Source of the DNA: Candidatus Woesearchaeota archaeon | GTDB taxonomy: Archaea; Nanobdellota; Nanobdellia; Pacearchaeales; UBA284 | Direction of reading: 5' to 3' | NCBI GenBank assembly: GCA_964354405.1 | Contig: CAYGZP010000002.1 | Location: forward strand, 5,061 to 69,060 | DNA: 64,000 bases | Shown: piece after piece, positions 1-64,000 of the stretch | Layout of the letters: each line of letters begins with the position of its first letter | Position numbering within the stretch: the stretch's first letter is position 1 | The notes under the pieces: generated by a model | Told to the model about the DNA's origin: nothing | Database searches by the model: none | What the model saw: only the letters and a program-made list of their open reading frames with translations | Program-made: the position numbers and the translations under genes

Positions 1-15
1 TTTTCTCGAACATTT

Positions 16-627
16 TCAGCCACATTTCAAAATTCTTTTAATTAAATTATTGATTTTTTCAAATTGATATTTTCTTTCTACTGCGATAGTATAAATTTTC
101 TCATCTGTTACACTTCCATTTCCTCGGGGCAACCCATCTAACGCAACACAAGTCATGAAATCTGAAATTGTTTCTTGGAAAGCTCGTCTTTTTCTTAATT
201 TTTCTGTTGGTTCAGGAGCTTTATAAAAACTGATATCAAGATAGTTGAGGAAAAATTTGTGAAAGAGTCTTTTTACTCTTGGAATGTGGGTTTCAGAGCT
301 CACCACAGCAAGTTTCTTCCAACCTTGCTCTCTGGCAAGATTTTTTATCTCATAAACATTAGCCTCTGTGTTGTGGGCATATAACGCAAATGGGTGGATT
401 TGTTCAACATCATCTCCATAATTTTTTAATCTGGAATCATCATACAAGTCGCCTTCAAAACCAGGATCATGGGCTTTTTTAGAATTAAATCCGTTTAAAA
501 CAAAATTGTCCGAGAAACCTTGATAATAAAGCTCAAGCGCTTTGTCTAATCTAAGCGCAGTTGTTTCATTATCCGCGCTCAAAACAACAATCGCATCATA
601 TTTATTTGCCATTTTATCCCCGCTCAC
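16..627 (-). CDS. DUF218 / YdcF-SanA-like protein
   Basis: 203-aa ORF. 'DAIVVLSADN' and 'LAVVSSETHIPRVKRLF' resemble the conserved blocks of the DUF218 fold. The GTG start overlaps the upstream stop (GTGA); an alternative ATG lies at 612. Confidence 0.5.
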   Translation of the reverse strand: MSGDKMANKYDAIVVLSADNETTALRLDKALELYYQGFSDNFVLNGFNSKKAHDPGFEGDLYDDSRLKNYGDDVEQIHPFALYAHNTEANVYEIKNLAREQGWKKLAVVSSETHIPRVKRLFHKFFLNYLDISFYKAPEPTEKLRKRRAFQETISDFMTCVALDGLPRGNGSVTDEKIYTIAVERKYQFEKINNLIKRILKCG

Positions 628-1694
628 AAAAGTTCTAATTTATTCAATCCTCTTTCTGTTACTGTGTACTCTTCAATGGGAGTTATCTCTCCATTAGAAT
701 CTTCTATACCATAAATAACCGCTTTCTCGAATTTTTTATCCTTTCCATTCAAATCAATTATTGAAAAAGTGCAAGTCCCTTGCCCCGCTCCAAATTCTCT
801 GCTCAAACTTCCCGGATTAATTAAGACAGTTCTACCGTATTTCTTTACTCCTCTGTTCACAGCACTTGAATGCATGTGCCCGAAAAGCCACAACACCGAG
901 GGTTCTTCTTGTTTCTGTAATTCTGCAAGATAAAGATTAAGAGCATAATTCCCGCCGCGAGACGAGTCATCTCCCTGGACTTTTGCTTGTCCATTCAAGA
1001 TATAATCCAAAACTCTAAGCGGTGGCATATGAGTAATCATGATATCAGAAGGATTATCTCTGAAAAAAGTCAGTGCTTCTGAATTAATTTCAGTTAAATT
1101 TCCTTTGTCATCAAATTTATGAGTCTCATTAAAAGGAACAACAATCTCTTGAGGAATCCATATTGGGCAAACATCTGCGCCACCATATCCCGCGATTGTT
1201 AAATTTGAACTGTTGCATTTGATATCTTTTTTCTGTAAATGCAAGCTATTCTCGAATATCTCCTGCATCAATTCATTGTTGTCATAATTTCCAGGCAATT
1301 TTAATGAAGGCAATTCAAGCTCGTCAAAAACTTCTGCCATTTTTTTGTATTTTTCTGCCATTCCTTCGCGAGCAACATCGGATAAATATAAATATTCAGC
1401 CCCAATTTTTTGTAATCCCTCGCTAAGATTTTGTTCAGAAAGCTCTTTTGCAAAATCAGTTAATTTTCCCTCAAATTTTTTATTTTGAGCCTGTAGATAA
1501 AGTTCATTAAGGTTTTCCATGTATCTTTCAAAAGTTTCTCGTAAAGCCCAAGGAGTATTGATAAAATCTCCGTTAGCAATCCACAAGTCTACTTTCTGTT
1601 CCAAGCCGAACCTTCCAGCTTTTTGCAACATCGCATTATCTTCATGTGAATCGGTGGTGTATAAGATTTTCATTTTTTTATTTCCCCGCTTCAT
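624..1694 (-). CDS. calcineurin-like metallophosphoesterase
   Basis: Motifs 'TTDSHED', 'ANGDF', 'PGNYDN' and 'FGHMH' occur in canonical order. An alternative ATG (MKILYTT) lies at 1673. Confidence 0.7.
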   Translation of the reverse strand: MKRGNKKMKILYTTDSHEDNAMLQKAGRFGLEQKVDLWIANGDFINTPWALRETFERYMENLNELYLQAQNKKFEGKLTDFAKELSEQNLSEGLQKIGAEYLYLSDVAREGMAEKYKKMAEVFDELELPSLKLPGNYDNNELMQEIFENSLHLQKKDIKCNSSNLTIAGYGGADVCPIWIPQEIVVPFNETHKFDDKGNLTEINSEALTFFRDNPSDIMITHMPPLRVLDYILNGQAKVQGDDSSRGGNYALNLYLAELQKQEEPSVLWLFGHMHSSAVNRGVKKYGRTVLINPGSLSREFGAGQGTCTFSIIDLNGKDKKFEKAVIYGIEDSNGEITPIEEYTVTERGLNKLELL

Positions 1695-2004
1695 AATTTC
1701 TGCGTTTTTTTAACAATATTCTTTTAGTTGTCATCACACATTCAACTTTATCTCTTTCATCCGCCAAGACCTCCTCTATTTTCTTTGGATCTTTGGTTTT
1801 TTTAAGCAATTTAAAAGCCCTTTTTATCTGCCCCGCGGCTATAGCATAAGAATAAGCTCTTACAAAATCTCCCTTTGATTCACAAAGTCTGCTTTCGTTA
1901 GAATACACCTGTTTCTTAGCCCATTCATAGAACTTATAAGATTTTACATAATTTCCATTCTTGAATGCATTGTCCGCTTCTTTAACAAGTTCATTTATTC
2001 TCAT
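1678..2004 (-). CDS. hypothetical helical protein
   Basis: 108-aa ORF, co-directional with and overlapping the downstream gene. K/E/Y-rich, helical-repeat-like. No recognisable motif. Confidence 0.3.
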   Translation of the reverse strand: MRINELVKEADNAFKNGNYVKSYKFYEWAKKQVYSNESRLCESKGDFVRAYSYAIAAGQIKRAFKLLKKTKDPKKIEEVLADERDKVECVMTTKRILLKKRRNYEAGK

Positions 2005-2117
2005 TTTATCTCAATTTTGATAAATTACAAAGGCAAAACCCATATTTAAATCTTGCTATTTGTCACTATTTAATAGTAGTATAATAAATATATAAAACGC
2101 CCTGAGTTAAAACAATC

Positions 2118-2888
2118 ATGATTTCATTCGAACCCTTGCACACTTTATTTCAGATAGGAAGCTTCAAAGTTTTCACATGGGGTTTCATGTTTGTGATTGG
2201 TTTTCTCGTTGCTTTATTATTGATCTGGCGCGAAGCAAGGAAACAGAAAATAGAAGATAGACATATCTATAATGTTGCTTTGTTGATATTAATAGGAGCT
2301 ATTATCGGCCCTCGTTTAGTGTTTGTTCTCGAGCATCTCGCTTATTTCGTTGAAAAACCCCTCGAGATACTCATGACGTGGCAGGGAGGCATCACAAGTT
2401 ATGGCGCTTTTCTCGGTGTGTTATTTGTATGGCTCTACGCAAGGAAACAAAAAGGCATAACATTCACACAAATCTTAGATTTAGTTGCTCCTTATCTTCT
2501 GTTAGCAATTGCAATCACAAGAATAGGATGCTTCCTTAACTGGGATGATTTAGGCAGCGCGAGTTCACTGCCGTGGGCAATTCAAGCAGGCAGTGATGTC
2601 GCAAGACATCCGACACAATTATATGAAAGTTTATACTCACTTGTGTCATTTTTCATCCTTCTCGGATTCAAGAAAATAAGAGATAAAGGCCGCGAGACAA
2701 AATTCAAGAAGTTATTGGAAAAACCTGGAGCCTTGTTCCTGTTCTTTTTAATATTTTACAGCTTCTTCCGTTTCTTTAATGACTTTCTTCGGGAGTATGA
2801 AACAAGTTTCCTTGGCTTGGCATTGAGTCAGTGGATTTGTCTTTTCATATTTATTTTTAGTTTTGCAATGTTATCTAGAAAAAGATAA
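2118..2888 (+). CDS. lgt: prolipoprotein diacylglyceryl transferase (Lgt family, divergent)
   Basis: Polytopic membrane ORF with Lgt-type blocks 'GPRLVFV', 'WQGGITSYGAFLG', 'RIGCFLNWDDLG', 'PWAI' and 'RHPTQLYES'. The Asn of the RIGNF block is replaced by Cys. Confidence 0.7.
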   Translation: MISFEPLHTLFQIGSFKVFTWGFMFVIGFLVALLLIWREARKQKIEDRHIYNVALLILIGAIIGPRLVFVLEHLAYFVEKPLEILMTWQGGITSYGAFLGVLFVWLYARKQKGITFTQILDLVAPYLLLAIAITRIGCFLNWDDLGSASSLPWAIQAGSDVARHPTQLYESLYSLVSFFILLGFKKIRDKGRETKFKKLLEKPGALFLFFLIFYSFFRFFNDFLREYETSFLGLALSQWICLFIFIFSFAMLSRKR

Positions 2889-4127
2889 TTACAACAGCTC
2901 GCCCCAGCCAATCAGTCTCCAATGCCCTTGATAGTTTCTCGCTAGGCCAACCCTCTCGCTCTTGAAAGGAACAATGGGGATTTTCAATACAAGTTCAATA
3001 TCATTTCCTTTGATTCTTATAACAGTTCCGACAGTTGTTGCAGTGTTCGCGCTAAGCATAAGATATTCATTAGTTTTCAAAGGCTCAATTTTAATAGCTT
3101 CTTTTTCTTTCGCTCCCACAATTTCCTTGAACAAGTTTACTTTTACAATAATCTTGTAGACAATTTCTGGCAGCGAGCCAGTCAAACCCGCGATACATCC
3201 AGCGAGTGAATCAGCTTTTGTCAAGAATGGGTCGAGAGAAGTTTGGATTGCCAGCGAGCCTGAAGGCAAAGCTTCTTTCAAATCATTATTTCCTGCTCGC
3301 AAGGCAAGAATTTTTGTCTTTACAGTCTTGTAGATTGTCTGATCATGTTTCTTTGAAGACAAGCCAGGCTTGATTTCAATTTCATCTCCAACATGCAAAA
3401 TTCCTTGTTTCAAAGTTCCGCCTAACACTCCTCCTTGGAGCTCTCTAGGCCGAGTTCCCGGGCGATTAATATCAAATGAACGAGCCACTAAGAACAATGG
3501 TTTGGATTTTTCATCTCTTTTGGGCGCAGTCAATTGTGTTATTGCCTCGAGCAGCGCGTCAATATTAATGGCCTGCTGTCCGCAGATAGGAATTATCACT
3601 GCATTTTCCGCGCTCGAGCCCTTGATAAACTCTCTGATTTCTTTGTATTGCTTGAGAGCTTGCTCTTTTGGTATCAAATCTAATTTGTTCTGCACAATAA
3701 TTATTTGTTTGATTCCTTTTGCCTCCAAGGCCAGCAGATGTTCTTTAGTCTGTGGCTGGGGAAAAGGCTCATTAGCTGCAATGACAAGAAGCGCGGCATC
3801 GATTATTGCAGCTCCCCCTAACATCGTCGCCATCAGCATCTCATGCCCGGGAGCATCGACAAAACTTACATATTCTATGTCTTTTGCCTTGCCTCCGCAC
3901 TCACACTCTTTCTTTGCCGTAAACTTTCCACACTTCTCGCATTTCCTGATGATTATGTCAGCATATCCCAACTTGATTGTAATTCCTCTTTTCAATTCTT
4001 CAGAATGCTTGTCAGCCCAAACTCCTGTGATCTGATACATCAGGGTTGTCTTGCCATGATCTATATGCCCAACTATCCCGATGTTCAGCAATGGTTGTTT
4101 AGTAAGAGTAATTTGTTCACTCATCAC
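2889..4127 (-). CDS. eif2g: translation initiation factor aIF2 gamma subunit
   Basis: GTPase motifs 'GHIDHGKTT', 'DAPGH' and 'NKLD', plus the Cys-rich zinc knuckle 'CEKCGKFTAKKECECGG' typical of a/eIF2 gamma. Confidence 0.95.
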   Translation of the reverse strand: MMSEQITLTKQPLLNIGIVGHIDHGKTTLMYQITGVWADKHSEELKRGITIKLGYADIIIRKCEKCGKFTAKKECECGGKAKDIEYVSFVDAPGHEMLMATMLGGAAIIDAALLVIAANEPFPQPQTKEHLLALEAKGIKQIIIVQNKLDLIPKEQALKQYKEIREFIKGSSAENAVIIPICGQQAINIDALLEAITQLTAPKRDEKSKPLFLVARSFDINRPGTRPRELQGGVLGGTLKQGILHVGDEIEIKPGLSSKKHDQTIYKTVKTKILALRAGNNDLKEALPSGSLAIQTSLDPFLTKADSLAGCIAGLTGSLPEIVYKIIVKVNLFKEIVGAKEKEAIKIEPLKTNEYLMLSANTATTVGTVIRIKGNDIELVLKIPIVPFKSERVGLARNYQGHWRLIGWGELL

Positions 4128-4171
4128 AGAACAAGAATAACTTTACTTTTAAATTTTGCTTAATTATATTC

Positions 4172-5045
4172 TTAAAGAATTTCTAACCAAGGGATACAGT
4201 TTTTTTTCAAATCTACAAGCGCATTCTCCCTTATTACTCTTACTCTTTCACGGGTTACTCCTAAAACTTTGCTGATATCTTCAAGACTTTGTATTTCATA
4301 TTCTCCAATACCAAAGTTTCTCATGACCACTTCTCTTTTTTTAATATTAAGTTTAGACAGTGCTAAATTGACTTGTTCGCTCATTTTTTTCGTTTTAAAA
4401 TTTTTTTGAAGGGATGGTCGCAACTCATCAAATGCTCCTAAAATCTGATTAGTATATTGATTCAAATAATCAGGTATTGGCTCTCTACATTGGGTTAAAT
4501 ACTCGTCAGCGTCGGAGTTTGCAGCATTTTCCAAGAATTCTTCGATTTCTTCTAGCGACAATGGTTTTTTTTGATGCTTCTAATGCAAGCCATACGTAAC
4601 AAACATCTTTCTTGATCTCTTGGGCTATTTCTTCAGATGTTGGGGTTCTTCCCAAATCCTTTTGTAATTTAAAAAGTGCTTTTTTTATTTGGTTTGTAAG
4701 GGGTTTGCCTTCCTTCGTATCCGCCCTTTTTATTTCATTCAACATAGCCCATTTAATGCCAATTCCAGCATAAGTACCAAATTTAACTCGTCTTTTCCAA
4801 TCATAAGTTCTGGCAGCCTTGATCAAAGCTTCATTCCCTGCGCTTATAAGGTCTTGATAATAGATATCAGAATTTGGATGATATAGCCTATTCGCATAAT
4901 ACACAACGAGCCTCAAATTAGAAGTTATCAAAGACTCCAAGGCTTTTTCATTTCCCCTTTCAGCTCTTCTTGCCAAGTTGATTTCCTCTCTTCTAGAAAG
5001 TAAGGAATATTGCCTAATTTTTTTAATATAATCGTGAAATTTCAT
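4172..5045 (-). pseudogene. sigma-70 family RNA polymerase sigma factor, split by a 1-nt frameshift in a homopolymer
   Basis: ORF 4506..5045 carries region 2 ('DLISAGNEALIKAARTYDWKRRVKFGTYAGIGIKWAMLNEI') and region 3 ('LGRTPTSEEIAQEI'). ORF 4172..4561 carries region 4.2 ('SLEDISKVLGVTRERVRVIRENALVDLKK'). The frames meet at the T8 run 4565..4572 (A8 on the coding strand). Removing one base gives one continuous ORF of about 290 aa. Confidence 0.8.
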
Positions 5046-5068
5046 TTTTATTTTTTAAATCTTATTGA

Positions 5069-5287
5069 TTAAACTAAAAACTCCTTTACAAAATAATCAG
5101 TTGTTGTAACATATAAATCTCCTTTATATCTCAAAGCGTGAAAATAGTCTCCATTCTCATCTTTTTGGAATTCATTTTCAAAAATAATCTCGCCGCCCCA
5201 TTTAAGAGCCCCACAGAAAGTTTCGAACTCTATAGGAATCGCGCTGTTTTTGATTTCTTTAACTAGTCTCGGGTTTTCTTCTGGCAT
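5069..5287 (-). CDS. hypothetical protein
   Basis: 72-aa ORF, 23 nt upstream of the sigma-like gene on the same strand. No motif recognised. Confidence 0.35.
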   Translation of the reverse strand: MPEENPRLVKEIKNSAIPIEFETFCGALKWGGEIIFENEFQKDENGDYFHALRYKGDLYVTTTDYFVKEFLV

Positions 5288-5292
5288 TTTGT

Positions 5293-5556
5293 TTATTCGC
5301 TTTTTCGTTGAATAAATTTAATAAGAGTTTTCAACTGCTCTTCATTAATTTCTCCCTGATTAGTTTGTCTTACAATCTTCTCCAAATCTTCCTTATGATA
5401 TTTTGAATCTGGAACAATTCCAATTATTGTTCTTTTTTGGGTGTATATATTATCTATACATTTATTAGTTGCTTCAATACCCCCGCAATGGTCTAAAATA
5501 TAACTCTCACTGCCATTACTTGCCTTACTTATAACGGAATACCAAAAGTTTATCAT
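5293..5556 (-). CDS. hypothetical protein
   Basis: 87-aa ORF with a 4-nt overlap with the upstream gene, suggesting an operon. No motif recognised. Confidence 0.35.
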   Translation of the reverse strand: MINFWYSVISKASNGSESYILDHCGGIEATNKCIDNIYTQKRTIIGIVPDSKYHKEDLEKIVRQTNQGEINEEQLKTLIKFIQRKSE

Positions 5557-5963
5557 TTTTTTACTTTTTGTAAATAAGGTTCAAAGAATTTTCTAAAGGA
5601 CTTATAGATACCATTTGCTTTTCTGAAAGTCTCTGCTTTGGCCTTGTCTTTACTGTTCTTCTCGTATTTCGTATCAGTATTACGTTTTAAATTTGTAAAC
5701 CAAAAATTATCCAAATCCCCATTATTTCCATAATCAACAAAAACTCCCAGTTCTTCATCAGCTATACGCATATAAATTGCGTCATTTGCCGAATCTGCGT
5801 TAAAAAAGAGGATGCACTCTTTTGAATCATATACATCTGGTTGGTCTACCCAATATGCCTTTCCTTTTGGGAACTCCATAAGATAAATTTTAGGTTCCAT
5901 TGCGGGTTTCCCTTGCGTAAACAAGCACAATGCCAAACTTGAAACCAAAGTTGCGAGTGACAT
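5553..5963 (-). CDS. hypothetical secreted protein
   Basis: 136-aa ORF with an N-terminal hydrophobic segment 'LATLVSSLALCLF' (signal-peptide-like, LALC). Tightly packed with its neighbours. Confidence 0.4.
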   Translation of the reverse strand: MSLATLVSSLALCLFTQGKPAMEPKIYLMEFPKGKAYWVDQPDVYDSKECILFFNADSANDAIYMRIADEELGVFVDYGNNGDLDNFWFTNLKRNTDTKYEKNSKDKAKAETFRKANGIYKSFRKFFEPYLQKVKK

Positions 5964-5964
5964 T

Positions 5965-6669
5965 TTAGATAAGCTCCCTTGGTTTTAAAGCCTGATAAAA
6001 GAAAGTATTGGCATTAGGTTGGCTATGCCATTCTTTTCCGTCATACATCAAATCAATGCTTCTTGAATTTTTAAAAAGATGAATGACATGACCTTCTTTT
6101 ATTTCTAAGGTTTTGTGATATTTTTCCGGGTTTTCTAGAGAATCATATTTTATTTTTGCATCAAATGCGCGAGTGAGTTTTGGATCAAATATATTAAAGC
6201 CGAGTTTCAGGTTCTGTCGCCAGTAATCTAAAAAACTGTCATTAATGTGACAACCAAAAATATAGATGGGAAAATGACGGGGTTTAGACTGGTTATTATC
6301 AGTTAAGAAAAGCATTGGCCGAATTTTAAATCCTTCTTTAGAAAAGTCTTCTACTATTTCAGGATAAACCTCAAACATTTGGCTTTCTGTCTTATAAAAA
6401 GAAGCAATTAAAATCCCTTCTTTTTCTTCTTTATCCTTTAAACGAATCTTTTGTGGTGTCTGTTTTTTCCCAATATTAGCGTATACCGGAGAAAAACATA
6501 TTTTCTTATTGTGCCAATTCACTTGGAACCAACTTTCATCAAACTGGTTTGCTATGATAATTCTTTTCGTAAAGCCTTCTGTTTCTATTATCTCTCCTGC
6601 ATGAATTGTAAGTCCTTCCCTTAATACTCTTTCTAACTGTTTTTGTATCATAGAATCAAAAAGAACCAA
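5965..6669 (-). CDS. hypothetical protein
   Basis: 234-aa ORF, 1 nt from the downstream gene. No motif recognised. Confidence 0.4.
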   Translation of the reverse strand: MVLFDSMIQKQLERVLREGLTIHAGEIIETEGFTKRIIIANQFDESWFQVNWHNKKICFSPVYANIGKKQTPQKIRLKDKEEKEGILIASFYKTESQMFEVYPEIVEDFSKEGFKIRPMLFLTDNNQSKPRHFPIYIFGCHINDSFLDYWRQNLKLGFNIFDPKLTRAFDAKIKYDSLENPEKYHKTLEIKEGHVIHLFKNSRSIDLMYDGKEWHSQPNANTFFYQALKPRELI

Positions 6670-6713
6670 TTATATTTAAATCTTTCCTTTAAAGTGATAA
6701 CAAAATCTAAGAA

Positions 6714-7043
6714 TTACTTCTTCAATGCCTTTTCAAGAAGCTCTCGAGCTTCCTGCTCTGCTCTGATAAATAAGTTTTCATTGCTGGCATCTCTTGAAAT
6801 ATAGCCTTCTCTCCCTCCCTTAAACTCGTCAAAACTAATTTCGCCTTCCTTATAGTTTTTATCAACCCACCATCCTTTTCCATCCATGTAAATCATATTT
6901 CCTTTTATTTTTTCAAATCTTCGACCTTCAATCTCAATAGGATAATTTATCTTCGGCCTTGCAGAATAAAGGCAGTTCAAGCTCGCCGAAATAAGAAAAA
7001 TTTCCAAGCCTTTCCTTGCCCAATCAGAGATTTTACTCAACAT
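6714..7043 (-). CDS. hypothetical protein (start uncertain)
   Basis: The ORF is open up to 7184, but that version overlaps the upstream gene by 150 nt. The ATG at 7043 (MLSKISDW...) leaves only an 11-nt overlap. Hydrophobic N-terminus 'GLEIFLISASLNC'. Confidence 0.35.
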   Translation of the reverse strand: MLSKISDWARKGLEIFLISASLNCLYSARPKINYPIEIEGRRFEKIKGNMIYMDGKGWWVDKNYKEGEISFDEFKGGREGYISRDASNENLFIRAEQEARELLEKALKK

Positions 7044-7362
7044 ATTGTACTCGCCCGTTTTCTTGCGACCATTTGTACTTTGCAGCCCATTTATCCATAT
7101 ACACTTTGCCTCTTGGATTATCTTTATTAAATCCTTCTCCAGTAGCCTGTACAAAAACGCTCTCAACTGTCCCATCACAATCAAAATCCCAACCTATTCC
7201 AATAATCTGATAGTCCGTGCCTGTTGGAAAAATGTGATGAGCACCAGTTTGCTTGTCCTTGAAAGTTATAAAATCATATTCCGCCTCTTTGCCCTTTTTA
7301 CATCCGCCGATGACTGTTCCAAGAATTAATGCCACTAAACAAACTAAATTTTTAGCTTTCAT
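7033..7362 (-). CDS. putative lipoprotein
   Basis: 109-aa ORF. N-terminus 'MKAKNLVCLVALILGTVIGGCKKG' is a signal peptide ending in a lipobox-like I-G-G-C. Confidence 0.45.
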   Translation of the reverse strand: MKAKNLVCLVALILGTVIGGCKKGKEAEYDFITFKDKQTGAHHIFPTGTDYQIIGIGWDFDCDGTVESVFVQATGEGFNKDNPRGKVYMDKWAAKYKWSQENGRVQYVE

Positions 7363-7415
7363 GACTTAATGAGATAAACGCGGTTTTTAAATATTTATAG
7401 AGAAAAACATATACT

Positions 7416-8357
7416 TTACTCTTCCTTTTCTTTTTTTACTTGCACGAGTATTTCTAAAGGAAAAGCTCTTTTCAACGCGCCAGCAACTCTTGCTCTTACT
7501 TCTATGCTATCTCTTTCGGGAATATTGCGAATAATAAACTCTGGCTCTGTCCGTAATTTATCTGTCCTGATAGATTCCCATCTTGTTAGCTCGAAAGAGT
7601 AAGCATAAAGAGTTATGGGATTCTTTTGCAAACTCTTAACGAGAGGATCATTGTATGGCGCTAAACTTTCTGATGCAATCAATCCATAACAAATATTAAA
7701 AATTCTTCTTATATCCCCGTCTCTTGAGATTCCTGCAAATGATTGTTCGAGAGAGGAATTAAATAAAGCCGCAACAAATTTTTCATCTGTATGCAAATCT
7801 TTATACTCTCGCCTTAAAGGTTTTTTATCATGCTCCCCCGAGCTTGCTCTTGCTTTTTTCAATCCAATCCTATCTGTGATTAATTGAATGCTTTCTGTCA
7901 GAAGCTCATAGCGTTCTTTGTTTAGTGGACAATATATTTTTTCCTTGGCTTTTTTTACTAAATTATAAGAAAGAAGACAAATTTCATTAAAAATATCTTT
8001 ATTAACATTTGGTTTGCCAAGCTCGCGCCCATATTTTACTCTTTTAGGGACATTTGCTTCGAAAGTATTAAGATTTCTGGCTTTTTCACTTATTACCTTA
8101 GAAAAATTAGCAAGCTCGTCAACAGTATCCTCAATTACCATTATGTTAGGCCGGTCTAAGAATTCCAGTGCGTCATTTAAACTGTCTCTTGCTTCGCGTA
8201 ATTGAGCAAATTTTAGCTCCTTATAAATTCGCGCCTTGTAAATATTGTCAGTAAAGTTTTGTTGCTTAAATATGTTAGAAGTATCAGTCAAAAGTCTAGG
8301 CTCTCTTGCCACTATTTCTTTAGGACTCAAATCAATTTCCAATATGTGATTTCCCAT
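7416..8357 (-). CDS. hypothetical protein
   Basis: 313-aa ORF, first gene of the co-directional ORFan run 8357->5069. No motif recognised. Confidence 0.4.
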   Translation of the reverse strand: MGNHILEIDLSPKEIVAREPRLLTDTSNIFKQQNFTDNIYKARIYKELKFAQLREARDSLNDALEFLDRPNIMVIEDTVDELANFSKVISEKARNLNTFEANVPKRVKYGRELGKPNVNKDIFNEICLLSYNLVKKAKEKIYCPLNKERYELLTESIQLITDRIGLKKARASSGEHDKKPLRREYKDLHTDEKFVAALFNSSLEQSFAGISRDGDIRRIFNICYGLIASESLAPYNDPLVKSLQKNPITLYAYSFELTRWESIRTDKLRTEPEFIIRNIPERDSIEVRARVAGALKRAFPLEILVQVKKEKEE

Positions 8358-8419
8358 CTTAGCTCAGATTTAACATTTAATTGAAATATTTAAAGATTTA
8401 TTCAGAAACAAGGGGCTTA

Positions 8420-8899
8420 TTATTTCTTGTCTTCTTCCTTTACTTCTGGCTTGGTTTCTTTAGTCTCTTCTTTCGCCTCGGTTTTTGCCTCGCCTTCTGT
8501 TTTTGTTTCAGCCTTAGCCTCTTTCTTTCCAAAAATCTCTTCAAAACTTTTCGCGCCTTCTTTCGAGACTTTCAAGTTGATTTGAATAATGTCATCGGCG
8601 ATTGTGTTTCCCCTGACAAGTTTTCTCAATCTTAATCCTTGGGGCTTTTTTGTCTTCATTCCTTTTCCTCTAGTCAAAAGCAATCGTTTTCTTCCGACAC
8701 CTTCAACTTGTGAGAGCGCTGGGAATCCCGCCTTGTCGCTCGCCCCTGTGATTACAAACTCGTAGCCCTCTAATTTTGGCTCAAAATCTTTGCCCTCAAC
8801 TTTTTCTCCAAGCTTCTTGCCGACAAAAACATCGCTGCCCGAGTCTAAGTGCACAGTTCTCTTGCTTTTAGGATCTCCAATGTCTAATTTGAATGGCAT
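8420..8899 (-). CDS. rps6e: 30S ribosomal protein S6e
   Basis: 'ITGASDKAGFPA' and 'RKRLLLTRGKG...LRLRKLVRGN' match the S6e family. C-terminal K/E/T-rich low-complexity tail. Confidence 0.85.
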   Translation of the reverse strand: MPFKLDIGDPKSKRTVHLDSGSDVFVGKKLGEKVEGKDFEPKLEGYEFVITGASDKAGFPALSQVEGVGRKRLLLTRGKGMKTKKPQGLRLRKLVRGNTIADDIIQINLKVSKEGAKSFEEIFGKKEAKAETKTEGEAKTEAKEETKETKPEVKEEDKK

Positions 8900-8940
8900 G
8901 ATAATCTCTCGATTTGATTATTTAAAAAACTATCTAAAAA

Positions 8941-10770
8941 TTAAATCCCCCAAGTCGCTTTTGTCTTTCTCTTGATTTCTGCGACTTCCTGCAGAACTTT
9001 TATCTCGCCCGCGCTCAGATATTTTTTATTTTCTTTGAGCCTGAGAAACTCATCTCCTGTCAAATCAGCATAAAGAACATCATCTTCTTGCAATTGCCTT
9101 CCAAAAGTTATGTTTGGCAACGAGATGGCAAGTTCCATGCCTGCTTTTGCTTTTTCAACGCTTTTGCTCTCGCTCTGCATTCCTTTAATCTTAGCAATTT
9201 CCTCGCCTTTTTCATTAATTAACTGCACTCCTGGTTTCAATGAGCCAACTTCAATCTTTACCCCAAATATAGCAGGATGACTTTGCCTGAAGCAGCAATT
9301 TCTCATAACTTTTAATTTGCAAGGCCAAGTTAATCCTTCTAACCTTTGTCTTTCAACTTCTAAGGCTTTTTCAGCCCGCCACTTGACAAGTTGCTCGATA
9401 ATATGATAGATAATGTCACTCTCGATTATTTTTACTCTCTCATCAGCCACTATTCCCTCCTCTCGCGCAACATTAAACCCTACAACAACAGTTTCAAGAG
9501 GATCTGTTTCAGTGTTCGAAGCTGCAAGCGAGATATCTTGTCTTTTTATATTGCCTATCTCAGCTTTTTTCACTCTAACTCCCTCTTTTCTCAACAAGAA
9601 CAACAAAGCTTCCATCGAGCCCAAACTGTCTGCCCTCACAATAATCCCTTCTTTGTCAAGTCTCAACACTTGCTCGACTTCTTTCTGCAAAAGTTCTTTT
9701 AACTTCGCAATTTTTTCAGTTTTAGAATCTTTAACAACAATAAATGGCATGCCCGGCACAAGTTCTTCTGTTATCGGTAAGTATAATTTAATGCCAGTTG
9801 CCGCGCGCACTTCATCAACGGGTTCAAAGCCCTTTCCTAAAGGCAGCGCGCGGAACAATGCGCGAATTTTTGTCTCAACTGCTTTGCCAAGTGTCGCGAT
9901 AACAAGAGTATCTCTTTTAGTGAGAGTGCTGTCATAAAGCACAGCTTCGATTATCACAAATCCTTTTTCCTTTTTTATTTCAAGAATAGTTCCTTTACCT
10001 TCTGTTCCGATGGATAATCTTCCTTTCAAGAATCTCTGAGCTAATCCTGCAAGCATAACAATAAGCTCAGGCAAGCCCTCATGAGTCTTTGCAGAGCAAG
10101 GCACTAACGCGAGTTGTTTAGTAAAGTCGCTGATGCGATAGAACAAGTCAGAATCAAATCCTAAACTTGTAAAACCATTGATAATTCTGTAAAGTTTCTT
10201 GTCAAAATCATCTTTAGTGAACTTTGGTTGTTTCTCGATGCTTTCCATCAAGCTTTCCCCGCGTTTAGTCCATCCAGCGATATTATCAACTTTATTAAGT
10301 GCAACAATAAAAGGAACTTTATTAGCCCTGAGAACTTCAATGCTCTCTCGAGTCTGTTCCATTATTCCCTCGTTAATATCAATCACAAGAATCGCCAAGT
10401 CTGCGAGAGCTCCTCCTCTTTTCCTCAAGTTAGTGAAAGCCGCATGCCCTGGAGTGTCAATGAAAAGAAAACCAGGGATATCAAGTTTAATGTTGAATTT
10501 GTCCAAGAGTTTAGAACATCTGCCCTTAACAATTGCCGATGGAACTAAAGTAAAAGAAATTTTCTGAGTTATCTTGCCAGCTTCCTTTGCCGCAACACAG
10601 GTTCCTCGAATACTGTCGAGCAAAGTAGTCTTGCCGTGGTCGACATGTCCAGCAACTGTAACAATCGGCTGTCTTATATTTGATAGTGCGAGCGGTGCGA
10701 GAGCTGGCGCTGGCTTTTGTATTAATTTTCTTTCCTTGACTTTGACTTTAATCTCTACTCGGGTTGCCAT
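8941..10770 (-). CDS. infB: translation initiation factor aIF5B (IF2-like GTPase)
   Basis: 'VAGHVDHGKTTLLD', 'IDTPGH' and 'NKVD'. The 609-aa length and domain order are typical of aIF5B. Confidence 0.9.
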   Translation of the reverse strand: MATRVEIKVKVKERKLIQKPAPALAPLALSNIRQPIVTVAGHVDHGKTTLLDSIRGTCVAAKEAGKITQKISFTLVPSAIVKGRCSKLLDKFNIKLDIPGFLFIDTPGHAAFTNLRKRGGALADLAILVIDINEGIMEQTRESIEVLRANKVPFIVALNKVDNIAGWTKRGESLMESIEKQPKFTKDDFDKKLYRIINGFTSLGFDSDLFYRISDFTKQLALVPCSAKTHEGLPELIVMLAGLAQRFLKGRLSIGTEGKGTILEIKKEKGFVIIEAVLYDSTLTKRDTLVIATLGKAVETKIRALFRALPLGKGFEPVDEVRAATGIKLYLPITEELVPGMPFIVVKDSKTEKIAKLKELLQKEVEQVLRLDKEGIIVRADSLGSMEALLFLLRKEGVRVKKAEIGNIKRQDISLAASNTETDPLETVVVGFNVAREEGIVADERVKIIESDIIYHIIEQLVKWRAEKALEVERQRLEGLTWPCKLKVMRNCCFRQSHPAIFGVKIEVGSLKPGVQLINEKGEEIAKIKGMQSESKSVEKAKAGMELAISLPNITFGRQLQEDDVLYADLTGDEFLRLKENKKYLSAGEIKVLQEVAEIKRKTKATWGI

Positions 10771-10812
10771 ACAGAAATAATAATTAGAATATTAATAAAT
10801 CTTCCTTGTTGC

Positions 10813-11676
10813 TTATGTTTGTTTAGTCAAAATATAGCCCACCAATTTTTCTAATCTTGAATTAGATTGAATTTTTCTTATATTTTCAATAATTCTTTCT
10901 TTTCTTTTAGTGAGATGTTGCTTAACTTTGTCTGCACCAAATATATATACAGAGGTATCAGAATCTATGTGGGTCAATTTTCCTACAACTTCTGGTTTTC
11001 CTTCGAGATCTCTTAAATCATCAAACAACTGATAAGCCACGGATAAATCAACTCCTATTTCATCAAAAATCCCCATTTCTTTTTGAATATCACAGAGGTA
11101 AGCTGGTAATACAGAGGCTAAATAAAAAAATCCATTCTTTTTTTCTATTGATTTCCATAATTCTTTTTTATCTTTATTTTTTCTTAAGTCAAGCTCTTGA
11201 CCAGAAATCACTTTTCTTATTGTACTATCTATTAAAAGTTGTACTGAACTTAATTTATTTAAATTACTAAGATGTTCTTGAGCATTTTTATATAAAAGCT
11301 CTCTTCCAATATCCCAAAGATATATGCTTGCAAGAATTGCTATGTCTTCTCCAAAAGCTTTATGTGCCGTTGGTTTTCCCTTTCTTATAGGAGAATTATC
11401 CATGCAAGGAAGGTCATCTAAAATTAAAGAAGCATGATGAACAGCTTCAATTCCAACAGCGCTTTTTAAAAATTTTGATTGATCTCCCCCCAACATTTGA
11501 TAAATTTCTAATCCTATCAAACTTCTATATCTATGTCCTTCTGGATAAATAGTATAAACTGCCGCTTCACAATGGCAAAATCTTAATTTTGAAGAGAAAG
11601 TTTGTTCTAAGCAACTTTCTATTGCTTTATTAATCAATTCTTTTTGTTGATTTATATAATCCTCTATACCTTCCAT
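10813..11676 (-). CDS. idsA: polyprenyl (geranylgeranyl/farnesyl) diphosphate synthase
   Basis: First Asp-rich motif 'LILDDLPCMDNSPIRKGKPTAH' and second 'YQLFDDLRD'. Confidence 0.8.
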   Translation of the reverse strand: MEGIEDYINQQKELINKAIESCLEQTFSSKLRFCHCEAAVYTIYPEGHRYRSLIGLEIYQMLGGDQSKFLKSAVGIEAVHHASLILDDLPCMDNSPIRKGKPTAHKAFGEDIAILASIYLWDIGRELLYKNAQEHLSNLNKLSSVQLLIDSTIRKVISGQELDLRKNKDKKELWKSIEKKNGFFYLASVLPAYLCDIQKEMGIFDEIGVDLSVAYQLFDDLRDLEGKPEVVGKLTHIDSDTSVYIFGADKVKQHLTKRKERIIENIRKIQSNSRLEKLVGYILTKQT

Positions 11677-11753
11677 TTAAACTAAAAAGAGGATAGTTAT
11701 ATAAAATTTTATGTACTCAAGTGAATATTAAAGGCAAAAAGAAACAGAAACTT

Positions 11754-11990
11754 TTAAACTTTATCACCGAGAGTTGTTTTTTCAGATTGTTTAGAATTAT
11801 ATGTGCAGTGATTGGATTTATCCCTATAGCCACAAGTTATATAATAGTTTGGATTTTTTGATCCATTTGCTAAATTGCATTCGCCAGTATTTGGATTTCT
11901 TTGACTTGCGCCATGATCTACACATTTCTTAATCAAAGGCTTATACATCTCTATAAATCTTTCACGAATGTTTTCGTTTTCTTCTGGCAT
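11754..11990 (-). CDS. hypothetical small Cys-containing protein
   Basis: 78-aa ORF with 4 Cys. No motif recognised. Confidence 0.3.
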   Translation of the reverse strand: MPEENENIRERFIEMYKPLIKKCVDHGASQRNPNTGECNLANGSKNPNYYITCGYRDKSNHCTYNSKQSEKTTLGDKV

Positions 11991-12026
11991 TTTATCCTTT
12001 GTTTATTTTTTTGATTTATTTAAATT

Positions 12027-13121
12027 TTATTTCCTTTGATGGTTTCTGTTGGTGTTATTTCCGTTAAACCTGAAACCCCTTTTCCATTCATCAAAATTTC
12101 TTCCTGGATTTCTCTTGGCGAAATCTATCACAGCGTCTTTATAATGTGTATTATATCCCTTTTCCCACTCTCCAATTCTGCTAAGATATCTTTTGGCTCG
12201 GGGGGTGTAATTGCCATTTTTGTCGTAAACCCCATTAAGGCCACAATTGACGGCAGCAACAGCCGCGTCCCAATTGCCCAACCTGCCATAAAGTTCGAGC
12301 AATCTTTCAGATGTTTTAAACAAAATTTTCTTTTTATTAAAACGGTCATCATATTTGATGAGACTGTCTAGATTATAGCCCTTCTCCTTTTCCAATTTTA
12401 ATAATTCCTCGGCGTGAGATTTGCTTACTAATTTATCACAATTTTGATAAACTTTCATATCCATTTCTTGTGCTACGCTAGGTTGCGTGTGAATTAATCC
12501 CACCCCACCGTCTCCTGTATTTATCTGTAGAGGATCACCAAGGCTTTCTTCCATAATCATATAAAGAAGGGTTCCTTTTGGGGCACCAATTCTATTTTCC
12601 TCTTCTTCAGTGTCCCCTTCCCATCTCGTACTTCTCTGAATTCTGCCCTTAAGGGTATTTTTCTTTGCGAGTTTAACATCATTCAAATCTTTACCTTTAA
12701 CAACTAAAGCTTCTGCCCTTGGTCTTTTAATATCATAAATTATTGTATCTATATTATCTACAATGACTGGTGAGGTTTTGATAAGCCCAAAAGCTAATCC
12801 TGCAGTCAATATCCAATTAAGAATTCCTGCGGGCTTATTTGTCCTTGCCTTTTCCAAACTATGTTTTCTCGTTACTTTGGCAAAATATTTTAGTGGATAT
12901 CGATTTATAACATACCCAAAAGCTCCCCCACCTAATCCAATTAATATTTTTGCGGGGTCACTTAAATCGGATTCAGAGACTTTGAAAGCACCATAAAGAA
13001 GTCCTGCGTTGCCAGCTGCATAAGTTAAAACAGGCAAACCCCACGAATCTATCTTGGGTTTTACATGGTTTATCTTTTTTGTTACTTTTTTTACTACATT
13101 AAATATCTCTTTAATTACCAT
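12027..13121 (-). CDS. membrane-anchored lytic transglycosylase-like protein (SLT/GH23 domain)
   Basis: N-terminal hydrophobic helices. C-terminal 'MIMEESLGDP...GGVGLIHTQPSVAQE' (catalytic E-S and GLMQ-like block) and 'AAVAAVNCGLNGV' (AYNAG-like block). Confidence 0.55.
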   Translation of the reverse strand: MVIKEIFNVVKKVTKKINHVKPKIDSWGLPVLTYAAGNAGLLYGAFKVSESDLSDPAKILIGLGGGAFGYVINRYPLKYFAKVTRKHSLEKARTNKPAGILNWILTAGLAFGLIKTSPVIVDNIDTIIYDIKRPRAEALVVKGKDLNDVKLAKKNTLKGRIQRSTRWEGDTEEEENRIGAPKGTLLYMIMEESLGDPLQINTGDGGVGLIHTQPSVAQEMDMKVYQNCDKLVSKSHAEELLKLEKEKGYNLDSLIKYDDRFNKKKILFKTSERLLELYGRLGNWDAAVAAVNCGLNGVYDKNGNYTPRAKRYLSRIGEWEKGYNTHYKDAVIDFAKRNPGRNFDEWKRGFRFNGNNTNRNHQRK

Positions 13122-13216
13122 AATTACAAAAGCCTAGGATATTTATAAACCTTTCTATTTGTTACTCCTAAGCAGTTACAATAATACACAAAAGAAAATA
13201 TAACTAACAAATAATT

Positions 13217-14116
13217 TTATTCTATCGCAACACTCGCATATCCAACAGCATTGTTGTAATCTCCTAACACATCCCCACTAGTATAATATTTCAACAGCTC
13301 AGCCTTCTTCGCTCCGAGTTCTTTGGCAAGTTCAACAGCAATGACAATTGCAGCAGCCCCGCATATTGTTGTGCTTGTTGCTTTTTTGTAAAACTCTCGG
13401 CCATCAAGTTTGTAAAGATAAGTAATAATCTGCTTGTCAAGAGTATACAAGTTTTCCTTGACATTCTTTGTGAAAGGCACAAAACCATAACTCAAGCCGT
13501 AATGTGTAAAATCGCTCGAGGCAATCACACAGACTTTCTTTTTCATTTTTTGCTCGTCAAGGACGTTTGCTATCGCTCTAGCAAGTTTAGCGCAAGAATC
13601 ATAATCAATCGATGACACGACAATTGGCACAATCCTAAACTCTTTTTTGAACAAACTGTAGACAAACTGCAAGAAAGGAAGCTGAACTTCAATGCTGTGC
13701 TCGAGCTTGTGAGCAGCCTCATCCTGCTGCAATCCTAAAGAGCTAGCGGCTTCAATGAACGCTTGTCCAAGTTCAATATTATTTTTAACTAATCCTAAAG
13801 GAGTTTCAAAATTCTCGAGTGAAAGCGAGAATGGAGTTCTTCCGTAGCCGCTGTGACAAGGCCCGAGAATAATAAATGTCTCTGGCATATCTTCTTTCTT
13901 TACTTCCATCAGCGCTTTGTAAGCATGAGCTGCGCAAGCTCCTGAGTAAGGATAGCCCGCGTGTGGCACAATCAATCCAATCTTTCTTTGTTTCAAGTTG
14001 AAGGCCTTAGGTAGTGAGCCCGGCCCAAGTTTATTGAAGAAACACGATTCAACTTGCCCGCTCAACGCACTTTTATCGCTCAAATAGAATTGTCCCGAAA
14101 CTATAGCCTTTCTCAT
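13217..14116 (-). CDS. MEMO1 / AmmeMemoRadiSam system protein B family
   Basis: 'MRKAIVSGQFY' and 'IVPHAGYPYSGACAAHAY' are typical of the family. The ATG at 14116 is preferred over 14158 because a TATA-like box lies only about 15 nt from 14158, and a GAGG precedes 14116. Confidence 0.75.
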   Translation of the reverse strand: MRKAIVSGQFYLSDKSALSGQVESCFFNKLGPGSLPKAFNLKQRKIGLIVPHAGYPYSGACAAHAYKALMEVKKEDMPETFIILGPCHSGYGRTPFSLSLENFETPLGLVKNNIELGQAFIEAASSLGLQQDEAAHKLEHSIEVQLPFLQFVYSLFKKEFRIVPIVVSSIDYDSCAKLARAIANVLDEQKMKKKVCVIASSDFTHYGLSYGFVPFTKNVKENLYTLDKQIITYLYKLDGREFYKKATSTTICGAAAIVIAVELAKELGAKKAELLKYYTSGDVLGDYNNAVGYASVAIE

Positions 14117-14237
14117 TCTTTCTTCCCTTTGCCTCGATATGAAAATAAAGTTTTCCATTCTTTAAAAAACTTTATAAAAGCCCCATGCTACTTATAATAA
14201 GTGATAAAGATATAAAGAAACGATAAACTTGACGAAT

Positions 14238-15272
14238 ATGGCAAAAAATAACAACAGCCAATCATCTAGAAAACCAATAGCACTGGTTATTTTAATCGCA
14301 TTGTTAGTGTTAGCATTCTTTTTAATCAAGCCCTTCATTGTCGCCATACTCTTCGGATTTGTTCTTGCGTTTCTTTTAACTCCATTATACAAAAGAGTTG
14401 TCAAGATTATTAAAAGTCCGACAGCAGCTTCTCTAATCATTACAGTTATAACAGTGTTGGTTCTCGCTGTCGCGTTGTACTTTATAGCACAGATAACAAT
14501 CAAGGAAGCCTTTAACTTGTACATACAAATCCAAAGAATTGATTTCTTCACTTTGATAAACGGCTTTCTCTCTCATATTTTTGAGTCTCCAGAACTAAGC
14601 ACGCAGATTACAACGACAATCCAGCAGGCGGTTATAACAGTGACTTCGAGCTTTACAGAAACAGTTGGAAAAGTCTTGACCAACGCTCCTGCGATAATTC
14701 TGCAATTGTTTGTGATATTGTTTGTGACATATTATTCTTTGAAAAATGGAAAGAAAATAATAGAATACATCGCAGAAATCCTTCCTTTCAGCGAGGATGT
14801 TAACAACAAACTTATCAAGCGCTCCAAAGAAATTACTTCTGCAACTGTATATGGACAGGTTATTGTAGGTTTTATCCAAGGAGCTGTCGCAGGAATTGGA
14901 TTTTACATCTTCGGAGCCCCATCTCCATTATTTTTCACCCTCTTAGCAATTCTTCTTGCAGTAATTCCTTTCATCGGCCCTGCTTTTGTATGGGTTCCTG
15001 TCTCTCTTGTCATGATAGCAACAGGTAACACAACTAACGGAATCTTGATGTTCATATTCGGAATTATAGTTGTCTCGTGGATAGACAATATAATCAAGCC
15101 TTCAATAGTCGGCAAGAAAGGCAAACTCAATGAAGTTATTGTGTTAATAGGGATGTTGGGTGGAATCGCGCTCATAGGTCCAATCGGATTAGTTGTAGGC
15201 CCATTAGTATTAGAATACGTGTTAATATTCATCGAACTCTATAGAACAGGCAATATCAAATTAACCAGATAA
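14238..15272 (+). CDS. AI-2E family transporter (PerM/UPF0118)
   Basis: Polytopic membrane ORF with 'GFIQGAVAGIGFYIFGAPSPLFFTLLAILLAVIPFIGP'. The ATG at 14238 follows a TTG-initiated ORF-track start. Confidence 0.7.
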   Translation: MAKNNNSQSSRKPIALVILIALLVLAFFLIKPFIVAILFGFVLAFLLTPLYKRVVKIIKSPTAASLIITVITVLVLAVALYFIAQITIKEAFNLYIQIQRIDFFTLINGFLSHIFESPELSTQITTTIQQAVITVTSSFTETVGKVLTNAPAIILQLFVILFVTYYSLKNGKKIIEYIAEILPFSEDVNNKLIKRSKEITSATVYGQVIVGFIQGAVAGIGFYIFGAPSPLFFTLLAILLAVIPFIGPAFVWVPVSLVMIATGNTTNGILMFIFGIIVVSWIDNIIKPSIVGKKGKLNEVIVLIGMLGGIALIGPIGLVVGPLVLEYVLIFIELYRTGNIKLTR

Positions 15273-15366
15273 AAAAATCTTTTAGAAAAAGATTTAATCA
15301 AAATAAAGATTTAGAAAATCTTTAAGCAAAAGACGAAAAGAAAAAAAGAGGTTAAGTTAAAAGAAA

Positions 15367-16890
15367 ATGTTGTTGAAAGTAAAAGCTTTGCAGCTCTTGG
15401 CCGGCAGGCCCATAGTTATCTTGCATGAAAACACTGCCAAATTTCTTAACTTGCATGTAGGCGAGCGAGTCAGAATAAAAAAATATGACAAGAAACAAGA
15501 AGTTGTCGCGCCAATTGACATAACAGGCGGCACAACAATTCTTAGCAAAGAAGAAGTCGCTCTCTCGCAAGAAATCATCAAGGATTTAGGCATAAGAGAT
15601 CGTGAAGTTATTGAAGTCAATCCTGCCCTGAAGCCTTTAAGCGTTGAATATATCAAGAAAAAATTAAATGGTCACCATCTCTCATTTCCGGAGATTTTTG
15701 CTATAGTCTCTGACATAGTTAACAATGAGTTGACAGAAGTTGAGGTCGCATACTTTGTTTCAGGAGTGTATTTACATGGCATGAACATCGAAGAGATAAC
15801 CTCTCTTACTAAAGCAATGGTGAAGACAGGCAATCAGCTCAAGTTAGACAAAAAAACAGTCATAGACAAGCATGGCATTGGGGGGATAGAAGGCAACAGA
15901 ACAACTCCCATTCTCGTGAGCATAATCGCAGCCGCGATAGACGAGTTCAAGCTCAACGCGGTCATGCCTAAAACATCCTCGCGAGCAATAACAAGCGCAG
16001 CAGGAACAGCAGATGTTATAGAAACTATAGCAAAAGTTGAGTTCAATGTTGGGCAGATGAAAAAAATTGTGGAAAAAACTAAAGCTTGTTTAGTGTGGGG
16101 CGGTTCATTAAGACTTGCGCCAGCAGATGACAAGATAATCCAAATTGAGCGCGTTCTTTCATTAGATCCAGAAGCCCAGCTCATTGCCTCGATTCTCTCG
16201 AAAAAGCTCGCAGTAAACGCTTCTTATGTGTTGATAGACATCTCATATGGTCCCGGGGCCAAAGTTTCTACAGAAAAAGAAGCCAAGAATCTCAAGGATA
16301 AATTCGAGAAAGTTGCTAAGCAGTTAGGATTAAAACTGAAAGTCATGCTTACAGACGGCAGTGAGCCAGTTGGCAATGGTATTGGCTCTGTTCTCGAGAT
16401 GCTCGACATAATTAAGGTTCTTAAACAAGACGCGCACAGGCCTCTTGATCTTGAAGCCCGAGCAAGGACACTTGCTTCTGAGTTGCTCGCGCTAGTTATG
16501 AACATATCGAAAGCCAAGTCAGAAAATATTGCTCATGATATGTTAAGCTCAGGAAAAGCCTTCCAAAAGTTTCGAGATATTATAGAAGCACAGCAAGGAA
16601 CTCTGGAAAATGAGGAATTAAAAGAAAAGTTAGCCTTGGGAGAATGCAAGGCAAACATCAAGTCAGATAAACAAGGAAAGATAGAAGAGATAAGCAACAG
16701 AAAAATGGCTTACGTGGCGAAGATGGCGGGCTCTCCATCAGACAAAAGCGCAGGAATCTATCTATACAAACATGTCGGAGAAAAAGTGGACAAGGGAGAG
16801 AATCTATTTACTATCTACGCAGAAACTTCCGCAAAGCTCGATTACGCAAAAAAACTCGCCGAGAGAATCATTCCTGTTTTAGTCAAGTGA
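15367..16890 (+). CDS. deoA: AMP phosphorylase / archaeal thymidine-phosphorylase family
   Basis: 507 aa. N-terminal extra domain 'LKVKALQLLAGRPIVILHE', then glycosyl-transferase family 3 blocks 'DKHGIGG' and 'SSRAITSAAGTAD'. Confidence 0.8.
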   Translation: MLLKVKALQLLAGRPIVILHENTAKFLNLHVGERVRIKKYDKKQEVVAPIDITGGTTILSKEEVALSQEIIKDLGIRDREVIEVNPALKPLSVEYIKKKLNGHHLSFPEIFAIVSDIVNNELTEVEVAYFVSGVYLHGMNIEEITSLTKAMVKTGNQLKLDKKTVIDKHGIGGIEGNRTTPILVSIIAAAIDEFKLNAVMPKTSSRAITSAAGTADVIETIAKVEFNVGQMKKIVEKTKACLVWGGSLRLAPADDKIIQIERVLSLDPEAQLIASILSKKLAVNASYVLIDISYGPGAKVSTEKEAKNLKDKFEKVAKQLGLKLKVMLTDGSEPVGNGIGSVLEMLDIIKVLKQDAHRPLDLEARARTLASELLALVMNISKAKSENIAHDMLSSGKAFQKFRDIIEAQQGTLENEELKEKLALGECKANIKSDKQGKIEEISNRKMAYVAKMAGSPSDKSAGIYLYKHVGEKVDKGENLFTIYAETSAKLDYAKKLAERIIPVLVK

Positions 16891-16907
16891 TTACTTTTGT
16901 TTCTTTC

Positions 16908-17993
16908 TTACAATCCCAACTTGCTTCCGAACATCTCCCATAAAATAAGAATTATATCAAGGATGAACAGTGCGACGATTGCAGCTTCGAGCCATACATT
17001 CCTGCTTGTTTGCAGTCTTTCCCAGCTTTTTGTGTACAATGAATCCAAAAGTTCAAGTTTTTCCTTGACACTTGATTTCCATTTCTCAAGATAAAACTTG
17101 TTGCCCGCGGCAACATAAATCTTTCCGAGATAAGAATCGTCTATAAGCTTGATGAAATTCTCAACTTTCTCCTTGACTTCTGAAACCTCAAGCCTTATCT
17201 GTGATAATTTATCTATTATTTTGCTTCTAGCAAAAAACTTTTTCTTGCCCAATTCTTCGTAAGTTGTCTCAAGCACAGAATCAAGAAAATCATCATAAAC
17301 TCTCAACTCAGTCAACTCTATAATGGCATATTCTAACACATCAGGAACATCATAGCTTTTTCTAGGGTCATAAATCAAAGCAGACTTGAAGTCAATGATA
17401 GTCAAGTCGTCTGAATAATAAGACAGTGGAATTCTTAAAATATCTCTTATTTCGGGATCACTAAGTCTCTTGTTCTCATAACGCAGAAAATGCGCTATTT
17501 CATCGCCATTTTTCTTCACAAGTTCCTGAGGTTTCCATGCCCTGTCAAACCTCTGCACGAAAAATAAAGTGTAATTGCTGAAAGTCTTTTCAACTTCGAT
17601 AAGAGGCTTTACAATATAGTTTTTTATCTCGTTCAAAATCTTATTCAATATGTATACAGCCCTCTCTTGCAAGTCATCTTCCGCGCTCTTAAGCATCCTA
17701 GAAATTTCATTGCTCGCGCCTTTCATGTTAGTCCATAATCTAACAGTCACAACACCAAAATCATAAAGCTTGACATCTGCAAACCACTCTCTATTGTTTA
17801 TCCTCTCTATTCCAAGTCTTATGAATAATGGAGGAGTTTTATACTGAACATATTCAGGAGTTAATCTTTCATAAGTCAACAACACTTTCTCAGCCTTTTT
17901 GCCCAAGACTTTCTCAATCTCTTCGAGCTTAATCTCATTGCCCACGTCAAAGCAGAAATATCTCATGATTAAGCCTTCTTCAACTCTCAACAT
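16908..17993 (-). CDS. hypothetical protein, possibly DUF155/RMD1-like, C-terminal TM helix
   Basis: 361-aa ORF. 'VKLYDFGVVTVRLW' and the C-terminal 'WLEAAIVALFILDIILILWEMF' resemble the DUF155 layout. Weak call. Confidence 0.4.
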   Translation of the reverse strand: MLRVEEGLIMRYFCFDVGNEIKLEEIEKVLGKKAEKVLLTYERLTPEYVQYKTPPLFIRLGIERINNREWFADVKLYDFGVVTVRLWTNMKGASNEISRMLKSAEDDLQERAVYILNKILNEIKNYIVKPLIEVEKTFSNYTLFFVQRFDRAWKPQELVKKNGDEIAHFLRYENKRLSDPEIRDILRIPLSYYSDDLTIIDFKSALIYDPRKSYDVPDVLEYAIIELTELRVYDDFLDSVLETTYEELGKKKFFARSKIIDKLSQIRLEVSEVKEKVENFIKLIDDSYLGKIYVAAGNKFYLEKWKSSVKEKLELLDSLYTKSWERLQTSRNVWLEAAIVALFILDIILILWEMFGSKLGL

Positions 17994-18092
17994 CTTTCAC
18001 CTCTTTCTCTCCTCTTAATTTCCTCTTTTTATCTAATATAGGTTAGATTTATAAATTTAAAAACGTTTCCCATAACAAGAAAAGAGGACAAG

Positions 18093-19400
18093 ATGAAAAA
18101 CACAAATCAAATATTGGCAAACGTTGTAAAGAAGATAACATCTTCTTCAGAGGAAAGAACAAATATAAATAAGATTCTCTCAACCTTCGAAGCAAAGTTA
18201 AGGCCAAAGTTAAAGAAATATGGCGCAAAGATATTCATTGGTGGCTCTCTAGCCAAGCAAACTCTTGTGAAAAGAGATTCAGACACAAGCTATGACATTG
18301 ACATTTTTATCCCGTTTCCATACAGTAAGTTCAAGAACAAGTCTTCAAAATTATCTGATTTCCTACAACAATCTCTCAAAAATGCGAAAATTAATTATTC
18401 TATGTTAAAGGGCTCGAGAAATTATTTCCAAGTCAAGTTCAAAAATTTAACTCTTGAATTAATTCCTATTCTCGCAATAAAGAAAGCCAGCGAAGCATTG
18501 AATATCACAGACATCTCGCCCTTACATGTTTCCTATGTTCTAGGCAAGATTAAGAAAAATAAAAAGCTCAGTGATGAAATCAAGCTCGCAAAAGCTTTCT
18601 GTTATGCTAGCGATTGTTATGGAGCGGAGAGCTACATCAGAGGATTCTCAGGCTATGCTCTCGAAGTTCTTGTAAGTTATTATGGCTCATTCCTTAAGTT
18701 CCTCAGTAATGCGGTTAAATGGAAAATCCCGAAAAGTTTTGAAACCCGAATCATCATTGATCCAAAACATTATTACAAATTGAAACAACAGTTACTCAAA
18801 GAAATGAACGAAGCCAAGCTACACTCGCCAATAATTCTTGTTGATCCTGTCCAGAAAGAAAGAAATGCCTGCGCTGCATTAAGTTTTGAAACCCTCAAGA
18901 AATTTATAGAAGTAAGCAAGAAATTCCTCGCTCATCCATCAGAATCTTACTTTTTTAAGGAAAAAATTAACATTGATAAGTTGAAAAGCGCAGCGAAGAA
19001 ATCAAGAGCAAAGTTTATCACATTAAAAGCATCAAGCTTCAAGAATAAGATTGATGTCGCTGGCGCAAAGCTCAAAAAATTATATGAGTTTTTGTATTTC
19101 TCGCTAAAGAAAAATGGTTTTAAAGTCTTGAAAGGCGAATTTGATTTCAATGAGAAAACATATCTTGCTACATTTTACTTTATTTTGAAAGAGCCAGAGA
19201 AAAATTATATTGTTCGGGGCCCTCCATTAAATGTCCAGGAAAAATACATCAAAGCATTCAAGAAAAAATGGCCCAGGGCTTTTGTCAAGAATAATCAATT
19301 GTGGGCAAAATCCAAGAGAGATATAACAAACCTTAGAGAACTTCTCAAGTCAATTTCAAAAGCTCAGCTCAAAGAAATGGGGGTAAAAGCTATTTCTTAA
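18093..19400 (+). CDS. cca: CCA-adding enzyme (archaeal class I tRNA nucleotidyltransferase)
   Basis: 'IGGSLAKQTLVKRDSDTSYDIDIFIPF' nucleotidyltransferase motif. Size and layout match the archaeal enzyme. All six tRNA genes in the window lack an encoded CCA. Confidence 0.75.
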   Translation: MKNTNQILANVVKKITSSSEERTNINKILSTFEAKLRPKLKKYGAKIFIGGSLAKQTLVKRDSDTSYDIDIFIPFPYSKFKNKSSKLSDFLQQSLKNAKINYSMLKGSRNYFQVKFKNLTLELIPILAIKKASEALNITDISPLHVSYVLGKIKKNKKLSDEIKLAKAFCYASDCYGAESYIRGFSGYALEVLVSYYGSFLKFLSNAVKWKIPKSFETRIIIDPKHYYKLKQQLLKEMNEAKLHSPIILVDPVQKERNACAALSFETLKKFIEVSKKFLAHPSESYFFKEKINIDKLKSAAKKSRAKFITLKASSFKNKIDVAGAKLKKLYEFLYFSLKKNGFKVLKGEFDFNEKTYLATFYFILKEPEKNYIVRGPPLNVQEKYIKAFKKKWPRAFVKNNQLWAKSKRDITNLRELLKSISKAQLKEMGVKAIS

Positions 19401-19403
19401 TAA

Positions 19404-21188
19404 TTAATACAAGAACCTGTGCAAATCCTTTAGATATGTAATGTGTTGGCTGCGAATTCTCGAGAAGCGCTCTTTATTCTTTGATATTTTCTCAACATCT
19501 TTCACAATGCTCAATCCTTTCTCTCCGCTGATGACCTGAGGGAGCAAAACATAATCAGCTCCTAAGTCATATAACTTGAGAGCGTCATGGATTTTCTCAG
19601 CCGTGACTAAAACAAAAATCTTTGGATTAATTGCCTTGAGTCTTTCGATCAACAAAATGTTGTCTTTGACTTCTGGGATAGTTGATATCGCAATTTTAGC
19701 TTGTTTTACAGGCACACAATGCAAAATCTCATGGCTCATTGTGTCTCCGTAAACACAGGCGATATGCTGTACAGTGAGCGCTTTGATAATCTCTGGGTTG
19801 TAATCAATAACCATTACACTCTCCCTCAAATCGCCGAAAGCTTTCAAGAAAATTGTGCCCATTCTGTGGCATCCGAACAAGAGAATGGATTTTTGCTTGT
19901 CATGGTTGCAATGTCCCAGATTCTCTCGAGTAGAAGGCAATCCATCCAAAAAGCCGAGAACACAAGCTGTCTTGCCATAAATAGCCGCGCTAATCTTGAT
20001 TAAATAAGGTGTGAGAGCCATTGTGATTATTGCTATTAAAACAACCATATCAAATGTTGTCTGAGTCAAGATTCCAAACATCAATCCTTGTAATGCGAGG
20101 ATGAGCGAGAATTCTGAAAGCTGTCCTAAACTCAATCCAGCAAGAATGCTCGTTCTTGTCTTATAGCCGAAGATTCTTGCGAATAATGCTATGACAAAAG
20201 GCTTGATTAAAATTGTCATAACAAACAACAAGATAAACAGCAATAATTCCTTGCTTATATCAAATGAAGTGAGCCACATTCCAAGAGAGACAAAGAAAAT
20301 TATGGCGAAAAAATCATGCAAGGGTTTGATTTTGCTTTCTATCTCAAGTTTATATGGAAGGTTGGCAAGAGCAATGCCAGCGATAAATGCTCCGATGACT
20401 ATTGACAAGTTCAAGAAATATGCTAAAGCCGCGAAAGACAGGACAAATGCTATCGAGACTATGAATAAAAGTTCAGTATTTGTCGAGGCAAATTTGAAAA
20501 TTGGCCCGAGCAGAGTTTTGTTCAACAAATAAGCAATTGACATTATCAAAGCGATTTTAACTATTGCGATTAAAATAAGATTGCTAGAAAAATTCGAAGA
20601 GAGGATTGCCAAAGCAATTATTGCTGCAAAATCCTGCAGAACAAGAATTCCCACAGCTATTCTCGCATGCAAGGTGTTTAATTCTCTATTGTCAGCGAAA
20701 ACCTTCACAACAATGATAGTGGAGCTGAAAGCAATTATGAATGCCAAATAAGCAGCTTCAATAATTGCAAATCCCAAAGCCTGAGTAATGAAAAAAGTTG
20801 CAGCCCCTATGACAATAATCTGCAGCAATCCGATGATTAGAGAACTCGAGGTTTCTTTCAATTTCGAGGCTGAAATTTCCAAGCCAGCAACAAACAACAA
20901 GAAAGCTATTCCCATCTCAGCCAAAGCCGCGATTAACGAGGTGTTTTTCACGAGTCCAAGAACCAAGGGCCCGATTATGACTCCTGTTAAAATATAAGCT
21001 GGAATGAGCTCTTGTTTCAGAGCTCTCAAGATAAATGCGAATATCGCCGCGACAATGATGATAGTTGCAATGCTGATGAGAATCGATTGATTAGTGGGCA
21101 CAAGCAACAAAGATTCTTGGAAAGAAGAAATTCCATGAGATATAACAGATACAGCATTTCCAGTGATTGTTCCAAAACTCATTTTCAC
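19404..21188 (-). CDS. Kef-type cation:proton antiporter (CPA2) with C-terminal RCK/TrkA-N domain
   Basis: About 12 hydrophobic helices, followed by a Rossmann-like 'ILLFGCHRMGTIF...VMVIDYN'. Confidence 0.75.
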   Translation of the reverse strand: MKMSFGTITGNAVSVISHGISSFQESLLLVPTNQSILISIATIIIVAAIFAFILRALKQELIPAYILTGVIIGPLVLGLVKNTSLIAALAEMGIAFLLFVAGLEISASKLKETSSSLIIGLLQIIVIGAATFFITQALGFAIIEAAYLAFIIAFSSTIIVVKVFADNRELNTLHARIAVGILVLQDFAAIIALAILSSNFSSNLILIAIVKIALIMSIAYLLNKTLLGPIFKFASTNTELLFIVSIAFVLSFAALAYFLNLSIVIGAFIAGIALANLPYKLEIESKIKPLHDFFAIIFFVSLGMWLTSFDISKELLLFILLFVMTILIKPFVIALFARIFGYKTRTSILAGLSLGQLSEFSLILALQGLMFGILTQTTFDMVVLIAIITMALTPYLIKISAAIYGKTACVLGFLDGLPSTRENLGHCNHDKQKSILLFGCHRMGTIFLKAFGDLRESVMVIDYNPEIIKALTVQHIACVYGDTMSHEILHCVPVKQAKIAISTIPEVKDNILLIERLKAINPKIFVLVTAEKIHDALKLYDLGADYVLLPQVISGEKGLSIVKDVEKISKNKERFSRIRSQHITYLKDLHRFLY

Positions 21189-21306
21189 TCTTTTTTATCT
21201 CTATAAGTAAGAAAATTGTCATATAAAAAACTTGCTTTGTTTGCTTGTTTTGTTTGTCTTTCTTTACTTGCGTTAAATTTTTAATATACCCTTGCTATAT
21301 ATTATC

Positions 21307-21993
21307 ATGAAAAAAGGGGCGAGAGATAACAACAGAGACAGCAAAGATAATCATGATGGGAATCAGACAAAAGAGAAGAGGTTCGAAACATTATATCAGT
21401 TGTCAAAAGAAATCAAGACAGAGATGAAAAAACCCAAGCCAGAGGGCGCTGTTCTCGAGAGACTTTTCGATGAGCTTTACTTGTTTGCAACCAGAGATCA
21501 TCTGACAGGCGCATTCAACAGAAGAGTTCTAGATGAATTATTAGGACATGAAATGGAAAGGGCAATAAGACAGGGACTTCCTCTCAGTGTAATTATGTTT
21601 GATGTAGACAATTTCAAAGGCTATAATGATAAGTTTGGACATCTTCAAGGAGACATGGCACTCAAGACAGTTACAAATGTAGTTCAAAAACTCACAAGAA
21701 AAGAGGATTTTGTAGCGAGATATGGCGGCGAGGAGTTTCTCATTGTCTTGCCTGACACTGTAATCGAGAAAGCCAGAGAAATCGCCGAGCGCATAAGAAA
21801 AAAGATTTCAGAAGCAAGAATTCCTGCTGCCGGCAAGGAAGTCAAGGATGGTTTTGGAAAAATAACAGTTAGCATAGGAGTTTCTCAATTCGCAAAGAAA
21901 AAAGGCATTCATCACATGTTGCATCTCGCAGACATGGCATTGTACAGGGCAAAAGCTCTTGGAAAGAACAGAGTTTGCATAATGTTGGAATAA
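21307..21993 (+). CDS. GGDEF-domain diguanylate cyclase (stand-alone)
   Basis: 'DHLTGAFNRR', 'MFDVDNFKGYNDKFGHLQGD', 'RKEDFVARYGGEEFLIVLPDT' (an RxxD I-site five residues before GGEEF), 'SIGVS' and 'ADMALYRAKALGKNRV'. Confidence 0.85.
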   Translation: MKKGARDNNRDSKDNHDGNQTKEKRFETLYQLSKEIKTEMKKPKPEGAVLERLFDELYLFATRDHLTGAFNRRVLDELLGHEMERAIRQGLPLSVIMFDVDNFKGYNDKFGHLQGDMALKTVTNVVQKLTRKEDFVARYGGEEFLIVLPDTVIEKAREIAERIRKKISEARIPAAGKEVKDGFGKITVSIGVSQFAKKKGIHHMLHLADMALYRAKALGKNRVCIMLE

Positions 21994-22075
21994 AATTATA
22001 GAAAAATAGCGTAAGAACCCGCAAATGAAAATTCTATAGGAAATAAAAAGAAACCTATATTTCTTTACAATAATA

Positions 22076-22083
22076 TTTATAAA
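22076..22083 (+). promoter_or_regulatory. TATA-like box upstream of nrdR-nrdJ
   Basis: TTTATAAA lies about 125 nt upstream of the nrdR ATG and immediately upstream of the NrdR-box pair. Confidence 0.4.
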
Positions 22084-22087
22084 GCAG

Positions 22088-22133
22088 GCTCAACATATTG
22101 ATATTTGTTTCAAAAAACCACTATATGTTGTAT
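22088..22133 (+). promoter_or_regulatory. pair of NrdR-box-like operators
   Basis: The cores CAACATATTG (22091-22100) and CTATATGTTG (22121-22130) each match the CwAtATaTwG core of the NrdR box at 9 of 10 positions. They are near reverse complements of each other, with centres 30 bp apart. Confidence 0.5.
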
Positions 22134-22204
22134 GATATGTAGGGGTCCAATTTTATACTTAAAATTCAAAAAAGAGCTCAAAAAAGGAGATAAAGACTTG
22201 ACAA

Positions 22205-22642
22205 ATGAGATGCCCATATTGCGAGAGTGAGACAAAAGTTCTTGACAAGCGAGACACTCAAGAGCTGACTCGAAGAAGACGCGAATGCTTGAACAAGAAA
22301 TGCAGAAAGAGGTTTACAACATATGAGCGGGTTGAGACTAATGTTAAGATTATCAAAAAAGACAAGCGCCGAGAATCCTTCTCTAGAGAGAAATTGCTTA
22401 TGGGGATGACTAAAGCCTGTGAGAAAAGGCCTGTTAGCCAAGAGGCAATAGAAAAGGCTGTGAACGAGATTGAGGCAAGAGTTAGGGCTTACGGTCCAGA
22501 AGTTCCAAGCAAAGTCATAGGCGAGTTAGTCATGAAACATCTCAAAAAGCTCGATGATGTCGCGTATGTGAGATTCGCTTCTGTATATCGCGAATTCCAG
22601 GATGTGGGCGATTTCAAGAGAACTATAAAGGAGTTGGGTTAA
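22205..22642 (+). CDS. nrdR: transcriptional repressor NrdR
   Basis: N-terminal zinc ribbon '[18 protein letters not shown]...[22 protein letters not shown]' followed by an ATP-cone. Confidence 0.9.
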
Positions 22643-22673
22643 AAGAAGTAAGAGGAAAATAAAAAAGGCAAAA

Positions 22674-25625
22674 ATGAAAGAAAAAGGCAAGGGATTAGGA
22701 ACCGGCTTAGAAATTGAAGTTGACAAATATTTTTCAATGCCCTGTGGCAACCCTTATACTGATGAAAAAAAGATTATAGATTATGCTCCAAAAGAAGTTG
22801 TAATTACAGATGATTCTGGAAATATTGTTGAGAAAATTCCTGGGGCGATATTTCCTTCGTTCTGGAGCCAGCATGCCGCGAATACAGTGGCAACAAAATA
22901 TTTCAGACGAGCGGGTGTGCCAGAAACCAATAGAGAGATAGACATAAAGCAATTGACAGGAAGAGTTTCAAAGAAAATCGCACAATGGGCTTTAGAGCAA
23001 GGATATGTTAATGAAAAAAATGCCAAGGTTCTTGAAGATGAGATTACAGCAGCTACATTGTTTCAGTATGGCGCGTTTAATTCTCCAGTTTGGTTTAATC
23101 TAGGATTAGATTATTACGGCACAAAACAAGATGACATTGGTTATTATGTTGAAAATGGAAAAGTTGTTCAGGCAAAGAACTATGCAGAACATCCGCAAAT
23201 CTCAGCATGTTTCATAGTTTCTCCAGAGGATTCCATAGAAAGCATGATGCGGGTTGGAGCATTAACTTCTTCGAGAATATTTAAAGGGGGCTCTGGAACA
23301 GGTGGTTATTGGGGTAACGTGCGGTCTGAAGGAGAACCTGTAAGTGGTGGAGGTTATGCCTCTGGTGCAATTAGATTTATGGATGTTCAGGATTCTTGCG
23401 GGAGAGTTATAAAATCTGGAGGAAAGACAAGGCGAGCAGCGACAATGCAAATCATAGCAGTTTGGCATCCAGACATGCCCGAGATATTGAAACATAAATA
23501 CAAGGAAGAGGAAAAAGCCCGAAGGCTTATAGAAGCGGGCTCTTCAGGCAACTGGGAAAGTCACACAATCCAAGATTTGAGAGCGCAAAATGTTAATATC
23601 TCTATCAGAACAGATGACGAATTCTGGAAAGCTTATGAGAACAACGGCGTTTACGCTTTCAGACGAGTGTTAGATAATAAAACAGTCAGGGAAAAACCAG
23701 CCAGAGAAATAGCAGAATGGATGGCCTTTGCGACATACAATTGTGGCGATCCTGGCATGCAATATCACTCAACTATAAACAGATGGAACACCTGCAAAAA
23801 TTCCGGGGAGATATGGGCATCAAATCCATGTTCCGAGTACATGTTTCTGAATAACTCAGCATGCAATCTTGCCTCACTGAACTTGATGAGGTTCCGAGGC
23901 TTAGATGGAACCTTCGACAGCGAATCTTTCTGCAAAGCAGTTGATTTATATGTCACATGTCAAGATGTTTTTGTTTCAAAGGCATCTTATCCTATAGAAG
24001 AAATCGCGTTGAACAGTCATATTTTCAGACCTCTTGGCCTTGGCTATGCGAATTTAGGGGCATACATAATGTCGTTGGGATTAGCTTATGATTCAAAAGA
24101 AGCCCGAGATTTTGCAGCTGCTGTTACATCCTTAATGACTGCAGAGGCTTATTTACAGTCGACAAAACTTTCTGAGAGGCTAGGATCATTCCAGGAATTC
24201 GAAAAGAATCGAGAGCCTATGCTTGAGGTGATGGAAATGCATAGGGCCGCGGCAAAGAAGATTCCTGTGAGGAATGGTTTGGAAGACATAATCAAAACAG
24301 CAACGAAAAAATGGGATGAGGTGATTGAGCGCGGAGAAAAATATGGATTCAGAAATGCTCAAGTAACATTGCTCGCGCCGACGGGCACAATAGGATATAT
24401 GATGGGTTGCGACACTACAGGCTGCGAGCCCTCTTACGCATTAAAAGTCTACAAAGAACTTGCGGGGGGAGGTTCCATGACTATAGTAAACCAAACAGTT
24501 CCTCTCGCCTTGGAAAAATTAGGCTATAGCAAGGAAGATATCACAAAAATAGTGGATTATGTCGACAAAAATGAAACTGCCGAAGGTTGCGAGAATCTTA
24601 AAGAAGAGCATTTGCCAGTTTTTGACTGTGCAGCTGTCGCAGGAAGGGGCACAAGGGCCATCATGCCGATGGGCCACATAGAGATGCTTGGAGCAATTCA
24701 GCCGCATCTTTCAGGAGCTATTTCAAAAACAATAAACTGCCCAGCCATAACATCAGTCGAAGAGATTAAGAATATGTTTTATCAAGGATGGAGGTTAGGA
24801 ACAAAGGCTTTAGCTATATACAGAGACGGGAGCAAGGCTTCTCAGCCATTGAAAACAAAAAAATCCAGCAGTGTTGAAGTTCTTGTAAGGGGCCAGCGAG
24901 AACATGTTCCTAGATTTAGATATGCTGTAAGGGAAAAATTCAAGATAGCAGACCTTCCTATATTTTTATCAACAGGAGAATATACTGATGGCAGATTAGG
25001 GGAACTTTTCATCGACTCTTTTGAAAGAGGAAGCGAAGTCAACAGGCTATTGAACGAGCTCGCGATACAATTTTCTGAAAAAATTCAGTATGGCGTGCCT
25101 CTCGAAGAGGCTATAGAACTTTTCAATAAGGCAGGCTCGTCACAAATCTCTGGGGTAACTAATCATGAATTTATCAAGACTGCGAGAGGCATAGAGGGTT
25201 TTATCTATGACTGGCTTCGAGCACATTATCTTGGAGATATCTCATTTGTTTCGAAAAATCCAGAGATGAGACCCCTGCCTTGGGAATTAAGGGTTTATCA
25301 AAGAGTCCCCAAGCTCCATTTGATTCCTACAGTTGCCGGTGAAGGGTTTTATCCTGGTTCACCAAGCCTCGAAGAAACCATAGGTAAAATTTCTAAGATA
25401 AATTACTGGTGTGATGAGGAAGAAAACTTGGACACTCGACAGACAATAGAAAAAATAAAGAGAGATAGGGTTTGGGGCAGAGATGCTGAATTTGCCGACA
25501 GCAATCAAGCTAATAAAATTACAGGACAAACCTGCCCCCATTGCGGAATCCTTATGATACAAGATGGAAATTGCTTGAAATGTCCTAAATGTAAACAATC
25601 AACTAGTGGCTGTGGTGGTGGATAA
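22674..25625 (+). CDS. nrdJ: ribonucleotide reductase, class II (adenosylcobalamin-dependent)
   Basis: 'NPCSEYMFLNNSACNLASLNL' and 'LLAPTGTIGYMMGCDTTGCEPSYA'. C-terminal zinc ribbon 'CPHCG...CLKCPKC'. No ATP-cone. Confidence 0.85.
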   Translation: MKEKGKGLGTGLEIEVDKYFSMPCGNPYTDEKKIIDYAPKEVVITDDSGNIVEKIPGAIFPSFWSQHAANTVATKYFRRAGVPETNREIDIKQLTGRVSKKIAQWALEQGYVNEKNAKVLEDEITAATLFQYGAFNSPVWFNLGLDYYGTKQDDIGYYVENGKVVQAKNYAEHPQISACFIVSPEDSIESMMRVGALTSSRIFKGGSGTGGYWGNVRSEGEPVSGGGYASGAIRFMDVQDSCGRVIKSGGKTRRAATMQIIAVWHPDMPEILKHKYKEEEKARRLIEAGSSGNWESHTIQDLRAQNVNISIRTDDEFWKAYENNGVYAFRRVLDNKTVREKPAREIAEWMAFATYNCGDPGMQYHSTINRWNTCKNSGEIWASNPCSEYMFLNNSACNLASLNLMRFRGLDGTFDSESFCKAVDLYVTCQDVFVSKASYPIEEIALNSHIFRPLGLGYANLGAYIMSLGLAYDSKEARDFAAAVTSLMTAEAYLQSTKLSERLGSFQEFEKNREPMLEVMEMHRAAAKKIPVRNGLEDIIKTATKKWDEVIERGEKYGFRNAQVTLLAPTGTIGYMMGCDTTGCEPSYALKVYKELAGGGSMTIVNQTVPLALEKLGYSKEDITKIVDYVDKNETAEGCENLKEEHLPVFDCAAVAGRGTRAIMPMGHIEMLGAIQPHLSGAISKTINCPAITSVEEIKNMFYQGWRLGTKALAIYRDGSKASQPLKTKKSSSVEVLVRGQREHVPRFRYAVREKFKIADLPIFLSTGEYTDGRLGELFIDSFERGSEVNRLLNELAIQFSEKIQYGVPLEEAIELFNKAGSSQISGVTNHEFIKTARGIEGFIYDWLRAHYLGDISFVSKNPEMRPLPWELRVYQRVPKLHLIPTVAGEGFYPGSPSLEETIGKISKINYWCDEEENLDTRQTIEKIKRDRVWGRDAEFADSNQANKITGQTCPHCGILMIQDGNCLKCPKCKQSTSGCGGG

Positions 25626-25632
25626 TGAAAAT

Positions 25633-26154
25633 ATGATGACATTGCAAAAAATAACTGATGACAATTATTGGGATTTAATCAAGAACGCCCCCCGTTCTAT
25701 TTTAGTTATAAGCACAACATGGTGCCCGACATGCAGAACTTACAAGCCGACAATCTCATCAGTCTCAAACATGATGCCTTACATTAATTTCGGCGAGGCA
25801 ATTCTCGATCAAGGGAAGCTTATACAACTTAAGAGAGAGTATCCTGATATAGCATCATGGAGATTACCAATGACCATTCTGAAAAAGAATGGCAATGATG
25901 TTATGAAATTTAATGGAGCTCCAGCATACAATCAGCTTTACAGCAACATAAAGAACAGTTTAATCATAGGGTCAACAGTTTATTTGCCTCGCAGCCAGAA
26001 CAAGTTTGTGCCAGCGGAGATAACCCATATCCGCGAGACTCAAGGGATCAGCTCCGCGGCAATTTATGTTTTGAAATTGCTTGAGGATTCAGAAATAGGA
26101 AAAAAATATGGAACAATAGAAGTTCCAGTAGATAAATTTTCTTGGAAAATTTAA
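25633..26154 (+). CDS. thioredoxin-fold protein (WCPTC)
   Basis: 'VISTTWCPTCRTYKP' CxxC motif. The ATG lies 8 nt after the nrdJ stop. The longer GTG start at 25606 overlaps nrdJ. Confidence 0.55.
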   Translation: MMTLQKITDDNYWDLIKNAPRSILVISTTWCPTCRTYKPTISSVSNMMPYINFGEAILDQGKLIQLKREYPDIASWRLPMTILKKNGNDVMKFNGAPAYNQLYSNIKNSLIIGSTVYLPRSQNKFVPAEITHIRETQGISSAAIYVLKLLEDSEIGKKYGTIEVPVDKFSWKI

Positions 26155-26241
26155 ATAATCCAATAAAAAGAAAATAGACCATCTAAAAAACATATTTTCA
26201 ATCACATAAATTCTTTAAATACTTGAAATCATGGCTTAAAG

Positions 26242-27873
26242 ATGGAATGGGAAAAAGACGGATTGAAAGTAAGACTTCTTGGTTATTGGCCAAGATATGA
26301 AATAAAAGATGCTGAACTTCGTGAAAAACTAGGAACCGATTTTCTAGGAGCTGATACTATAGTCGCTTTTCTGCAAAAAGCTGTTTCGCAGCCAGTTTCA
26401 TTTAGCGAAGGATTAGAAACTGAAGTAAAGAATGCTCTTGAAAAAGGTGAACTTGATGATATTACTTTAAAAAAAATATGTAGCTCAGTGCTGCGAGGCC
26501 ACTCGCTTGACGGCACAGCAGGAATAGTTCTTGGAGTCGAAGGAAGTAAATTCATTGATCCCGCGCTCACAGGCTTAGTAAATGCAAGAAGTTTCACAAC
26601 AAGTGGTCGCAGAGCGCTCATTGAAGATATAATTGTGCCACAAGTTCTGAACAAAGCAGGCAATGAAGCTCTGAAAGATGAATATCTGGCAACAGCACAA
26701 GAATCCTTACGAGTTTACAGGAAAATTTTTGAGGCTTTCGGCGAAAAGCAGGGCCCGCAGATAGCAAGCAAGATGATGGCCTACAACAGCTCAGGCAACT
26801 TATACATTGTATTGCCAATCTCTGCAATAGTCACTTTATCAAACGAACTCGAGCATCAAAAACAGGAAGGAGAGATTTTCTTTCCAAGAGAAATTGAAAA
26901 TCTTGTTGATATTATTGAGAAAGAAGTTGTCAAGGAAGCTGGCATGAAAAGAATCTATGATGCCAGGAAAGCAGCATTGCGAGACACTTACTTGCACTGG
27001 AACGTTTTCAAATCTCCAAAAGAAAACTTTGCTACAGAGCTCGCGCAAGAACATGGAAATTTGACAGTGCCCATAGTTATCTCTGACAAAATAACAAAAA
27101 CAGAAGGATTCATGAAAAGCATTGCTGAACTTGAGAAAATGTTGAAAGAAACTTATTCTTTGACAAATCCAGAAGAGATAGTAAAAAGAGCAAGATTGAA
27201 TCTGCTTGCTTTCCGCGACTTGGTTGAAAGATATAATGATTCAGTTCATCTGCAGACAATAAGCTCGCTATCTTGGAGAGTCTGGGGCGAGCAGAAACGA
27301 CATAGCACATTGAAACAAGGCGTAGAGTCAATTTATTCTGCTGCAGAAAATGCCCAAGATATTACAAATTACTTTAGGTTCAAATCTAGAAGGTTAGATG
27401 AGATTGTAGAGCGTATGGAACAGGCAATAATGATTCCTCCGCCTTTGAAGCAACAAGGCAGAGAGGAATTATTGCGAGATTATATAAGTGCTTCCGCAGG
27501 CCAGATAATGCTGATGTCACATCTGACTTATAAGGGCATCGAAAGAAGAGATGCAATATATATCTTGCCAAGAAATGTCAGATTAAGAACAGTCGAAACA
27601 TATGATTTGTACAATCTAACTTCAGGTGAGCTCTCGCTCAGGCTGTGCACGACCTGCGAGCCAGAGAGGCTCGCCACGACAGAATTAAAAGCAATGCAGA
27701 TTCAAGAGCATCTTCCTGACTTGAAGAATCTTATGGGCTCAAAATGCATCCTTGGCTGCTGCACTGAGCCTAATTACTGTCAAAAGATAACCCATTTCAA
27801 TCCAAATTATAATAAAGAAATCCATGAGGGGATAAGGGGAATTCTCATAGAAGAGCTCAAGGTAAAACCATAA
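26242..27873 (+). CDS. ThyX-like (flavin-dependent thymidylate synthase family) tandem-domain protein
   Basis: The C-terminal half has 'SSLSWRVWGEQKRHSTLKQGVESIY' (compare the ThyX RHRxxSxxxxS motif) and 'ILPRNVRLRTVETYDLYNL...LRLC'. The N-terminal half has a degenerate copy, 'RGHSLDGTAGIVLGVEGSKF...ARSFTTSGRR'. Confidence 0.4.
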   Translation: MEWEKDGLKVRLLGYWPRYEIKDAELREKLGTDFLGADTIVAFLQKAVSQPVSFSEGLETEVKNALEKGELDDITLKKICSSVLRGHSLDGTAGIVLGVEGSKFIDPALTGLVNARSFTTSGRRALIEDIIVPQVLNKAGNEALKDEYLATAQESLRVYRKIFEAFGEKQGPQIASKMMAYNSSGNLYIVLPISAIVTLSNELEHQKQEGEIFFPREIENLVDIIEKEVVKEAGMKRIYDARKAALRDTYLHWNVFKSPKENFATELAQEHGNLTVPIVISDKITKTEGFMKSIAELEKMLKETYSLTNPEEIVKRARLNLLAFRDLVERYNDSVHLQTISSLSWRVWGEQKRHSTLKQGVESIYSAAENAQDITNYFRFKSRRLDEIVERMEQAIMIPPPLKQQGREELLRDYISASAGQIMLMSHLTYKGIERRDAIYILPRNVRLRTVETYDLYNLTSGELSLRLCTTCEPERLATTELKAMQIQEHLPDLKNLMGSKCILGCCTEPNYCQKITHFNPNYNKEIHEGIRGILIEELKVKP

Positions 27874-27927
27874 AAAATAAAAAGGAAAAAAGAAAATCTT
27901 TAAAAGGCTGTCATTCTACAGGAGTTT

Positions 27928-28488
27928 ATGGCAAACATCTTGCAGTATATTTTTAGGGAAATAAATTCTAACATTTATTTTCAGAGGCTTCAGGATAGTG
28001 CCTATGTTCGGGACAACTCCATGGGGGAGATGAAAATCAAATTGATGAATTCCGAGACTCATTGGCCTTATACTCCCTCAATCTTTATGAATCTCATCCA
28101 AGGAGAAGACAAAGTTATCTTACCGGTATTCAAAAAAGATATTGCCACTAGAATAGATGAACCGTTTTTAAAAGATATTGGAATCTTTGTCAATGCCCTT
28201 TCAAGCAGCAATACCCAAGTGATAATTCCTACAGACATAAATGAGATATTGCAGCGATATCCTAACAATACTATATATAGTGAAAAGAAACCCCAGAATA
28301 TCCCCGGGCTTATGAACACAATTTTCGGCCCTCCAGAGAACCCAACAGAAAAGTTGAAAAGACATTTTGTGACATATGCTCCCACACAACAAGAAAACCA
28401 CATATTACCTAAACCCTTATCGCTTAGACATAGAGTAGAAATTAATATTATGAAGATATTTGATTCTTTCCTTATTAGAATTCTGTAA
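27928..28488 (+). CDS. hypothetical protein
   Basis: 186-aa ORF. No motif recognised. Confidence 0.35.
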   Translation: MANILQYIFREINSNIYFQRLQDSAYVRDNSMGEMKIKLMNSETHWPYTPSIFMNLIQGEDKVILPVFKKDIATRIDEPFLKDIGIFVNALSSSNTQVIIPTDINEILQRYPNNTIYSEKKPQNIPGLMNTIFGPPENPTEKLKRHFVTYAPTQQENHILPKPLSLRHRVEINIMKIFDSFLIRIL

Positions 28489-28536
28489 AAGATAAAAAAA
28501 GAAAAAAAAGAAAAAAATTAACAAAAATCAAATTAT

Positions 28537-28758
28537 TTACAACAAGCCTTCTAGTTCTTCAAGCTCGCTTTCGCTCAGCTCATCCATGTTCATGTCGCTT
28601 ATCTCGTTGCTTGTCTGCTCCAAGTCATTCAACTCGGAATTAAGGGCATTTGCATCATCTTCAGCGCTTGCCTGCCCACAACCTGCTCCAGAGACAAACA
28701 ACACTAAAGCAACAAGGATTATAGCTGCCACAAATATCGCTACAATTTTCATTTCCAT
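28537..28758 (-). CDS. small secreted/lipobox-like acidic protein
   Basis: 73 aa. 'IVAIFVAAIILVALVLFVSGAGCGQ' is a signal anchor ending in G-A-G-C, followed by a D/E-rich tail. Confidence 0.4.
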   Translation of the reverse strand: MEMKIVAIFVAAIILVALVLFVSGAGCGQASAEDDANALNSELNDLEQTSNEISDMNMDELSESELEELEGLL

Positions 28759-28782
28759 TTTATATCGCCTTTATTTATGCTT

Positions 28783-29694
28783 TTAATCCTCGTTGTTCTC
28801 TGGCTGTTCTATTGGCGGGATTTCTGGATTGCCTTGCTCTTCTTCTTCCTCAGTTTGCCTGCATTCGCGCAACTCAACAATTATCTCCTTCAAGATAACA
28901 TGTGCTTCTTTTAACTTTAGCTGCGCTAATTGCATCTTCGCTTGAGCTTCTCTCAACAAGTCCTTGTCTGGCGTTCCATTCTGGACAGATTCCTTGAACT
29001 GCTTCCACAAATCTACAGACTCAGCGTAAGCTTCCCGGGCTTCTGAAACCTTGGCATTAAATTCTTCTGTCAAGTTTTCAATGCTGCAGTTTGTGATATT
29101 CCATTTTTCAATGAAACTTGCCAACTTTATCTCAAGCTTCTCAGCTCTTTGGATAACCAAGCCAACACGCTTAGCATGTACTAGCTCTCGGGCAATGCCG
29201 AACTTGACTTTGCTTTCTTGCATAAGCTGTTTCATCTCTTTGGCTATTTCCTTGAGTTCTTCAGGTGTTGCAGTTTCAATCTTGCCGCAAAGCTCAGTAA
29301 ACTTAGCAGCTTGTTCGTCAACAGTTTCCTTGAGCGCGGATTTTTCATCTTCGCTCAATTTTTCATTGTTGTCAATTCTTGTTTTGAGTCTCGCAGCAAC
29401 ATCATCATAGTTGTTGCATACTTTCTTCATAACTCCTTTGGCAACTTCCTTTACAATATCTTTCACTGCATCACACTCTTCTGTCTCGCTGCCGACACAA
29501 TTCTGGATTTTCTCCTTTAGCTGTGTCCTGAAACCCTCTTCGTCCATAAACTTCTCGCGAAGCTGTTCCCGAGTCATCTGACCCTGGCCTTCTCCTAATA
29601 CAGGCAAGATTTCATTGCCTTGCTGCATTACAGCAGTTGTGAAAGGCAATGCCAACATCAAAGCAATCACTGTTATTGCAATTAAATTTTTCAT
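28783..29694 (-). CDS. secreted coiled-coil protein
   Basis: The ATG at 29694 is preceded by GAAGGAGGTT. Signal peptide 'MKNLIAITVIALMLALPFTTAV', then a long E/K-rich helical region. Confidence 0.5.
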   Translation of the reverse strand: MKNLIAITVIALMLALPFTTAVMQQGNEILPVLGEGQGQMTREQLREKFMDEEGFRTQLKEKIQNCVGSETEECDAVKDIVKEVAKGVMKKVCNNYDDVAARLKTRIDNNEKLSEDEKSALKETVDEQAAKFTELCGKIETATPEELKEIAKEMKQLMQESKVKFGIARELVHAKRVGLVIQRAEKLEIKLASFIEKWNITNCSIENLTEEFNAKVSEAREAYAESVDLWKQFKESVQNGTPDKDLLREAQAKMQLAQLKLKEAHVILKEIIVELRECRQTEEEEEQGNPEIPPIEQPENNED

Positions 29695-29714
29695 TTTTTT
29701 AACCTCCTTCAAAT

Positions 29715-30632
29715 TTATTTTTTTATTAAATTGGTTAAGCATTTTGGATTTGATTGATATTTTGAGATGGTTTTTTTGACTAATTGATATCCTTTATCAA
29801 ACTTTTTCATATATCTCTCGTTCAATAATGAAGCTTGAGCATAATCCTGTTCTGCTATTGCATTGATAATCTCAGGTCCATGGGCTGCCCCCTTAACAAT
29901 CTCCAATCCGTCTTCATGCAATAATCTGCTAAAGCGCGGATCGCTTTTGCTAATCATAATCTCTGCAGATTTACTTTCACCTTCCCAATAATCCCCCTTT
30001 ACTGAAGCTTCGTCTTTTGCACTCATCCCCCCGATTGTCCTGCCTTCAAGTGCCTGTTCAGCAAAAGTAAATAAATCAGCGAAGAAATCAGTCTCGCAAG
30101 GGGCGCATTCTCCTTTGCTCGTTTCTTTCAGTATTTTTTCTAAGATTGAGTCTGCGAATCTTGGAATCTCATTTTCAGCCAAATTTGATAATTCATTTCT
30201 GCGTTTTATTATCTGTTCGAAAAGATGTTTTGAGGGTTCAGAAATCTCCTTGTGGCCATTTCCGATATATTTGAAGGTTTTCGTGCCTATCTTATACTGA
30301 TCCTTGGTTTCTTTTATCTTTATCACAGTGCATGGATAACATTCATTAGAATAACTGGGCCTGTCCAACTGGTCTCTAATGATCTCTATAGTATAATCAG
30401 GAGCGATTTTTCTTGCTCCATATTCAAGAACTTGCCTTATCACCCTCATTATAGGGTATTCTAGACTAACCATTCTTTCATTAAAATGCTCCTCAAGATG
30501 AATTTCTTCTTTAACAACGGGTTTACCATCACTCCCATAGTTCAAACCCATTTCCTCGGGCGTCATAAATCCTGTGATATTGGGCTTGCTTGGGGGTGTT
30601 TCTCCTTGTTCTGGTTTATTTTTGTCTGTCAT
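29715..30632 (-). CDS. hypothetical protein
   Basis: 305-aa ORF, same strand and tightly packed with its neighbours. No motif recognised. Confidence 0.4.
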   Translation of the reverse strand: MTDKNKPEQGETPPSKPNITGFMTPEEMGLNYGSDGKPVVKEEIHLEEHFNERMVSLEYPIMRVIRQVLEYGARKIAPDYTIEIIRDQLDRPSYSNECYPCTVIKIKETKDQYKIGTKTFKYIGNGHKEISEPSKHLFEQIIKRRNELSNLAENEIPRFADSILEKILKETSKGECAPCETDFFADLFTFAEQALEGRTIGGMSAKDEASVKGDYWEGESKSAEIMISKSDPRFSRLLHEDGLEIVKGAAHGPEIINAIAEQDYAQASLLNERYMKKFDKGYQLVKKTISKYQSNPKCLTNLIKK

Positions 30633-30646
30633 TTTGATTTTTAATT

Positions 30647-31417
30647 TTACATAAAATGTATGCGAGATTTATCTCTAAGCTCTGGCCTATTATTCAAATT
30701 ATCACTTAATGGCTTGCTCCCGCCTCCGATGTCTCCTGGCTTATCCGCAGATTCAGGATGCAATATCTCTTCGAACGCTTTATCTTGTTTACTTAACATC
30801 TCTCCAACCAAATCAGTCATTGGAGGGGGTGCCCCATGAGCCCCTTCGACGGGTGCTGCACTTTTTAACTCTATTTCTTTAGGTACATAAGTTTCTTTAG
30901 GTTCCTTAGGCGCATAAATTTCTTGTGAATTCTTCAATTGGAATTTTATCCCTGTTAAAGTAGAATGTTGGGCTAACTCTGACAAAAACTGCCTAGGGTT
31001 GTTATATCTCAAAATTATTTCGACAGCATCATGTTTTTTTCTGAAAGCATCAAATTCATCATCTGTCATAATCTCTTCATACGCTCCAACAACACAAACA
31101 ATTTTTTCATTACCTTCTCTAGCATAGAGTCGAGAATATGTATCTAAAGAAGATTTAGTGGATATTGTATAAACTGATTCTATCTCTTCTTTGCTGCCAA
31201 GGAATCTTTTCAACACAGCATGTTCATGTGTTTTTCCATTAAGGTTCTTATCAATAATAAAGAAAGTTACTTTGGGGATTTCTTTTGCTTTTTCTCTGCG
31301 CTGTATGACCGGCCAGCCAAAGAAAGGATCTTCTACTCTTTCTCCTTCCATGCCTTTCTCGTCTTTCAGCACAGCTTCCAAATCAATCGGCTCTATATTG
31401 ATTTTATCTTTATTCAT
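30647..31417 (-). CDS. hypothetical protein
   Basis: 256-aa ORF, first gene of the run 31417->28537. No motif recognised. Confidence 0.4.
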   Translation of the reverse strand: MNKDKINIEPIDLEAVLKDEKGMEGERVEDPFFGWPVIQRREKAKEIPKVTFFIIDKNLNGKTHEHAVLKRFLGSKEEIESVYTISTKSSLDTYSRLYAREGNEKIVCVVGAYEEIMTDDEFDAFRKKHDAVEIILRYNNPRQFLSELAQHSTLTGIKFQLKNSQEIYAPKEPKETYVPKEIELKSAAPVEGAHGAPPPMTDLVGEMLSKQDKAFEEILHPESADKPGDIGGGSKPLSDNLNNRPELRDKSRIHFM

Positions 31418-31648
31418 TTTATTTGTTTTCTTGTTGTTTGTTTTATTTTTGCTTATTTTATTTTTGTTTTGAATCGAAAAGCCAGGCGCACACTGGCCGA
31501 GTTGGCCCAGCTTTTCTTTTTATTCTAATTTACCTGAGTAAACTTAATTTATAAAGAAACTTTTTTCAGCATTTCATAAAACTCGTTATTAAGCTTTATC
31601 TCCTCGATATATGAAAAAGTATTTAAAGTATTGTTAATTTCAAACAAA

Positions 31649-32428
31649 ATGGCTAAGGTTAATGGAAGAGAGTTAGTTAAAACAAGCGCATTTTTCTTAA
31701 TCATAATTATATTTATTCTCTTGTCAACTCTTTCAACTGTTCAGGCCGCGACAATCCAAGGAAAAATATACTTGCCTGATTTGGAACTTGCAAAAAAATC
31801 ACTCGTGAACATAAACAGCGCGCCAAGACAGAACCTTGTCTCGAGCGATGGCACTTATTCTTTTATAGTTCCTCAAGGAACTTACACTATCGAGGCTTTC
31901 TACACAATTCAGGGAATTTTGCTTTATGCAAATGAAACCATCACAGTCCCTCAAGAGGGCTCGTTCAATCTTGATATAATCTTGTTTGAAACTCCAGATA
32001 TAGAAGATATAGATTTGGATGAGACAGACTTGAAATTAATAGAAGACTTGCTCAAAGAAAAGCCAAAAACAAATTGGGACTTGATTATAGGGATGATTGC
32101 GATAGTTATTGTGATTGCTGTGGCGATTTACTTGTTTTTAAAAGCAAAGAAGGAAATGAAAAAAACCAAACCCGTGAGAAAACACAAAAAATTCAGAGCA
32201 AAAACTGTAAAAGCCAATCTTGAAGAAGAAAAGCCAGTTGGCGATGAAGCCATAGAAAAAACCCTTACAATTCTCAAACGCGAGAAAAGAGTTACACAAA
32301 AAGACATCAGAAAAGAGCTGAAAATCAGCGAAGCGAAAGCCTCACTTATCATCGCAGACCTCGAGGCTCAAGGAAAAGTCAAGAAAATCAAAAGAGGAAG
32401 AGGAAATATAATTCTGTATCAAGAATAA
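31649..32428 (+). CDS. membrane-tethered winged-helix regulator with extracytoplasmic CarboxypepD_reg-like domain
   Basis: Signal anchor, then 'TIQGKIYLPD...SSDGTYSFIVPQGTYTIEAFY', a second TM 'LIIGMIAIVIVIAVAIYLFL', a K-rich linker, and a C-terminal wHTH 'RVTQKDIRKELKISEAKASLIIADLEAQGKVKK'. Confidence 0.5.
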   Translation: MAKVNGRELVKTSAFFLIIIIFILLSTLSTVQAATIQGKIYLPDLELAKKSLVNINSAPRQNLVSSDGTYSFIVPQGTYTIEAFYTIQGILLYANETITVPQEGSFNLDIILFETPDIEDIDLDETDLKLIEDLLKEKPKTNWDLIIGMIAIVIVIAVAIYLFLKAKKEMKKTKPVRKHKKFRAKTVKANLEEEKPVGDEAIEKTLTILKREKRVTQKDIRKELKISEAKASLIIADLEAQGKVKKIKRGRGNIILYQE

Positions 32429-32432
32429 ATCT

Positions 32433-32440
32433 TTTTAAAT
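32433..32440 (+). promoter_or_regulatory. TATA-like box for tRNA-Val
   Basis: TTTTAAAT centred about 27 nt upstream of tRNA position 1. Confidence 0.5.
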
Positions 32441-32462
32441 TCCCAATTCTTAACCATAACAA

Positions 32463-32535
32463 GGACCCGTAGTCCAGTGGTTAAGACGCCACTCTCACAC
32501 AGTGGAGATCGCTGGTTCAATTCCAGCCGGGTCCA
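32463..32535 (+). tRNA. tRNA-Val(CAC)
   Basis: Hand-folded cloverleaf. Acceptor GGACCCG/CGGGTCC, anticodon stem CCACT/AGTGG with loop CTCACAC, T arm GCTGG-TTCAATT-CCAGC, discriminator A. No encoded CCA. Confidence 0.85.
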
Positions 32536-32614
32536 CTCTTATTTTATATCTCAGTACAATAATTCTTAAAAAGTCTCAAGGCTCAAGAATATTGGCTAAG
32601 GTAAGGAAGATAAA

Positions 32615-33673
32615 ATGAAACTCTTTGGTTTACAAGAATCAGTTACGATAGAGTGGGCATATCCTTTAAGAATTCCTGTCCCACAATATTCTTTATTTAA
32701 GAAACTTGAAGAATATGATTCAAGTCTATCTGTTGGAATAGAGCTCGCGTTTAGGGGGAAGAAACTTAGGATTCCTCCCATCACTTTCGAAAATCAGAAA
32801 GTGTTTCTTGATCTATTTGGATGGTTTAAATCAAGAGGAAATAAAATTATCCTTTTAGAGCCAAAAGAGTCTTTATTGAAGGTAGCAGAACTTTCAAAGA
32901 AAATTCCTGAACTCGAAAAAGAATTAGAAAAAGATGGTTTGGATGAAAAAACTAAGCGTTCGTTAAGAATAGATCTTGACAAAAGTGCAATAGAATCCAA
33001 TTATATGAGTTGGATAGGAAAAGAGAACTATATTTTACAAAATATAATAAAACACAGACCTGCCCTAGTTTTTCTTGGCGATGGCCATGCCGCCACATTT
33101 TATAAAAATGGGGATTTAAAGAAACATGGAATTAAAATTGAAGAATACTGGAATGAGAGATATATCAAAAGGATAACTGAAGAGAATGTATGGAGGGCGG
33201 CTAGCCTTTCTGATAGGCACTTGACTATGGAACATATATTGGAAGATGATATGGAAATAGAATTGAAAAAAATTGAGTCTCCTGAACAAATCCCCAACAA
33301 CTTATATCCTGAACGAACATGGATTGAAAGGTTATACAAGGCAGTTAAAGAAGGACGTATAACAGATGGCAAATGCGATTATATTGGTACCTGGGACTTA
33401 GATTTAGAGCACAGAGGATTATTTGAAGTTTATATTGAATATAACTTCGGGAATGTAATAAAAGGTAAGATTTTTGATTGTTTAGGAGATGCTGTTTTTT
33501 CCGGAATAGTAGACGGAGATAGAATTACGTTTGTAAAAGAATACACCGAAGTATATGGAAACGCCGCTAAGAGAGCAATATCTTATGAAGGAGCCCTTCA
33601 AGGAGAGGAATATGTTGGGAGCTTGGAGTATAACGGCCCACAAGCTGGCTTTAAAATGAAAAAATTCCAATAA
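32615..33673 (+). CDS. hypothetical protein
   Basis: 352-aa ORF. No motif recognised. Confidence 0.4.
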   Translation: MKLFGLQESVTIEWAYPLRIPVPQYSLFKKLEEYDSSLSVGIELAFRGKKLRIPPITFENQKVFLDLFGWFKSRGNKIILLEPKESLLKVAELSKKIPELEKELEKDGLDEKTKRSLRIDLDKSAIESNYMSWIGKENYILQNIIKHRPALVFLGDGHAATFYKNGDLKKHGIKIEEYWNERYIKRITEENVWRAASLSDRHLTMEHILEDDMEIELKKIESPEQIPNNLYPERTWIERLYKAVKEGRITDGKCDYIGTWDLDLEHRGLFEVYIEYNFGNVIKGKIFDCLGDAVFSGIVDGDRITFVKEYTEVYGNAAKRAISYEGALQGEEYVGSLEYNGPQAGFKMKKFQ

Positions 33674-33674
33674 A

Positions 33675-34103
33675 ATGAAATCACTCTACGCAATCGCAAC
33701 ACTTCTCACACTTTCATGCTTTCCTTATTATAACTCAAATCCAGAATACATAACTCAATCATTTACATTGATTTTTAATAAATTAGATGATTTTACTTGG
33801 AAATCAAAGAAAACCCTAGACTCATTGGCAGAAGCCATTAAAGACATAACTCCCTTGCCAGAAATCCAGTATCATTCCTTTGTTGAAGACACTGCTCTTT
33901 TTGAAAAAGGTTATGAAAACGCCAAGAAAGTAAGAGGGGTGATAGAGGATAAGAATCCTAAAATAAAGGAAGCCAAGGGCGTTAAATGGCAAAATATAAG
34001 TGTGAATTTCACATGGGAAAATTTAAAAGAAGAAAAAGTGCGGGTTGAGATAAAATACAAGAACCCAAAGTATAAAGACAATAAAACAAAAAATGATAGA
34101 TGA
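33675..34103 (+). CDS. hypothetical secreted protein
   Basis: 142 aa. N-terminal 'MKSLYAIATLLTLSCFPY' (signal-like, LSC). Starts 2 nt after the upstream stop. Confidence 0.4.
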   Translation: MKSLYAIATLLTLSCFPYYNSNPEYITQSFTLIFNKLDDFTWKSKKTLDSLAEAIKDITPLPEIQYHSFVEDTALFEKGYENAKKVRGVIEDKNPKIKEAKGVKWQNISVNFTWENLKEEKVRVEIKYKNPKYKDNKTKNDR

Positions 34104-34365
34104 AAAAGTTGTAAGATTATTGGGGGAGATGGTCAAATATGCTAAAAAGAAAGACGCGAGCAAAGTGAGAAAATTAAATGAGAATTATAGCAAATTAGCC
34201 GTTCCGTCTTATCATAACCCCTTAACACGCTTAGAATTAATGTGCGAGAACTGCAGAACTTCTTGCGTCATGGCTTTTCACTTCTCTATGAATTATGACA
34301 AGTTCCTTGTAGACGCCAAAAAAAGATATTCTGAAATAAAAAAATCACTCAACCTTGCTTCCTAA
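34093..34365 (+). CDS. hypothetical protein
   Basis: 90-aa ORF overlapping the upstream gene by 11 nt. Its 3' end overlaps the convergent metG by 21 nt. Confidence 0.3.
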   Translation: MIDEKVVRLLGEMVKYAKKKDASKVRKLNENYSKLAVPSYHNPLTRLELMCENCRTSCVMAFHFSMNYDKFLVDAKKRYSEIKKSLNLAS

Positions 34366-36369
34366 TTCAATGTCTCTCTCGGGCGTGAGTGGAATTAATT
34401 TGCCCTTAAAATTTATTGCAGGAATAATAATTTCTTTATTATCTATTATCTGCGCCATCTTATTTCCATTAGAATCAATACCTATTTGAAAATTTATTTT
34501 CTTAAAATCATCAAATTTAACAATTCCTAATGGTTTGAACTGATGATTAATTTTTGAACCGCAAGGAACATCAATTTTTGGTTGTATTAAAACTACCTTG
34601 CTTTTGTCCTTGCTCACCGCTGCAAGTATCATGCCTTCGCTCTTCACTCCTCGGACTTCTTTAGGCTCTAAATTAGTGAAAACAATAACTTGCTTGCCTT
34701 TCAATTCTTTCTCCGAGTAGTATTGCTTTATTCCTGCCACAAGTGTTCTCTTTTCAGTGCCCAAGTCAATCTCAAGCAATATTAGCTTGTCTGCGTTAGG
34801 ATGAGCCTTGACACTCAAAATCTTTCCAACCCTCAAATCAATCTTGCTCCAGTCATTATATGGAATAGTTCCCATTTTCTTAGTTTGTTTAACCTCCTTG
34901 CCATTTATTTCTTTTGATTTTTCTCCTTTTGCTTCCTTTATCTCAATTTTTTTGAAAAGTATCTCGCTTTTCTTAATTTTGATAATTTTTAATTGGTTGT
35001 CTAATTCTTTAAGAGAAATTTTAAATCCAAACTGTTTTGCAATCTTTTCAGAAGTCTCAGGAATGAAAGGCCAAAGAAGAATAGAAACTGCTCTTATTCC
35101 TGTTGCAAGTTCAAATAAGTCTTCTTTACTTCCAGTTTCCCAAATTTTTTCTTTTTGTACCCACTGATTTAATGTGTCTATAAATGCAAATATGGAACTA
35201 AGCGCTTTATCAAATTCAAATCTATCAATTAATTTACTAACATCTTCTATAACATTTGAAATATGTATATCTACATCAATTTTTTCAAAATTAACTTCCT
35301 TCAAATCATATTGCTCAACAAGAGCCGAGACTCTTGAAACCAAGTTCCCGAGTTTGTCCGCAAGCTCTTTATTATTTCTCTCAATCAAGATATCCTCGCC
35401 ATAATCAGAATCTTCAAAAGTAGAACATCTCAATAATGAATATCTTAAGACATCCGAGCCATACTTCTCAACAAGTTCTATAGGATCTATTGTAACTCCT
35501 GAGCTTTTGCTTATCTTTCTCCCGCTCAAGTTCAAAAAACCATGAGCTAAAAGTTTCTTTGGCAAGTCATAGCCCGCAGATATTAGGATTGCAGGCCAAA
35601 TCACAGAATGGAACCAATTAATATCTTTTCCAATGACATGCAAATCAGCTGGCCAGTTCCCTCCTGCGCCCGATATATAATTGATGAGCGCATCAAACCA
35701 GACATAAATCTTGTGCTTTTTGTCAAAAGGAACATCAATGCCCCAGTCCAACCCAGTTCTCGAGACGCACAAATCTCGCAGCTCTTCTTCCTTAAGTCTT
35801 GACAAAATTTCATTCTTTCTTTTTTCTGGAACAACATAATCTTTGACAAACTTCACAATCTGATTTTTGTATTTGCTTAGCTTGAAGAAATAAACCTCTT
35901 CTTTCAGATGAGCGAGTTCTTTTGTAGGATGTTCAGAACATCTTCCATTAACTAGGTCTTTCTCAGTCTTGTAAGCCTCACATCCATAACAATACAATCC
36001 TTCATAAGTTCCTTTGTAAATGTCGCCTTTCTTGTAAACCTTTTCAAAAATTTGTTGAGCAAGCTTGACATGTCTTGTTTCTGTTGTCCTAATAAAATCA
36101 TTGTTGCTCAAATTAAGCTTTTTGCAAAGCTCTATGAAAACTTTTGAATTCTTATCCACAAATGCTTTTGTAGGAACATGAGCTTCCTTGGCAGCCTGCG
36201 CATTCTTCTGCGCATTCTCATCAGTTCCAGTCAAGAAGAAAACTTGCTTTCCAAGCAACTTTTGCCATCTCGCGAGAGCGTCAGCTAGAACTTTCTCGAA
36301 CGCATGCCCTATATGCGGCCGCGCATTCACATAGTCTATCGCAGTTGTGATATAATATTTTTTTGCCAT
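34345..36369 (-). CDS. metG: methionyl-tRNA synthetase with C-terminal tRNA-binding (Trbp111/EMAPII-like) domain
   Basis: 'ARPHIGHAFE' (HIGH), 'KISKSSG' (KMSKS) and the zinc knuckle 'CYGCEAY...CSEH'. C-terminal OB domain 'IDLRVGKILSVKAHPNADKL'. Confidence 0.9.
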   Translation of the reverse strand: MAKKYYITTAIDYVNARPHIGHAFEKVLADALARWQKLLGKQVFFLTGTDENAQKNAQAAKEAHVPTKAFVDKNSKVFIELCKKLNLSNNDFIRTTETRHVKLAQQIFEKVYKKGDIYKGTYEGLYCYGCEAYKTEKDLVNGRCSEHPTKELAHLKEEVYFFKLSKYKNQIVKFVKDYVVPEKRKNEILSRLKEEELRDLCVSRTGLDWGIDVPFDKKHKIYVWFDALINYISGAGGNWPADLHVIGKDINWFHSVIWPAILISAGYDLPKKLLAHGFLNLSGRKISKSSGVTIDPIELVEKYGSDVLRYSLLRCSTFEDSDYGEDILIERNNKELADKLGNLVSRVSALVEQYDLKEVNFEKIDVDIHISNVIEDVSKLIDRFEFDKALSSIFAFIDTLNQWVQKEKIWETGSKEDLFELATGIRAVSILLWPFIPETSEKIAKQFGFKISLKELDNQLKIIKIKKSEILFKKIEIKEAKGEKSKEINGKEVKQTKKMGTIPYNDWSKIDLRVGKILSVKAHPNADKLILLEIDLGTEKRTLVAGIKQYYSEKELKGKQVIVFTNLEPKEVRGVKSEGMILAAVSKDKSKVVLIQPKIDVPCGSKINHQFKPLGIVKFDDFKKINFQIGIDSNGNKMAQIIDNKEIIIPAINFKGKLIPLTPERDIELGSKVE

Positions 36370-36405
36370 AAATATCTAAGAACGAGTGGGCTTAAAAAAG
36401 TTATG

Positions 36406-36885
36406 TTAAATCCCTAATTTCCCTTCGAGTTTGCCTTCTATATAATTTGTTATTTCTACAGTGCCTCTTTTTGGGCTTTCATAAAGTCTATTGTCTTTCT
36501 CTATTTTTCCCCGGTAAATCCTTGCTAATCTCCCCAAATCTATTCTTACTGCGCCCCCTCTTTCTCTTTGAGTTCTTATCTGTAAGTATCTGTAATTAAG
36601 GTCTAGAACCTTACCATCTATCCTATTTTCTATAGACAATGTTCCAAACTTGACTTGTCCGTGTATCATCCCTTGTATATCTTCTATTTCTCTTTTGTCT
36701 GTATTGACAATCAAAAAGTAATACATGCTCAGAGAATCTTGGGCTTGATCTTGTCCTATGAAATTCCAGTATAAAGGCCACTCCCTCTTTCTTCCATATT
36801 TCTTATTGACTTCTTCTACTAATTTAAGTCTCTGGTTCAATTTCTTAGCTTTTTTAACATCTTCATCAGTTGGTCTGATTCTCAT
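36406..36885 (-). CDS. hypothetical protein
   Basis: 159-aa ORF. No motif recognised. Confidence 0.35.
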   Translation of the reverse strand: MRIRPTDEDVKKAKKLNQRLKLVEEVNKKYGRKREWPLYWNFIGQDQAQDSLSMYYFLIVNTDKREIEDIQGMIHGQVKFGTLSIENRIDGKVLDLNYRYLQIRTQRERGGAVRIDLGRLARIYRGKIEKDNRLYESPKRGTVEITNYIEGKLEGKLGI

Positions 36886-36905
36886 TTTCTTTTCTCCTTA
36901 GTCTT

Positions 36906-37247
36906 TTAATATATAAGTACTGGCTTTAAAATATTTTCTATGTACTTTCTGGTGTCATAGTTTGCATAGAACAATTGGGCAGTACATTGCTCTCTTCCTG
37001 TTTGAGTCTTCGGCTGTTCAAATTCTATGTGGGGCAATAAAGCGGTTTTAGACATTTTACAAAAACATTTGCATATGTAATTTGCATCAAAATCTCCTTT
37101 TGGGCTAATTTCTATGCTTTCTCCAAAAACTTTTTTTAATAAAGGACAAGTGTCTTTTGGGAGTACCATACGAACTTCTTGTATTGTTTTTCCTTCTTTC
37201 CTTAGCGCTTCTATTTCTGCGAGAACGTCTTTTCTTAATACTTCCAT
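36906..37247 (-). CDS. hypothetical protein
   Basis: 113-aa ORF with several Cys. No motif recognised. Confidence 0.35.
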   Translation of the reverse strand: MEVLRKDVLAEIEALRKEGKTIQEVRMVLPKDTCPLLKKVFGESIEISPKGDFDANYICKCFCKMSKTALLPHIEFEQPKTQTGREQCTAQLFYANYDTRKYIENILKPVLIY

Positions 37248-37305
37248 TTTTCCCTTAACCCTCTACTTTAGCCTTAAAACACTCAACAATCAAAATTTAT
37301 AAACA

Positions 37306-37313
37306 TTTATTTA
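37306..37313 (+). promoter_or_regulatory. TATA-like box for tRNA-Gly(CCC)
   Basis: TTTATTTA centred about 28 nt upstream of tRNA position 1. Confidence 0.4.
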
Positions 37314-37337
37314 TTGAAATATATATACAAAAAATAT

Positions 37338-37409
37338 GCGTCAGTAGTCCAGTAGTTAAGACCCGAGCTTCCCAAGCTCGTTACCCGGGTGCGAATCCCG
37401 GCTGACGCA
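37338..37409 (+). tRNA. tRNA-Gly(CCC)
   Basis: Acceptor GCGTCAG/CTGACGC, anticodon stem CGAGC/GCTCG with loop TTCCCAA, T arm CCGGG-TGCGAAT-CCCGG, discriminator A. No CCA. Confidence 0.85.
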
Positions 37410-37490
37410 CTTCACTATTCGCCTTTCAAAAAATATTTAAATGACTTTTGGCTATCTTTAATAGAAAAAACAGAGGAAAAAGCGACAAAA

Positions 37491-37991
37491 ATGGCAGAAA
37501 TCAGCCCAGTATACGAAGGAAAAATAGTCCACAACGGAATTTTTGATTTTAAATCGTTGTATAATTACTTGTATGATTGGTTTACTTCTTATCAGTATTT
37601 TGTCATAGAGCAGAAGTATAGCGAGAAAATCAAGCCAGATGGAAAAGAAGTAGAAATTCTATGGCTTTGTTTGAGAAAAATCAGCGACTATTTCAGATTC
37701 AGAATCAAGATTAGAATATTCATTCTTGGATTGGCGCCTGTTGAAACAACCCGCGAAGGCGTAAAAGTCAAGCGAGACAAGGGCGAGATAGAGATAAAGT
37801 TCGCAAGCTATCTTGAGCGAGATTATGAACATAGATGGGAAGTCAATCCAATAACAAAGTTTCTCCGAGGCATATACGACAAATATGTAATCAAGACAAG
37901 AATCGAAGCTTACGAAGACGCGATAGGCGCAGAAGTCGATGAGGGCTTAGCACAGGCCAAAAGCTTCTTAGCTCTAGAAGGCAAAAGATAA
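37491..37991 (+). CDS. hypothetical protein
   Basis: The ORF-track start at 37389 is a GTG inside the tRNA-Gly T arm. The ATG at 37491 (MAEISPVYEGK) is the first start clear of the tRNA. Confidence 0.4.
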   Translation: MAEISPVYEGKIVHNGIFDFKSLYNYLYDWFTSYQYFVIEQKYSEKIKPDGKEVEILWLCLRKISDYFRFRIKIRIFILGLAPVETTREGVKVKRDKGEIEIKFASYLERDYEHRWEVNPITKFLRGIYDKYVIKTRIEAYEDAIGAEVDEGLAQAKSFLALEGKR

Positions 37992-38004
37992 TTTATTTTT
38001 ATTT

Positions 38005-38340
38005 TTACTTTAACCCAGCAATTCTTTTCTTAATTTCTTGAAGTTCGTCAGAATAACTCTTCTTTTCTTTATGAGTGAGTTTTCCAGGTTTTGTTGGTTT
38101 CCCGATGATTGTTTGGGGTTTTTCATCTAAGCGCGGCAGCATCGCCCTAATCTTCTCAACCTCTGCCTCGACTTCGCGAATCTTAAGAATCATTCCTGTG
38201 TTGCTCCTTCTCTTTTGGCTGTTGACTTTCTTGTAATCCAGCGCAGCATTATGCATTTTTACAAAGCTGTTCTTGAATTCAGAAACTTGTTTCTTGGCGC
38301 GATTGTATTCATTAGGCTCAAGCCTTACATAAACCACCAT
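38005..38340 (-). CDS. hypothetical basic protein
   Basis: 111-aa K/R-rich ORF, 10 nt downstream of the preceding gene. Confidence 0.35.
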   Translation of the reverse strand: MVVYVRLEPNEYNRAKKQVSEFKNSFVKMHNAALDYKKVNSQKRRSNTGMILKIREVEAEVEKIRAMLPRLDEKPQTIIGKPTKPGKLTHKEKKSYSDELQEIKKRIAGLK

Positions 38341-38350
38341 TTTTTAACAT

Positions 38351-38929
38351 TTACTCAACTTTTTCAGAAAGATTTTTTTCAATCGAGTCTATCTTGCTCT
38401 TCAAATCTTCTATCTCATGCTGCCAGTTTTCCATGAGCGCATCTTCTCTTGATTTTATCTCTTTCAGCTTTGAGATGACATCTTCAACCTCGCTGATTCT
38501 TTTTCCAATTACATCGATGCTGGCAAGAATTTCCTTGAACTTGTCAATCTTTATGAACAATGCCTTCTTTTCCGAGTCTCTGTCCCGCGAAGGTAATTTT
38601 AATTCGCGAGCTGCAGGTTTTTCTCTTTTTGGCAGCGATTGCTTGTGTCCAAGCTCTTGAACTAATCTTCCTTTGACTCTTGGCTTTGCCTCTTCAGCTT
38701 CCTCTTTCTCCTCTTCGTCAATCTCTCCGACTATCTCTTCTGCGCTCTCTTCACCCCCAGGAAGCTCGGGCATTTCAGGAAGCTCTGGCAAACCCCCGCT
38801 ATCTTCGACAGGAACATTTTGTATAGCCTCTTTAATCTCGTCAGCTTCAGGATAAGCTTGCATTACAGGAGGCTCTGGAACAATAGCTTTAGATTTCTTC
38901 TTGAACAATGCCATTTTATATTCTTTCAA
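38351..38929 (-). CDS. hypothetical acidic coiled-coil protein
   Basis: 192 aa. An E/P-rich middle region, then C-terminal heptad-like 'FIKIDKFKEILASIDVIGKRISEVEDVISKLKEIK'. Confidence 0.4.
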   Translation of the reverse strand: MKEYKMALFKKKSKAIVPEPPVMQAYPEADEIKEAIQNVPVEDSGGLPELPEMPELPGGEESAEEIVGEIDEEEKEEAEEAKPRVKGRLVQELGHKQSLPKREKPAARELKLPSRDRDSEKKALFIKIDKFKEILASIDVIGKRISEVEDVISKLKEIKSREDALMENWQHEIEDLKSKIDSIEKNLSEKVE

Positions 38930-39040
38930 CTCTCCCCTTTTTATACAAAACTTTTAAAATGCTCTTTTCTTTAAAGCAAATGTATTATTACAAATAAAAA
39001 AGAGCAATATATAAATATTACTACTATATTCCATAACACT

Positions 39041-39838
39041 ATGCCAAAAGCCAAAGACGCACAACTTATCTTGATCCTGAAAGAGCTTGTCAGGAAAATC
39101 GCAGGCAAGACATCTGAAACAATAGTCGACGTTTTGTTTGACAAAACAAATGTCAACGAGTTCAAGATTGCTGACAAGCTTAAAATAACCATCAACCAAA
39201 CTCGAAATATCTTGTACAGAATCTCTAGTTATGGGATTCTTGATTCAACTCGCAAGAAAGACAAGAGAAAAGGATGGTATACTTATTTCTGGACTCTTAA
39301 CATTGTCAAAGCACTCGAGGCTTTCATAAAAATCAAGGCAAAAGAAATCGAGTTGTTGGAGCAGATTCTCAAGAGCCATCAAAACAAGCAGTTCTATATC
39401 TGCACTCAAGACAATATTGAGATGACTGAAGAAACTGCCATGACTCATGGTTACTTGTGCCCTGAGTGCGGCTTGTTATTACAGCCTATAGCAAAAGACA
39501 AGAAAATCAAGGAGATTACAACAAAGATAGACTCGGCAAAGCGCGAGTTAGATTTAGTCAAGGTAGAACTAGACTTGAGAAAACCAAAGCCAATAATCAA
39601 ATTGCCCAAAGTAAAGAAAGTCAAGAAAGCAAAAAAAGTGAAGAAGAAAGCGAAGAAAAAAGCCAAAAAGAAAACAAAAAAATCCAAACTTAAGAAGAAG
39701 GTCAAGAAAAAGAAAAAAGCTAAAGGAAAGAAAAAGGGCAAGGCAAAGAAGCCAAAAGCAAAGAAAAAGTTCAAGGCTAAGAAGAAAGCTAAGAAAAAAG
39801 CAAAGAGCAAGAAAAAGAAGGGAAAGAAGAAAAGATAA
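39041..39838 (+). CDS. tfe: transcription factor E (TFE alpha/TFIIE-alpha-like) with poly-lysine C-terminal tail
   Basis: N-terminal winged helix 'NEFKIADKLKITINQTRNILYRISSYGILDS...WYTYFW', a degenerate zinc ribbon ending 'YLCPECGLLL', then a 76-residue Lys-rich tail. Confidence 0.65.
   Translation: MPKAKDAQLILILKELVRKIAGKTSETIVDVLFDKTNVNEFKIADKLKITINQTRNILYRISSYGILDSTRKKDKRKGWYTYFWTLNIVKALEAFIKIKAKEIELLEQILKSHQNKQFYICTQDNIEMTEETAMTHGYLCPECGLLLQPIAKDKKIKEITTKIDSAKRELDLVKVELDLRKPKPIIKLPKVKKVKKAKKVKKKAKKKAKKKTKKSKLKKKVKKKKKAKGKKKGKAKKPKAKKKFKAKKKAKKKAKSKKKKGKKKR
39608..39835 (+). repeat. purine-rich low-complexity coding repeat (AAG/AAA/GCn) encoding (K/A/V)-rich tail
   Basis: By my count, 53 of the 76 codons are Lys. 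Irregular KKAKKK-type reiteration, with no spacer/repeat periodicity. Confidence 0.8.
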
Positions 39839-39862
39839 AAGAGGCAAGGGGAAGGAAGAAAA

Positions 39863-40528
39863 ATGTATCAAATCGTAAGAACTCAACCTAAAAAGCGTTT
39901 CTGGAATGTGACTTTAATCCTGATTGCATTAAATGTCTTGTTCTATCTCGCAATCATCGCGCTTCAGTATGCTTATGGCGATTCAATCTTCCAAAACATA
40001 GCCATACAACCTTCATTTATATTGAAAGGCGAGAGACTCTGGACAATTGTAACAAGCATGTTCATGCATGATCCCAACAATGTGATTCATCTCGCAGTCA
40101 ACATGCTTTCGCTGTTATTCCTTGGCGGATTCCTTGAAAAGCTGATTGGAAGCAAAAAGTTCCTGTCTATTTACTTAATCTCGGGCATTATCGCATCTCT
40201 TGCATTTGTTTTGTTGACATCAGCATTCGGCGAGAATCTAACCATTCCAGCTGTAGGCGCAAGCGGGGCGATATTCGGCATAGGCGGCATGTTAGCAGTG
40301 CTCACTCCTCGAGTTCCAGTATATATGATGTTTATTCCAATTCCGATGCCGATGTGGCTCGGAATAGTTCTCATGCTCATTCTAATATGGGTTGTTAGCG
40401 CTGTTGCAGGGCTTCCAATAGGCAATTTTGCTCATCTCGGGGGTTTCATCGCGGGATTAGCATATGGATTTTATCTAAGAATAAAAAACAAAAAGAAGAT
40501 GAAAATTCTCGACAGATATTTCAGATAA
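39863..40528 (+). CDS. rhomboid family intramembrane serine protease
   Basis: 'GASGAIFGIGG' (GxSG) and 'FAHLGGFIAG' (catalytic His helix) in a 6-TM ORF. Confidence 0.8.
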   Translation: MYQIVRTQPKKRFWNVTLILIALNVLFYLAIIALQYAYGDSIFQNIAIQPSFILKGERLWTIVTSMFMHDPNNVIHLAVNMLSLLFLGGFLEKLIGSKKFLSIYLISGIIASLAFVLLTSAFGENLTIPAVGASGAIFGIGGMLAVLTPRVPVYMMFIPIPMPMWLGIVLMLILIWVVSAVAGLPIGNFAHLGGFIAGLAYGFYLRIKNKKKMKILDRYFR

Positions 40529-40540
40529 AAATTTAGGTAA

Positions 40541-41227
40541 TTAGAAAATAGAAAAGTCATCATGCAACTCAAAGGAATTTATATCTTCCCCTAATTTTTC
40601 TCTAATCTTTCTTTCTAATCGCTCTAGAGTGCTAACTCCCTCCCATGCTGACCAATTTTGTCTTATTTCTTGCCCATTTACAAAATTTACAAGAAGTGTA
40701 GCATAGGGGGCAGCATCTGGGCCAACTGCATTATCTCGGTAGTCTTTTAATTCGATTTGTGCAGCAAGAGTATTGTCATAAAAAACAAGAGTTTTAGCAC
40801 TCTTTCCCATATCGAGATTTCCAATTTTATATAATTCTTGTGAATCTTTTGTTGTGTATCTTAAAGATGCAGGTTTTAATTTTCGTTTAACTCTTTCTTT
40901 CTTTTGATAAAATTCTGATGGATAAACAAAATCCCTTTTTTCTTCATCCATTTTTCCAGCCGCGTTCATCCTCCTAACTAAGTCATTATATTCATCTCTC
41001 CAACCAACTGGAGCAGAATGATTAACAATTTTTACTCTTTCTTCTAATGAAAACTTTGCTAAAAATTGTTTCCAACTCGCAGGAATTTCTTCTTGGTGTT
41101 CAAATCCTACGATGTATCTTATTGCTCTAGGAGCTTCTGTTGACCTATGAATCTTCCATTTTTCATGGGCTTTCCTACCTCTTTCAAGTTCCTCTCTTCC
41201 ATGTTGAATATAAACCACTCTTACCAT
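40541..41227 (-). CDS. hypothetical protein
   Basis: 228-aa ORF. No motif recognised. Confidence 0.4.
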   Translation of the reverse strand: MVRVVYIQHGREELERGRKAHEKWKIHRSTEAPRAIRYIVGFEHQEEIPASWKQFLAKFSLEERVKIVNHSAPVGWRDEYNDLVRRMNAAGKMDEEKRDFVYPSEFYQKKERVKRKLKPASLRYTTKDSQELYKIGNLDMGKSAKTLVFYDNTLAAQIELKDYRDNAVGPDAAPYATLLVNFVNGQEIRQNWSAWEGVSTLERLERKIREKLGEDINSFELHDDFSIF

Positions 41228-41411
41228 ACTTTTTAAATGTAAAGAACTTTATAAATCTTTCTATTTTTAACCACTCCCAAGAGACAACATAATGATGCTC
41301 ACCTTTATAAATGGATATTCGCTCGCCAACTTTCTCGCTAACGCTCGTCGAGCCTTTAAAAAGCTTTATAAAGAGTCTTGGCATTAGATATTCGGCTTAT
41401 AGCTTACAAAA

Positions 41412-41846
41412 ATGAAGATTCTTTATTATATGCGAGAAGAAAAAAGCCGAATACATGAACATTCTCACCGAGCAGAAATATTCTATATTCCAAGAAAAGG
41501 GTCAATTTTATTTATAGATAATTGCGGGGGAGCTACCCAATTTTATGCAGATTCAGATAAAAATTGTTTATTCGATGAAGTCCATAAAATATTAAAAAAT
41601 TATGAAAAAATAAAGGATAAGTCTAAAAAAAGCAGAGATTCGTATGGGGTATATAGTGGGGAGATAAATATATCCCAAAATGTAATAATCTCAAATATAA
41701 GGATGTTTAGATATGGCCCTAAATCAATAGGGAAATTAATTAAAAATATAAAAACAAAAACTACATTAGAAGGACAAATTAATAAAGAGTTAAGGTCTAT
41801 TGCTCAATTCGGCTTAAATCTTGAACTTCTCCGGGGGGATAATTAA
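41412..41846 (+). CDS. hypothetical protein
   Basis: 144-aa ORF that stops 1 nt before the tbp ATG. Confidence 0.35.
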   Translation: MKILYYMREEKSRIHEHSHRAEIFYIPRKGSILFIDNCGGATQFYADSDKNCLFDEVHKILKNYEKIKDKSKKSRDSYGVYSGEINISQNVIISNIRMFRYGPKSIGKLIKNIKTKTTLEGQINKELRSIAQFGLNLELLRGDN

Positions 41847-41847
41847 A

Positions 41848-42390
41848 ATGCGCAAGACAAATCTTAAAATTCAGAATATTGTCGCGACAACTTCTCTCAA
41901 TACTAAAGTTCCTCTAGTCAAACTAGTAAGAAGCCAAAGCAACACAGAATATAACCCAGAACAGTTTCCAGGTCTAGTGTTAAGGATAAAGAAACCAAAA
42001 TCAGCTGTTTTAGTTTTCTCATCAGGAAATCTTGTTTGTACAGGGACTAAGAGCATAAAACAAGTCAATGAAGTCATAGTTCAAGTTATCAGACAGCTCA
42101 AAAAAATAGGGGTTCATGTCAAAGAAAAGCCCAAGATAAATGTCCAGAACATTGTAGCGAGCGGCTCGATAAACATAAAAATGAACTTGAATGAGCTCGC
42201 GCTAAAGTTAGAAAACACAGAATACGAGCCAGAGCAGTTTCCAGGATTGGTTTACAAGCTCAACGAGCCAAATGCAACATTCTTGTTATTCAGCAACGGC
42301 AAGTTAGTATGCACAGGAACAAAGAACAAAAAACAGCTTGAAGAAGCCATGAAGCAGCTGTTGAAAAACACAAAAGCCGCGATGAAGTAA
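41848..42390 (+). CDS. tbp: TATA-box binding protein
   Basis: Two direct repeats: 'IQNIVATTSL...EQFPGLVLRI...SGNLVCTGTKS' and 'VQNIVASGSI...EQFPGLVYKL...NGKLVCTGTKN'. Confidence 0.95.
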   Translation: MRKTNLKIQNIVATTSLNTKVPLVKLVRSQSNTEYNPEQFPGLVLRIKKPKSAVLVFSSGNLVCTGTKSIKQVNEVIVQVIRQLKKIGVHVKEKPKINVQNIVASGSINIKMNLNELALKLENTEYEPEQFPGLVYKLNEPNATFLLFSNGKLVCTGTKNKKQLEEAMKQLLKNTKAAMK

Positions 42391-42557
42391 GGGTAAGGGA
42401 AGACAAGCCCATAAACTCAAGGTTATTCGTTTTTCTTATTATTCTTTTATCAATTTTATACCTTTACTCTTTTACAATTATATTAAAAAACAACAAACTA
42501 TAAAAAGCTGCGCGAGAATATTTTTATTACTAAGGTAAGAGGAAGGAAAAGGGGACT

Positions 42558-44564
42558 ATGGCAGAAGATTTGATGATTGAGGCAAAGGAATTTTTTGAGT
42601 ATTACAAGAAAGAGGTAGGCAAAGATATCAAAAAGGGAACAAAGGCTGTTCATGTTTCTTTTCAGGACTTGGCAAGTTTCTCACACACTTTAGCTGATCA
42701 GCTTTTGCAGAAGCCAGAGGAAATCCTCTCGATTCTAGAAATTGCATTAGATGAGACAGGCATCACAAAGAACGCGAAGATAAGGTTAACTGCCTTGCCA
42801 CAGTCTCAAGAACTAAAGATTCGTGAGATTCGCGCCAAACATCTCAATCAGTTCATTATTGTCGAAGGCCTTGTTCGACAAGCCAGTGATGTTAGGCCCC
42901 AGATAGTTAATGCCAAGTTCGAATGCCCAAGTTGCGGCACAGTCATAAGTGTTTTACAGATAGACAAAAAATTCCGCGAGCCCTCAAGATGCTCATGTGG
43001 AAGAAGAACAGGGTTCAAACTCGTGAGCAAAGACATGGTAGATGCTCAAAGAATTGTCATCGAAGAGAGCCCCGAAGCCTTGAAAGGCGGAGAGCAGCCC
43101 CGCAGAATGGGTATTTTCTTGAAAGAGGATTTAGTCGATCCGAAAATGGAAGAAAGGACAACACCTGGAGCAAAAGTAAAAGTTATGGGAGTGTTAAAAG
43201 AAGTTCCTATCCCTTTACAATCCGGAGCAGTGTCAACTCGATTTGATTTAGCAATAGAAGCCAACAATGTGATTCCTCAAGAAGAAGCTTATGAAGAGTT
43301 GGAAGTCTCGGAAGAGGAAGAGATGCAAATCAAAGAGCTGGCGAGTGACCCAGAAATTTACAACAAGCTTATTTCAAGCATTGCGCCAAGTATCTATGGT
43401 TATGAACAGATTAAGCTTGGGATAGCTCTTCAAATGTTCGGAGGCTACAGGAAAAAAAGAAGCGATGGAACTTTTTCCAGGGGAGATATACATGTTTTGC
43501 TTGTAGGCGATCCCGGAGTCGCGAAGAGTGTTATGTTAAAATTTGTTTCAACTATCGCTCCAAAGGGGCGTTATATTGTGGGCATGGCAGCTACTCGAGC
43601 CGGATTGACAGCAACAGTTGTCCGTGATGAATATTTAAGAGGATGGGCTCTTGAAGCAGGAGCAATGGTCCTCGCAAACCATGGCATCGCCTGCATTGAC
43701 GAAATGGAAAAAATGACAGAAGAGGACAGAAGCTCGATGCACGAAGCCATGGAACAGCAAACAGTTACAATAAGCAAGGCAAATGTCCAAGCTCAGCTTC
43801 GAGCCGAGACAAGTGTCTTGGGAGCAGCGAATCCAAAATTCTCTCGCTTTGATCCATATGCTCCAGTTGCTCAGCAAATTGAGATGGCTCCTACTCTTAT
43901 CAACAGGTTTGATTTAATTTTTGTCATGAAAGATATCCCAGAAAAAATAAAGGATGAGGCCATCGCAACCCATGTTCTGTTAGAATACAGAAATGCTGCA
44001 ATCAGGCCAGCAATAGAACAAGATGTCTTGAGAAAATATATTGCTTATGCCAAACAAAAAATATTTCCGAAACTAACAGACAAAGCTGTCGCAGAAATCA
44101 AAAGATTTTATGTTGATTTGAGAAACCAGCCAGCAATAAGCGAAGAAGCTGTGTATCAGAGGCCCATTCCAATTTCAGCAAGACAGTTAGAAGCACTAAT
44201 CAGATTAAGCGAGGCAAGCGCCCGAGTGAGATTGAGCCACAAGATAATGAAAGAAGATGCTCTCAGAGCAATTGAAATCATGCACTGGTATCTTCTTCAG
44301 GTTGGGATAGACAAAGAAACTGGGGCAATTGATATAGACAAGATAGCAACAGGAATCCCAGCGAGCGAGAGAAGCAAGATAGTGTTCGTGAGAGATGCCA
44401 TAGTTCGCCTTGAGTCAAGAACAGGCAAGTTAATTCCTACAGAAGAGCTCAGGATTGATCTTGCAGACAAGATTAACGAAGCAGAATTCGATGACATTTT
44501 GGACAAGTTAAAGCGTTCAGGCGATATTTTCGAGCCCAAAAGGGGTTTCATCCAAAGAATTTAA
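42558..44564 (+). CDS. mcm: MCM replicative helicase
   Basis: Zinc finger 'CPSCG...CSCG', Walker A 'GDPGVAKS', Walker B 'CIDEMEKM', 'SVLGAANP', arginine-finger region 'SARQLEALIRLSEA'. Confidence 0.95.
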   Translation: MAEDLMIEAKEFFEYYKKEVGKDIKKGTKAVHVSFQDLASFSHTLADQLLQKPEEILSILEIALDETGITKNAKIRLTALPQSQELKIREIRAKHLNQFIIVEGLVRQASDVRPQIVNAKFECPSCGTVISVLQIDKKFREPSRCSCGRRTGFKLVSKDMVDAQRIVIEESPEALKGGEQPRRMGIFLKEDLVDPKMEERTTPGAKVKVMGVLKEVPIPLQSGAVSTRFDLAIEANNVIPQEEAYEELEVSEEEEMQIKELASDPEIYNKLISSIAPSIYGYEQIKLGIALQMFGGYRKKRSDGTFSRGDIHVLLVGDPGVAKSVMLKFVSTIAPKGRYIVGMAATRAGLTATVVRDEYLRGWALEAGAMVLANHGIACIDEMEKMTEEDRSSMHEAMEQQTVTISKANVQAQLRAETSVLGAANPKFSRFDPYAPVAQQIEMAPTLINRFDLIFVMKDIPEKIKDEAIATHVLLEYRNAAIRPAIEQDVLRKYIAYAKQKIFPKLTDKAVAEIKRFYVDLRNQPAISEEAVYQRPIPISARQLEALIRLSEASARVRLSHKIMKEDALRAIEIMHWYLLQVGIDKETGAIDIDKIATGIPASERSKIVFVRDAIVRLESRTGKLIPTEELRIDLADKINEAEFDDILDKLKRSGDIFEPKRGFIQRI

Positions 44565-44613
44565 AAACACAAAAATAAATAACAACACATAGAAAAAAAA
44601 TAAAAATAAAAAA

Positions 44614-45366
44614 ATGCCAGACGAAATTAAAAAAAGATTCACAGCATTCAAGATATCTATAGGATTGCTGGGCCAGGGACAGATTGAATTTGACCAGGAG
44701 CGTTTTTCAAGGTTAATCCTCAATAACAAGGAAATTGCTCGAGTCAACACAGTTGCTACAGTTGTTGACAAGTTCATGAACGAGCAGGGCTCTTATGCTT
44801 CTGTGACAATTGATGATGGGACAGGCAATATCCGTGTCAAGGTTTTTTCAGACAATATTGGCATGTTAAAAGATTTGCAGATGGGGGACACAGTGATAGT
44901 CATCGGCCTCCTCAGACATTATAACGACGAGTTATACATCTTGCCAGAAATAATCAAACAAGTTGATGCCCGCTGGCTTTTGGCAAGAAAACTCGAGCTC
45001 CAGAAAGAATATGGCGCGAGTTATGAAACAGCCAAGCCAAAAGAACAAACAATACAATCAGGGCAAACCTCTACAATCCAACAATCCATATCTCCTGCTT
45101 CTCAATCAGAAGTAACAGAAGAAAAAATTGAGACAACCCCAACAACCCCCACAGCACCAGCAGAATCCGCAGAAATAGCCGAGAAAACTCTGCGAGACCA
45201 AGTCATGGATATAATAAAAGCGAGTGAGCAAGAAGAGGGCATTGATGTTGATAAGTTAATCATGACTTTGAAAGCGCCTGTAGACAACATCAACTCCACA
45301 ATCATCGAGCTCTTGGAAGAAGGCACAATCTTCGAGCCGAGGCCCGGGCGATTGCGAGTGCTTTAG
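44614..45366 (+). CDS. OB-fold DNA-binding protein with C-terminal winged helix (RPA32/Stn1-like)
   Basis: OB block 'VNTVATVVDKF...ASVTIDDGTGNIRVKVF...GDTVIVIGLLRHYNDELYILPE', a low-complexity linker, then C-terminal 'MDIIKASEQEEGIDVDKLI...EEGTIFEPRPGRLRV'. Lies 49 nt downstream of mcm. Confidence 0.5.
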   Translation: MPDEIKKRFTAFKISIGLLGQGQIEFDQERFSRLILNNKEIARVNTVATVVDKFMNEQGSYASVTIDDGTGNIRVKVFSDNIGMLKDLQMGDTVIVIGLLRHYNDELYILPEIIKQVDARWLLARKLELQKEYGASYETAKPKEQTIQSGQTSTIQQSISPASQSEVTEEKIETTPTTPTAPAESAEIAEKTLRDQVMDIIKASEQEEGIDVDKLIMTLKAPVDNINSTIIELLEEGTIFEPRPGRLRVL

Positions 45367-45376
45367 TTTTGTAGAA

Positions 45377-45703
45377 TCAGAAATGAGTTCTTACTATCTC
45401 TAATAACCCTTGGGGTTCTAATCTATTTTCAAGCTCTTCTTTCACAGCTTTTCTGAGGGAATCATAATATCTACCACTAATCCCCATATCAGAAGAAAGC
45501 CAAGCCATAAGGTCTTTTTTTGAGTCAACGGTGTTTTTCCCATATCTTTTGGTAAACTCTTCTTCATTTGTTATTTCAAAACCAGTTTTTGTACTCTTTG
45601 TCAAAGTTAATAATTCATGTCCGGGGTTTAATTTTTTAAGATATTCATATTCAGAACAAACCAGACTTATCGCACTATGATACTCCTCAATTTGGTCTGA
45701 CAT
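45377..45703 (-). CDS. hypothetical protein
   Basis: 108-aa ORF. No motif recognised. Confidence 0.35.
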   Translation of the reverse strand: MSDQIEEYHSAISLVCSEYEYLKKLNPGHELLTLTKSTKTGFEITNEEEFTKRYGKNTVDSKKDLMAWLSSDMGISGRYYDSLRKAVKEELENRLEPQGLLEIVRTHF

Positions 45704-45831
45704 GAAAACAAAGATGTCTTAAAGTTTATAAAGATATTTGTATTGTATCATTCTCTTTTTTTCACTCTGCAATGCACAATCAAATATTTATAGTTCTGGC
45801 GCATTAGAAACTTAAGGCAGGAGGCAAGGGC

Positions 45832-46143
45832 ATGGTAGCTATTAGTATAGAGAAAATTATAACCCCAACAGGAGAAAGCTTGGAAAATAAAGCTGTAGCT
45901 CGCAAAGGCCTGCTTTTTGCAGTAAACTCCAACAACGGCCATGGAATTGTGATGGTTATATACATAGGTTTAATTAAAAAAAGAAATTCTTATAATTATT
46001 TTTCATTAAAAAGCGGAAGTTTGGATATTCAGGGCCAAACCCATAATTTCTATCCTAACCAAGTTGTTCCTATAGCGCTTTGGGGAATTATCTCACAATT
46101 TAAAACATATCGCACTGAGAAAGTCAGGATAAGCAAGAATTAG
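45832..46143 (+). CDS. hypothetical protein
   Basis: 103-aa ORF preceded by GGCAGGAGGC, which is SD-like. Confidence 0.35.
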   Translation: MVAISIEKIITPTGESLENKAVARKGLLFAVNSNNGHGIVMVIYIGLIKKRNSYNYFSLKSGSLDIQGQTHNFYPNQVVPIALWGIISQFKTYRTEKVRISKN

Positions 46144-46202
46144 GGGCAACCAATTTAATTCCGTAACAATAAATTTAAAAGCATTTTTTCTTTAAGCCTT
46201 GT

Positions 46203-46628
46203 ATGAATAAAGAACAGGATAAGAAATATAATGAACTGCTCGAGAAGCTTTACAAGCAAGTCAAGCGAGTGGAAGTCGCTGAGAGATTCGAAGTGCCTAA
46301 AATTGAAGGCATGGTTGAAGGCGGCAAGACAATAATAACAAATTTCTCGCAGCTTTGCTCTATGCTGCGAAGAAAACCCGAACATGTTTCAAAATTCCTT
46401 TCGCGAGAGCTCGCAGCTCAATTAAGCATTGAAGGAGACAGGCTTATTTTAAACAGAAAACTACTCTCAAGCCAGATAAATGATAAGGTTCAGACATATG
46501 TCAATGAATTTGTATTATGCCCTGAATGCAAAAAACCCGACACAGAACTCATCAAAGAAAAGAGTTTCATGTTCATTCATTGCCTTGCGTGTGGGGCAAA
46601 GAAAAGTGTAAGGGCAAAGATAGTATAA
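46203..46628 (+). CDS. eif2b: translation initiation factor aIF2 beta subunit
   Basis: 'LCPECKKPDTELIKEKSFMFIHCLACGA' C4 zinc ribbon. Length is typical. Confidence 0.9.
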   Translation: MNKEQDKKYNELLEKLYKQVKRVEVAERFEVPKIEGMVEGGKTIITNFSQLCSMLRRKPEHVSKFLSRELAAQLSIEGDRLILNRKLLSSQINDKVQTYVNEFVLCPECKKPDTELIKEKSFMFIHCLACGAKKSVRAKIV

Positions 46629-46629
46629 A

Positions 46630-46971
46630 ATGTCAGAGAAAGAAGATAAAGAAAACAACAGAAAGTTTCTTGTTAAGATACACTCAGCTTATCGCGAGAT
46701 AGTTGCAGTGAGTGACATAGGATTGTTAGGCAAGCGCTTTGAGCAAGGCAACACACAGCTCGAGGTCAATGAGCACTTTTACGGGGGCAAGGACAGCAAA
46801 GTGGTGGATGAAAAGAAATTATTGAAAATTCTGCAAGAAGCTGCGGAAAATGATGCTTGTTTCAATTTTGTAGGCAAGGAATCTATAAACACAGCCATAA
46901 AGCAAGGACTAGTAGACAAAAACTCTGTAATAAAAGTCCAGGGCATTCCTCATGCACTCGCGCTGGTTTAA
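46630..46971 (+). CDS. DUF424 family protein
   Basis: 'VAVSDIGLLGKRFEQGNTQLEVNEHFYGG' and 'FNFVGKESINTAI...GIPHA' match the archaeal DUF424 pattern. Starts 2 nt after aIF2 beta. Confidence 0.55.
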   Translation: MSEKEDKENNRKFLVKIHSAYREIVAVSDIGLLGKRFEQGNTQLEVNEHFYGGKDSKVVDEKKLLKILQEAAENDACFNFVGKESINTAIKQGLVDKNSVIKVQGIPHALALV

Positions 46972-47044
46972 TCCTTGATTTAATTCTTACTTTATAGTTA
47001 TAACATTACGAAACCTTTAAATATCTCTCTCGCCTCAAAAAAAT

Positions 47045-47947
47045 ATGACAATTAAAAAGACTTTAATGACATTGCTTGCTACAGCTGGTTTAGCATCTGC
47101 AATAACTATGTATGGTTTTTTTATTAATACTCCTAACTGTAGCTTGAAAGTATATAGAATGAAAATATCTCCGGGAGGAAGAGATACTTTAAAAACGAGA
47201 ACGGGTAGTAGGGGCAACTGGGGTATTGTTACACAAAATTTTATTCCAGAAGCATTACAAGGAGAAACTCTTTATGTTGAAGACATGGCAAAAAGAGTAA
47301 AAACATTCATGATAAGAGGCCCCCCAGAATATAACTCTTTAGATTTACATCTTGACAAATTCACAGCTTGTGCAACAGAGATGGATGATTCTTCTCATCT
47401 TAATGAACAATTAAAATGTGCTTATCAATTATTGAGACATACTATTAAACCAGAAACAGTCGATGTTGATACACATGACGTAGGTTTAAATTTTTATTAT
47501 GATTTACACTTGCCATTGCCGAAAGATTCTGTTCATAATGGTGATTCAATTTATTTGAAATGTTACAAGGTTTTTGGTCCTGCAAATGAAAGCATTGCTT
47601 TTACTGAAAGAACATTTCCTTTAAACAGAGACAGAATAGATGCTCAACTTTTAACTGAAAACATTCCTTTTCCAGAAAGGAGAATGTTAGAAGTTGGAGA
47701 AGAGCCTTCTCAATCTGTAAGAAAGAGGGGGTTAGAATATAAAGTTTATCCCAGCATTGTTAAAGATGAAGTTAATGTTAAGGGAATCAATGGTTTTATT
47801 GATTTATATGACATCAGTGGCAAAAAGATTGCTGAATTGCCTGTAAGCAATGGCAAGTTGAATCTTTCTCAATACAGCAGAGGAGCTTATTTCTTAGTTC
47901 CTAAAAAAGCAGAGCTGCCAAGCAAGAAAATTGTTAAGATAAATTAA
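47045..47947 (+). CDS. secreted protein with T9SS-type (Por_Secre_tail-like) C-terminal domain
   Basis: Signal peptide 'LMTLLATAGLASAIT'. C-terminal 'YKVYPSIVKDEVNVKGINGFIDLYDISGKKIAELPVSNGKLNLSQYSRGAYFLVP' fits the yPNP...iyD..Gk.v......ldls.l..GvYfv pattern. Confidence 0.45.
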   Translation: MTIKKTLMTLLATAGLASAITMYGFFINTPNCSLKVYRMKISPGGRDTLKTRTGSRGNWGIVTQNFIPEALQGETLYVEDMAKRVKTFMIRGPPEYNSLDLHLDKFTACATEMDDSSHLNEQLKCAYQLLRHTIKPETVDVDTHDVGLNFYYDLHLPLPKDSVHNGDSIYLKCYKVFGPANESIAFTERTFPLNRDRIDAQLLTENIPFPERRMLEVGEEPSQSVRKRGLEYKVYPSIVKDEVNVKGINGFIDLYDISGKKIAELPVSNGKLNLSQYSRGAYFLVPKKAELPSKKIVKIN

Positions 47948-48007
47948 ATCTGTCTCCAATAAGCATCTTTTAACAATATTTATAAATTCATTTATTCTTA
48001 TTCAAAA

Positions 48008-48373
48008 ATGTTCAAAAATAAAGCCCGCCCAAACAAACCAAAGTTCCAAGGCTTCGGCCAGGGCGCTCCAGGGGCGCAGCAAGAGGTTATTAGGGTTCCT
48101 CTACCAAGGGGAAATCAAGTTCTAGGAATCTTGGAACAAAGGTTGGGCGCGAATCACATGTTGATAAAATGCTTGGATGGAAAGGCTCGCAATTGCAGAG
48201 TTCCAGGAAGATTGCGAAGAAAGTTATGGTTAAGAGAGGGCGATGTAGTTTTAGTTGAGCCATGGGAGATTGGCGGGGAAGAAAAAGGTGATATCTTGAT
48301 TAAATACCACCCTGCCCAAGTCGAATGGCTTAAGAGAAAAGGCATGCTTAAGACAGCAGAGCTTGAGTTTTGA
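48008..48373 (+). CDS. eif1a: translation initiation factor aIF1A
   Basis: S1-like OB 'VLGILEQRLGANHMLIKCLDGKARNCRVPGRLRRKLWLREGDVVLVEPW'. Confidence 0.9.
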   Translation: MFKNKARPNKPKFQGFGQGAPGAQQEVIRVPLPRGNQVLGILEQRLGANHMLIKCLDGKARNCRVPGRLRRKLWLREGDVVLVEPWEIGGEEKGDILIKYHPAQVEWLKRKGMLKTAELEF

Positions 48374-48397
48374 TAAGAGAAAAGGTTTCTTAAAAAA

Positions 48398-48883
48398 ATG
48401 GAAGGCTATCTTACTTATTGTTATTGCGATCAGGATTCTGAAAAGTTCGAGAGAGGATGGGTAAAGGATGAAGGAAATCTTTGGCAAAAAACTGACCCAA
48501 ACTTCCAAGAAAGAACTTATTCAGAATGTCATTTAAAGCTCAGGGAAAAAATCCAGATAGGCGATTATTTGTTCTTCAGGACAAACTGGAGAAGGGCGCC
48601 TTATATTATCGGTTATTTTTTAATAGGCGATAAGAAAAAACAAGAAGAGTTCGAAGGCCCTCGGTTAATTGCTAAAGAGCGCCTTTGCATCGATTTTAAC
48701 TTTCAAATAGATGCAGAACTTTTAACATTCTTGAGCCCCAGGTTAAAGATGGCCCCGAAACCAGAAAAAATGTCATGGGCGCAATATGTTAATAACACTT
48801 TGGGCTGCAGAAAGGATATAGTCTTGAACGAAGAAAAAACCAAAAATCTTTTAAAAATTATACACTGTAATGTGTGGGCTTGA
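48398..48883 (+). CDS. hypothetical protein
   Basis: 161-aa ORF. No motif recognised. Confidence 0.35.
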   Translation: MEGYLTYCYCDQDSEKFERGWVKDEGNLWQKTDPNFQERTYSECHLKLREKIQIGDYLFFRTNWRRAPYIIGYFLIGDKKKQEEFEGPRLIAKERLCIDFNFQIDAELLTFLSPRLKMAPKPEKMSWAQYVNNTLGCRKDIVLNEEKTKNLLKIIHCNVWA

Positions 48884-48885
48884 AA

Positions 48886-49947
48886 ATGTATAATCTTAAA
48901 CAAAAATCAGAAAAACTTTCTCGCGCAGCATTATATAATCTTTACTGGCAAGAGAACAAAAGCATACGCAAAATCGCAGAAGAGACCGGGGTTAATGAAC
49001 ATACTATTTTACGATGGATGAGAGGATATAATATAAAAAGCAAAACTCTTAGCCAATCACAATTCCATCCTGAAAACTATCCTTCTAAAGAAGAACTAAA
49101 ACAATTATATGATAAACTGAAAAGTTTAAGAGCAGTTACTAAAGAACTAAGAATGAATAGAACCACTGTAAGAGGGCTTTATAGTAGATATAATATTTCA
49201 CTCATAGACAAAGGTAAATCTATTTCTTTTGTGCTATTGAAAGGCAAAAAAATTCCTTCTAAAGAAGAGCTTCAGGAATTAATCTCTCAAGGAAAAAGTG
49301 ATAGAAAGATAGCCAGAGACTATGACTTAGACCACACAACTATAATCCGCCTTAGAAGGAAATATAATATTGTAAAAAATTTGGGGCAAACATCGCCTTC
49401 AACTCAAGTAATCACTACAAACAACTTGCTAACAAAAAAACTAATTGAGCAGCGACAAAAAACAGCAAGAGCATCTTCAATAGAAAGTTTAACAGAAGAT
49501 GTCGTATTAGAGGAGGAAACGCAAGAAACCCCAAAAGAAGATTATGAAGGAGAGGCAGTCGCAGGCAAAGAAGGGATAGATAAAAAAGAAGAACCGCCAC
49601 AAGTCAAGGACTTTAGGGGGATACCATCTCTAAAAGGCATAAATAAAACTGCATTTTACCCCCAATTATCAAAAAAGGAATTTGTTCATTATTTAAGAGA
49701 AGTCAAAAAAAGATGCGACGATGAGTGCTTAAATTATTTTATTCGAAAAGGGAATCTTTCCTTAAGCATTATAAATGAAAAAAACAACGGTTGGGATTTT
49801 AAAAAGAAGATAGATCCTTCTGACCAAGTCTTTTTATATTATTTTGTAGGTGCATTAAAAGAAGTGGGCAACACCAAGATATTAAATTTATGGGAGAAAT
49901 TTTTAGTTTCAATTCATGGGGATCTGGACAGTTCTATCAAGCGTTAA
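48886..49947 (+). CDS. protein with three tandem helix-turn-helix repeats
   Basis: Three repeats of about 60 aa: 'LYNLYWQENKSIRKIAEETGVNEHTILRWMRGYNI', 'PSKEELKQLYDKLKSLRAVTKELRMNRTTVRGLYSRYNI' and 'PSKEELQELISQGKSDRKIARDYDLDHTTIIRLRRKYNI'. Confidence 0.5.
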   Translation: MYNLKQKSEKLSRAALYNLYWQENKSIRKIAEETGVNEHTILRWMRGYNIKSKTLSQSQFHPENYPSKEELKQLYDKLKSLRAVTKELRMNRTTVRGLYSRYNISLIDKGKSISFVLLKGKKIPSKEELQELISQGKSDRKIARDYDLDHTTIIRLRRKYNIVKNLGQTSPSTQVITTNNLLTKKLIEQRQKTARASSIESLTEDVVLEEETQETPKEDYEGEAVAGKEGIDKKEEPPQVKDFRGIPSLKGINKTAFYPQLSKKEFVHYLREVKKRCDDECLNYFIRKGNLSLSIINEKNNGWDFKKKIDPSDQVFLYYFVGALKEVGNTKILNLWEKFLVSIHGDLDSSIKR

Positions 49948-49977
49948 CTATTTAACTCACAGCTTTTTCTTTTATCT

Positions 49978-50544
49978 ATGAGAAAATTGTTTTTAATTGA
50001 GAGAGAACTCGGCAGAGTCCTCAAAAACATGCACGATATAAAGAAACTCGAAAAAAAGCTGAAGGCAGATATAAAAATCTCGAAGCAGGGCGAGATAAGT
50101 ATAAGCACCCAAGATCATTTTCAAGAGTATCTGATAGAGACTATCATCGAAGCTGTAGCTATGGGTTTCTCGTCCCATATAGCACTTCAGCTCGAAAACA
50201 CAGATTATGAGTTCAAGAAACTCAATGTTAAGACCTATACAAAAGCGCAGAATCAAGCGCGAGCAAAAGCAAGGCTGATAGGCCCGCAAGGAAAGACAAA
50301 AACAACGATTGAGGAATTAAGCGGCTGCAGCATCGCTCTGAGCGATCACACTGTAGCGATAATCGGCCATAGCAATAATGTTGAAACAGCCTCGAGAGCC
50401 ATCGAGTCTCTATTGCGGGGCTCAAAACAAGCAAACATCTTCAAATTCTTAGAAAGAAGCCAGGCAAGATTGAAAGCTCTCGAGGAAGAAAATATCGAAG
50501 AGCTCATTGAAATGCCCAAGGAAGATAAAAAGGAAAACTTATAA
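49978..50544 (+). CDS. KH-domain RNA-binding protein (archaeal Dim2/Pno1-like)
   Basis: Two KH-like modules. 'LIGPQGKTKTTIEELSGCSIALSDHTVAIIG' carries the GxxG loop. Confidence 0.6.
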   Translation: MRKLFLIERELGRVLKNMHDIKKLEKKLKADIKISKQGEISISTQDHFQEYLIETIIEAVAMGFSSHIALQLENTDYEFKKLNVKTYTKAQNQARAKARLIGPQGKTKTTIEELSGCSIALSDHTVAIIGHSNNVETASRAIESLLRGSKQANIFKFLERSQARLKALEEENIEELIEMPKEDKKENL

Positions 50545-50545
50545 A
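50539..50545 (+). promoter_or_regulatory. TATA-like box for the intron-containing tRNA
   Basis: TTATAAA centred 27 nt upstream of tRNA position 1. It overlaps the stop codon of the KH gene. Confidence 0.5.
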
Positions 50546-50602
50546 TCACTTTTTCTTTTCTCTCATATGCCCTGGTAGCTCAGTGGTAGAGCACGCGGCT
50601 GT

Positions 50603-51108
50603 AAACGGAGTTTAACATGAAGAAAGAAACAAGGACTTACAACGATAGGAGAAGATATATCATTGAAGCAGTGGCCAAGAGAAGAAAGAAAATCCGTCTA
50701 AAAGCAGTAGAACATTTGGGCGGGAAATGTATACGATGTGGATATAATAAATATCCAGAAGTGCTTGAATTTCACCATAGAGATCCTTTGAAGAAGGAGT
50801 TCAACGTTTCAAGCAAAGGCCATTGTCGAAGTTGGGAGAGAGTCCAAAAAGAAATAGAAAAATGCGATTTGTTTTGTGCAAATTGCCACAGAGAAGTTCA
50901 TGTTAAGCTAAATAAGTTAGCAGCTTCTCAAGGAAACTTGGGAATGAACAGCGAGTAAATTCAGGGAAACCCTAACGTAAAGTCGAGGGCAATCCTGAGC
51001 CAAGCCTCGAAAGAGGAAGGTGCAGAGACTAGACACTCGCCACCTAAAACTTAGAAATAAGTAATGGTGAAGGTATAGTCCTACCCTCTAAGAAATTGGA
51101 GAAGGTCG
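50603..51108 (+). mobile_element. group I intron (IC3-like core) with HNH endonuclease ORF
   Basis: P3 GCGAGT (50951-56) pairs with ACTCGC (51035-40). P4 CAGG (50962-65) pairs with CCTG (50994-97). 'GGGAAACCCTAA' and 'AATCCTGAGCCAAGCC' are present. P6 is CCTC-GAAA-GAGG (51005-16). 'GGAAGGTGCAGAGACTAGAC' contains P7 GACTA (51027-31), which pairs with TAGTC (51076-80). P8 is ACTTA-GAAA-TAAGT (51049-62). The intron ends ..TCG (terminal G at 51108) and follows a U. Confidence 0.8.
50617..50958 (+). CDS. HNH homing-endonuclease-like protein (intron-encoded)
   Basis: 'GGKCIRCGYNKYPEVLEFHHRDP...KCDLFCANCHREVH' is the CxxC...HH...N...CxxCH HNH zinc-finger layout. The stop codon lies at the P3/J3-4 boundary of the intron core. 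Confidence 0.75.
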   Translation: MKKETRTYNDRRRYIIEAVAKRRKKIRLKAVEHLGGKCIRCGYNKYPEVLEFHHRDPLKKEFNVSSKGHCRSWERVQKEIEKCDLFCANCHREVHVKLNKLAASQGNLGMNSE

Positions 51109-51246
51109 TAACCGCGGGGTCGCAAGTTCGAACCTTGCCCGGGGCGTTTTTATCTTCCCCCTTCCTTCTTTTTATATTATATTGATTGTATTTTTTCACA
51201 TAAATGTTTTTATATCTTCAAATCTTGATGTTGAAGGCTAAAGAAA

Positions 51247-51522
51247 ATGACATGCACAGTAAGTGAGGCTTTGGAAAAGATAAGAGAAAGTGTGGATAAA
51301 GAAAATCCTCGTCATGAATACAGAATCCACGATATCAACCACAAATACGGATCCTGCTGGCTTGATCGCGAGCTTGTGGAAGAAACACTTAGAAAAGATC
51401 CAGGAGTAATGATACATGAGGAAGGAAGAGCCATAGTCAGCAAACTTATAGAAATAGTAACATCGCAAGAGAATGAAGTGGAAAGTAAGTGGAAAAAATA
51501 TCTGAATGGTTCGCAAAATTAG
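51247..51522 (+). CDS. hypothetical protein
   Basis: 91-aa E/K-rich ORF. The antisense ORF 51238..51528 is F/L-rich and looks like a shadow. Confidence 0.35.
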   Translation: MTCTVSEALEKIRESVDKENPRHEYRIHDINHKYGSCWLDRELVEETLRKDPGVMIHEEGRAIVSKLIEIVTSQENEVESKWKKYLNGSQN

Positions 51523-51803
51523 CCCCACAAATCTTCAACTCGAATGATATGCCAACCGAACTGAGTTTTGATTGGCCCGATAATCTGTCCTTTCTTTGCT
51601 GAAAAAACAGCCTTTTCAAATTCTCTAACCATCTGCCCTCTTCCGAACTCGCCGAGCGAGCCTCCACGCTTTCTCGAGGGGCATTGCGAGAATTCCTGAG
51701 CGAGCTTCTCGAAGCTTTCTCCCAAATTAAGTTTGCGCAATAGTTCCTTTGCCTGTTCCTCTGTCTTTACAAGAATATGGCTTGCTTTAGCTTTGTTTGC
51801 CAT
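51519..51803 (-). CDS. parvulin-type peptidyl-prolyl cis-trans isomerase
   Basis: 'ASHILVKTEEQA', 'SQCPSRKRGGSLGEFGRGQMVREFE' and 'GPIKTQFGWHIIRVE' match the Par10/PpiC pattern. Confidence 0.85.
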   Translation of the reverse strand: MANKAKASHILVKTEEQAKELLRKLNLGESFEKLAQEFSQCPSRKRGGSLGEFGRGQMVREFEKAVFSAKKGQIIGPIKTQFGWHIIRVEDLWG

Positions 51804-51833
51804 AATTTTATATCGCTGAAGACTTTAAAAAAC

Positions 51834-51841
51834 TTTATAAA
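51834..51841 (+). promoter_or_regulatory. TATA-like box for tRNA-Ile
   Basis: TTTATAAA centred 27 nt upstream of tRNA position 1. Confidence 0.55.
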
Positions 51842-51864
51842 TTATCATCTCGTTACAGAGCTAC

Positions 51865-52029
51865 GGGCCCGTAGCTCAGCCTGGCTTAGAGCACTGCTCT
51901 GATATTGGTTACAGCCTCTTCAAGAGGTGAGGAAACTGGAGCACCTTGTGCTTCACTGTAACTATATGACAAATCGCGAGATTTGTTTCAGACAGGCAGG
52001 GGTCCTGTGTTCAAATCACAGCGGGCCCA
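51865..52029 (+). tRNA. tRNA-Ile(GAT) with 89-nt canonical-position (37/38) BHB intron (51905..51993)
   Basis: Acceptor GGGCCCG/CGGGCCC, D arm GCTC..GAGC, anticodon stem CTGCT/GGCAG, loop CTGATA|intron|A, T arm CTGTG-TTCAAAT-CACAG. Exon CTGA pairs with intron TCAG (51988-91), flanked by 3-nt bulges. Intron helix GTTACAG/CTGTAAC. Confidence 0.85.
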
Positions 52030-52078
52030 TTTTCAATAATTTCAATAAAGAGGTAAAAAAGTTAAAAGAGATGATAAA

Positions 52079-52816
52079 ATGAATGAGTTATCTCGAAAGT
52101 TCTTTATATTTGTCTCGATAATTGTAGGTGTTCTTGTCATTATGACTTCCCTCACTTTAATCTTGACCAGCACAATCACTCTTTCGACGACAAAACCCAC
52201 ACTAACAAAACAAGAAAATGCACAACAAGTTACTATCCCAGTTCCGCATGCTCCTGTTACAGGCAGCGCATCTTATGGATATGTAACCATTACAATCCTC
52301 TCCCGCTGCGCTTTTGACTTGCTTACAGGATGGAGTTTCTTCTCATTATGCGCTGACCCAGATGACAAAGACATCGATTCTGTTCTCAACAACACAGACT
52401 TTCGCTATGTCCTGAGATGGAACACAACAAGAATGGAATGGGATATTTTCTCCCCGAGAGCAACTGAAAACTCATTCGATAACTTTTCAGTAAACGAATC
52501 TTATTTCACTTTACTTTATGCTAACAAAGTTTTATCAGTGGGCGGAGATGAAAATGATGACATGAACATAACAATGATTACAGGTTGGGACGCGCCATCA
52601 TGGCCTTATGTGTTCGAAGTCAATGTCACAAAATACCTCAACGAGTCCCAACACCGTTACATGCTGAAATGGAATAAAACCGCCCAGGAATTTTTGATAT
52701 ATTCTCCGAGGGCAGCATCAAATCCATTCACAAAAATATATAAGGCAGAAGGACAAATGATGTATGCTTACATTAATCACACTTTAGTCTATAACAAAAC
52801 ATATTTACAAAGTTAA
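52079..52816 (+). CDS. secreted/membrane-anchored glycoprotein candidate
   Basis: N-terminal anchor 'FFIFVSIIVGVLVIMTSLTLILT'. Many N-x-S/T sequons. Internal duplication ('RYVLRWNTTRMEWDIFSPRA' / 'RYMLKWNKTAQEFLIYSPRA'). Confidence 0.45.
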   Translation: MNELSRKFFIFVSIIVGVLVIMTSLTLILTSTITLSTTKPTLTKQENAQQVTIPVPHAPVTGSASYGYVTITILSRCAFDLLTGWSFFSLCADPDDKDIDSVLNNTDFRYVLRWNTTRMEWDIFSPRATENSFDNFSVNESYFTLLYANKVLSVGGDENDDMNITMITGWDAPSWPYVFEVNVTKYLNESQHRYMLKWNKTAQEFLIYSPRAASNPFTKIYKAEGQMMYAYINHTLVYNKTYLQS

Positions 52817-52847
52817 AAGCATAATAAAAGTATAAAGACAAGTAAAA

Positions 52848-54629
52848 ATGAAAAAAGAGGGAATGAAAGAAGCAAGAGATGTAAGAAAAGCGATTTTGCT
52901 TGGGATACTGCTTGGAACATTGTTATTATTATTTATTCCACTAATAAAAGCAGACATTTACATGGGGACTTGTGAGGGCTATGTGAAATGGACAAATGGC
53001 ACTGTCATTCCTGGGGCAAATGTGACTGTAACAGTGATAGGATGCACATCTCCTCCTGCGAACTGCAATAAAAGTGCATTGACAGATTCAGGAGGATATT
53101 ATGTCATAGCAAATTTGAACTTGCCCCCATATGGCAATGTTACTGCGAATGCGATACTCGGCTCAAACTACGGAACAAACACCGGCCAAGCTGACGGGTA
53201 TCAGGCAGCCTATGTCAACATAACAATGTGCGAATCTCCTTCGGCAGCGACCCTGACTCCTGTAGCTGATTCACACTATCCAGACATAACTTTCTGGTTT
53301 AACTGGACTTCTGGTGCAAGTCCCTATGCAACCTTTGATCAAATGTTATGGGGAGGCTCTTGGAGCAATAAATCCTCGCCGCAGAACGATACAAACTTGG
53401 CATTCGACATTTACACATGGGGCGCAAGAACTTGCCTGAGTTCTTTGATTACATGCTGCTCTGCTCCATCATATGATGTCTTCGAGGTTTATAACACAGC
53501 TCCATGCGAGCCGATTCTGCAGGACCAGGGAGACACAAACAATAACACAGTAACTTTGAACTGGAGCGCAAACACAACAGCCCCTTGTCCCGATGCTGAC
53601 AACGATTCCATTTATTATAATTTTAAGATAGACTCAACACTTGTTTCTAATGCAACATCTCCTCAAACAGTTCCGGGATTAAGCTTTGGCCCGCACACAT
53701 GGTATGTTCAGGCCTGCGACCCTTGGGAATGCTCTGACTGGGCTTCTGATTCATTCAGTGTCACGAACGAGGCATGCGCCGAGCCCAATTTAACAGCAGA
53801 GGATAATGTCTGCAGCGGGGATGGAGGAAGCATAACATTAGAATGGGACTCAGACACAATTGACCCCGATGGTGATCCCTGCCACGACGAGTTTGTTATC
53901 AACGGAACAATCCAAGATCCCGCGACATCTCCAATTACAGTTATATTAACAGATACTTATGATTACGAATGGGCGGTGAGAAGCTGCGATAACAGTAGTG
54001 CATGTTCAGACTGGGCCAACAGCAGTTTCATCTATTGTGATTGCGAGGGAGTAGAAGGAGGAGAATGTGATGAACGCGGAGGGGGCGGCGGAGGTGGAGG
54101 AATAATAATCGGCGGCGGCTACGAACTTGTTATAGCCATGCCAAAAGAAGTCTATCCCGGCGAGAGTTTCAAAATAAAGCTAAACTTGAAGCCATTCAGC
54201 AATCTAAATAACTTGAGCATAGAAGCCTTTTCCAAAGATATCACATTCAAATCAGTTGATTACGGCGCTGTTCAATCGCGAACTGAGGCAAACATTGAGC
54301 TTAAAGGAAAAGTTTCTGACACAGCTAAATATGGCACTCGCACAATAACAATCAAGGCATATGAAAATCAAAAATTGACAATAGAAAAGCCAGTTGAGAT
54401 AAAAATTACATCTCAAGTTCCTTTGATAAGCTTGTTCACTCCAGGGGTCTCATGTTGTCTATGGTTATGGTTGTTGATATTGCTCATAATTACAGCAATA
54501 ACGATATGGCTTGGCAGAAAAGCCTATAAGAAATACAAGGAACACAAACACAACAAGGTAAGAGATAAAGAAAGTAAGGATATTCATGCTCTTCACAAGC
54601 AAAGACAAGAAACAATAAAAAAATTATAA
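52848..54629 (+). CDS. Cys-rich cell-surface glycoprotein candidate with C-terminal TM anchor
   Basis: Signal peptide. At least 15 N-x-S/T sequons by eye. Repeated modules ending 'C..W.CSDWA..SF'. A G8 run (54078-54101). C-terminal TM 'CCLWLWLLILLIITAITIWL' plus a basic tail. Confidence 0.5.
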   Translation: MKKEGMKEARDVRKAILLGILLGTLLLLFIPLIKADIYMGTCEGYVKWTNGTVIPGANVTVTVIGCTSPPANCNKSALTDSGGYYVIANLNLPPYGNVTANAILGSNYGTNTGQADGYQAAYVNITMCESPSAATLTPVADSHYPDITFWFNWTSGASPYATFDQMLWGGSWSNKSSPQNDTNLAFDIYTWGARTCLSSLITCCSAPSYDVFEVYNTAPCEPILQDQGDTNNNTVTLNWSANTTAPCPDADNDSIYYNFKIDSTLVSNATSPQTVPGLSFGPHTWYVQACDPWECSDWASDSFSVTNEACAEPNLTAEDNVCSGDGGSITLEWDSDTIDPDGDPCHDEFVINGTIQDPATSPITVILTDTYDYEWAVRSCDNSSACSDWANSSFIYCDCEGVEGGECDERGGGGGGGGIIIGGGYELVIAMPKEVYPGESFKIKLNLKPFSNLNNLSIEAFSKDITFKSVDYGAVQSRTEANIELKGKVSDTAKYGTRTITIKAYENQKLTIEKPVEIKITSQVPLISLFTPGVSCCLWLWLLILLIITAITIWLGRKAYKKYKEHKHNKVRDKESKDIHALHKQRQETIKKL

Positions 54630-54641
54630 GGCAAAAGGAGA

Positions 54642-55469
54642 ATGGTAAAGAAAAAAGTTAAGGGGAAAGCAGAGAAAAAAGATAAGCAAGATAAAAGGAA
54701 AAACAAGAATACAATTATCATTGCAATATTGATTGGCATAGCATTATTCATAATTCTCTTTATTTTTGCCTACACACAGACTGAAAAAATAATAGATGAT
54801 ATAGAACAAGAGCAGGAAAAATCAGACATTGAATTTACAGTAAAACAACCATTGGCAAACTCAACCCAAGCCATTGCATATCTGCCAGCAGTAGACGAAG
54901 AGAACAATGGAGTCATTACAACCTTGGTTGTGGAGGCTGTCAAGGGCTCTGGAAGAACTCTTGTTGATATCGATAATTTGTTGTTTTGGGGCGACACCCA
55001 ACATTCAATTCGCATCGCAAAAAATGTCGCGAAAAACATTACAGGAATCGACGCGAACAAGTATGATTTAGTTTACAACATTTATGCCAACGCAAGTGTC
55101 ATCGGAGGCGAGAGTGCAGGAGCTGCGCTAACTCTGGCTACAATCGCAGTTCTACAGAATAAATCTCTACGCGAGGATATCGTAATCACAGGAACAATCA
55201 ACCATGATGGCACAATAGGCCCTGTCTTAGCAATCCTCCCCAAAGCAAAAGCAGCTAAGGCTCATAATGCAACAATATTTCTCGTTCCTCTGCTGCAAAG
55301 CCGCGAGATAACTTACGAAACCCGCAAACACTGTGAGGATTTTGGGCCAACAGAGTTCTGCACAGAAGAGCAAGTCCCGAAGAGAGTTAATATCTCAGAA
55401 GAAGCCGGCATCGAAGTAATAGAAGTAGAAAATATCCAAGACGCCATGAAATATTTCTTTGAAAAATAA
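54642..55469 (+). CDS. membrane-anchored Lon-protease C-terminal (S16) domain protein
   Basis: N-terminal TM. 'GGESAGAALTLATIAVL' (catalytic Ser block) and 'ITGTINHDGTIGPVLAILPKAKAAK' (catalytic Lys block). Confidence 0.65.
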   Translation: MVKKKVKGKAEKKDKQDKRKNKNTIIIAILIGIALFIILFIFAYTQTEKIIDDIEQEQEKSDIEFTVKQPLANSTQAIAYLPAVDEENNGVITTLVVEAVKGSGRTLVDIDNLLFWGDTQHSIRIAKNVAKNITGIDANKYDLVYNIYANASVIGGESAGAALTLATIAVLQNKSLREDIVITGTINHDGTIGPVLAILPKAKAAKAHNATIFLVPLLQSREITYETRKHCEDFGPTEFCTEEQVPKRVNISEEAGIEVIEVENIQDAMKYFFEK

Positions 55470-55471
55470 AA

Positions 55472-56515
55472 ATGAAAACTAAATTTGCCTCTTATTGCCT
55501 GAAGGCAAATGGAATTCCCGAAGGCTGCAGATATTGTGTCAAGGGACAAAAACTTGTTCTCTTCATCACAGGCAAATGCTCCCGAGCCTGTTTCTACTGC
55601 TCGCTCAGCAATAAAAGAAAAAACCGCGATATAGTATGGGCAAATGAACGCGAGTGCCAGAAAGTCAAGGATATGATAGAAGAAGTCAAGGCATCTAGGG
55701 CAAGGGGTGCAGGCATAACAGGCGGCGATCCTTTACTTTATTTAGGCAGAACAATAAAATATGCAAAAGCCCTGAAAAAAGAATTTGGAAAATCGTTCCA
55801 CATACATATCTATCTTCCGACAAAACTCGTGACAAGAAACAAACTAAAGAAACTCTCTCCTTACATCGATGAAATCCGCTTTCACCCTAATTTTCTTACA
55901 AGCGATATTAAAGTCATAAAAGAAGAGATAGCAAAAGTAAGGCTTGCTTCTCAACTCTGGCCAAGAGAGAGCATTGGACTCGAGCTTCCATTGTTGCCTG
56001 ATAAATATATAGAAACATTGAGAATAATCCGAGCATGCTCGCATTTCATAGGCTTCGTCAATCTAAACGAGCTCGAAATCTCAGATACAAATTTTAATTA
56101 TATAACTCGCCACTACAAACTCAATAAAGATACTTACACAATCAAGGGTTCGAAAGAAACCGGCTTGAAAATCATGAACGAGTTGATGAATTCAAAACTA
56201 AAAATCCATCTATGCACAGCCAAGACAAAAAATCTTTATCAGTACAAGAATCGCCTCAAGCTCAGAAAAATCCTGCCTTTCGGCTTCAAGACAAGTGAAG
56301 GAAGCGTGAGATATTTTGTGATTTACAGCAAAGACACAAAGAAATTGGGCAAGATAAAAAATAAGTTTAAAAATCAGACATATCTTGATCAGAATAACCG
56401 AAGGCTTATCATTTCAGAGAAACTGGCCTCGCAACTTATCAACAAATATAAAATCGCGAGAGTCGAGGAACTTCCGACAGCTGATTCAACTCTTATTTCG
56501 CTCGAATATTTATAA
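55472..56515 (+). CDS. radical SAM protein
   Basis: 'ITGKCSRACFYCS' (CX3CX2C) and 'GITGGDPLL'. Three additional N-terminal Cys (C9, C19, C22). Confidence 0.65.
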   Translation: MKTKFASYCLKANGIPEGCRYCVKGQKLVLFITGKCSRACFYCSLSNKRKNRDIVWANERECQKVKDMIEEVKASRARGAGITGGDPLLYLGRTIKYAKALKKEFGKSFHIHIYLPTKLVTRNKLKKLSPYIDEIRFHPNFLTSDIKVIKEEIAKVRLASQLWPRESIGLELPLLPDKYIETLRIIRACSHFIGFVNLNELEISDTNFNYITRHYKLNKDTYTIKGSKETGLKIMNELMNSKLKIHLCTAKTKNLYQYKNRLKLRKILPFGFKTSEGSVRYFVIYSKDTKKLGKIKNKFKNQTYLDQNNRRLIISEKLASQLINKYKIARVEELPTADSTLISLEYL

Positions 56516-56542
56516 AATTTTAAAAATATAAAAAACTGAAAA

Positions 56543-57304
56543 ATGGCGCACATTTCATTCGATGTTATAGGGAATATAGCAATTCTACAAGCAAAAGACA
56601 AAAAAGAAAGCTATATGAGAAAGTTCGCCCAGAAATTGCTAAAAGAACAGAGAAATATCCATGGAGTTTTCTTGCGAGGCAAAATTCAAGGAAGAATCCG
56701 CGTTCCAAGACTAAAATGGCTTGCTGGCTCGAGAGACTTGGAAACAATCCACAAAGAATCAGGAGTGTTTTACAAGCTTAATGTTGCTACATGTTACTTC
56801 TCGCCTCGATTAGGCACAGATCGCGTTGAACTTGCAAAAAAAGTTAAGAAAGGCGAGCGAGTATTGGTGATGTTCTCTGGAATCGCGCCTTATGGCATCA
56901 TAATCGCAAAATACAGCAGCGCCAAAGAAATTTATTGCATCGAATTAGGCAAAGAAGCTTCGCGATATGCAAGAGAGAATGTAAAGTTAAACAAATTGAA
57001 TAATGTAAAGACTATCCAAGGCGATGTCAAGAAAAAAATCCCAGAATTAAAAATCAAATTTGACAGGATTGTCATGGCCCGCGCCCAATTAAAAGAAGAT
57101 TTTCTCAAACAGGCCTTTCTTGCCTCAAAAAAAGGAACAATAATTCATTTCTACGACTTTGTTAAAAACTTAAACGAGTCTGTAGAGAAGATAAACAATG
57201 CAGCAAAGAAATCCTCGAGAGCGATAGAGATACTCGGTTTCAAGAAAGTGCGCGAAATCGCGCCTTACAAATATCACATAAGGATAGATTTTAAAATACT
57301 CTGA
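56543..57304 (+). CDS. trm5: Trm5/Taw2-family (Met-10+ like) SAM-dependent tRNA methyltransferase
   Basis: 'FDVIGNIAILQ' N-terminal signature and the SAM motif 'VLVMFSGIAPYGIIIAK'. The NLP-type motif is replaced ('DRIVMARAQ'). Confidence 0.6.
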   Translation: MAHISFDVIGNIAILQAKDKKESYMRKFAQKLLKEQRNIHGVFLRGKIQGRIRVPRLKWLAGSRDLETIHKESGVFYKLNVATCYFSPRLGTDRVELAKKVKKGERVLVMFSGIAPYGIIIAKYSSAKEIYCIELGKEASRYARENVKLNKLNNVKTIQGDVKKKIPELKIKFDRIVMARAQLKEDFLKQAFLASKKGTIIHFYDFVKNLNESVEKINNAAKKSSRAIEILGFKKVREIAPYKYHIRIDFKIL

Positions 57305-57340
57305 ACTTAAATTTAATAATAAAAGTTTGACAACAAAAAG

Positions 57341-57904
57341 ATGTGGCTAAAGAAAGTATGGGACTTTTTATGGAATAGCAACTCTATATGGAGTTGGATA
57401 GTTGATATAGTCCTTATGTTTCTTATAGTAAAATTTGTTCTGCTGCCTTTATGTGGGTTGATTCTTGCTACTTCAACTCCCTTGATGATTATCGAATCAG
57501 GGAGCATGACTCACGAAGGCAATTTTGACTCATGGTTTTCAGTTCATGGCCAGTGGTACTTGGATAATAATATAACAAAGGCAGAGATAGAAAAATGGCC
57601 ATGGCACAATGGGCTTTACAAGGGAGACATAATGATAATCAAAGGTTTGAAAGATTATAATTACAAGAAAGGCGATGTCATTGTATTCAGAGTTCAAAAT
57701 CAAGGCACTCCAATCATCCACAGGCTTATGGACATCAAAACTGATGAGAATAATGAGACAATTTTTATTACAAAGGGGGATCACAACGACGGACAGCTGC
57801 CTTACGAGCTTAATGTTGAAAAATCTCAAGTTACTGGCAAAGCAGTAGTCCAGATTCCAAAGCTCGGATGGGTGAAACTTTTCTTCGTCGAGCTTTTCAG
57901 ATAA
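57341..57904 (+). CDS. signal peptidase I (archaeal/eukaryal S26B, Sec11-like)
   Basis: TM anchor, then 'ESGSMTHEG' (catalytic Ser), 'GDVIVFR...PIIHRL' (His) and 'TKGDHND'. Confidence 0.75.
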   Translation: MWLKKVWDFLWNSNSIWSWIVDIVLMFLIVKFVLLPLCGLILATSTPLMIIESGSMTHEGNFDSWFSVHGQWYLDNNITKAEIEKWPWHNGLYKGDIMIIKGLKDYNYKKGDVIVFRVQNQGTPIIHRLMDIKTDENNETIFITKGDHNDGQLPYELNVEKSQVTGKAVVQIPKLGWVKLFFVELFR

Positions 57905-58020
57905 ACAAGAGCATTTTGCCTTTACTCCCAAGTTTAAACTGTAAGAGCACAAGGTTTTTAAATGATAAAACTGTAAAACCATAACCTTAAAATAAGGGAG
58001 AAAATAACAAAAGGTGAAAA

Positions 58021-58329
58021 ATGCAATTTTGTCCGAAGTGTGGAACAATTTTAGTGCAGAAGAAAAGCAAGTTTTGTTGCCCTAAATGCAATTACTGTAC
58101 AAAAGAGAAAGTCAAAATTATTTCAAGTGAGAAAATGGAGAAGGGCGCTAAAATCAATGTGTTGCATGAAAAAGATGCGAATGTTTGGCCAACAGTAACT
58201 GAAACATGCCCGAAGTGCGGAAATGAAAAAGCATATACATTCTCAGCGCAGATGAGAGCTGGAGACGAAGCAGAGACAAGATTTTTCAAGTGCACGAAAT
58301 GCAAATACTCTTGGCGAGACTATAGTTAA
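58021..58329 (+). CDS. tfs: transcription factor S (TFS / RpoM, TFIIS C-terminal zinc ribbon)
   Basis: N-terminal ribbon 'CPKCGTILV...CPKC'. C-terminal 'CPKCGNEKAYTFSAQMRAGDEAETRFFKCTKCKYSWR'. Confidence 0.9.
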   Translation: MQFCPKCGTILVQKKSKFCCPKCNYCTKEKVKIISSEKMEKGAKINVLHEKDANVWPTVTETCPKCGNEKAYTFSAQMRAGDEAETRFFKCTKCKYSWRDYS

Positions 58330-58424
58330 TTTGTTTTTGTCAATTCTTTCTTTTTTTCTTTTAATTTTTAAACATTCTAATCTATCACTATAATTATTTT
58401 AAACACTATTTTTCTCAAGGACAT

Positions 58425-58901
58425 ATGGAATATATTAAAGCGCACGAAGAAGTAGAAAAAACAAAATATTTTATGGAAAAGGCAGCAGAAGAAGCTAGAA
58501 AATCTACATGCAAGAAATCTCAGAGAGGAGCTGTAATCGTAAGAGATAGTAAAATAATAGGATTGGGGCACAATAAACCACTACTCGAAGAGTTTTGTAA
58601 TCCTTGCATCCGAGAGGATATTAAGGATAATAGTAGAGTCGAATTATGTTCTGCAATCCACGCTGAACAGATGGCAATTTTAGATGCTATTAAAAAAGGT
58701 AATTTATTAGGAGGTTCAAGAATGTATCATGTTAAAGTTAAAAATGGAGAGATGCGGCCTTCTGGAAAGCCTTCCTGCACAGTATGTAGTAGAATAATTG
58801 ATTTTGCGGGCATCGAATTTGTTTTATGGCATAAAGAAGGTTATGCTCTTTATAGCCCAGCAGAATTTAATATGCTATCTTTCTACTATTTTAAAAAATA
58901 A
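58425..58901 (+). CDS. dCMP / cytidine deaminase family zinc enzyme
   Basis: 'CSAIHAEQMAI' (HAE) and 'PSCTVCSRII' (PCxxC). Confidence 0.75.
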   Translation: MEYIKAHEEVEKTKYFMEKAAEEARKSTCKKSQRGAVIVRDSKIIGLGHNKPLLEEFCNPCIREDIKDNSRVELCSAIHAEQMAILDAIKKGNLLGGSRMYHVKVKNGEMRPSGKPSCTVCSRIIDFAGIEFVLWHKEGYALYSPAEFNMLSFYYFKK

Positions 58902-58919
58902 TTTTTAGGTTTCTAAATC

Positions 58920-58927
58920 TTTATAAA
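58920..58927 (+). promoter_or_regulatory. TATA-like box for tRNA-Lys
   Basis: TTTATAAA centred 27 nt upstream of tRNA position 1. Confidence 0.55.
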
Positions 58928-58950
58928 TAATAAATCTTTTATGGAGTTAC

Positions 58951-59026
58951 GGGTCCGTAGCTCAGTCTGGTTTAGAGCACAGCACTCTTAATGCTGGTGT
59001 CGGGGGTTCAAATCCCCTCGGGCTCA
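58951..59026 (+). tRNA. tRNA-Lys(CTT)
   Basis: Acceptor GGGTCCG/CGGGCTC (two G-U pairs), anticodon stem CAGCA/TGCTG with loop CTCTTAA, T arm GGGGG-TTCAAAT-CCCCT, discriminator A. No CCA. Confidence 0.85.
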
Positions 59027-59059
59027 TTCGTTTAATTTATTTTTCAAGGGGAAAACAAT

Positions 59060-59740
59060 ATGAAAAGCGCAATTTTATTCTCAGGAGGCAAGGATTCTTG
59101 CTTAGCTCTGCATTATGCTCTCAAGAACAGCGAAGTCAAATGTTTAATCACTCTCATTTCAGAGAACAAAGCAAGTTACATGTTCCACACTCCTAACATC
59201 TCCCTTGCTGAAAAGCAGGCTGAAATCATTGGACTTCCGATAATAGTAAAGAAAACAAAAGGTGAGAAGGAAAAAGAGCTTGAAGATTTGAAAGCCGCGA
59301 TTATAGAAACCAAAGCCAAATATCGCATTGAAGAAATCTTCACTGGCGCGATAGCAAGTTTTTATCAAAAATCAAGAGTTGAGCAAATTTGCGAGGAGTT
59401 AGGATTAAAATGCTCGAGTCCTTTATGGCAGCGCGACCAATTCGAACTGCTCCAAGAAATAATCAACTTAAACTTCGAAGTCATTATCACAGGAGCTTTT
59501 GCTTTAGGCTTGGACAGTTTCATAGGAAAAAAGATAGATGCAAAATTCCTTGAAGACATAAGGAAAGTCCATGAAAAATATAAAATCAACCCTGCTGGCG
59601 AGGGCGGCGAGTTTGAAACCTTCACTCTAAACGCACCTTTCTTCAAAAAAGCATTGAAAATAGAGAAAAGCCACATTGAGCAAGACAAAGAAGGCTGTAA
59701 AATTCTTGTGATTGAGCAAGTTTCTCTAAAGGATAAATAA
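59060..59740 (+). CDS. PP-loop ATP pyrophosphatase, diphthine-ammonia ligase (Dph6/MJ0570) family
   Basis: 'LFSGGKDSCLAL' PP-loop and 'NPAGEGGEFETF'. Confidence 0.75.
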   Translation: MKSAILFSGGKDSCLALHYALKNSEVKCLITLISENKASYMFHTPNISLAEKQAEIIGLPIIVKKTKGEKEKELEDLKAAIIETKAKYRIEEIFTGAIASFYQKSRVEQICEELGLKCSSPLWQRDQFELLQEIINLNFEVIITGAFALGLDSFIGKKIDAKFLEDIRKVHEKYKINPAGEGGEFETFTLNAPFFKKALKIEKSHIEQDKEGCKILVIEQVSLKDK

Positions 59741-59816
59741 CATTAATAGTGTCAAAAATCACAGAAAACCTTTTAAATTCAAGCCACGCAATAAACTATA
59801 ATAAATCAAATAAAAA

Positions 59817-61448
59817 ATGACAGACAACAAACAGCCAGTTTATATTTTGCCAGAAAATGTTCAAAGAATGTTAGGTAGAGATGCCCAAAGAAACAACATT
59901 CTTGCGGCGCGCATAGTCGCAGAGACAATTAAAACTACTCTTGGGCCAAAAGGCATGGACAAGATGTTAGTTGATAGTATCGGAAATATCACTGTAACAA
60001 ATGATGGTGTAACAATCTTAGAAGAGATGGAGATAGAACATCCTGCTGCAAAGATGATGGTTGAAATTGCCAAAACTCAGGAAGCTGAAGTCGGCGATGG
60101 CACCACAACCGCTGTAATTTTGGCAGGCAAGCTTCTAGAAAACGCCGAGAAGCTTCTTGATGAGAAGATTCATCCGACTGTCATAACAAAGGGCTACAGA
60201 ATCGCAGCTGAGAAAGCACAGCAGATTGCCCGAGAATTAGCAATAGGTGTCTCGCCAGAAAAAGAAGTGCTGTTAAAACAGATTGTCATGACAGCAATGA
60301 CTGGCAAAGGTGCAGAATCAGCAAAGGAAAAGTTGAGCGATGTTGTAGTCAAGGCAGTCAAGCAAGTCTTAGAAAGAACAGAAGAAGGACTTTCAATTGA
60401 CAAGAATAATATTAAGCTTGAAAAGAAAAAAGGCGAAGGTATAGAAGACACTGAGCTTATTTCAGGGATAGTTCTTGACAAGCAGCGAGTTTCTCAAGAC
60501 ATGCCATCACAAGTAAGAAATGCTAAAATTGCCTTGTTAGACATGGCAATGGAAGTCAAGGGCCCTGAAACCGAAGCCAAGATTCAAATCACAGCTCCTG
60601 AACAACTTCAAGCGTTCATAGATCAGGAAGACAAAATTCTAAGAAGTATGGTTGAAAAAATTAAGAAAGTAGGCGCTAATGTAATCTTGTGCCAGAAAGG
60701 CATTGACGATGTCGCGCAATATTATCTATCAAAGTTAGGCATATTTGCGGCAAGAAGAATAAAAAAGAGCGACATTGATTTGATAGCAAAAGCCACTGGA
60801 GCAAAAATAGTTAGCAATTTGAATGAACTCACTCCAGAAGACTTGGGCAAAGCCAGACTTGTCAAAGAAGTCAAGGAAGGCAATGAAGAGGGCATGACTT
60901 ATATTACGGGCTGTGACAATCCAAAAGCGCTCACAATCCTTATTCGCGGAGGCACAGAACATGTTATTGACGAGTTGGAAAGAGCAATCAAGGATGGAAT
61001 CGGAGATGTTATAGTTGCCTTGGAGAAAGGTTTTGTTGTTGCCGGCGGCGGCGCCTTTGAAATGGAACTGTCAAAAAGACTCCAAGAATTCTCGCAAAGT
61101 GTCAAAGGCCGCGAGCAGCTTGCAATCAAAGCATTCGCAGAATCTTTAGAAGTCATCCCAAGAACACTCGCTGAGAATGCAGGCTTGGATCCTATAGACA
61201 TTTTAACAGAACTCAAAGCAAGACATGACAGGAAAGAAGTTACCATTGGCTTAGATTTGACAACAAGCTCAAAAGAAAGCGCGATATGCAACACCCTAGA
61301 CAGAGGAATTATCGAGCCTCTTGAGATAAAGAATCAAGCTCTTAAGTCAGCAAGTGAAGTTGCAATGATGATTCTAAGGATAGATGATGTCATAGCCTCC
61401 AACAGGGGCTCGGGCAAGATGCCCCAGATGTCCCAGGAAGAATATTAA
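59817..61448 (+). CDS. ths: thermosome subunit (group II chaperonin)
   Basis: '[12 protein letters not shown]', '[13 protein letters not shown]' and '[12 protein letters not shown]'. Confidence 0.95.
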
Positions 61449-61450
61449 AA

Positions 61451-61458
61451 TTTAAATA
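61451..61458 (+). promoter_or_regulatory. TATA-like box for tRNA-Gly(GCC)
   Basis: TTTAAATA centred about 27 nt upstream of tRNA position 1. Confidence 0.5.
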
Positions 61459-61481
61459 TCCTTTTTTCTTTTATCTTGCGT

Positions 61482-61553
61482 GCGCGGGTAGTATAGTGGT
61501 TAGTATTCGACGTTGCCAACGTTGTGACCCGAGTTCGAATCTCGGCCCGCGCA
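61482..61553 (+). tRNA. tRNA-Gly(GCC)
   Basis: Acceptor GCGCGGG/CCCGCGC, anticodon stem CGACG/CGTTG with loop TTGCCAA, T arm CCGAG-TTCGAAT-CTCGG, discriminator A. No CCA. Confidence 0.85.
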
Positions 61554-61567
61554 TTTCAGGAATTAAG

Positions 61568-61843
61568 ATGAAAGAAGAAGTTAATAAAACACTATTGAAG
61601 GATGCAGAGGAATTATTTAATCGTCCTGACGTAGAAATAATGGCTCTTTCGTTAGGTAAAAATGAAAAGTGGGCGGAGAATCTTCAGATGGCTATGACTA
61701 TTAAATTGAGAAGAACCTTACTTTCTCTTAATGAAAATATAGAAAAATTTAATTTAGCGAGTAAGATTAGTTCAGGAATTATGATTGTATTAACTATAAT
61801 CCTTGCTATTTTGACTACTATTTTAGTGTGTAAAGGATTATAA
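61568..61843 (+). CDS. hypothetical protein with C-terminal TM helix
   Basis: The ATG at 61568 is the first start clear of the tRNA; the track start at 61496 lies inside tRNA-Gly. C-terminal 'IMIVLTIILAILTTILV'. Confidence 0.35.
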   Translation: MKEEVNKTLLKDAEELFNRPDVEIMALSLGKNEKWAENLQMAMTIKLRRTLLSLNENIEKFNLASKISSGIMIVLTIILAILTTILVCKGL

Positions 61844-61901
61844 TTTCTGTTTAAAAAAGTCAAGGCAATAGATATAAATAGTTTTGATTTTTATATTTTA
61901 T

Positions 61902-62114
61902 ATGGCAGGAATTAATTTTAACCCAAAAAGTTTACTTTCATTTTTAACAGCGGTCAGCTTTCTTGGTTGGTTAGGTGGAATTGCATTAAAATCAACTAAT
62001 GAATCAGTTGGTTCTCAAATTGTAAGTGTTTCCATTCCAATTTTTATTATATGTTTTGCAATATGGTTGATTTTTGTACTTATAACTATCGCAAGAAATA
62101 TTAAAAAGTTCTAA
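61902..62114 (+). CDS. hypothetical small membrane protein
   Basis: Two predicted TM helices. The ATG at 61902 lies downstream of the TTG track start. Confidence 0.3.
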   Translation: MAGINFNPKSLLSFLTAVSFLGWLGGIALKSTNESVGSQIVSVSIPIFIICFAIWLIFVLITIARNIKKF

Positions 62115-62124
62115 CGAAAATAAA

Positions 62125-62352
62125 ATGACAATTACTTTAAACGGTTTTGGAGAAATTGAAAATAAAGTTTATAAAGTAAAAGGAATAAAAATCAAATGGT
62201 GGAAAACCCCCACTACAGAACTTAAGGTTGTTTTTGAAAAAATACACGACGTTGAACCTATGACCGATGAAGAATGTAAAGAAATAATAACCAGTTTAGA
62301 AAATCTCAGTAAGTGGGACGAATATAAGAAATTAAAAAAAGAATTGGATTAA
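62125..62352 (+). CDS. hypothetical protein
   Basis: 75-aa ORF. Its stop lies 1 nt before the next ATG. Confidence 0.3.
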   Translation: MTITLNGFGEIENKVYKVKGIKIKWWKTPTTELKVVFEKIHDVEPMTDEECKEIITSLENLSKWDEYKKLKKELD

Positions 62353-62353
62353 A

Positions 62354-63184
62354 ATGAAAAAAGAAAATAAACCGAAGGTAGATAAAGAGTACAAGTGGTG
62401 GGGCATAGGGGCTATTATAGGTGGATTGATTCTTATGTATTTTACTAATATAATTGTAGGGGCTATTGTATTAATGTTCGGAATTGTTACTTTAATACTT
62501 AGAAAAGATTGGAATTTATTAGTGATAGGGATTTTGGTTATTTTATTAGGTGGAACATATTTCATAGATGAATTAATGTCCAAACAAAGTTTTTCTTATA
62601 TTAGTGTTATACTAATTCTAATTGGTGTATATGCTTTAATAAGGTACTACAAGTCAGGTGAAAAAGAAGTTTCAAATAAAAAGAAACTTCTAATAATTGG
62701 GTTAGTATTGTTAGTTTTAATTATGTTAGTTTCAACATTCCTTTTCGAATCAACAATAAGCACAGAAAATATAAAAATAAAGATTTATGGAGAATATTTT
62801 ACTTCGAATGATTCTTTATATAGCGAGTATTCGTTAAACAAGGGATTGGCAGATGGAACTTATACTACTGAATACGCATACAATGAACTTACTAAAATTG
62901 AAAAAGAAATAAATGAAAGTGAGACAAAAATCAACGAGGCTTCAAAATATAGTCTTATAACCTATATTAGATGGAGCGGTTTCAGTGAGCGTAAGGAATA
63001 TACAGAAATATATCCTAATGGTTATAGAAGTATGATAGATTTTGAAAGAACATTGATAAGTGCAGGTGCATTTGAAGAGAAATGTGATTCTTCCGGCTGT
63101 AATGATGGGTGGTGCAAAGTAGAAGGAACAGATTATTGTTGTCCAAAGCCAAACATGAAGATTGTTGATGGTTATTGTTATTAG
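62354..63184 (+). CDS. hypothetical membrane protein with Cys-rich C-terminus
   Basis: Four or five TM helices, then a soluble region ending 'CDSSGCNDGWCKVEGTDYCCPKPNMKIVDGYCY'. Confidence 0.4.
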   Translation: MKKENKPKVDKEYKWWGIGAIIGGLILMYFTNIIVGAIVLMFGIVTLILRKDWNLLVIGILVILLGGTYFIDELMSKQSFSYISVILILIGVYALIRYYKSGEKEVSNKKKLLIIGLVLLVLIMLVSTFLFESTISTENIKIKIYGEYFTSNDSLYSEYSLNKGLADGTYTTEYAYNELTKIEKEINESETKINEASKYSLITYIRWSGFSERKEYTEIYPNGYRSMIDFERTLISAGAFEEKCDSSGCNDGWCKVEGTDYCCPKPNMKIVDGYCY

Positions 63185-63197
63185 AAAACCTTAAAAT

Positions 63198-64000
63198 CTA
63201 ACTCTCTCTTTCTTCCGGTTCGAGATATCTCAATCCTAACTTTTTGTAAACTTCTTCCTCGCTCTTGCCTGCTATCATTTTATTGGTTTTTCTGTCGAAT
63301 AATCCATACTCATTCAATTTGAAACCCTTTCTAATCGCAATCTCTCTCAACTTTATATTATGTTCTTTGCTTCCGGTAAAATACATTAGCGCAGCTCCGT
63401 AAGAGTTTTTTGAAACAACTCTAACATCTGCTTGAATTTCATTTTTTAATATCACAGCAGATTTTGTCTTGCCCTTAGCCAAAACTCGCGAAACTTCAGG
63501 CATCGAGGTGAAAACACTCATAACTTTCTCCGCGTTCTTGGAAACAACAAGAATGTCTATGTCGCGCACAGTTTCTTTTCTTCTTCTGATTGAGCCCGCG
63601 ACATCAATCTTTTCAATAACTTTTGTTTTCTTGAGCTGCTTGACAATATTTTCTGCAACAGGCAGAACTTCTTCAATAGGATATCGCTTGTCTTTTTTCA
63701 TTGATAATCCTTTTAATATTTCTTGCTCAGATTTCTCGCCGAATCCCGGAAGTTTTGCAATCTTGTGTTGCTTGATTGCTTTTTCCAAGTCTTTCAAATT
63801 TTTAATCCCAAGAATTTCATTCAATTTCTTGATTTTCTTCGGCCCTATTCCAGGAATTTCCATGAGCTCGCCAACATCTGCGCTTATACTTGCTTTGAGT
63901 TTTTCATGCGCGATGATTTTTCCTGTTTGCAAGTATTCTACAATCTTCTTGGCAAGAGCCTCTCCGACTCCAGGCAGATCTTCCAATCCTTTCAGTCCTC
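63198..64000 (-). CDS. DNA polymerase X family core (partial, N-terminus beyond window; no PHP domain)
   Basis: HhH 'LPGVGEALAKKI' and 'IPGIGPKKIKKL'. Nucleotidyltransferase 'VAGSIRRRKETVRDIDILV'. 'FTGSKEHNIKLREIA'. The frame stays open to the window edge. The protein ends at '..LEPEERES', where PolX-PHP fusions normally continue. Confidence 0.75.
   Translation of the reverse strand, partial: GLKGLEDLPGVGEALAKKIVEYLQTGKIIAHEKLKASISADVGELMEIPGIGPKKIKKLNEILGIKNLKDLEKAIKQHKIAKLPGFGEKSEQEILKGLSMKKDKRYPIEEVLPVAENIVKQLKKTKVIEKIDVAGSIRRRKETVRDIDILVVSKNAEKVMSVFTSMPEVSRVLAKGKTKSAVILKNEIQADVRVVSKNSYGAALMYFTGSKEHNIKLREIAIRKGFKLNEYGLFDRKTNKMIAGKSEEEVYKKLGLRYLEPEERES

Follow-up and report, generated by a model that had tools for sequence, protein, structure and literature searches.

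Introduction

Genes encoding bacterial sigma-70 factors (family fam00359) have been reported in DPANN archaea, and especially in Woesearchaeota, by Castelle et al. (2021, Front Microbiol, PMC8204110), who could exclude mis-binning, detected no anti-sigma factors and did not settle on a mechanism. Sigma genes in archaea thus have a precedent. The premise that such a factor would be unprecedented in an archaeal genome is outdated, and the lack of obvious partners, to which a preliminary description of the locus discussed here drew attention, had been noted in that work too. With respect to interrupted genes, Baranov et al. (2005, PMC1088944) found that disrupted open reading frames (ORFs) of bacteria can be restored by transcriptional slippage on runs of A or T, while in a review of archaeal recoding (PMC8211752) transcriptional slippage appears in the reference list alone.

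The locus lies in a stretch of archaeal DNA of 64 kb, which was analysed as a whole and is referred to as the window. It shares with the fam00359 cases (PMC8204110) the occurrence of a bacterial sigma-70 gene on an archaeal DPANN contig with TBP and TFE and with archaeal flanking genes. It differs from them, as they are described, in that the host is Pacearchaeota-like, whereas Woesearchaeota are stressed there, and in that the gene belongs to a tiny clade of three lineages, is syntenic with the gene for aIF2-gamma, has lost a characteristic Trp pair and is present as a frameshifted allele. With the cases of PMC1088944 it has in common a single-base frameshift in a homopolymeric A run, at which slippage would restore the ORF in the mRNA; however, the run has 8 nt and not at least 9, homologues do not share the frameshift and the host is archaeal.

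The split sigma-70 gene

The regions of the sigma factor are distributed, as the preliminary description had it, over two ORFs in different frames, which overlap around a run of eight A on the coding strand (table 1). Removal of one A was expected to yield a continuous protein of about 290 residues, and it yields one of exactly 290 aa, in which the junction reads ...LALEASKKPLSLEEIEEFLEN... (in a longer form ...LALEASKKPLSLEEIEE...) and full-length reading across it gives the peptide ...EASKKPLSLEEIEEFLENAANSDADEYLTQCR. Such a single uninterrupted frame is absent from the gene of the window and present in both of its homologues (P0001 and P0003, see below). The shift lies where region 3.1 passes into region 3.2 (the ...AQEPVSLET... 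segment of SigA), so that ORF1 is left without the linker and the sigma 4 domain.

Table 1. Features of the window that bear on the split sigma gene.
Feature	Positions	Strand	Remarks
aIF2-gamma	2889-4127	-	GTP_EFTU, eIF2_C; downstream neighbour of sigma in all three sigma-bearing lineages
TATA-box-like TTTAAAAG	4146-4153	-	about 22-26 nt upstream of the aIF2-gamma start
ORF2	4172-4561	-	129 aa, TTG start according to gene callers; Sigma70_r4
+1 frame continuation	4172-4564	-	region 3.2 linker and region 4 (4.1/4.2 helix-turn-helix)
Second A8 run in the sigma gene	4200-4207	-	in frame, L-K-K-N
ORF1	4506-5045	-	179 aa; native sigma residues 1-160 (regions 1.2, 2.1-2.4, 3.0/3.1)
ORF1 tail			19 aa out of frame after residue 160, then stop; TIVARRNRRILGKCCKLRR
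A8 frameshift site	4565-4572	- (T8 on +)	ancestral A7, Lys-Lys in ..S/A-K-K-P-L-S..
Upstream orphan block	5069-6669	-	tightly packed, co-directional
h72	5069-5287	-	orphan gene
h87	5293-5556	-	orphan gene
h136	5553-5963	-	orphan gene
h234	5965-6669	-	orphan gene
TFE-alpha	39041-39838		within the window
TBP	41821-42390		within the window

The identity of the split gene as a member of the sigma-70 family is far beyond chance. Searched against Pfam, ORF1 scores 34.4, 39.4 and 30.7 bits with Sigma70_r1_2, Sigma70_r2 and Sigma70_r3, respectively, and ORF2 36.9 bits with Sigma70_r4, and in the repaired protein of 290 aa all four domains lie above the gathering thresholds. The three profiles that had been named for checking the assignment all score above threshold, with 37.7-39.4 bits for PF04542 (sigma 2; cut-off 24), 34.1-36.9 bits for PF04545 (sigma 4; cut-off 24.1) and 39 bits for PF04539 (cut-off 25.3); the last, together with PF00140 (32.7 bits, cut-off 22), represents the additional regions found in group 1/2-type factors. 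The repaired protein also scores 72.3 bits with TIGR02937, the NCBIfam model of the sigma-70 superfamily (cut-off 42.9). Its closest solved structures, by sequence search of the PDB, are those of SigA and RpoS, with SigA matches to E = 2e-26. The AlphaFold model of the repaired protein (mean pLDDT 73.7) is confident for sigma 2, 3 and 4, low confidence being confined to the linker (residues 170-217), and every top match obtained with it in Foldseek is SigA or RpoS.

Host and gene neighbourhood

Archaeal genes of the window include those for an MCM with an archaeal winged helix, the thermosome, an archaeal CCA-adding enzyme, TFE-alpha, RPA, aIF2-beta, aIF1A, diphthamide synthase and Trm5/Tyw2, with aIF5B, S6e and aIF2-gamma near the sigma gene. 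The best named relatives of the window's aIF2-gamma are from Candidatus Pacearchaeota (66-84% identity). The host is a small archaeon of the symbiotic (DPANN) type. TBP and TFE had been placed within the window and the sigma gene 44 nt upstream of aIF2-gamma on the same strand, and both statements are borne out. With 34.6% GC as compared with 37.4% for the window, the sigma gene is not compositionally distinct. No RNA polymerase subunit or anti-sigma factor was found in a Pfam scan of the approximately 50 ORFs of the 64-kb window.

Mis-binning or a chimeric assembly was considered and rejected. Archaeal genes are found on both sides of the sigma gene, and a chimeric join next to it, which the preliminary description had named as a finding that would undo its proposal, is excluded because an independent contig (L003) matches window positions 1-9415 without a break at 100% identity and the adjacency of sigma and aIF2-gamma recurs in three other contigs (L001, L002 and L015).

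Upstream of the sigma gene lies a block of orphan genes (table 1) that is probably co-transcribed with it. The seven upstream orphan genes gave no convincing match in Pfam, PHROG or PADLOC. One of them, h234, is confined to sigma-bearing loci among the loci examined; a search of PDB sequences with it returned no match, and its predicted structure (pLDDT 32) is of too low confidence to be used. The idea of a provirus or of a defence island is unsupported, given orphan genes that match no family and a sigma gene whose sole PADLOC match is the generic sigma domain of MzaA.

The motif and the spacing of the TATA-box-like element that precedes aIF2-gamma are kept in relatives with and without the sigma gene (L001, L011, L013, L014 and L015). 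Because the element is conserved regardless of the presence of sigma, aIF2-gamma probably has its own promoter and would therefore be unaffected by the frameshift. On L001 a 13-mer, TTTAAAAGTAAAG, that lies upstream of aIF2-gamma recurs just upstream of the sigma gene, a repeat that is consistent with a sigma gene inserted, or excisable, between promoter-box repeats.

Homologues, distribution and selection

The closest homologue of the split gene, P0001, is an intact orthologue of 290 aa with 71% identity, found on two contigs (L001 and L002) in the gene order of the window (S6e, small orphan genes, sigma, aIF2-gamma). A second homologue, P0003, is 41% identical and is encoded on L015 with aIF2-gamma directly after it. 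At the shift site L001 and L002 read TCA-AAA-AAA-CCA (TCAAAAAAACCA) and L015 reads GCA-AAA-AAA-CCA (GCAAAAAAACCA). Since A7 is thus in frame at this position in both P0001 and P0003, the lesion of the window corresponds to a +1 slip in an ancestral A7 tract encoding Lys-Lys.

These three proteins form a clade of their own. When 1.84 billion representative proteins were searched with HMMER, only the three-member clade was recovered at high score (473 and 308 bits), and the next proteins reached 209 bits at most. Its members come from three Pacearchaeota-like lineages, each with the sigma gene directly upstream of aIF2-gamma. No further members of the family were found in JGI metagenome contigs or IMG/VR viral contigs, nor by a DNA pattern scan of metagenome contigs for A7-A9 alleles, and a search of GTDB genomes returned just one unrelated Clostridia sigma. 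Three close relatives, with aIF2-gamma proteins 84-86% identical, are without the sigma gene, the homologue of h72 abutting aIF2-gamma with a gap of 35-44 nt, and tblastn revealed no remnant of sigma at the site in any of them. Sigma is accordingly dispensable, and it belongs to the accessory genes of a block that varies in gene content among close relatives.

The comparison of the window's gene with that of P0001 gives a dN/dS of 0.26 overall (0.27 for the N-terminal half and 0.25 for the C-terminal half), the flanking housekeeping genes having values of 0.05-0.10 in the same comparison. According to these ratios the sigma gene was under moderate purifying selection in archaea. In a relative-rate test with P0003 as the outgroup, the changes assigned to the window and to P0001 were 8 versus 8 in the N-terminal half and 11 versus 9 in the C-terminal half, and no further stops or indels were detected in the window's gene. 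The absence of acceleration on the window branch argues that the lesion is recent. The preliminary description had considered a decaying horizontal acquisition: a fresh import does not agree with a highly diverged three-lineage clade that was under purifying selection, while a lesion is indeed present, recent and followed by no further decay. The gene thus resembles a pseudogene in having a frame that is disrupted with respect to intact orthologues, and does not resemble one with respect to secondary lesions or relaxed constraint. If it is a pseudogene, it is a very young one. Either the lesion arose very recently or it is compensated in part, and the lack of downstream decay also fits a gene that is still expressed.

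Outside the clade, the closest relatives are P0083 and P0249 (loci L008 and L009), with 32-36% identity. They share with the clade AGNE in region 2.2, the MRNFGLGEYE motif and a deletion in region 3.0, but carry an N-terminal extension of about 90 aa and retain a Trp-Trp pair in region 2.3. Their genes are found directly upstream of hsdR of a type I restriction system on bacterial-looking contigs (with IspH/LytB on L009). Sigma-like genes of this type may represent the donor lineage. Beyond them come generic RpoD/SigA proteins of Gemmatimonadota and Bacteroidota, at approximately 30% identity.

The kind of sigma factor

In E. coli sigma-70, a Trp pair in region 2.3 and a Gln-Glu pair in region 2.2 play key parts in melting the promoter and in binding the beta-prime clamp helices. 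Neither of these canonical features is found in the protein of the window. In region 2.2 it reads DLISAGN as compared with DLIQEGN in bacterial SigA, with Ser-Ala in place of Gln-Glu. In region 2.3, where SigA reads YATWWIRQA, the window has YAGIGIKWA, P0001 YAGNGIKWA and P0003 YAFPYIRNK, so that Trp-Trp is replaced by Ile-Gly, Asn-Gly and Pro-Tyr, respectively. The 'RIPVH' segment of region 3.0 is deleted, and the helix-turn-helix of region 4.2 is kept (TRERVRVIRENAL, conforming to TRERVR.IR..AL).

With bacterial group 1/2 factors (SigA/RpoD and RpoS) the repaired protein has in common the domain order 1.2-2-3-4, the predicted fold and TRER.R.I in region 4.2. RpoS and RpoD are also its best NCBIfam models, yet it remains far below every equivalog cut-off (RpoS, the best, 123.7 bits against 378.7; FliA/WhiG, 87.2 against 189.6), and none of the named subfamilies, with RpoD, RpoS, RpoH, FliA and the sporulation sigmas among them, can claim it. 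What sets the clade apart from SigA, RpoD and RpoS is the replacement of Gln-Glu and Trp-Trp, the deletion of 'RIPVH' and the archaeal host. No bacterial core RNA polymerase was seen in the 64-kb window. Because the Trp pair and Gln-Glu have been lost, in a host for which no bacterial core enzyme is known, the sequence suggests that the intact protein is a DNA-binding regulator with a helix-turn-helix of the sigma 4 type rather than a classical, promoter-melting sigma factor.

The extra A and the proposed explanation

The A8 run recurs in four other contigs, which come from separate assemblies of single sequencing runs (ERR3804373, ERR3804374, ERR4334731 and ERR4334732), in which the 874-nt sequence of the gene is identical to that of the window, A8 included, and encodes exactly the 179-aa and 129-aa products. 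The four run-level assemblies show 0 differences over lengths of up to 9.4 kb and, being of one strain, they replicate the sequencing, not the biology. When every homopolymer of the 64-kb window was checked for an indel by which two ORFs would become one, no other genuinely split gene came to light, the other candidates being ordinary gene junctions, such as that at a G6 run at 41833 between an ORF of 144 aa and the complete TBP. Taking together the 100% identity of the four assemblies and the absence of another homopolymer-split gene in 64 kb, the extra A is very probably real, as judged from assemblies rather than from reads.

The explanation favoured here, with a probability of about 0.6, is that of a real, recent slip of one additional A that most likely inactivated a sigma-like gene of bacterial origin, dispensable in its Pacearchaeote host. 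The gene would be a lineage-specific member of the sigma-70 family, of bacterial derivation, group 1/2-like architecture and about 290 aa, belonging to a clade that is so far known solely from Pacearchaeota-like DPANN archaea and always directly upstream of aIF2-gamma. Slippage during replication would have added one A to the ancestral A7 tract for Lys-Lys at the boundary of regions 3.1 and 3.2. Normal decoding would then lead to a truncated polypeptide spanning sigma 1.2 to sigma 3.1 and ending in a nonsense tail of 19 aa, and the DNA-binding sigma 4 domain would not be made, save through rare slippage of RNA polymerase or +1 slippage of the ribosome. The allele would thus be a recent loss-of-function (OFF) variant of a gene that is intact in some close relatives and missing from others. 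That the mutation is inactivating is what the predicted products imply, and the frameshift itself looks like an ordinary slipped-strand mutation, not a new mechanism.

Alternative explanations

The alternative that survives best, although it is considered unlikely, is that function is rescued by slippage of RNA polymerase on T8 (giving mRNA with A7 or A10) or by a +1 shift of the ribosome on A-AAA-AAA-ACC, which would supply small and perhaps regulated amounts of the full-length protein besides the truncated sigma 2-sigma 3 product. One A fewer or two more restores exactly the ancestral S-K-K-P-L-S; after a +1 shift the Lys tRNA in the P site would re-pair perfectly (AAA to AAA), the 0-frame codon in the A site being ACC, which is rare (10% of Thr codons). 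To these points the absence of secondary lesions downstream and of rate acceleration may be added, along with the bacterial precedents cited above. On the other hand, the frameshift is not conserved, with A7 in frame at all the intact homologous loci (L001, L002 and L015), and eight nucleotides are fewer than the nine from which most bacterial genomes show selection against slippage (PMC1088944). The sigma gene tolerates a further A8 in frame (4200-4207), as does the orthologue, so that slippage at A8 is presumably infrequent, and the RNA downstream of the site folds no better than shuffled controls (z = +1.81 and +0.91). The hallmarks of programmed recoding, i.e. a conserved slippery site and either a run of at least about 9 nt or a stimulatory structure, are thus missing. 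Of the proposal of the preliminary description that slippage might rescue expression, what stands is that rescue may occur at a low, adventitious level; nothing supports a designed recoding signal, and positive evidence for rescue was not found.

Less probable still is that the gene is an intact A7 gene and that A8 reflects an error of sequencing or assembly, as the preliminary description had also offered. Single-base miscounts of homopolymers are the commonest cause of apparent frameshifts, and the sigma gene is unusually rich in A runs, with 7 runs of at least seven A in 874 nt as compared with 0.82 per kb elsewhere. However, A8 is present in the record of the window and in the separate assemblies of four runs (of at least two accession series), whose contigs are unbroken at the site. 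Neither the repaired A7 protein nor the A10 version was found by exact look-up among approximately 15 billion catalogued proteins. Of 38 other in-frame runs of at least seven A on the coding strand, in 46 kb of other coding sequence, none breaks an ORF, one of them being an A8 in another gene, and the second A8 of the sigma gene does not do so either. Had there been a systematic problem with homopolymers, more genes would be broken, and such a problem is disfavoured on this ground. There may nevertheless be a minority A7 subpopulation, or a homopolymer bias specific to the platform.

That the tract is a phase-variable (contingency) switch, which toggles a sigma-like regulator between ON (A7) and OFF (A8) by slipped-strand mispairing, is improbable to a marginally greater extent. 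The tract is inside the ORF, both A7 and A8 occur among the lineages and the gene belongs to a block that differs in content between close relatives. Against a switch, no length polymorphism is seen within populations, with A8 in 5/5 assemblies of the window's strain and A7 in 2/2 of that represented by L001 and L002. A tracts of 7-8 nt switch far more slowly than classical contingency loci. Runs of this length are frequent in DNA as AT-rich as that of this genome, with 65 of exactly 7 A or T counted in 64 kb, and the tract, being simply Lys-Lys in AAA codons, needs no special explanation.

Equally doubtful is a combination of these ideas, in which Pacearchaeota would have domesticated a sigma-70 derivative as a DNA-binding regulator, with the A tract for Lys-Lys as an expression valve, so that A7/A8 slippage at the level of DNA, RNA or the ribosome would switch or adjust the ratio of full-length protein to truncated sigma 2-sigma 3. 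If true, this would be the first case in archaea of a sigma-like regulator under the control of slippage. Finally, a split sigma factor, with both ORFs translated and the sigma 2-sigma 3 and sigma 4 polypeptides cooperating as in two-subunit sigma factors, is hardly credible: gene callers report both ORFs and a free sigma 4 domain could be initiated at an internal ATG (KKMSEQ...) beyond the stop of ORF1, but the TTG start has no Shine-Dalgarno-like sequence before it, the split is absent from every homologue and the junction cuts the conserved KKPLS motif at the region 3.1/3.2 boundary rather than a domain linker.

Concluding remarks

That DPANN archaea carry sigma-70 genes is documented but unexplained, a bacterial initiation factor being an oddity where there is no bacterial polymerase for it to bind. 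What is added here is modest, and consists of a Pacearchaeota clade with fixed synteny, lost residues, a presence/absence polymorphism and a natural frameshifted allele. One clade of these genes has been kept by purifying selection at a fixed position in archaea and, having shed the core-binding and melting residues while keeping the helix-turn-helix, it points to a role other than that of a classical sigma factor. With natural ON (A7) and OFF (A8) alleles at hand, their comparison could reveal what the role of the gene is.

The islet between S6e and aIF2-gamma

The sigma-70-family gene of the window lies in the block between S6e and aIF2-gamma, which, when window positions 4172-8357 were compared with L001 (a contig of the lineage carrying the intact sigma orthologue) and with the corresponding loci of relatives (L011, L013 and L014), was found to be a small islet of orphan genes, variable in content among relatives whose aIF2-gamma proteins are 84-88% identical. 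In the loci that were compared, the orphan gene h234, upstream of sigma (5965-6669), is present only where sigma is present. The lowest dS values of the region are those of h234 (0.41) and sigma (0.72), the flanking core genes being at 0.91-1.55, and from these sequence comparisons a more recent exchange of the h234-sigma segment may be proposed.

In L001, sigma is also flanked on both sides by a TATA-like 13-mer, and in the window degenerate copies of it take up the same flanking positions. The gap between the end of the upstream copy and the sigma ATG is just 5-6 nt, too short for this copy to act as the sigma promoter. The flanking copies may be the footprint of an insertion into the aIF2-gamma promoter region.

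Coordinates of the features discussed, by contig or locus
Feature	Location	Strand	Details
TATA-like 13-mer, both sides of sigma	L001 ~9986-10000 and 10893-10910		TTTAAAAGTAAAG
Degenerate copies of the 13-mer, both sides of sigma	window 5046-5062 and 4141-4153
Bacterial-type DnaB and DnaA (Bac_DnaA) genes	L001 12160-15106; L002 6206-9152		between aIF2-gamma and LGT
Prolipoprotein diacylglyceryl transferase (LGT)	window 2118-2888	+
Small protein	window 7033-7362	-	lipobox-like N-terminus, MKAKNLVCLVALILGTVIGGC
SLT lytic transglycosylase domain protein	window 12027-13121	-
GGDEF diguanylate cyclase domain protein	window 21292-21993	+	151 bits
Sigma-like (P0083/P0249) and restriction loci	L008 10001-13940; L009 7713-11571
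357-aa protein, two transposase-type helix-turn-helix domains	window 48874-49947	+	HTH_50, HTH_23, HTH_38, HTH_Tnp_1
tRNA gene, anticodon loop split	window 50569-51148	+	~506-nt insertion
HNH-endonuclease-like ORF	window 50617-50958		inside tRNA insertion
Group I intron core, full-length	window 50894-51102		inside tRNA insertion; Rfam RF00028, 79.3 bits

Other genes of bacterial type

The DnaB/DnaA pair belongs to the lineage with the intact sigma (L001, L002) and is a second bacterial-type insertion adjoining the sigma/aIF2-gamma locus in an archaeon. In the window no gene is found between aIF2-gamma and LGT because the two directly adjoin. LGT, the lipobox-like small protein and the SLT domain protein are bacterial cell-envelope genes, and the GGDEF protein is a bacterial-type second-messenger enzyme, here encoded by an archaeal genome.

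Sigma-like genes beside type I restriction

The nearest outgroup to the archaeal sigma clade is formed by P0083 and P0249, sigma-70-like proteins with an N-terminal extension of ~90 aa. A 917-aa type I restriction HsdR is encoded immediately downstream of the sigma-like gene in both loci, followed in L009 by HsdS, HsdM and a Schlafen/AlbA-like gene. These sigma-like proteins may belong, as an undescribed component, to a module for restriction or defence.

An intron-bearing tRNA gene

The 357-aa helix-turn-helix protein, which may be a mobile-element relic or a regulator, is encoded upstream of the split tRNA gene, at a distance of a few hundred bases. ARAGORN did not pick up the split tRNA in the raw window, and called a 74-nt tRNA once the two halves were joined in silico. 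The joined tRNA is Asn(GUU) when the splice points follow U 50602 and G 51108, as demanded by group I rules, with a candidate internal guide sequence (GCAGCT) near 50921; an alternative cut at position 37/38 makes it read Tyr(GUA). All 39 of the 39 archaeal group I introns surveyed were located in rRNA genes (Nawrocki et al. 2018, PMC6125680) and, therefore, a group I intron inside an archaeal tRNA gene may warrant a separate study.

Follow-up and report, generated by a model that had tools for sequence, protein, structure and literature searches.

Genes and features at the locus

Within the 64,000-nucleotide window, that is, the whole stretch of DNA analyzed here, the gene under study (GGDEF1) encodes a protein of 228 amino acids followed by a stop codon (Table 1). 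The longest reading of its frame opens at a TTG codon at 21292. The orthologues favor the downstream ATG, which occupies the aligned start position in all 43 of them. Profile searches of the translated product gave a match to PF00990 with a score of 151.3 bits (E = 2.5e-44, cut-off 23.8), covering the model over its entire length (1-161 of 161), and a match to the diguanylate cyclase model TIGR00254 with 169.4 bits (cut-off 37.4).

A first-pass annotation, made from the DNA letters and a list of their open reading frames, had described an intact GGDEF cyclase with an inhibitory I-site and without a recognizable sensor domain, and the profiles, the motifs, the structure model and residue conservation all agree with that description. 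It had proposed the PF00990 search as a check, on the understanding that the absence of a match would count against the assignment; the match obtained is full-length. Every motif that it listed was found in the protein, namely the GGEEF signature, the RxxD site at the five-residue spacing (RKED, then FVARY, then GGEEF), and the substrate- and metal-binding blocks FDVDNFKGYND (residues 98-108) and SIGVS (residues 189-193).

Upstream, GGDEF1 is transcribed divergently from a CPA2/Kef-type cation:proton antiporter gene, an arrangement already noted in the first pass and borne out here, and this Kef gene is a conserved neighbor of GGDEF1 in related genomes. GGDEF1 probably has its own promoter in the AT-rich intervening region, where TATA-like stretches occur. 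On the other side, a second intergenic region separates the gene from the NrdR-RNR unit.

Table 1. Coordinates of GGDEF1, its sequence elements and its immediate surroundings in the window
Feature	Position	Strand	Basis
GGDEF1 coding sequence	21307..21993	+	Open reading frame; PF00990 and TIGR00254; ATG agreed by 43 orthologues
Disordered polar/basic N-terminal tail, residues 1-21	21307..21369	+	Low pLDDT; variable among orthologues
Helix KRFETLYQLSKEIKTEMKK, PKPE loop and second helix VLERLFDELYLFAT; putative dimerization stalk leading into the domain	21370..21492	+	Conservation in the clade, AlphaFold2, Foldseek
GGDEF catalytic domain, residues 61-222	21487..21972	+	PF00990 1-161/161; AlphaFold2 pLDDT >95; fold match to 3IGN
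Metal/substrate block FDVDNFKGYNDKFGHLQGD: D99, D101, K104, N107, D108, D116	21598..21654	+	Conservation; aligns with WspR and GcbC
I-site RKED, R131-D134	21697..21708	+	Sequence; five residues (FVARY) before GGEEF
Active-site GGEEF, G140-F144	21724..21738	+	Sequence; G141, E142, E143 and F144 invariant
CPA2/Kef-type cation:proton antiporter with TrkA_N (RCK)	19404..21188	-	PF00999 176 bits; PF02254 63 bits
Divergent intergenic region Kef/GGDEF1	21189..21306	.	GC 0.24; TATA-like stretches
Intergenic region GGDEF1/nrdR	21994..22204	.	GC 0.26; separates GGDEF1 from the NrdR-RNR unit

Conservation and predicted structure of the catalytic domain

Alignment of 48 sequences revealed a large set of invariant positions in GGDEF1: D64, L66, T67, N71, D99, D101, K104, N107, D108, H112, G115, R131, R138, G141, E142, E143, F144, G191, D209, K216, G219 and N221. 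Two further residues, D116 and D134, are conserved in at least 90% of the sequences. The RKED tetrapeptide falls on the I-sites of WspR (RSSD) and GcbC (RPAD), and the metal block can be aligned with those of the same two enzymes. From what is known of PleD and WspR and from the alignment with WspR and GcbC, we take the invariant and near-invariant residues to comprise the wide-turn DxLT motif, the metal-binding aspartates, the guanine-selecting asparagine and aspartate (N107 and D116), the I-site, the active-site hairpin and the transition-state lysine (K216). The catalytic and the allosteric apparatus are thus both under purifying conservation in about 45 archaeal orthologues.

The closest relatives of known structure are proven cyclases: GcbC (5EUH, 2.6e-34), WspR, 3IGN, PleD, DosC and DgcZ. 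An AlphaFold2 model of GGDEF1, computed with an alignment (pLDDT 93, pTM 0.82), displays a canonical GGDEF fold after the N-terminal helices. Foldseek returned 177 PDB matches to this model at E<=0.001, the best fold match being 3IGN, with a target-normalized TM-score of 0.90 and an rmsd of 1.8. Compared with PleD and WspR (1W25, 2V0N, 3BRE), GGDEF1 has an identical GGEEF signature, the same RxxD spacing and the same metal and guanine residues, but it lacks the REC input domain and is about half the size.

A conserved pair of predicted helices precedes the domain

The N-terminal region of about 70 residues had been described in the first pass as low-complexity and devoid of an input domain. 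The second part of that description stands, as no sensor is recognizable, and so does the first for the initial 20 residues or so, which are predicted to be disordered (pLDDT 58-61 over the first 20) and correspond in the orthologues to a tail of variable sequence, 0 to 50 amino acids long and often poly-Lys. It does not hold for residues 22-62, which follow the conserved pattern KRFxxLxxLSKExKxEIKK - PKPE - xLExLFNELYxxAT and lead into DHLTG. The model places helices at residues 16-40 and 47-62 in this segment, with pLDDT values of 86-95. The helix-PKP-helix module is kept across the GGDEF1 clade and is conserved only in Pacearchaeota.

As Foldseek matched the model to the GCN4-WspR chimera (3I5C), a coiled-coil-GGDEF construct of Caulobacter DgcB (6TTR) and P. 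aeruginosa SiaD (7E6G), with query-normalized TM-scores of 0.66-0.72, the architecture closest to that predicted for GGDEF1 is a stalk joined to a GGDEF domain, rather than a REC-, PAS- or GAF-GGDEF arrangement. All of these proteins share an N-terminal helix fused to a canonical GGDEF domain bearing an I-site. The activity of enzymes of this type depends on the dimer register imposed by the stalk and on product inhibition. By analogy, and as suggested by the model, GGDEF1 may dimerize through its N-terminal helices; a role of the basic tail in membrane or partner association is speculative. The stalk itself is distinct from those of DgcB and SiaD in its helix-PKP-helix form, its polybasic tail and its restriction to Pacearchaeota, and we know of no SiaC-like partner for GGDEF1.

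GGDEF1 is also not a member of SiaD, PleD, DgcA or similar NCBIfam equivalog families. The SiaD model NF038266 scored 160 bits over residues 50-223, below its cut-off of 290, and the PleD and PRK09894 equivalog models scored 166 (cut-off 474) and 159 (cut-off 256), respectively. All of these scores are far below the thresholds, and none of the matches reaches beyond the GGDEF part of the protein.

GGDEF1 is native to its archaeal host

The contig that contains the window measures 192 kb and belongs to a 0.83-Mb genome, which was assembled in 51 contigs and estimated to be 98% complete. That GGDEF1 is in fact a bacterial gene, brought in by mis-binning, by a chimeric contig or by horizontal transfer in the very recent past, would fit the overwhelmingly bacterial distribution of GGDEF proteins, the presence of other bacterial-type genes in the window, and the warning of Galperin et al. 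2018 (PMC5847659), who counted one known archaeal GGDEF protein and suspected contamination behind the others. We nevertheless accord this explanation next to no probability and regard it as effectively refuted. The window also encodes the archaeal core proteins aIF5B, aIF2-gamma, MCM and thermosome, archaeal core genes flank GGDEF1 on both sides on the same contig, and an archaeal-type CCA enzyme, identified by profile search, is encoded two genes away. In composition (GC 0.40, GC3 0.39) and in codon usage, which correlates at r=0.82 with that of eight archaeal core genes encoded in the window, GGDEF1 resembles its host.

The neighborhood is also replicated. About 45 orthologues of GGDEF1, at 50-78% identity, were found on contigs of up to 710 kb, several of them labelled Candidatus Pacearchaeota by their submitters, and one is carried by a closed chromosome of 710,724 bp (CP061211.1). 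The gene order of the window, in which the CCA enzyme gene is followed by the oppositely oriented Kef gene and then by GGDEF, NrdR and RNR in the forward direction, was recovered in two independent assemblies (L010 and L156), and the same order with extra genes inserted was found in G003, G017, G034, G042, L152 and L153. As the GGDEF1 locus recurs in more than 10 independent Pacearchaeota assemblies, the closed chromosome included, it is neither chimeric nor a recent import. The first-pass annotation had named a chimerism signal in either of the two intergenic regions bordering the gene as a finding that would overturn its reading. No sign of one was detected there, and composition, archaeal flanks and synteny extending to the closed chromosome rule out chimerism and contamination.

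Sequence identity falls from 56% with the most distant archaeal orthologue to at most 47% with any bacterium, and the best bacterial matches come from many phyla. In a maximum-likelihood tree of 83 rows and 164 columns, archaeal GGDEF sequences formed four purely archaeal clades: A (support 100/100), B (100/99), C (99/97) and E (100/99). GGDEF1 belongs to clade A and a second GGDEF protein of the same genome, GGDEF2, to clade B, which also contains the single cyclase of about 195 amino acids frequently encountered in the order's largest family. None of the archaeal clades in this tree of 83 rows had a supported bacterial sister group, and its backbone was without resolution. A phylogeny had been suggested in the first pass as a means of identifying the donor; no donor can be named, since both the quick and the careful tree leave the backbone open and the best bacterial matches, all at or below 47% identity, are of mixed phyla. 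The drop in identity outside the archaeal orthologues argues that the acquisition, or acquisitions, of GGDEF genes predate the diversification of these archaeal families.

At least two of the at least four archaeal clades keep conserved chromosomal positions. The neighborhood of clade B contains a TatD-family gene, an assignment confirmed with Pfam only for the homologue in L027. Genes resembling those for D-aminoacyl-tRNA deacylase (DTD2-like) and diphthine synthase (Dph5-like), named by eye only, also lie near clade B members. The clade B neighbors of GGDEF2 were considered as effectors and set aside: they reflect positional conservation of housekeeping genes, and no effector is indicated among them.

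GGDEF proteins are common in this lineage

A GGDEF gene was found in 115 of the 301 sampled genomes of the order (38%), in 36 of its 82 high-quality genomes and in 53 of 122 genera. At the level of the phylum, 190 of 401 high-quality genomes (47%) carry at least one such gene, with up to 6 copies per genome. HD_5 matches are rarer (31 of the 301 genomes of the order) and are concentrated in the window's own family, in genomes with several GGDEF genes. The view, taken in the first pass, that c-di-GMP signalling is essentially bacterial is outdated for this lineage, given these counts and the archaeal cyclases already described (PMC13725321).

The literature has moved in the same direction. As late as 2023, a review (PMC10249747) noted that descriptions of c-di-GMP from Archaea were lacking, and Sidorov, Romling et al. 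2026 (Mol Microbiol, PMC13725321) have since reported archaeal GGDEF proteins, 20 of them from metagenome-assembled genomes (MAGs), mainly of DPANN archaea, several being of a "GGDEF only" type. Some of these proteins behaved as cyclases when expressed in Salmonella or E. coli, in assays based on the Vc2 riboswitch, biofilm formation or motility. With the riboswitch, only three of the seven cloned MAG proteins scored as active; no protein gave consistent results in all three assays. The authors presented preliminary evidence for single GGDEF copies per chromosome and left as open questions how widespread such proteins are, where they originated, whether phosphodiesterases co-occur with them and which receptors and outputs they serve. 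According to PMC13725321 and PMC10249747, c-di-GMP has never been measured in an archaeon.

GGDEF1 resembles the DPANN "GGDEF only" proteins of that study in being short, in having N- or C-terminal extensions too short to form a domain, in its conserved GG(D/E)EF motif and signature residues, and in its location on a contig flanked by archaeal genes in a DPANN lineage. It adds to these already reported cyclases, and its presence is normal for the lineage and no longer surprising. The present genome differs in carrying four GGDEF genes together with an HD-GYP protein; it thus runs counter to the impression of single copies and provides a case in which an HD-GYP protein accompanies the cyclases. 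New as well is the putative Ca2+-export operon in which relatives keep GGDEF1 (see below), a Ca2+-transporter context that was not described for the earlier proteins. For one lineage, the present data bear on those open questions: cyclases are common in the sampled genomes, and up to four copies plus an HD-GYP occur in a genome of less than 1 Mb.

Other c-di-GMP components of the genome

Profile searches of the contigs revealed four GGDEF loci and one HD_5 match in the 0.83-Mb genome. GGDEF2 is a stand-alone protein of 235 amino acids with a GGEEF motif and an RDTD I-site. GGDEF3 is a GAF-GGDEF protein of 341 amino acids with GGEEF and without an I-site. GGDEF4 (212 amino acids) has a 14-residue insertion before its SAGDEF motif and lacks the C-terminal third; from these features it is probably inactive, a truncated and degenerate copy. 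The HD_5 match belongs to a GAF-HD-GYP protein of 402 amino acids displaying the HD and HHQRWDGAGYP motifs, encoded on a different contig from GGDEF1 (C1:355900-356430). The genome also encodes a c-di-AMP cyclase of the DAC type, whose presence rules out c-di-GMP as a replacement for c-di-AMP.

GGDEF1 is therefore not an isolated cyclase and belongs to a small c-di-GMP kit together with GGDEF2, the GAF-GGDEF protein, the degenerate GGDEF4 and the GAF-HD-GYP protein. The statement that no EAL, HD-GYP or PilZ gene is visible in the window was correct. The genome-wide screen for such components that the first pass recommended gave a divided outcome: the HD-GYP protein was found, and profile searches of the contigs detected no EAL, PilZ or MshEN domain and no c-di-GMP-I or c-di-GMP-II riboswitch in the genome. 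PilZ was absent from all 301 genomes of the order, and Rfam revealed no riboswitch in the window. Measured against a canonical c-di-GMP module, the kit contains the phosphodiesterase and none of the known receptors. Whatever receptors c-di-GMP has here, they belong to types other than PilZ, MshEN and riboswitches.

Relatives keep GGDEF1 beside Ca2+ transporter genes

A survey of clade A covered 12 family-type contexts. A Ca2+ P-type ATPase gene of the PMR1 type (TIGR01522, 683 bits) lies directly 5' of GGDEF1 in seven of them, with a gap of 4-13 bp in six and of about 1.9 kb in L022. Directly 3', five of the 12 contexts contain a Ca2+/Na+ antiporter gene (TIGR00367), at a distance of 2-46 bp in four and of about 750 bp in L021. 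The Kef gene is the sole neighbor in three contexts, the window included. In positional terms, the Ca2+-ATPase gene of the relatives stands where the window has the Kef/GGDEF1 intergenic region, and the Na_Ca_ex antiporter gene of L006, L008, L152, L021 and L022 stands where it has the GGDEF1/nrdR intergenic region. A tblastn search found neither the Ca2+-ATPase nor the Ca2+/Na+ antiporter anywhere in the present genome.

The simplest reading of these arrangements would be an ancestral operon of ATPase, GGDEF1 and antiporter, located beside Kef, from which genes were later lost. Given the tight spacing in the relatives, we infer that the three genes are co-transcribed there.

Proposed activity of GGDEF1 and alternatives

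We consider it likely that GGDEF1 is a diguanylate cyclase that is active, product-inhibited, free of a sensor and native to its Pacearchaeota (DPANN) host, a reading that draws on residue conservation and the structure model. Judging from the monomer model and by analogy, two monomers would be joined through the N-terminal helix-PKP-helix stalk, each binding one GTP-Mg2+, and the dimer would condense the two molecules into c-di-GMP. Binding of c-di-GMP at the I-site (R131/D134) would then switch the enzyme off, and breakdown of the messenger would fall to the GAF-HD-GYP protein. Output would then depend chiefly on how strongly the gene is expressed and on feedback, not on a ligand-sensing domain. 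As for expression, the best public sequencing runs match at most 9% of the words of the locus, and none of them is an RNA run. GGDEF1 offers a small, clean, sensor-less candidate for biochemistry.

The same conservation can be turned toward a protein that is catalytically silent in vivo and either uses its I-site to serve as a receptor of c-di-GMP or, by way of its N-terminal helices and basic tail, acts as a scaffold or partner for membrane transporters, the messenger being made by GGDEF2 or GGDEF3. Conservation of the I-site indeed equals that of the active site, GGDEF1 and transporter genes are tightly linked in relatives, the genome holds other cyclase candidates, and in heterologous assays several archaeal GGDEF proteins had phenotypes that did not depend on catalysis or showed no clear activity (PMC13725321). 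Yet all catalytic residues are invariant in about 45 orthologues, which would not be expected of a pure receptor, and genuine decay in this genome looks like GGDEF4, with its insertion, its SAGDEF motif and its C-terminal truncation; we therefore hold a silent GGDEF1 to be improbable. Synthesis of a different product, such as 3',3'-cGAMP (by a Hypr-type enzyme) or c-di-AMP, appears very improbable. In Hypr GGDEF enzymes, a serine replaces the guanine-pairing aspartate (D344 in PleD numbering, equivalent to position 116 here). GGDEF1 keeps D116, which argues against a Hypr (cGAMP) enzyme, and its guanine-selecting pair is canonical, N107 being invariant and D116 at least 90% conserved. A DAC-type c-di-AMP cyclase is, moreover, already encoded in the genome. 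That other products have to be considered at all follows from the existence of Hypr GGDEF enzymes (PMC10249747, PMC13725321).

Similarity to Cas10 raises one more alternative, a generator of antiviral defense signals of the Cas10-palm or CBASS-like kind, to which we assign a very slight probability. The Cas10 palm and the GGDEF domain share a common fold. The matches behind this idea are weak (PF22335 at 29 bits, PADLOC Cas10 models at 26-31 bits), lie far below the GGDEF score and reflect that common fold. No cas, CARF or effector genes adjoin GGDEF1 in the window, and its neighbors are housekeeping and transporter genes kept across genera, not a variable defense island. With weak profile scores and no cas neighbors in the window, GGDEF1 does not resemble a Cas10 of a type III CRISPR system, and membership in a defense system was rejected, PADLOC having given weak Cas10-palm similarity only.

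A possible link to cation export

If GGDEF1 is an active cyclase, as we favor, the ancestral gene order between Ca2+ transporters suggests that its role is most likely tied to cation (Ca2+) homeostasis. Since the Ca2+ partners are gone from the present genome, any such role here would operate through Kef or through something else. A stronger version, in which the Pacearchaeota GGDEF1 is a regulator devoted to the export of cations, above all Ca2+, and acts on the linked transporters through receptors other than PilZ, MshEN or riboswitches, is tentative and, on the gene-order data from which it comes, rather unlikely. The genes for the cyclase, a PMR1/SERCA-type Ca2+-ATPase and a CaCA Ca2+/Na+ antiporter, beside Kef, would be transcribed together, and the cyclase itself or c-di-GMP would act directly on the transporters; in the present genome, the pathway would be reduced to the cyclase and Kef. 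A literature search for diguanylate cyclases in operons with Ca2+-ATPases gave nothing relevant.

The nearest parallel is the control of cation transport by c-di-AMP through RCK_C-bearing proteins of the KtrA/CpaA type (PMC10249747). In both cases a cyclase is tied to cation transporters, and the gene next to GGDEF1 encodes a CPA2 antiporter that carries a domain of the RCK type (TrkA_N). The parallel is an analogy only: the nucleotide differs, the Kef protein here has TrkA_N with no RCK_C detected, and the genome has its own DAC. Were dedicated regulation of Ca2+ export confirmed, it would represent the first defined c-di-GMP output pathway in Archaea and a counterpart of the c-di-AMP control of ion transport. 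With the canonical receptors absent, the tie of one clade to a Ca2+ exporter supplies a testable output hypothesis and a lead worth carrying forward.

Two distant subclades of clade A have other neighbors. In one, the GGDEF gene has an overlap of 4 nt with a gene for a RIO/Bud32-like kinase; in another, it adjoins a class III nucleotidyl cyclase gene.

Other cyclic dinucleotide genes of the genome

Beyond GGDEF1, the stand-alone predicted diguanylate cyclase, the source genome encodes a degenerate GGDEF protein, GGDEF4, and a predicted GAF-HD-GYP phosphodiesterase with intact motifs. In GGDEF4 the domain is missing its C-terminal third, and a 14-residue insertion stands ahead of 'SAGDEF'; this degenerate form, which is kept throughout the genus, could act as a regulatory partner or receptor. 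Within the order, occurrences of HD_5 cluster in the family with 2-4 GGDEF genes per genome, and genomes with a single GGDEF mostly lack it.

The genome also contains a gene for a DAC-domain diadenylate cyclase, and the organism probably produces c-di-AMP too. The archaeal CCA-adding enzyme of the window was considered as a second cyclase and rejected: its matches to SMODS/CBASS cyclases are sub-threshold (PF18144, 37 bits; NF041116, 42 bits versus a cut-off of 200) and reflect the shared nucleotidyltransferase fold.

Gene neighbourhoods

The tight gene partners differ in distant members of the GGDEF1 clade. One such member has a class III nucleotidyl cyclase (PF00211, 469 aa) as its convergent neighbour, and in a separate subclade the GGDEF stop codon is overlapped by 4 nt by a RIO/Bud32-like kinase gene. 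On the closed Pacearchaeota chromosome (L006), two conserved proteins encoded within the cluster of Kef, Ca2+-ATPase, GGDEF and antiporter genes gave no match to any Pfam or NCBIfam family.

Downstream of GGDEF1, a bacterial-type NrdR repressor lies upstream of a class II ribonucleotide reductase (RNR) in this archaeal genome, and NrdR-box-like palindromes were read by eye in the spacer preceding nrdR (21994-22204). Comparison of gene neighbourhoods revealed that the NrdR-RNR pairing is kept in relatives, with the adjacent RNR being of class II or III and, in some, containing inteins.

Elsewhere in the window, a group I intron match, for which no host gene was evident, overlaps the 3′ end of an HNH-endonuclease-like ORF.

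Coordinates of the features (G000, source genome; C, its contigs; L, extracted loci)
Feature	Position	Strand	Remarks
NrdR and class II RNR	window 22205-25625	+	NrdR: TIGR00244, 174 bits
CCA-adding enzyme	window 18093-19400	+	
HNH-endonuclease-like ORF	window 50617-50958	+	113 aa
Group I intron match	window 50894-51102	+	Rfam RF00028, 79.3 bits
Intron-bearing tRNA	window 51865-52029		165 nt; ~0.8 kb downstream of intron match
GGDEF4	G000 C1:327939-328304 (L004 1471-2109)	minus (L004)	degenerate
GAF-HD-GYP	G000 C1:355900-356430 (L005 868-2076)		HD and HHQRWDGAGYP intact
Diadenylate cyclase	G000 C2:80333-80671 (L071)		98 bits
Conserved protein	L006 2895-3311		138 aa
Conserved protein	L006 7597-8517		306 aa
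Distant clade members and their tight partners	L154 5682-7091; L037 6372-6986; L155 5582-6202

Follow-up and report, generated by a model that had tools for sequence, protein, structure and literature searches.

Introduction

Can an archaeal tRNA gene harbour a group I intron that splices itself? According to the prevailing view, archaeal tRNA introns are exclusively protein-spliced (BHB introns), and the accepted archaeal group I introns are found in rRNA genes only. The question is raised by a tRNA gene at positions 50569–51146 of the window, i.e., of the whole 64-kb stretch of DNA analysed here, which an earlier note, made from the letters of the DNA, had described as a tRNA whose two halves are parted by a 506-nt insert. 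The insert is confirmed at 50603–51108 and is very probably a mobile, self-splicing group I intron of the compact kind found in bacterial tRNAs (IC3-like, class “Asn.4Ug”), which interrupts the native tRNA-Asn(GUU) gene on the chromosome of a DPANN archaeon and contains, in the loop of P1, a gene for an HNH homing endonuclease. Related loci that were fetched for comparison are given by L numbers.

The interrupted tRNA-Asn gene

The gene is interrupted between nucleotides 35 and 36. Its exons, the intron and the flanking signals are as follows:

50539..50546, + strand: archaeal TATA-box-like element TTATAAAT, ~26 nt 5′ of the tRNA start, overlapping the KH-gene stop codon; putative promoter
50569..50602, + strand: tRNA-Asn(GUU) 5′ exon, nt 1–35, archaeal type (G1, no encoded CCA), ending in ...GGCUGU
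50603..51108, + strand: 506-nt group I intron of class “Asn.4Ug”, separating anticodon nucleotides 35 and 36
51109..51146, + strand: tRNA-Asn 3′ exon, nt 36–73, discriminator G73, no encoded CCA, 92.5% identical to the L081 3′ exon
51147..51151, + strand: oligo-T run directly 3′ of the tRNA; putative archaeal-type terminator signal

When joined, the exons give a 72-nt tRNA-Asn(GUU). Only with the junction 50602/50603 plus 51108/51109 is there a U at −1 and a G at the end of the intron, while the exons join into a valid 72-nt tRNA with the identity of Asn, in agreement with the earlier observation that the insert follows a U (U35) and ends in a G (G51108); the ...CUGU end of the 5′ exon is common to ~70 parsed intron-bearing loci. 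In its default mode, ARAGORN did not detect the interrupted tRNA-Asn gene, and in intron mode, owing to ambiguous junctions, it assigned many members of the family wrongly to Thr, Tyr, His or Ser. This ambiguity was settled by the U−1/ωG rule together with exon comparison.

A gene interrupted in this way might be a non-functional pseudogene whose working counterpart is encoded at another genomic site, with intron and ORF persisting as a selfish element only. The inspected part of the genome comprises 64 kb, and the archaeal contig L006 may hold a tandem tRNA-Asn-related sequence; nevertheless, this explanation is very unlikely. Its position 3′ of the KH gene is the conserved, native one for tRNA-Asn, also seen in L081, L082, L003 and L004, the cloverleaf pairing of its exons is perfect, with compensatory differences from relatives, and promoter-like and terminator-like signals flank it, a comparable A/T-rich box being present 5′ of tRNA-Asn in L081/L082. 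Furthermore, no second tRNA-Asn was found within the 64-kb window, and tRNA genes of DPANN genomes are usually single-copy, which likewise counts against a pseudogene.

Identity and fold of the ribozyme

The Rfam RF00028 covariance model, the search proposed in the earlier note, matches the intron over the full length of the model (positions 1–253) with a significant 79.3 bits against a cut-off of 50 (E = 1.7e-18); an archaeal ORF-less copy (L006) scores 84.5 bits. Relatives of the intron are overwhelmingly found in bacterial tRNA-Asn genes, so that its designation as a group I intron of bacterial type holds. The ribozyme portion comprises ~193 nt (50916–51108) instead of the ~160 nt estimated initially, and is composed of the following elements:

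50598..50606, + strand: P1 5′ strand, exon GCUGU 50598–50602 (U50602 in the U·G wobble) and intron extension AAC 50604–50606
50916..50924, + strand: internal guide sequence GUUAGCAGC (GUUA-GCAGC), P10 and P1 strands and P1 extension
50925..50944, + strand: P2 hairpin, 8 bp, GAAA loop; two-sided changes in 8/8 pairs in 23 copies and 7/8 within archaea, MFE fold in agreement
50951..50956, + strand: P3 5′ strand GCGAGU, pairing with 51035–51040; compensatory changes in 3/6 pairs
50961..50998, + strand: P4–P5 domain with J4/5 and J5/4 (P4 50961–66/50993–98, P5 50970–73/50986–89); P4 invariant
50999..51021, + strand: P6/P6a, GCC/GGU and CCUC-GAAA-GAGG; alignment and MFE fold
51025..51031, + strand: P7 5′ strand (G, then a bulged A, then GACUA), partner of 51076–51081; presumed guanosine-binding helix
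51035..51040, + strand: P3 3′ strand ACUCGC, making the core pseudoknot with P7
51041..51069, + strand: P8/P8a, CACC...GGUG and ACUUA-GAAA-UAAGU; compensatory changes and MFE fold
51076..51081, + strand: P7 3′ strand UAGUCC; alignment
51083..51106, + strand: P9.0 (ACC/GGU) and P9 (CUCUAA-GAAA-UUGGAG); alignment and MFE fold
51108..51108, + strand: ωG, final intron nucleotide, invariant as G before the UAA(C/U) 3′ exon in ~70 parsed loci

The single-sequence MFE fold recovers P2 and P4–P9 (z = −3.7). In an alignment of 23 bacterial and archaeal copies, 94.6% of the cells are paired (32–48% with partners slid), and two-sided changes are seen in 31 of the 56 pairs (8–14 in the slid controls; 0/500 shuffles). 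A separate test on 17 archaeal copies alone gave 97.6% pairing, an invariant core, and compensatory changes in 16 pairs versus 1–7 with slid partners. Helices P2–P10 are supported by covariation in both sets of homologues. Among them are the pairings that the earlier note had drawn by eye (P3 GCGAGU/ACUCGC, P4, P6 CCUC-GAAA-GAGG, P7 GACUA/UAGUC and P8), which are, hence, real; the three core strings quoted there are also present in the sequence. The fifth P7 pair switches between AU and UA in 11 of the 23 sequences; as in group I introns in general, P7 is presumably the helix that binds guanosine.

The P1/guide pairing, for which no convincing candidate had been spotted by eye, was located at 50916–50924. 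GCAGC (50920–50924) pairs with the exon GCUGU to form P1 with the U35·G wobble, the duplex amounting to −7.9 kcal/mol, while GUUA (50916–50919) pairs with UAAC of the 3′ exon to form P10 and also serves as P1 extension. The GCAGC guide is invariant in ~70 parsed intron-bearing loci; since the anticodon loop is invariant, support for P1 comes from conservation and not from covariation. In P10, which is shortened to 2–3 bp in some copies, the fourth pair covaries between GC and AU in 3 of the 17 archaeal copies. The first intron nucleotide varies across the family (A, G or U).

With its compact core, absence of P5abc, GAAA loops on P2, P6a, P8a and P9, and the receptor-like CCUAAA/AAUGG in P8, the architecture is IC3-like, and the intron aligns with bacterial Asn.4Ug introns, which Williams groups with IC3-type tRNA introns; these traits are compatible with membership of the IC3 subgroup. 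The CCUAAA...AAUGG motif in P8 resembles the 11-nt GAAA-tetraloop receptor, of which several homologues possess the exact form CCUAAG...UAUGG. By analogy with the Azoarcus intron, the motif presumably acts as a tetraloop receptor.

Splicing by RNA or by protein

Archaeal BHB introns offer a direct comparison in the same DNA. In an exact-register test, in which the motif is defined as a 4-bp helix with a 3-nt bulge on either side, placed at the splice sites, the BHB geometry at the tRNA-Asn junctions, another check suggested earlier, proved absent (3/4 for the central helix, 0/4 for each of the outer ones); the positive controls, i.e., the tRNA-Ile genes of the window and of L082 as well as L008, scored 4/4 and 4/4. 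The tRNA-Ile(GAU) gene of the window (51865–52029) lies 718 nt downstream of tRNA-Asn, close to the ~700 nt first given, and its 89-nt intron shows a canonical HBh′ motif. In the tested register, no strict BHB could be fitted to the short inserts of L081 and L007.

According to a rival explanation, the ribozyme is a decaying relic, and the insert is removed by the archaeal tRNA-splicing endonuclease and ligase (BHB) or in another host-protein-dependent manner instead of by self-splicing. The host, as seen from its tRNA-Ile, plainly uses endonuclease-dependent splicing, a shifted 37/38 register of the tRNA-Asn gene is weakly BHB-like (central helix 3/4, anticodon-side helix 4/4), and an account of DPANN tRNA-splicing endonucleases reports a broad specificity (PMC5829648). 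However, the motif is absent from the junction that yields tRNA-Asn, and the 37/38 register would put a GUA (Tyr) anticodon on an Asn body, a product that is not conserved because the first nucleotide of the intron varies. Within archaea, the catalytic core is invariant and the peripheral helices keep pairing via compensatory changes, which would not be expected upon loss of RNA function; moreover, the same intron is present in bacteria, which lack the endonuclease. Protein-dependent removal is, thus, highly improbable, and self-splicing by the group I ribozyme is the preferred reading.

Archaeal host

The intron-bearing gene is part of a single contig of 192 kb and has archaeal neighbours to its left and right. 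This contig encodes MCM, the best matches of which are from Pacearchaeota (90% identity), a thermosome, an archaeal Dph6 and an arCOG04150 KH protein; the archaeal KH-protein gene ends 25 nt upstream of tRNA-Asn. Exons of the intron-bearing archaeal genes have G1–C72 and no CCA, whereas the bacterial ones have U1–A72 and CCA, and the exons of the window are 89–92% identical to those of the syntenic tRNA-Asn in L081. The eIF2-beta/KH/tRNA-Asn synteny is repeated in the independent contigs L003, L004, L081 and L082, and identical exon-intron joints, together with the same flanking archaeal genes, occur in >16 independent archaeal assemblies. The host is a Pacearchaeota-type DPANN archaeon and the intron is genuinely archaeal; both tRNA and contig are archaeal, the former as the earlier note had it.

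These data already contradict the idea that an intron-bearing tRNA of bacterial origin came to be in an archaeal genome through mis-binning or chimeric assembly. Williams 2020, and Nawrocki 2018 in the case of IC3 hits, suspected contamination of nominally archaeal hits, and most relatives of the intron are bacterial, but binning is irrelevant here, because the gene lies within a single contig with archaeal genes on either side. In addition, the archaeal HNH proteins form a clade of their own (97/100 bootstraps) in a midpoint-rooted NJ tree, the sample of which is biased towards the query and the domain labels of which derive from acceptor stems and record titles. The archaeal ribozymes are unlike every bacterial copy compared, with a divergence of 0.11 within archaea and of at least 0.20 to bacteria. 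Overall, an artefact is scarcely credible.

There is, finally, a virtually negligible chance that the gene encodes a tRNA-Tyr(GUA) instead, interrupted by a long intron at the canonical site 37/38: junctions at 50603–50605|51110–51112 do yield a 72-nt cloverleaf with a GUA anticodon, because the intron begins with AAAC and the 3′ exon with UAAC, and ARAGORN labels some family loci Tyr, Thr or His, but the gene has G1–C72 and G73 (archaeal tRNA-Tyr has C1–G72 and A73, bacterial tRNA-Tyr a long variable arm that is absent from these family tRNAs), the alternative junctions lack the U−1/ωG pair, the base after CUGU is variable across the family while G|UAA is invariant, and the intron-less syntenic allele reads CUGUUAA, i.e., Asn, which already contradicts Tyr.

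The HNH ORF in the P1 loop

The 5′ part of the intron carries an ORF and a possible ribosome-binding site:

50607..50610, + strand: Shine-Dalgarno-like GGAG, 6 nt 5′ of the ORF start codon; putative function
50617..50958, + strand: 113-aa HNH endonuclease ORF in the P1 loop, the last 14 codons overlapping the guide, P2, J2/3 and the P3 5′ strand

The ORF exists as described earlier, although it does not merely abut P3; besides the overlap of its last codons, its stop codon (50956–50958) straddles P3 and J3/4. At the intron start of several archaeal copies (L004, L086, L087), ACGGAG is present.

Homing endonucleases encoded by introns are known to include HNH enzymes (e.g., the phage I-HmuI type). 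The 113-aa protein matches HNH families of PHROGs (E = 2.2e-27 and 2.7e-25) and is related to 460 phage records, several of which are annotated as HNH. In an alignment of 43 sequences, C41, H53, C87, N89, H91 and H95 of the HNH/zinc motif CxxC..HH..N..CxxC..H are invariant, and C38, H54 and C90 are nearly so. Since the score of Pfam PF01844 (17.4 bits) is below the cut-off of 21.4, the HNH assignment, which agrees with the original one, is based on the PHROGs matches and the motif; a search of NCBIfam with the protein gave no match. In an AF2 model (pLDDT 86), a strand-strand-helix arrangement surrounds the motif. The top Foldseek matches are all HNH nucleases (Cap5, T4 EndoVII, Cas9 HNH and Gme), at non-significant E-values of at least 0.13 and TM 0.33–0.45, and a sequence search of solved structures yielded a weak McrA match only. 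Exact-sequence look-ups of the HNH and KH proteins returned no record; hence, their context is taken from homologues. The dN/dS of 0.07–0.13 indicates that the ORF is under purifying selection.

Members of this HNH family are found in or beside tRNA-Asn in bacteria and archaea, and likewise at 77 of the 80 viral loci. On cellular chromosomes, archaeal as well as bacterial, they occur both free-standing and intron-borne, while the phage relatives are free-standing genes in tRNA arrays, nearly always beside tRNA-Asn. Free-standing HNH genes adjoin an uninterrupted tRNA-Asn in L011, L020, L089 and L109, and the enzyme does not, therefore, always destroy a neighbouring intron-less target.

Mobility and origin

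At the syntenic locus, the window has the group I intron, L082/L083 are intron-less—an allele the earlier note had recommended looking for in related genomes—and L081 has a short insert at 37/38. More generally, sister lineages contain in the same anticodon loop the 35/36 group I intron, a short 37/38 BHB-type insert or nothing, and they very often carry the same HNH gene immediately downstream. Such presence/absence polymorphism at one site among close relatives suggests that the group I intron has been mobile recently. A downstream 91-aa ORF had no homologue in any of the fetched related loci.

As the archaeal copies form one clade, a single entry into DPANN archaea is most likely, from bacteria or their phages, followed by spread within DPANN; the direction from bacteria to archaea is based on the breadth of distribution and on the midpoint-rooted NJ tree of a query-biased sample.

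For the short 37/38 inserts, a reading in two versions may be considered, which we regard as rather unlikely. Either the inserts are kept as breakers of the nuclease target, conferring immunity against homing, or some of them are core-less descendants of group I introns, in which P1 CUGU/GCAG is reused as central BHB helix, as in L008. An interpretation of the short inserts as truncated group I introns was unsupported, the likeness by eye being limited to a hairpin and the obligatory CUGU complement. If true, the descent of 37/38 inserts from group I introns would give the Tocchini-Valentini hypothesis, which reportedly derives BHB introns from group I introns, its first living evidence.

Proposed mechanism

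From the features described above, we infer self-splicing, translation of the ORF and DNA cleavage by the HNH protein. Transcription would start from the gene's own archaeal promoter, and the 3′ 193 nt of the intron would fold into the P2–P9 ribozyme core, a fold to which covariation testifies. The guide GCAGC and the exon GCUGU would set the U35·G wobble at the 5′ splice site, which, by analogy with the family mechanism, a free guanosine bound in P7 is expected to attack. Subsequently, GUUA and UAAC of the 3′ exon would form P10, with ωG51108 taking over the G site, and ligation of the exons should restore the normal CUGUUAA anticodon loop, with GGCUGU|UAACCGCG as the predicted junction. The intron RNA may double as mRNA for the HNH protein, via the GGAG ribosome-binding site. 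The protein would then cut intron-less tRNA-Asn genes, repair of which could copy the intron in; homing is proposed because the family is near-exclusive to tRNA-Asn genes and shows presence/absence polymorphism.

Comparison with known systems

The closest known introns are bacterial. In the supplement of Williams 2020 (bioRxiv 10.1101/2020.01.27.920355), a bacterial “Asn.4Ug” class with the seed Pam37.Asn.4Ug is given at the same insertion site, and one Pacearchaeota instance is dismissed as mis-binning; the main text of the preprint makes no mention of an endonuclease. Bacterial Asn.4Ug introns and that of the window share the gene, the site (CUGU/...g/UAA), the core and the GCAGC guide, and the bacterial loci L009–L080, which belong to this class, align with the ribozyme of the window, with covariation present. 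In contrast, the host of the window intron is archaeal, its exons are of archaeal type and its HNH protein falls in a separate clade.

With the classical IC3 tRNA introns—of cyanobacterial/plastid tRNA-Leu(UAA), Azoarcus tRNA-Ile(CAU), Agrobacterium tRNA-Arg(CCU) and cyanobacterial tRNA-fMet—the intron shares the compact core devoid of P5abc, the capping of P2 and P9 by GNRA loops, the receptor-like P8 motif, very similar J6/7-P7-J7/3 strings and the location in the anticodon loop. It differs from them by residing in another tRNA, at loop position 35/36, and by the HNH ORF in its P1 loop. Among these four, only the tRNA-fMet intron is known with an ORF, which is from another family. An ORF of 150 codons is mentioned in PMC5733544.

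Nawrocki, Jones & Eddy 2018 (PMC6125680) described 39 archaeal group I introns, all of them in rRNA genes, belonging to subgroups IB4/IA3 and encoding LAGLIDADG enzymes only; two IC3 hits, which might not be archaeal, were put aside and are not listed in the supplement. Like the intron of the window, these are group I introns of uncultivated archaea, many of them DPANN, which are present alongside BHB introns and were detected with covariance models; unlike them, it interrupts a tRNA, has an IC3-like build and codes for an HNH protein. The statement of the earlier note that an intron of this kind is not an established feature in archaeal tRNAs is correct, but, given the Pacearchaeota instance and the two IC3 hits, to call it never seen would be wrong.

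As archaeal BHB tRNA introns do, the window intron interrupts the anticodon loop of an archaeal tRNA; a BHB-type intron is present in tRNA-Asn of L008, and tRNA-Asn of L081 and L007 carries short inserts. In contrast to BHB introns, it lacks the BHB motif, is located at 35/36 and not at 37/38, is 506 nt long with a ribozyme core that is conserved, and would be removed by RNA catalysis, not by endonuclease and ligase. The presence of HNH relatives in phage tRNA arrays is, furthermore, reminiscent of free-standing phage homing endonucleases in tRNA clusters, e.g., T4 SegB (PMC2330249), which is, however, a GIY-YIG enzyme.

Significance

While the bacterial Asn.4Ug class was already known, a well-supported archaeal tRNA-Asn member is new. 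Two earlier surveys met possible archaeal hits of this kind and discarded them as likely contamination. The default tRNA finder misses the interrupted gene, and tRNA-Asn would therefore be reported as absent from such genomes. Group I introns, for which self-splicing is deduced here, are thereby extended to archaeal tRNAs, in many DPANN archaea. They constitute a mobile intron family common to bacteria and archaea, which is consistent with cross-domain transfer in either direction, for which phage tRNA arrays are a possible vehicle.

The tRNA-Asn Gene and Its Group I Ribozyme

Read from the sequence, two tRNA halves at 50569-51146 are separated by 506 nt. When all possible junctions of this split tRNA are enumerated, 50602/51109 alone gives a 5' exon with a terminal U, an intron with a terminal G and a cloverleaf of 72 nt; the joined product is a tRNA-Asn with the loop CUGUUAA, interrupted between nt 35 and 36. 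ARAGORN calls a tRNA-Asn(GUU) with a 506-nt intron once long introns are allowed, and neither its default mode nor the Rfam tRNA model reports the gene. Since default tRNA finders miss it, tRNA-Asn will seem to be absent from intron-bearing genomes when these are annotated or checked for completeness by routine means. The gene is flanked by a TTATAAAT box ~26 nt upstream and a T5 run directly 3' of the tRNA, both of which are putative signals.

Features of the interrupted tRNA-Asn gene (window coordinates)
50569-50602: 5' exon
50603-51108: group I intron
50617-50958: HNH ORF, 113 aa
50925-32/50937-44: P2, with GAAA loop
50951-56/51035-40: P3
51025, 51027-31/51076-81: P7
P4 and P5, P6 and P6a, P8 and P8a, P9.0 and P9: present in the manual structure
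51108: omega-G
51109-51146: 3' exon

The group I assignment of the earlier note is borne out by the Rfam group I intron model, which matches 50894-51102 over its full length (79.3 bits, E = 1.7e-18; gathering score 50) and is the only non-tRNA Rfam family detected in the 64-kb window. Folded alone, the ribozyme segment recovers P2, P4, P5, P6a, P7, P8, P8a, P9 and P9.0 (single-sequence z = -3.7 versus 200 shuffles). The same note had seen no convincing P1 or guide pairing; a P1 is, in fact, formed by GCAGC (50920-50924) with the exon bases GCUGU (50598-50602), a duplex of -7.9 kcal/mol with U35.G at the splice site. Immediately upstream of this guide, GUUA (50916-50919) pairs with UAAC, with which the 3' exon begins, as P10, or alternatively with intron bases 50604-50606 as a P1 extension.

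The manual structure was mapped onto an alignment of 23 sequences (7 archaeal and 16 bacterial), in which standard pairs occupy 94.6% of cells, compared with 32-48% after the partners are shifted by 1-3 columns. Both-sided changes occur in 31 of 56 pairs, a number reached by none of 500 shuffles; all eight P2 pairs, three P3 pairs and the greater part of P8 and P9 covary, and the fifth P7 pair switches between AU and UA. P10 covaries with the first anticodon-stem base (GUUA/UAAC versus AUUA/UAAU); with the anticodon loop fixed, P1 has no room to covary. With further archaeal copies drawn from metagenomes, an archaea-only set of 17 ribozymes shows 97.6% pairing and compensatory changes in 16 pairs, versus 1-7 in slid controls, with P3, P4, P6 and P7 invariant save for a few G-U wobbles in P3. 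Such pairing and compensation show a ribozyme under selection inside archaea, and thus more than a fossil of transfer.

Route of Splicing

Removal by the archaeal endonuclease via a bulge-helix-bulge (BHB) motif, instead of RNA catalysis, is much the less likely route. Scored in exact register (4-bp helix, 3-nt bulges on each side, cut after the second bulge base), the positive controls—the tRNA-Ile introns of the window and of the related locus L082, and a short tRNA-Asn insert in locus L008—reach 4/4 in both the central and the anticodon-side helix, whereas the group I insert at the Asn junction scores 3/4, 0/4 and 0/4. Shifted to the usual 37/38 position, the insert does attain 3/4 and 4/4; however, this register puts the anticodon GUA on an Asn-type body and relies on the first base of the intron, which is variable in the family. 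Bacteria, which lack the endonuclease, harbour the same intron. On all these grounds, we infer that splicing is far more probably catalysed by the RNA.

An 89-nt intron that shows a clear HBh' motif (CUGA/UCAG) interrupts the tRNA-Ile(GAU) gene (51865-52029) at 37/38. Both its position and its size (91 nt) are conserved in the related loci L081 and L082, whose copies are miscalled tRNA-Ser by ARAGORN with long introns allowed. Such length and stability are unusual among the introns of archaeal tRNAs.

Archaeal Host and Native Locus

Archaeal origin was tested because two earlier surveys had doubted it. Nawrocki et al. 2018 (PMC6125680) described 39 group I introns in archaea, every one in an rRNA gene and of subgroup IB4 or IA3, with only LAGLIDADG ORFs, and set aside two IC3 matches as possibly non-archaeal. 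Williams 2020 (bioRxiv 10.1101/2020.01.27.920355), by whom bacterial intron-split tRNA types were raised from 4 to 21, suspected mis-binning in one "Candidatus Pacearchaeota archaeon" match and expressly did not claim it as a first archaeal case.

The window, part of a contig of 191,966 bp, encodes the universal archaeal KH protein arCOG04150, with its stop codon 25 nt from tRNA-Asn, as well as MCM, a thermosome subunit and an archaeal diphthine-ammonia ligase. The MCM shares 90% identity with a protein from Pacearchaeota, and its named matches are all Pacearchaeota, Woesearchaeota or "archaeon". Syntenic regions of relatives were retrieved through MCM homologues. An intron-less allele, which the earlier note had proposed to look for, is present in L082 and L083 (MCM 82% identical), where the KH gene is followed at the same locus by an uninterrupted tRNA-Asn(GUU) and then by tRNA-Ile with its 91-nt intron. 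In L081 (MCM 90% identical), the KH gene precedes a tRNA-Asn with a ~36-nt insert at 37/38 and exons 89-92% identical to those of the window. Two independent intron-bearing contigs, L003 and L004, retain the KH/tRNA-Asn synteny, the latter also with aIF2-beta upstream. The intron, therefore, occupies a native chromosomal tRNA-Asn locus and is polymorphic for presence or absence in close relatives; hence, the contamination objection is directly answered at the contig level.

About 370 nt (51147-51522) between tRNA-Asn and a minus-strand PpiC-type rotamase gene (51525-51803) are missing in the closest relative, L081, and could be a second insertion beside the intron; the plus-strand 91-aa ORF within them (51247-51522) matches nothing in Pfam, and none of the fetched loci holds a homologue. 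A 357-aa ORF (48874-49947) between eIF-1A-side genes and the KH gene, with an N-terminal helix-turn-helix like transposase and Cbp1 HTH domains, has a 490-aa counterpart in L081 and none in L082/L083, and is therefore possibly mobile or of recent insertion. Of the related MCM proteins from Pacearchaeota, several (P0164, P0177, P0156, P0185) comprise 1000-1130 aa, P0164 and P0177 with two extra Pfam domains, PF14528 and PF14890, which we take to be of intein/LAGLIDADG type. The window MCM (668 aa) is without such an insert; with this variation, the lineage would have a further polymorphism of a homing element.

The HNH Protein and Its Relatives

Given the position of the guide, the 113-aa ORF sits in the P1 loop, and its last 14 codons share bases with the guide sequence, P2, J2/3 and the P3 5' strand. 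A GGAG, 6 nt 5' of the ATG, is a putative signal. In the dual-coding stretch 50917-50958, the C-terminal peptide KLAASxGNxxMNSE is kept from archaea to bacteria, apparently since the same codons form the guide, P2 and the P3 5' strand.

Among homologues, the motif CxxC...HH...N...CxxC...H is essentially invariant. The Pfam HNH model matches the protein with a score under the Pfam threshold, an NCBIfam search gave no match, and PHROGs phage HNH families match at E = 2e-27. The AlphaFold model is confident (pLDDT 86), and its best PDB structure matches are all HNH nucleases, none significant; a sequence search of solved structures found McrA alone, weakly. A dN/dS of 0.07-0.13 between the ORF and other archaeal copies indicates that the encoded protein is very probably functional.

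Close homologues number at least 385, those named at 63-84% identity being all Pacearchaeota, Woesearchaeota or Nanoarchaeota. Species-representative genomes hold more than 512 relatives, the best 80 of which comprise 11 DPANN archaea and, at 53-62% identity, bacteria (including Omnitrophota, Planctomycetia, Acidobacteriota, Nitrospira, Melainabacteria, Elusimicrobia and CPR groups). A tRNA with a long insert lies at or beside the ORF in 72 of these 80 loci, with the ORF inside the insert in 67. Whatever the ARAGORN label, the 5' exon of every split-tRNA locus ends in CUGU, the intron in G, and the 3' exon begins with UAA(C/U); these loci are, thus, tRNA-Asn(GUU) split at 35/36. U1-A72 with an encoded CCA is found in the bacterial copies, and G1-C72 with G73 and no CCA in the archaeal ones.

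The occurrence of the HNH family in four arrangements around tRNA-Asn makes a contextual but strong case for a putative homing enzyme for this gene.

Arrangements of the HNH gene around tRNA-Asn (L handles, fetched loci)
HNH gene inside the intron
Free-standing beside a tRNA-Asn whose group I intron (205-312 nt) has no ORF: L006 (982-1279, intron 223 nt), L090, L093, L095, L096, L108; bacterial L023, L060, L079, L039
Free-standing ~10-60 nt downstream of uninterrupted archaeal tRNA-Asn(GUU): L011:1872-1945, L020:1882-1954, L089:1118-1191, L109:1061-1133; bacterial uninterrupted tRNA-Asn(GUU) within the same distance, L065:2325-2397
Free-standing downstream of archaeal tRNA-Asn with a short insert (about 15 loci)
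Archaeal tRNA-Asn with a short insert, most with the HNH gene directly downstream: L007:1847-1944, L008:1615-1738, L075:1885-1981; about 12 metagenome loci, L091, L098-L107, L110-L112, L115, L119; insert without the HNH gene directly downstream, L081:17516-17626

The ORF-less introns score up to 84.5 bits in Rfam and have the HNH gene just outside the tRNA, which suggests that the endonuclease gene enters and leaves the P1 loop separately from the ribozyme. An HNH gene beside an intact tRNA-Asn is odd if that gene is its target; nicking only, target differences or regulation are possible reasons for the escape of the neighbouring tRNA. The short inserts (13-61 nt) fall at 37/38 or close by, two bases away from where the group I intron is inserted, and most have the HNH gene directly downstream. 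A strict BHB occurs among them in L008 only, where the central helix, CUGU/GCAG, repeats the pairing of the group I P1. The tRNA-Asn of L075 has an aberrant D-arm.

HNH relatives of 59% identity or less were found in 460 GenBank phage records (e.g., Yersinia phage fHe-Yen9-04, 309561-309809) and in viral contigs (L145-L224), where 77 of 80 loci lie in tRNA gene arrays. tRNA-Asn is the commonest viral neighbour (72 genes), typically abutting the HNH gene, and a few loci (L150, L162, L176) have a group I core motif. Phages may be a vehicle between hosts.

Evolutionary History

In a neighbour-joining tree of 106 HNH proteins, all 39 from archaeal contexts form one clade (97/100 bootstraps), within which the intron-borne ORFs, including that of the window, are a sub-clade amid free-standing forms. 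Ribozyme divergence averages 0.11 between archaeal copies and is 0.20-0.38 between archaeal and bacterial ones, the nearest bacterial ribozymes being Omnitrophota and Planctomycetia copies (L080, L063, L037, L053, L071); the bacteria with the nearest HNH proteins are different ones. We read the single clade and these distances as pointing to a single entry into DPANN archaea with subsequent spread, in which ribozyme and endonuclease gene possibly moved separately. Transfer from bacteria or phage to archaea is the probable direction because the bacterial and viral distribution is much wider; the tree is midpoint-rooted and its sample biased towards the query.

A Group I Intron of Archaeal tRNA Genes

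The type of element is familiar: an IC3-like group I intron, of a bacterial class already catalogued, that carries the gene of a putative homing endonuclease, the seed alignment of Williams 2020 including Pam37.Asn.4Ug with the same insertion site. Apart from the two surveys above, a search of the full-text literature, of incomplete coverage, turned up no group I intron described in any archaeal tRNA, a negative that falls short of proof. The new point is that archaeal tRNA genes belong to this class, which is well supported and is reinforced by the allelic polymorphism and the within-archaea selection on the fold. The finding is of interest to workers on introns, tRNA and DPANN archaea.
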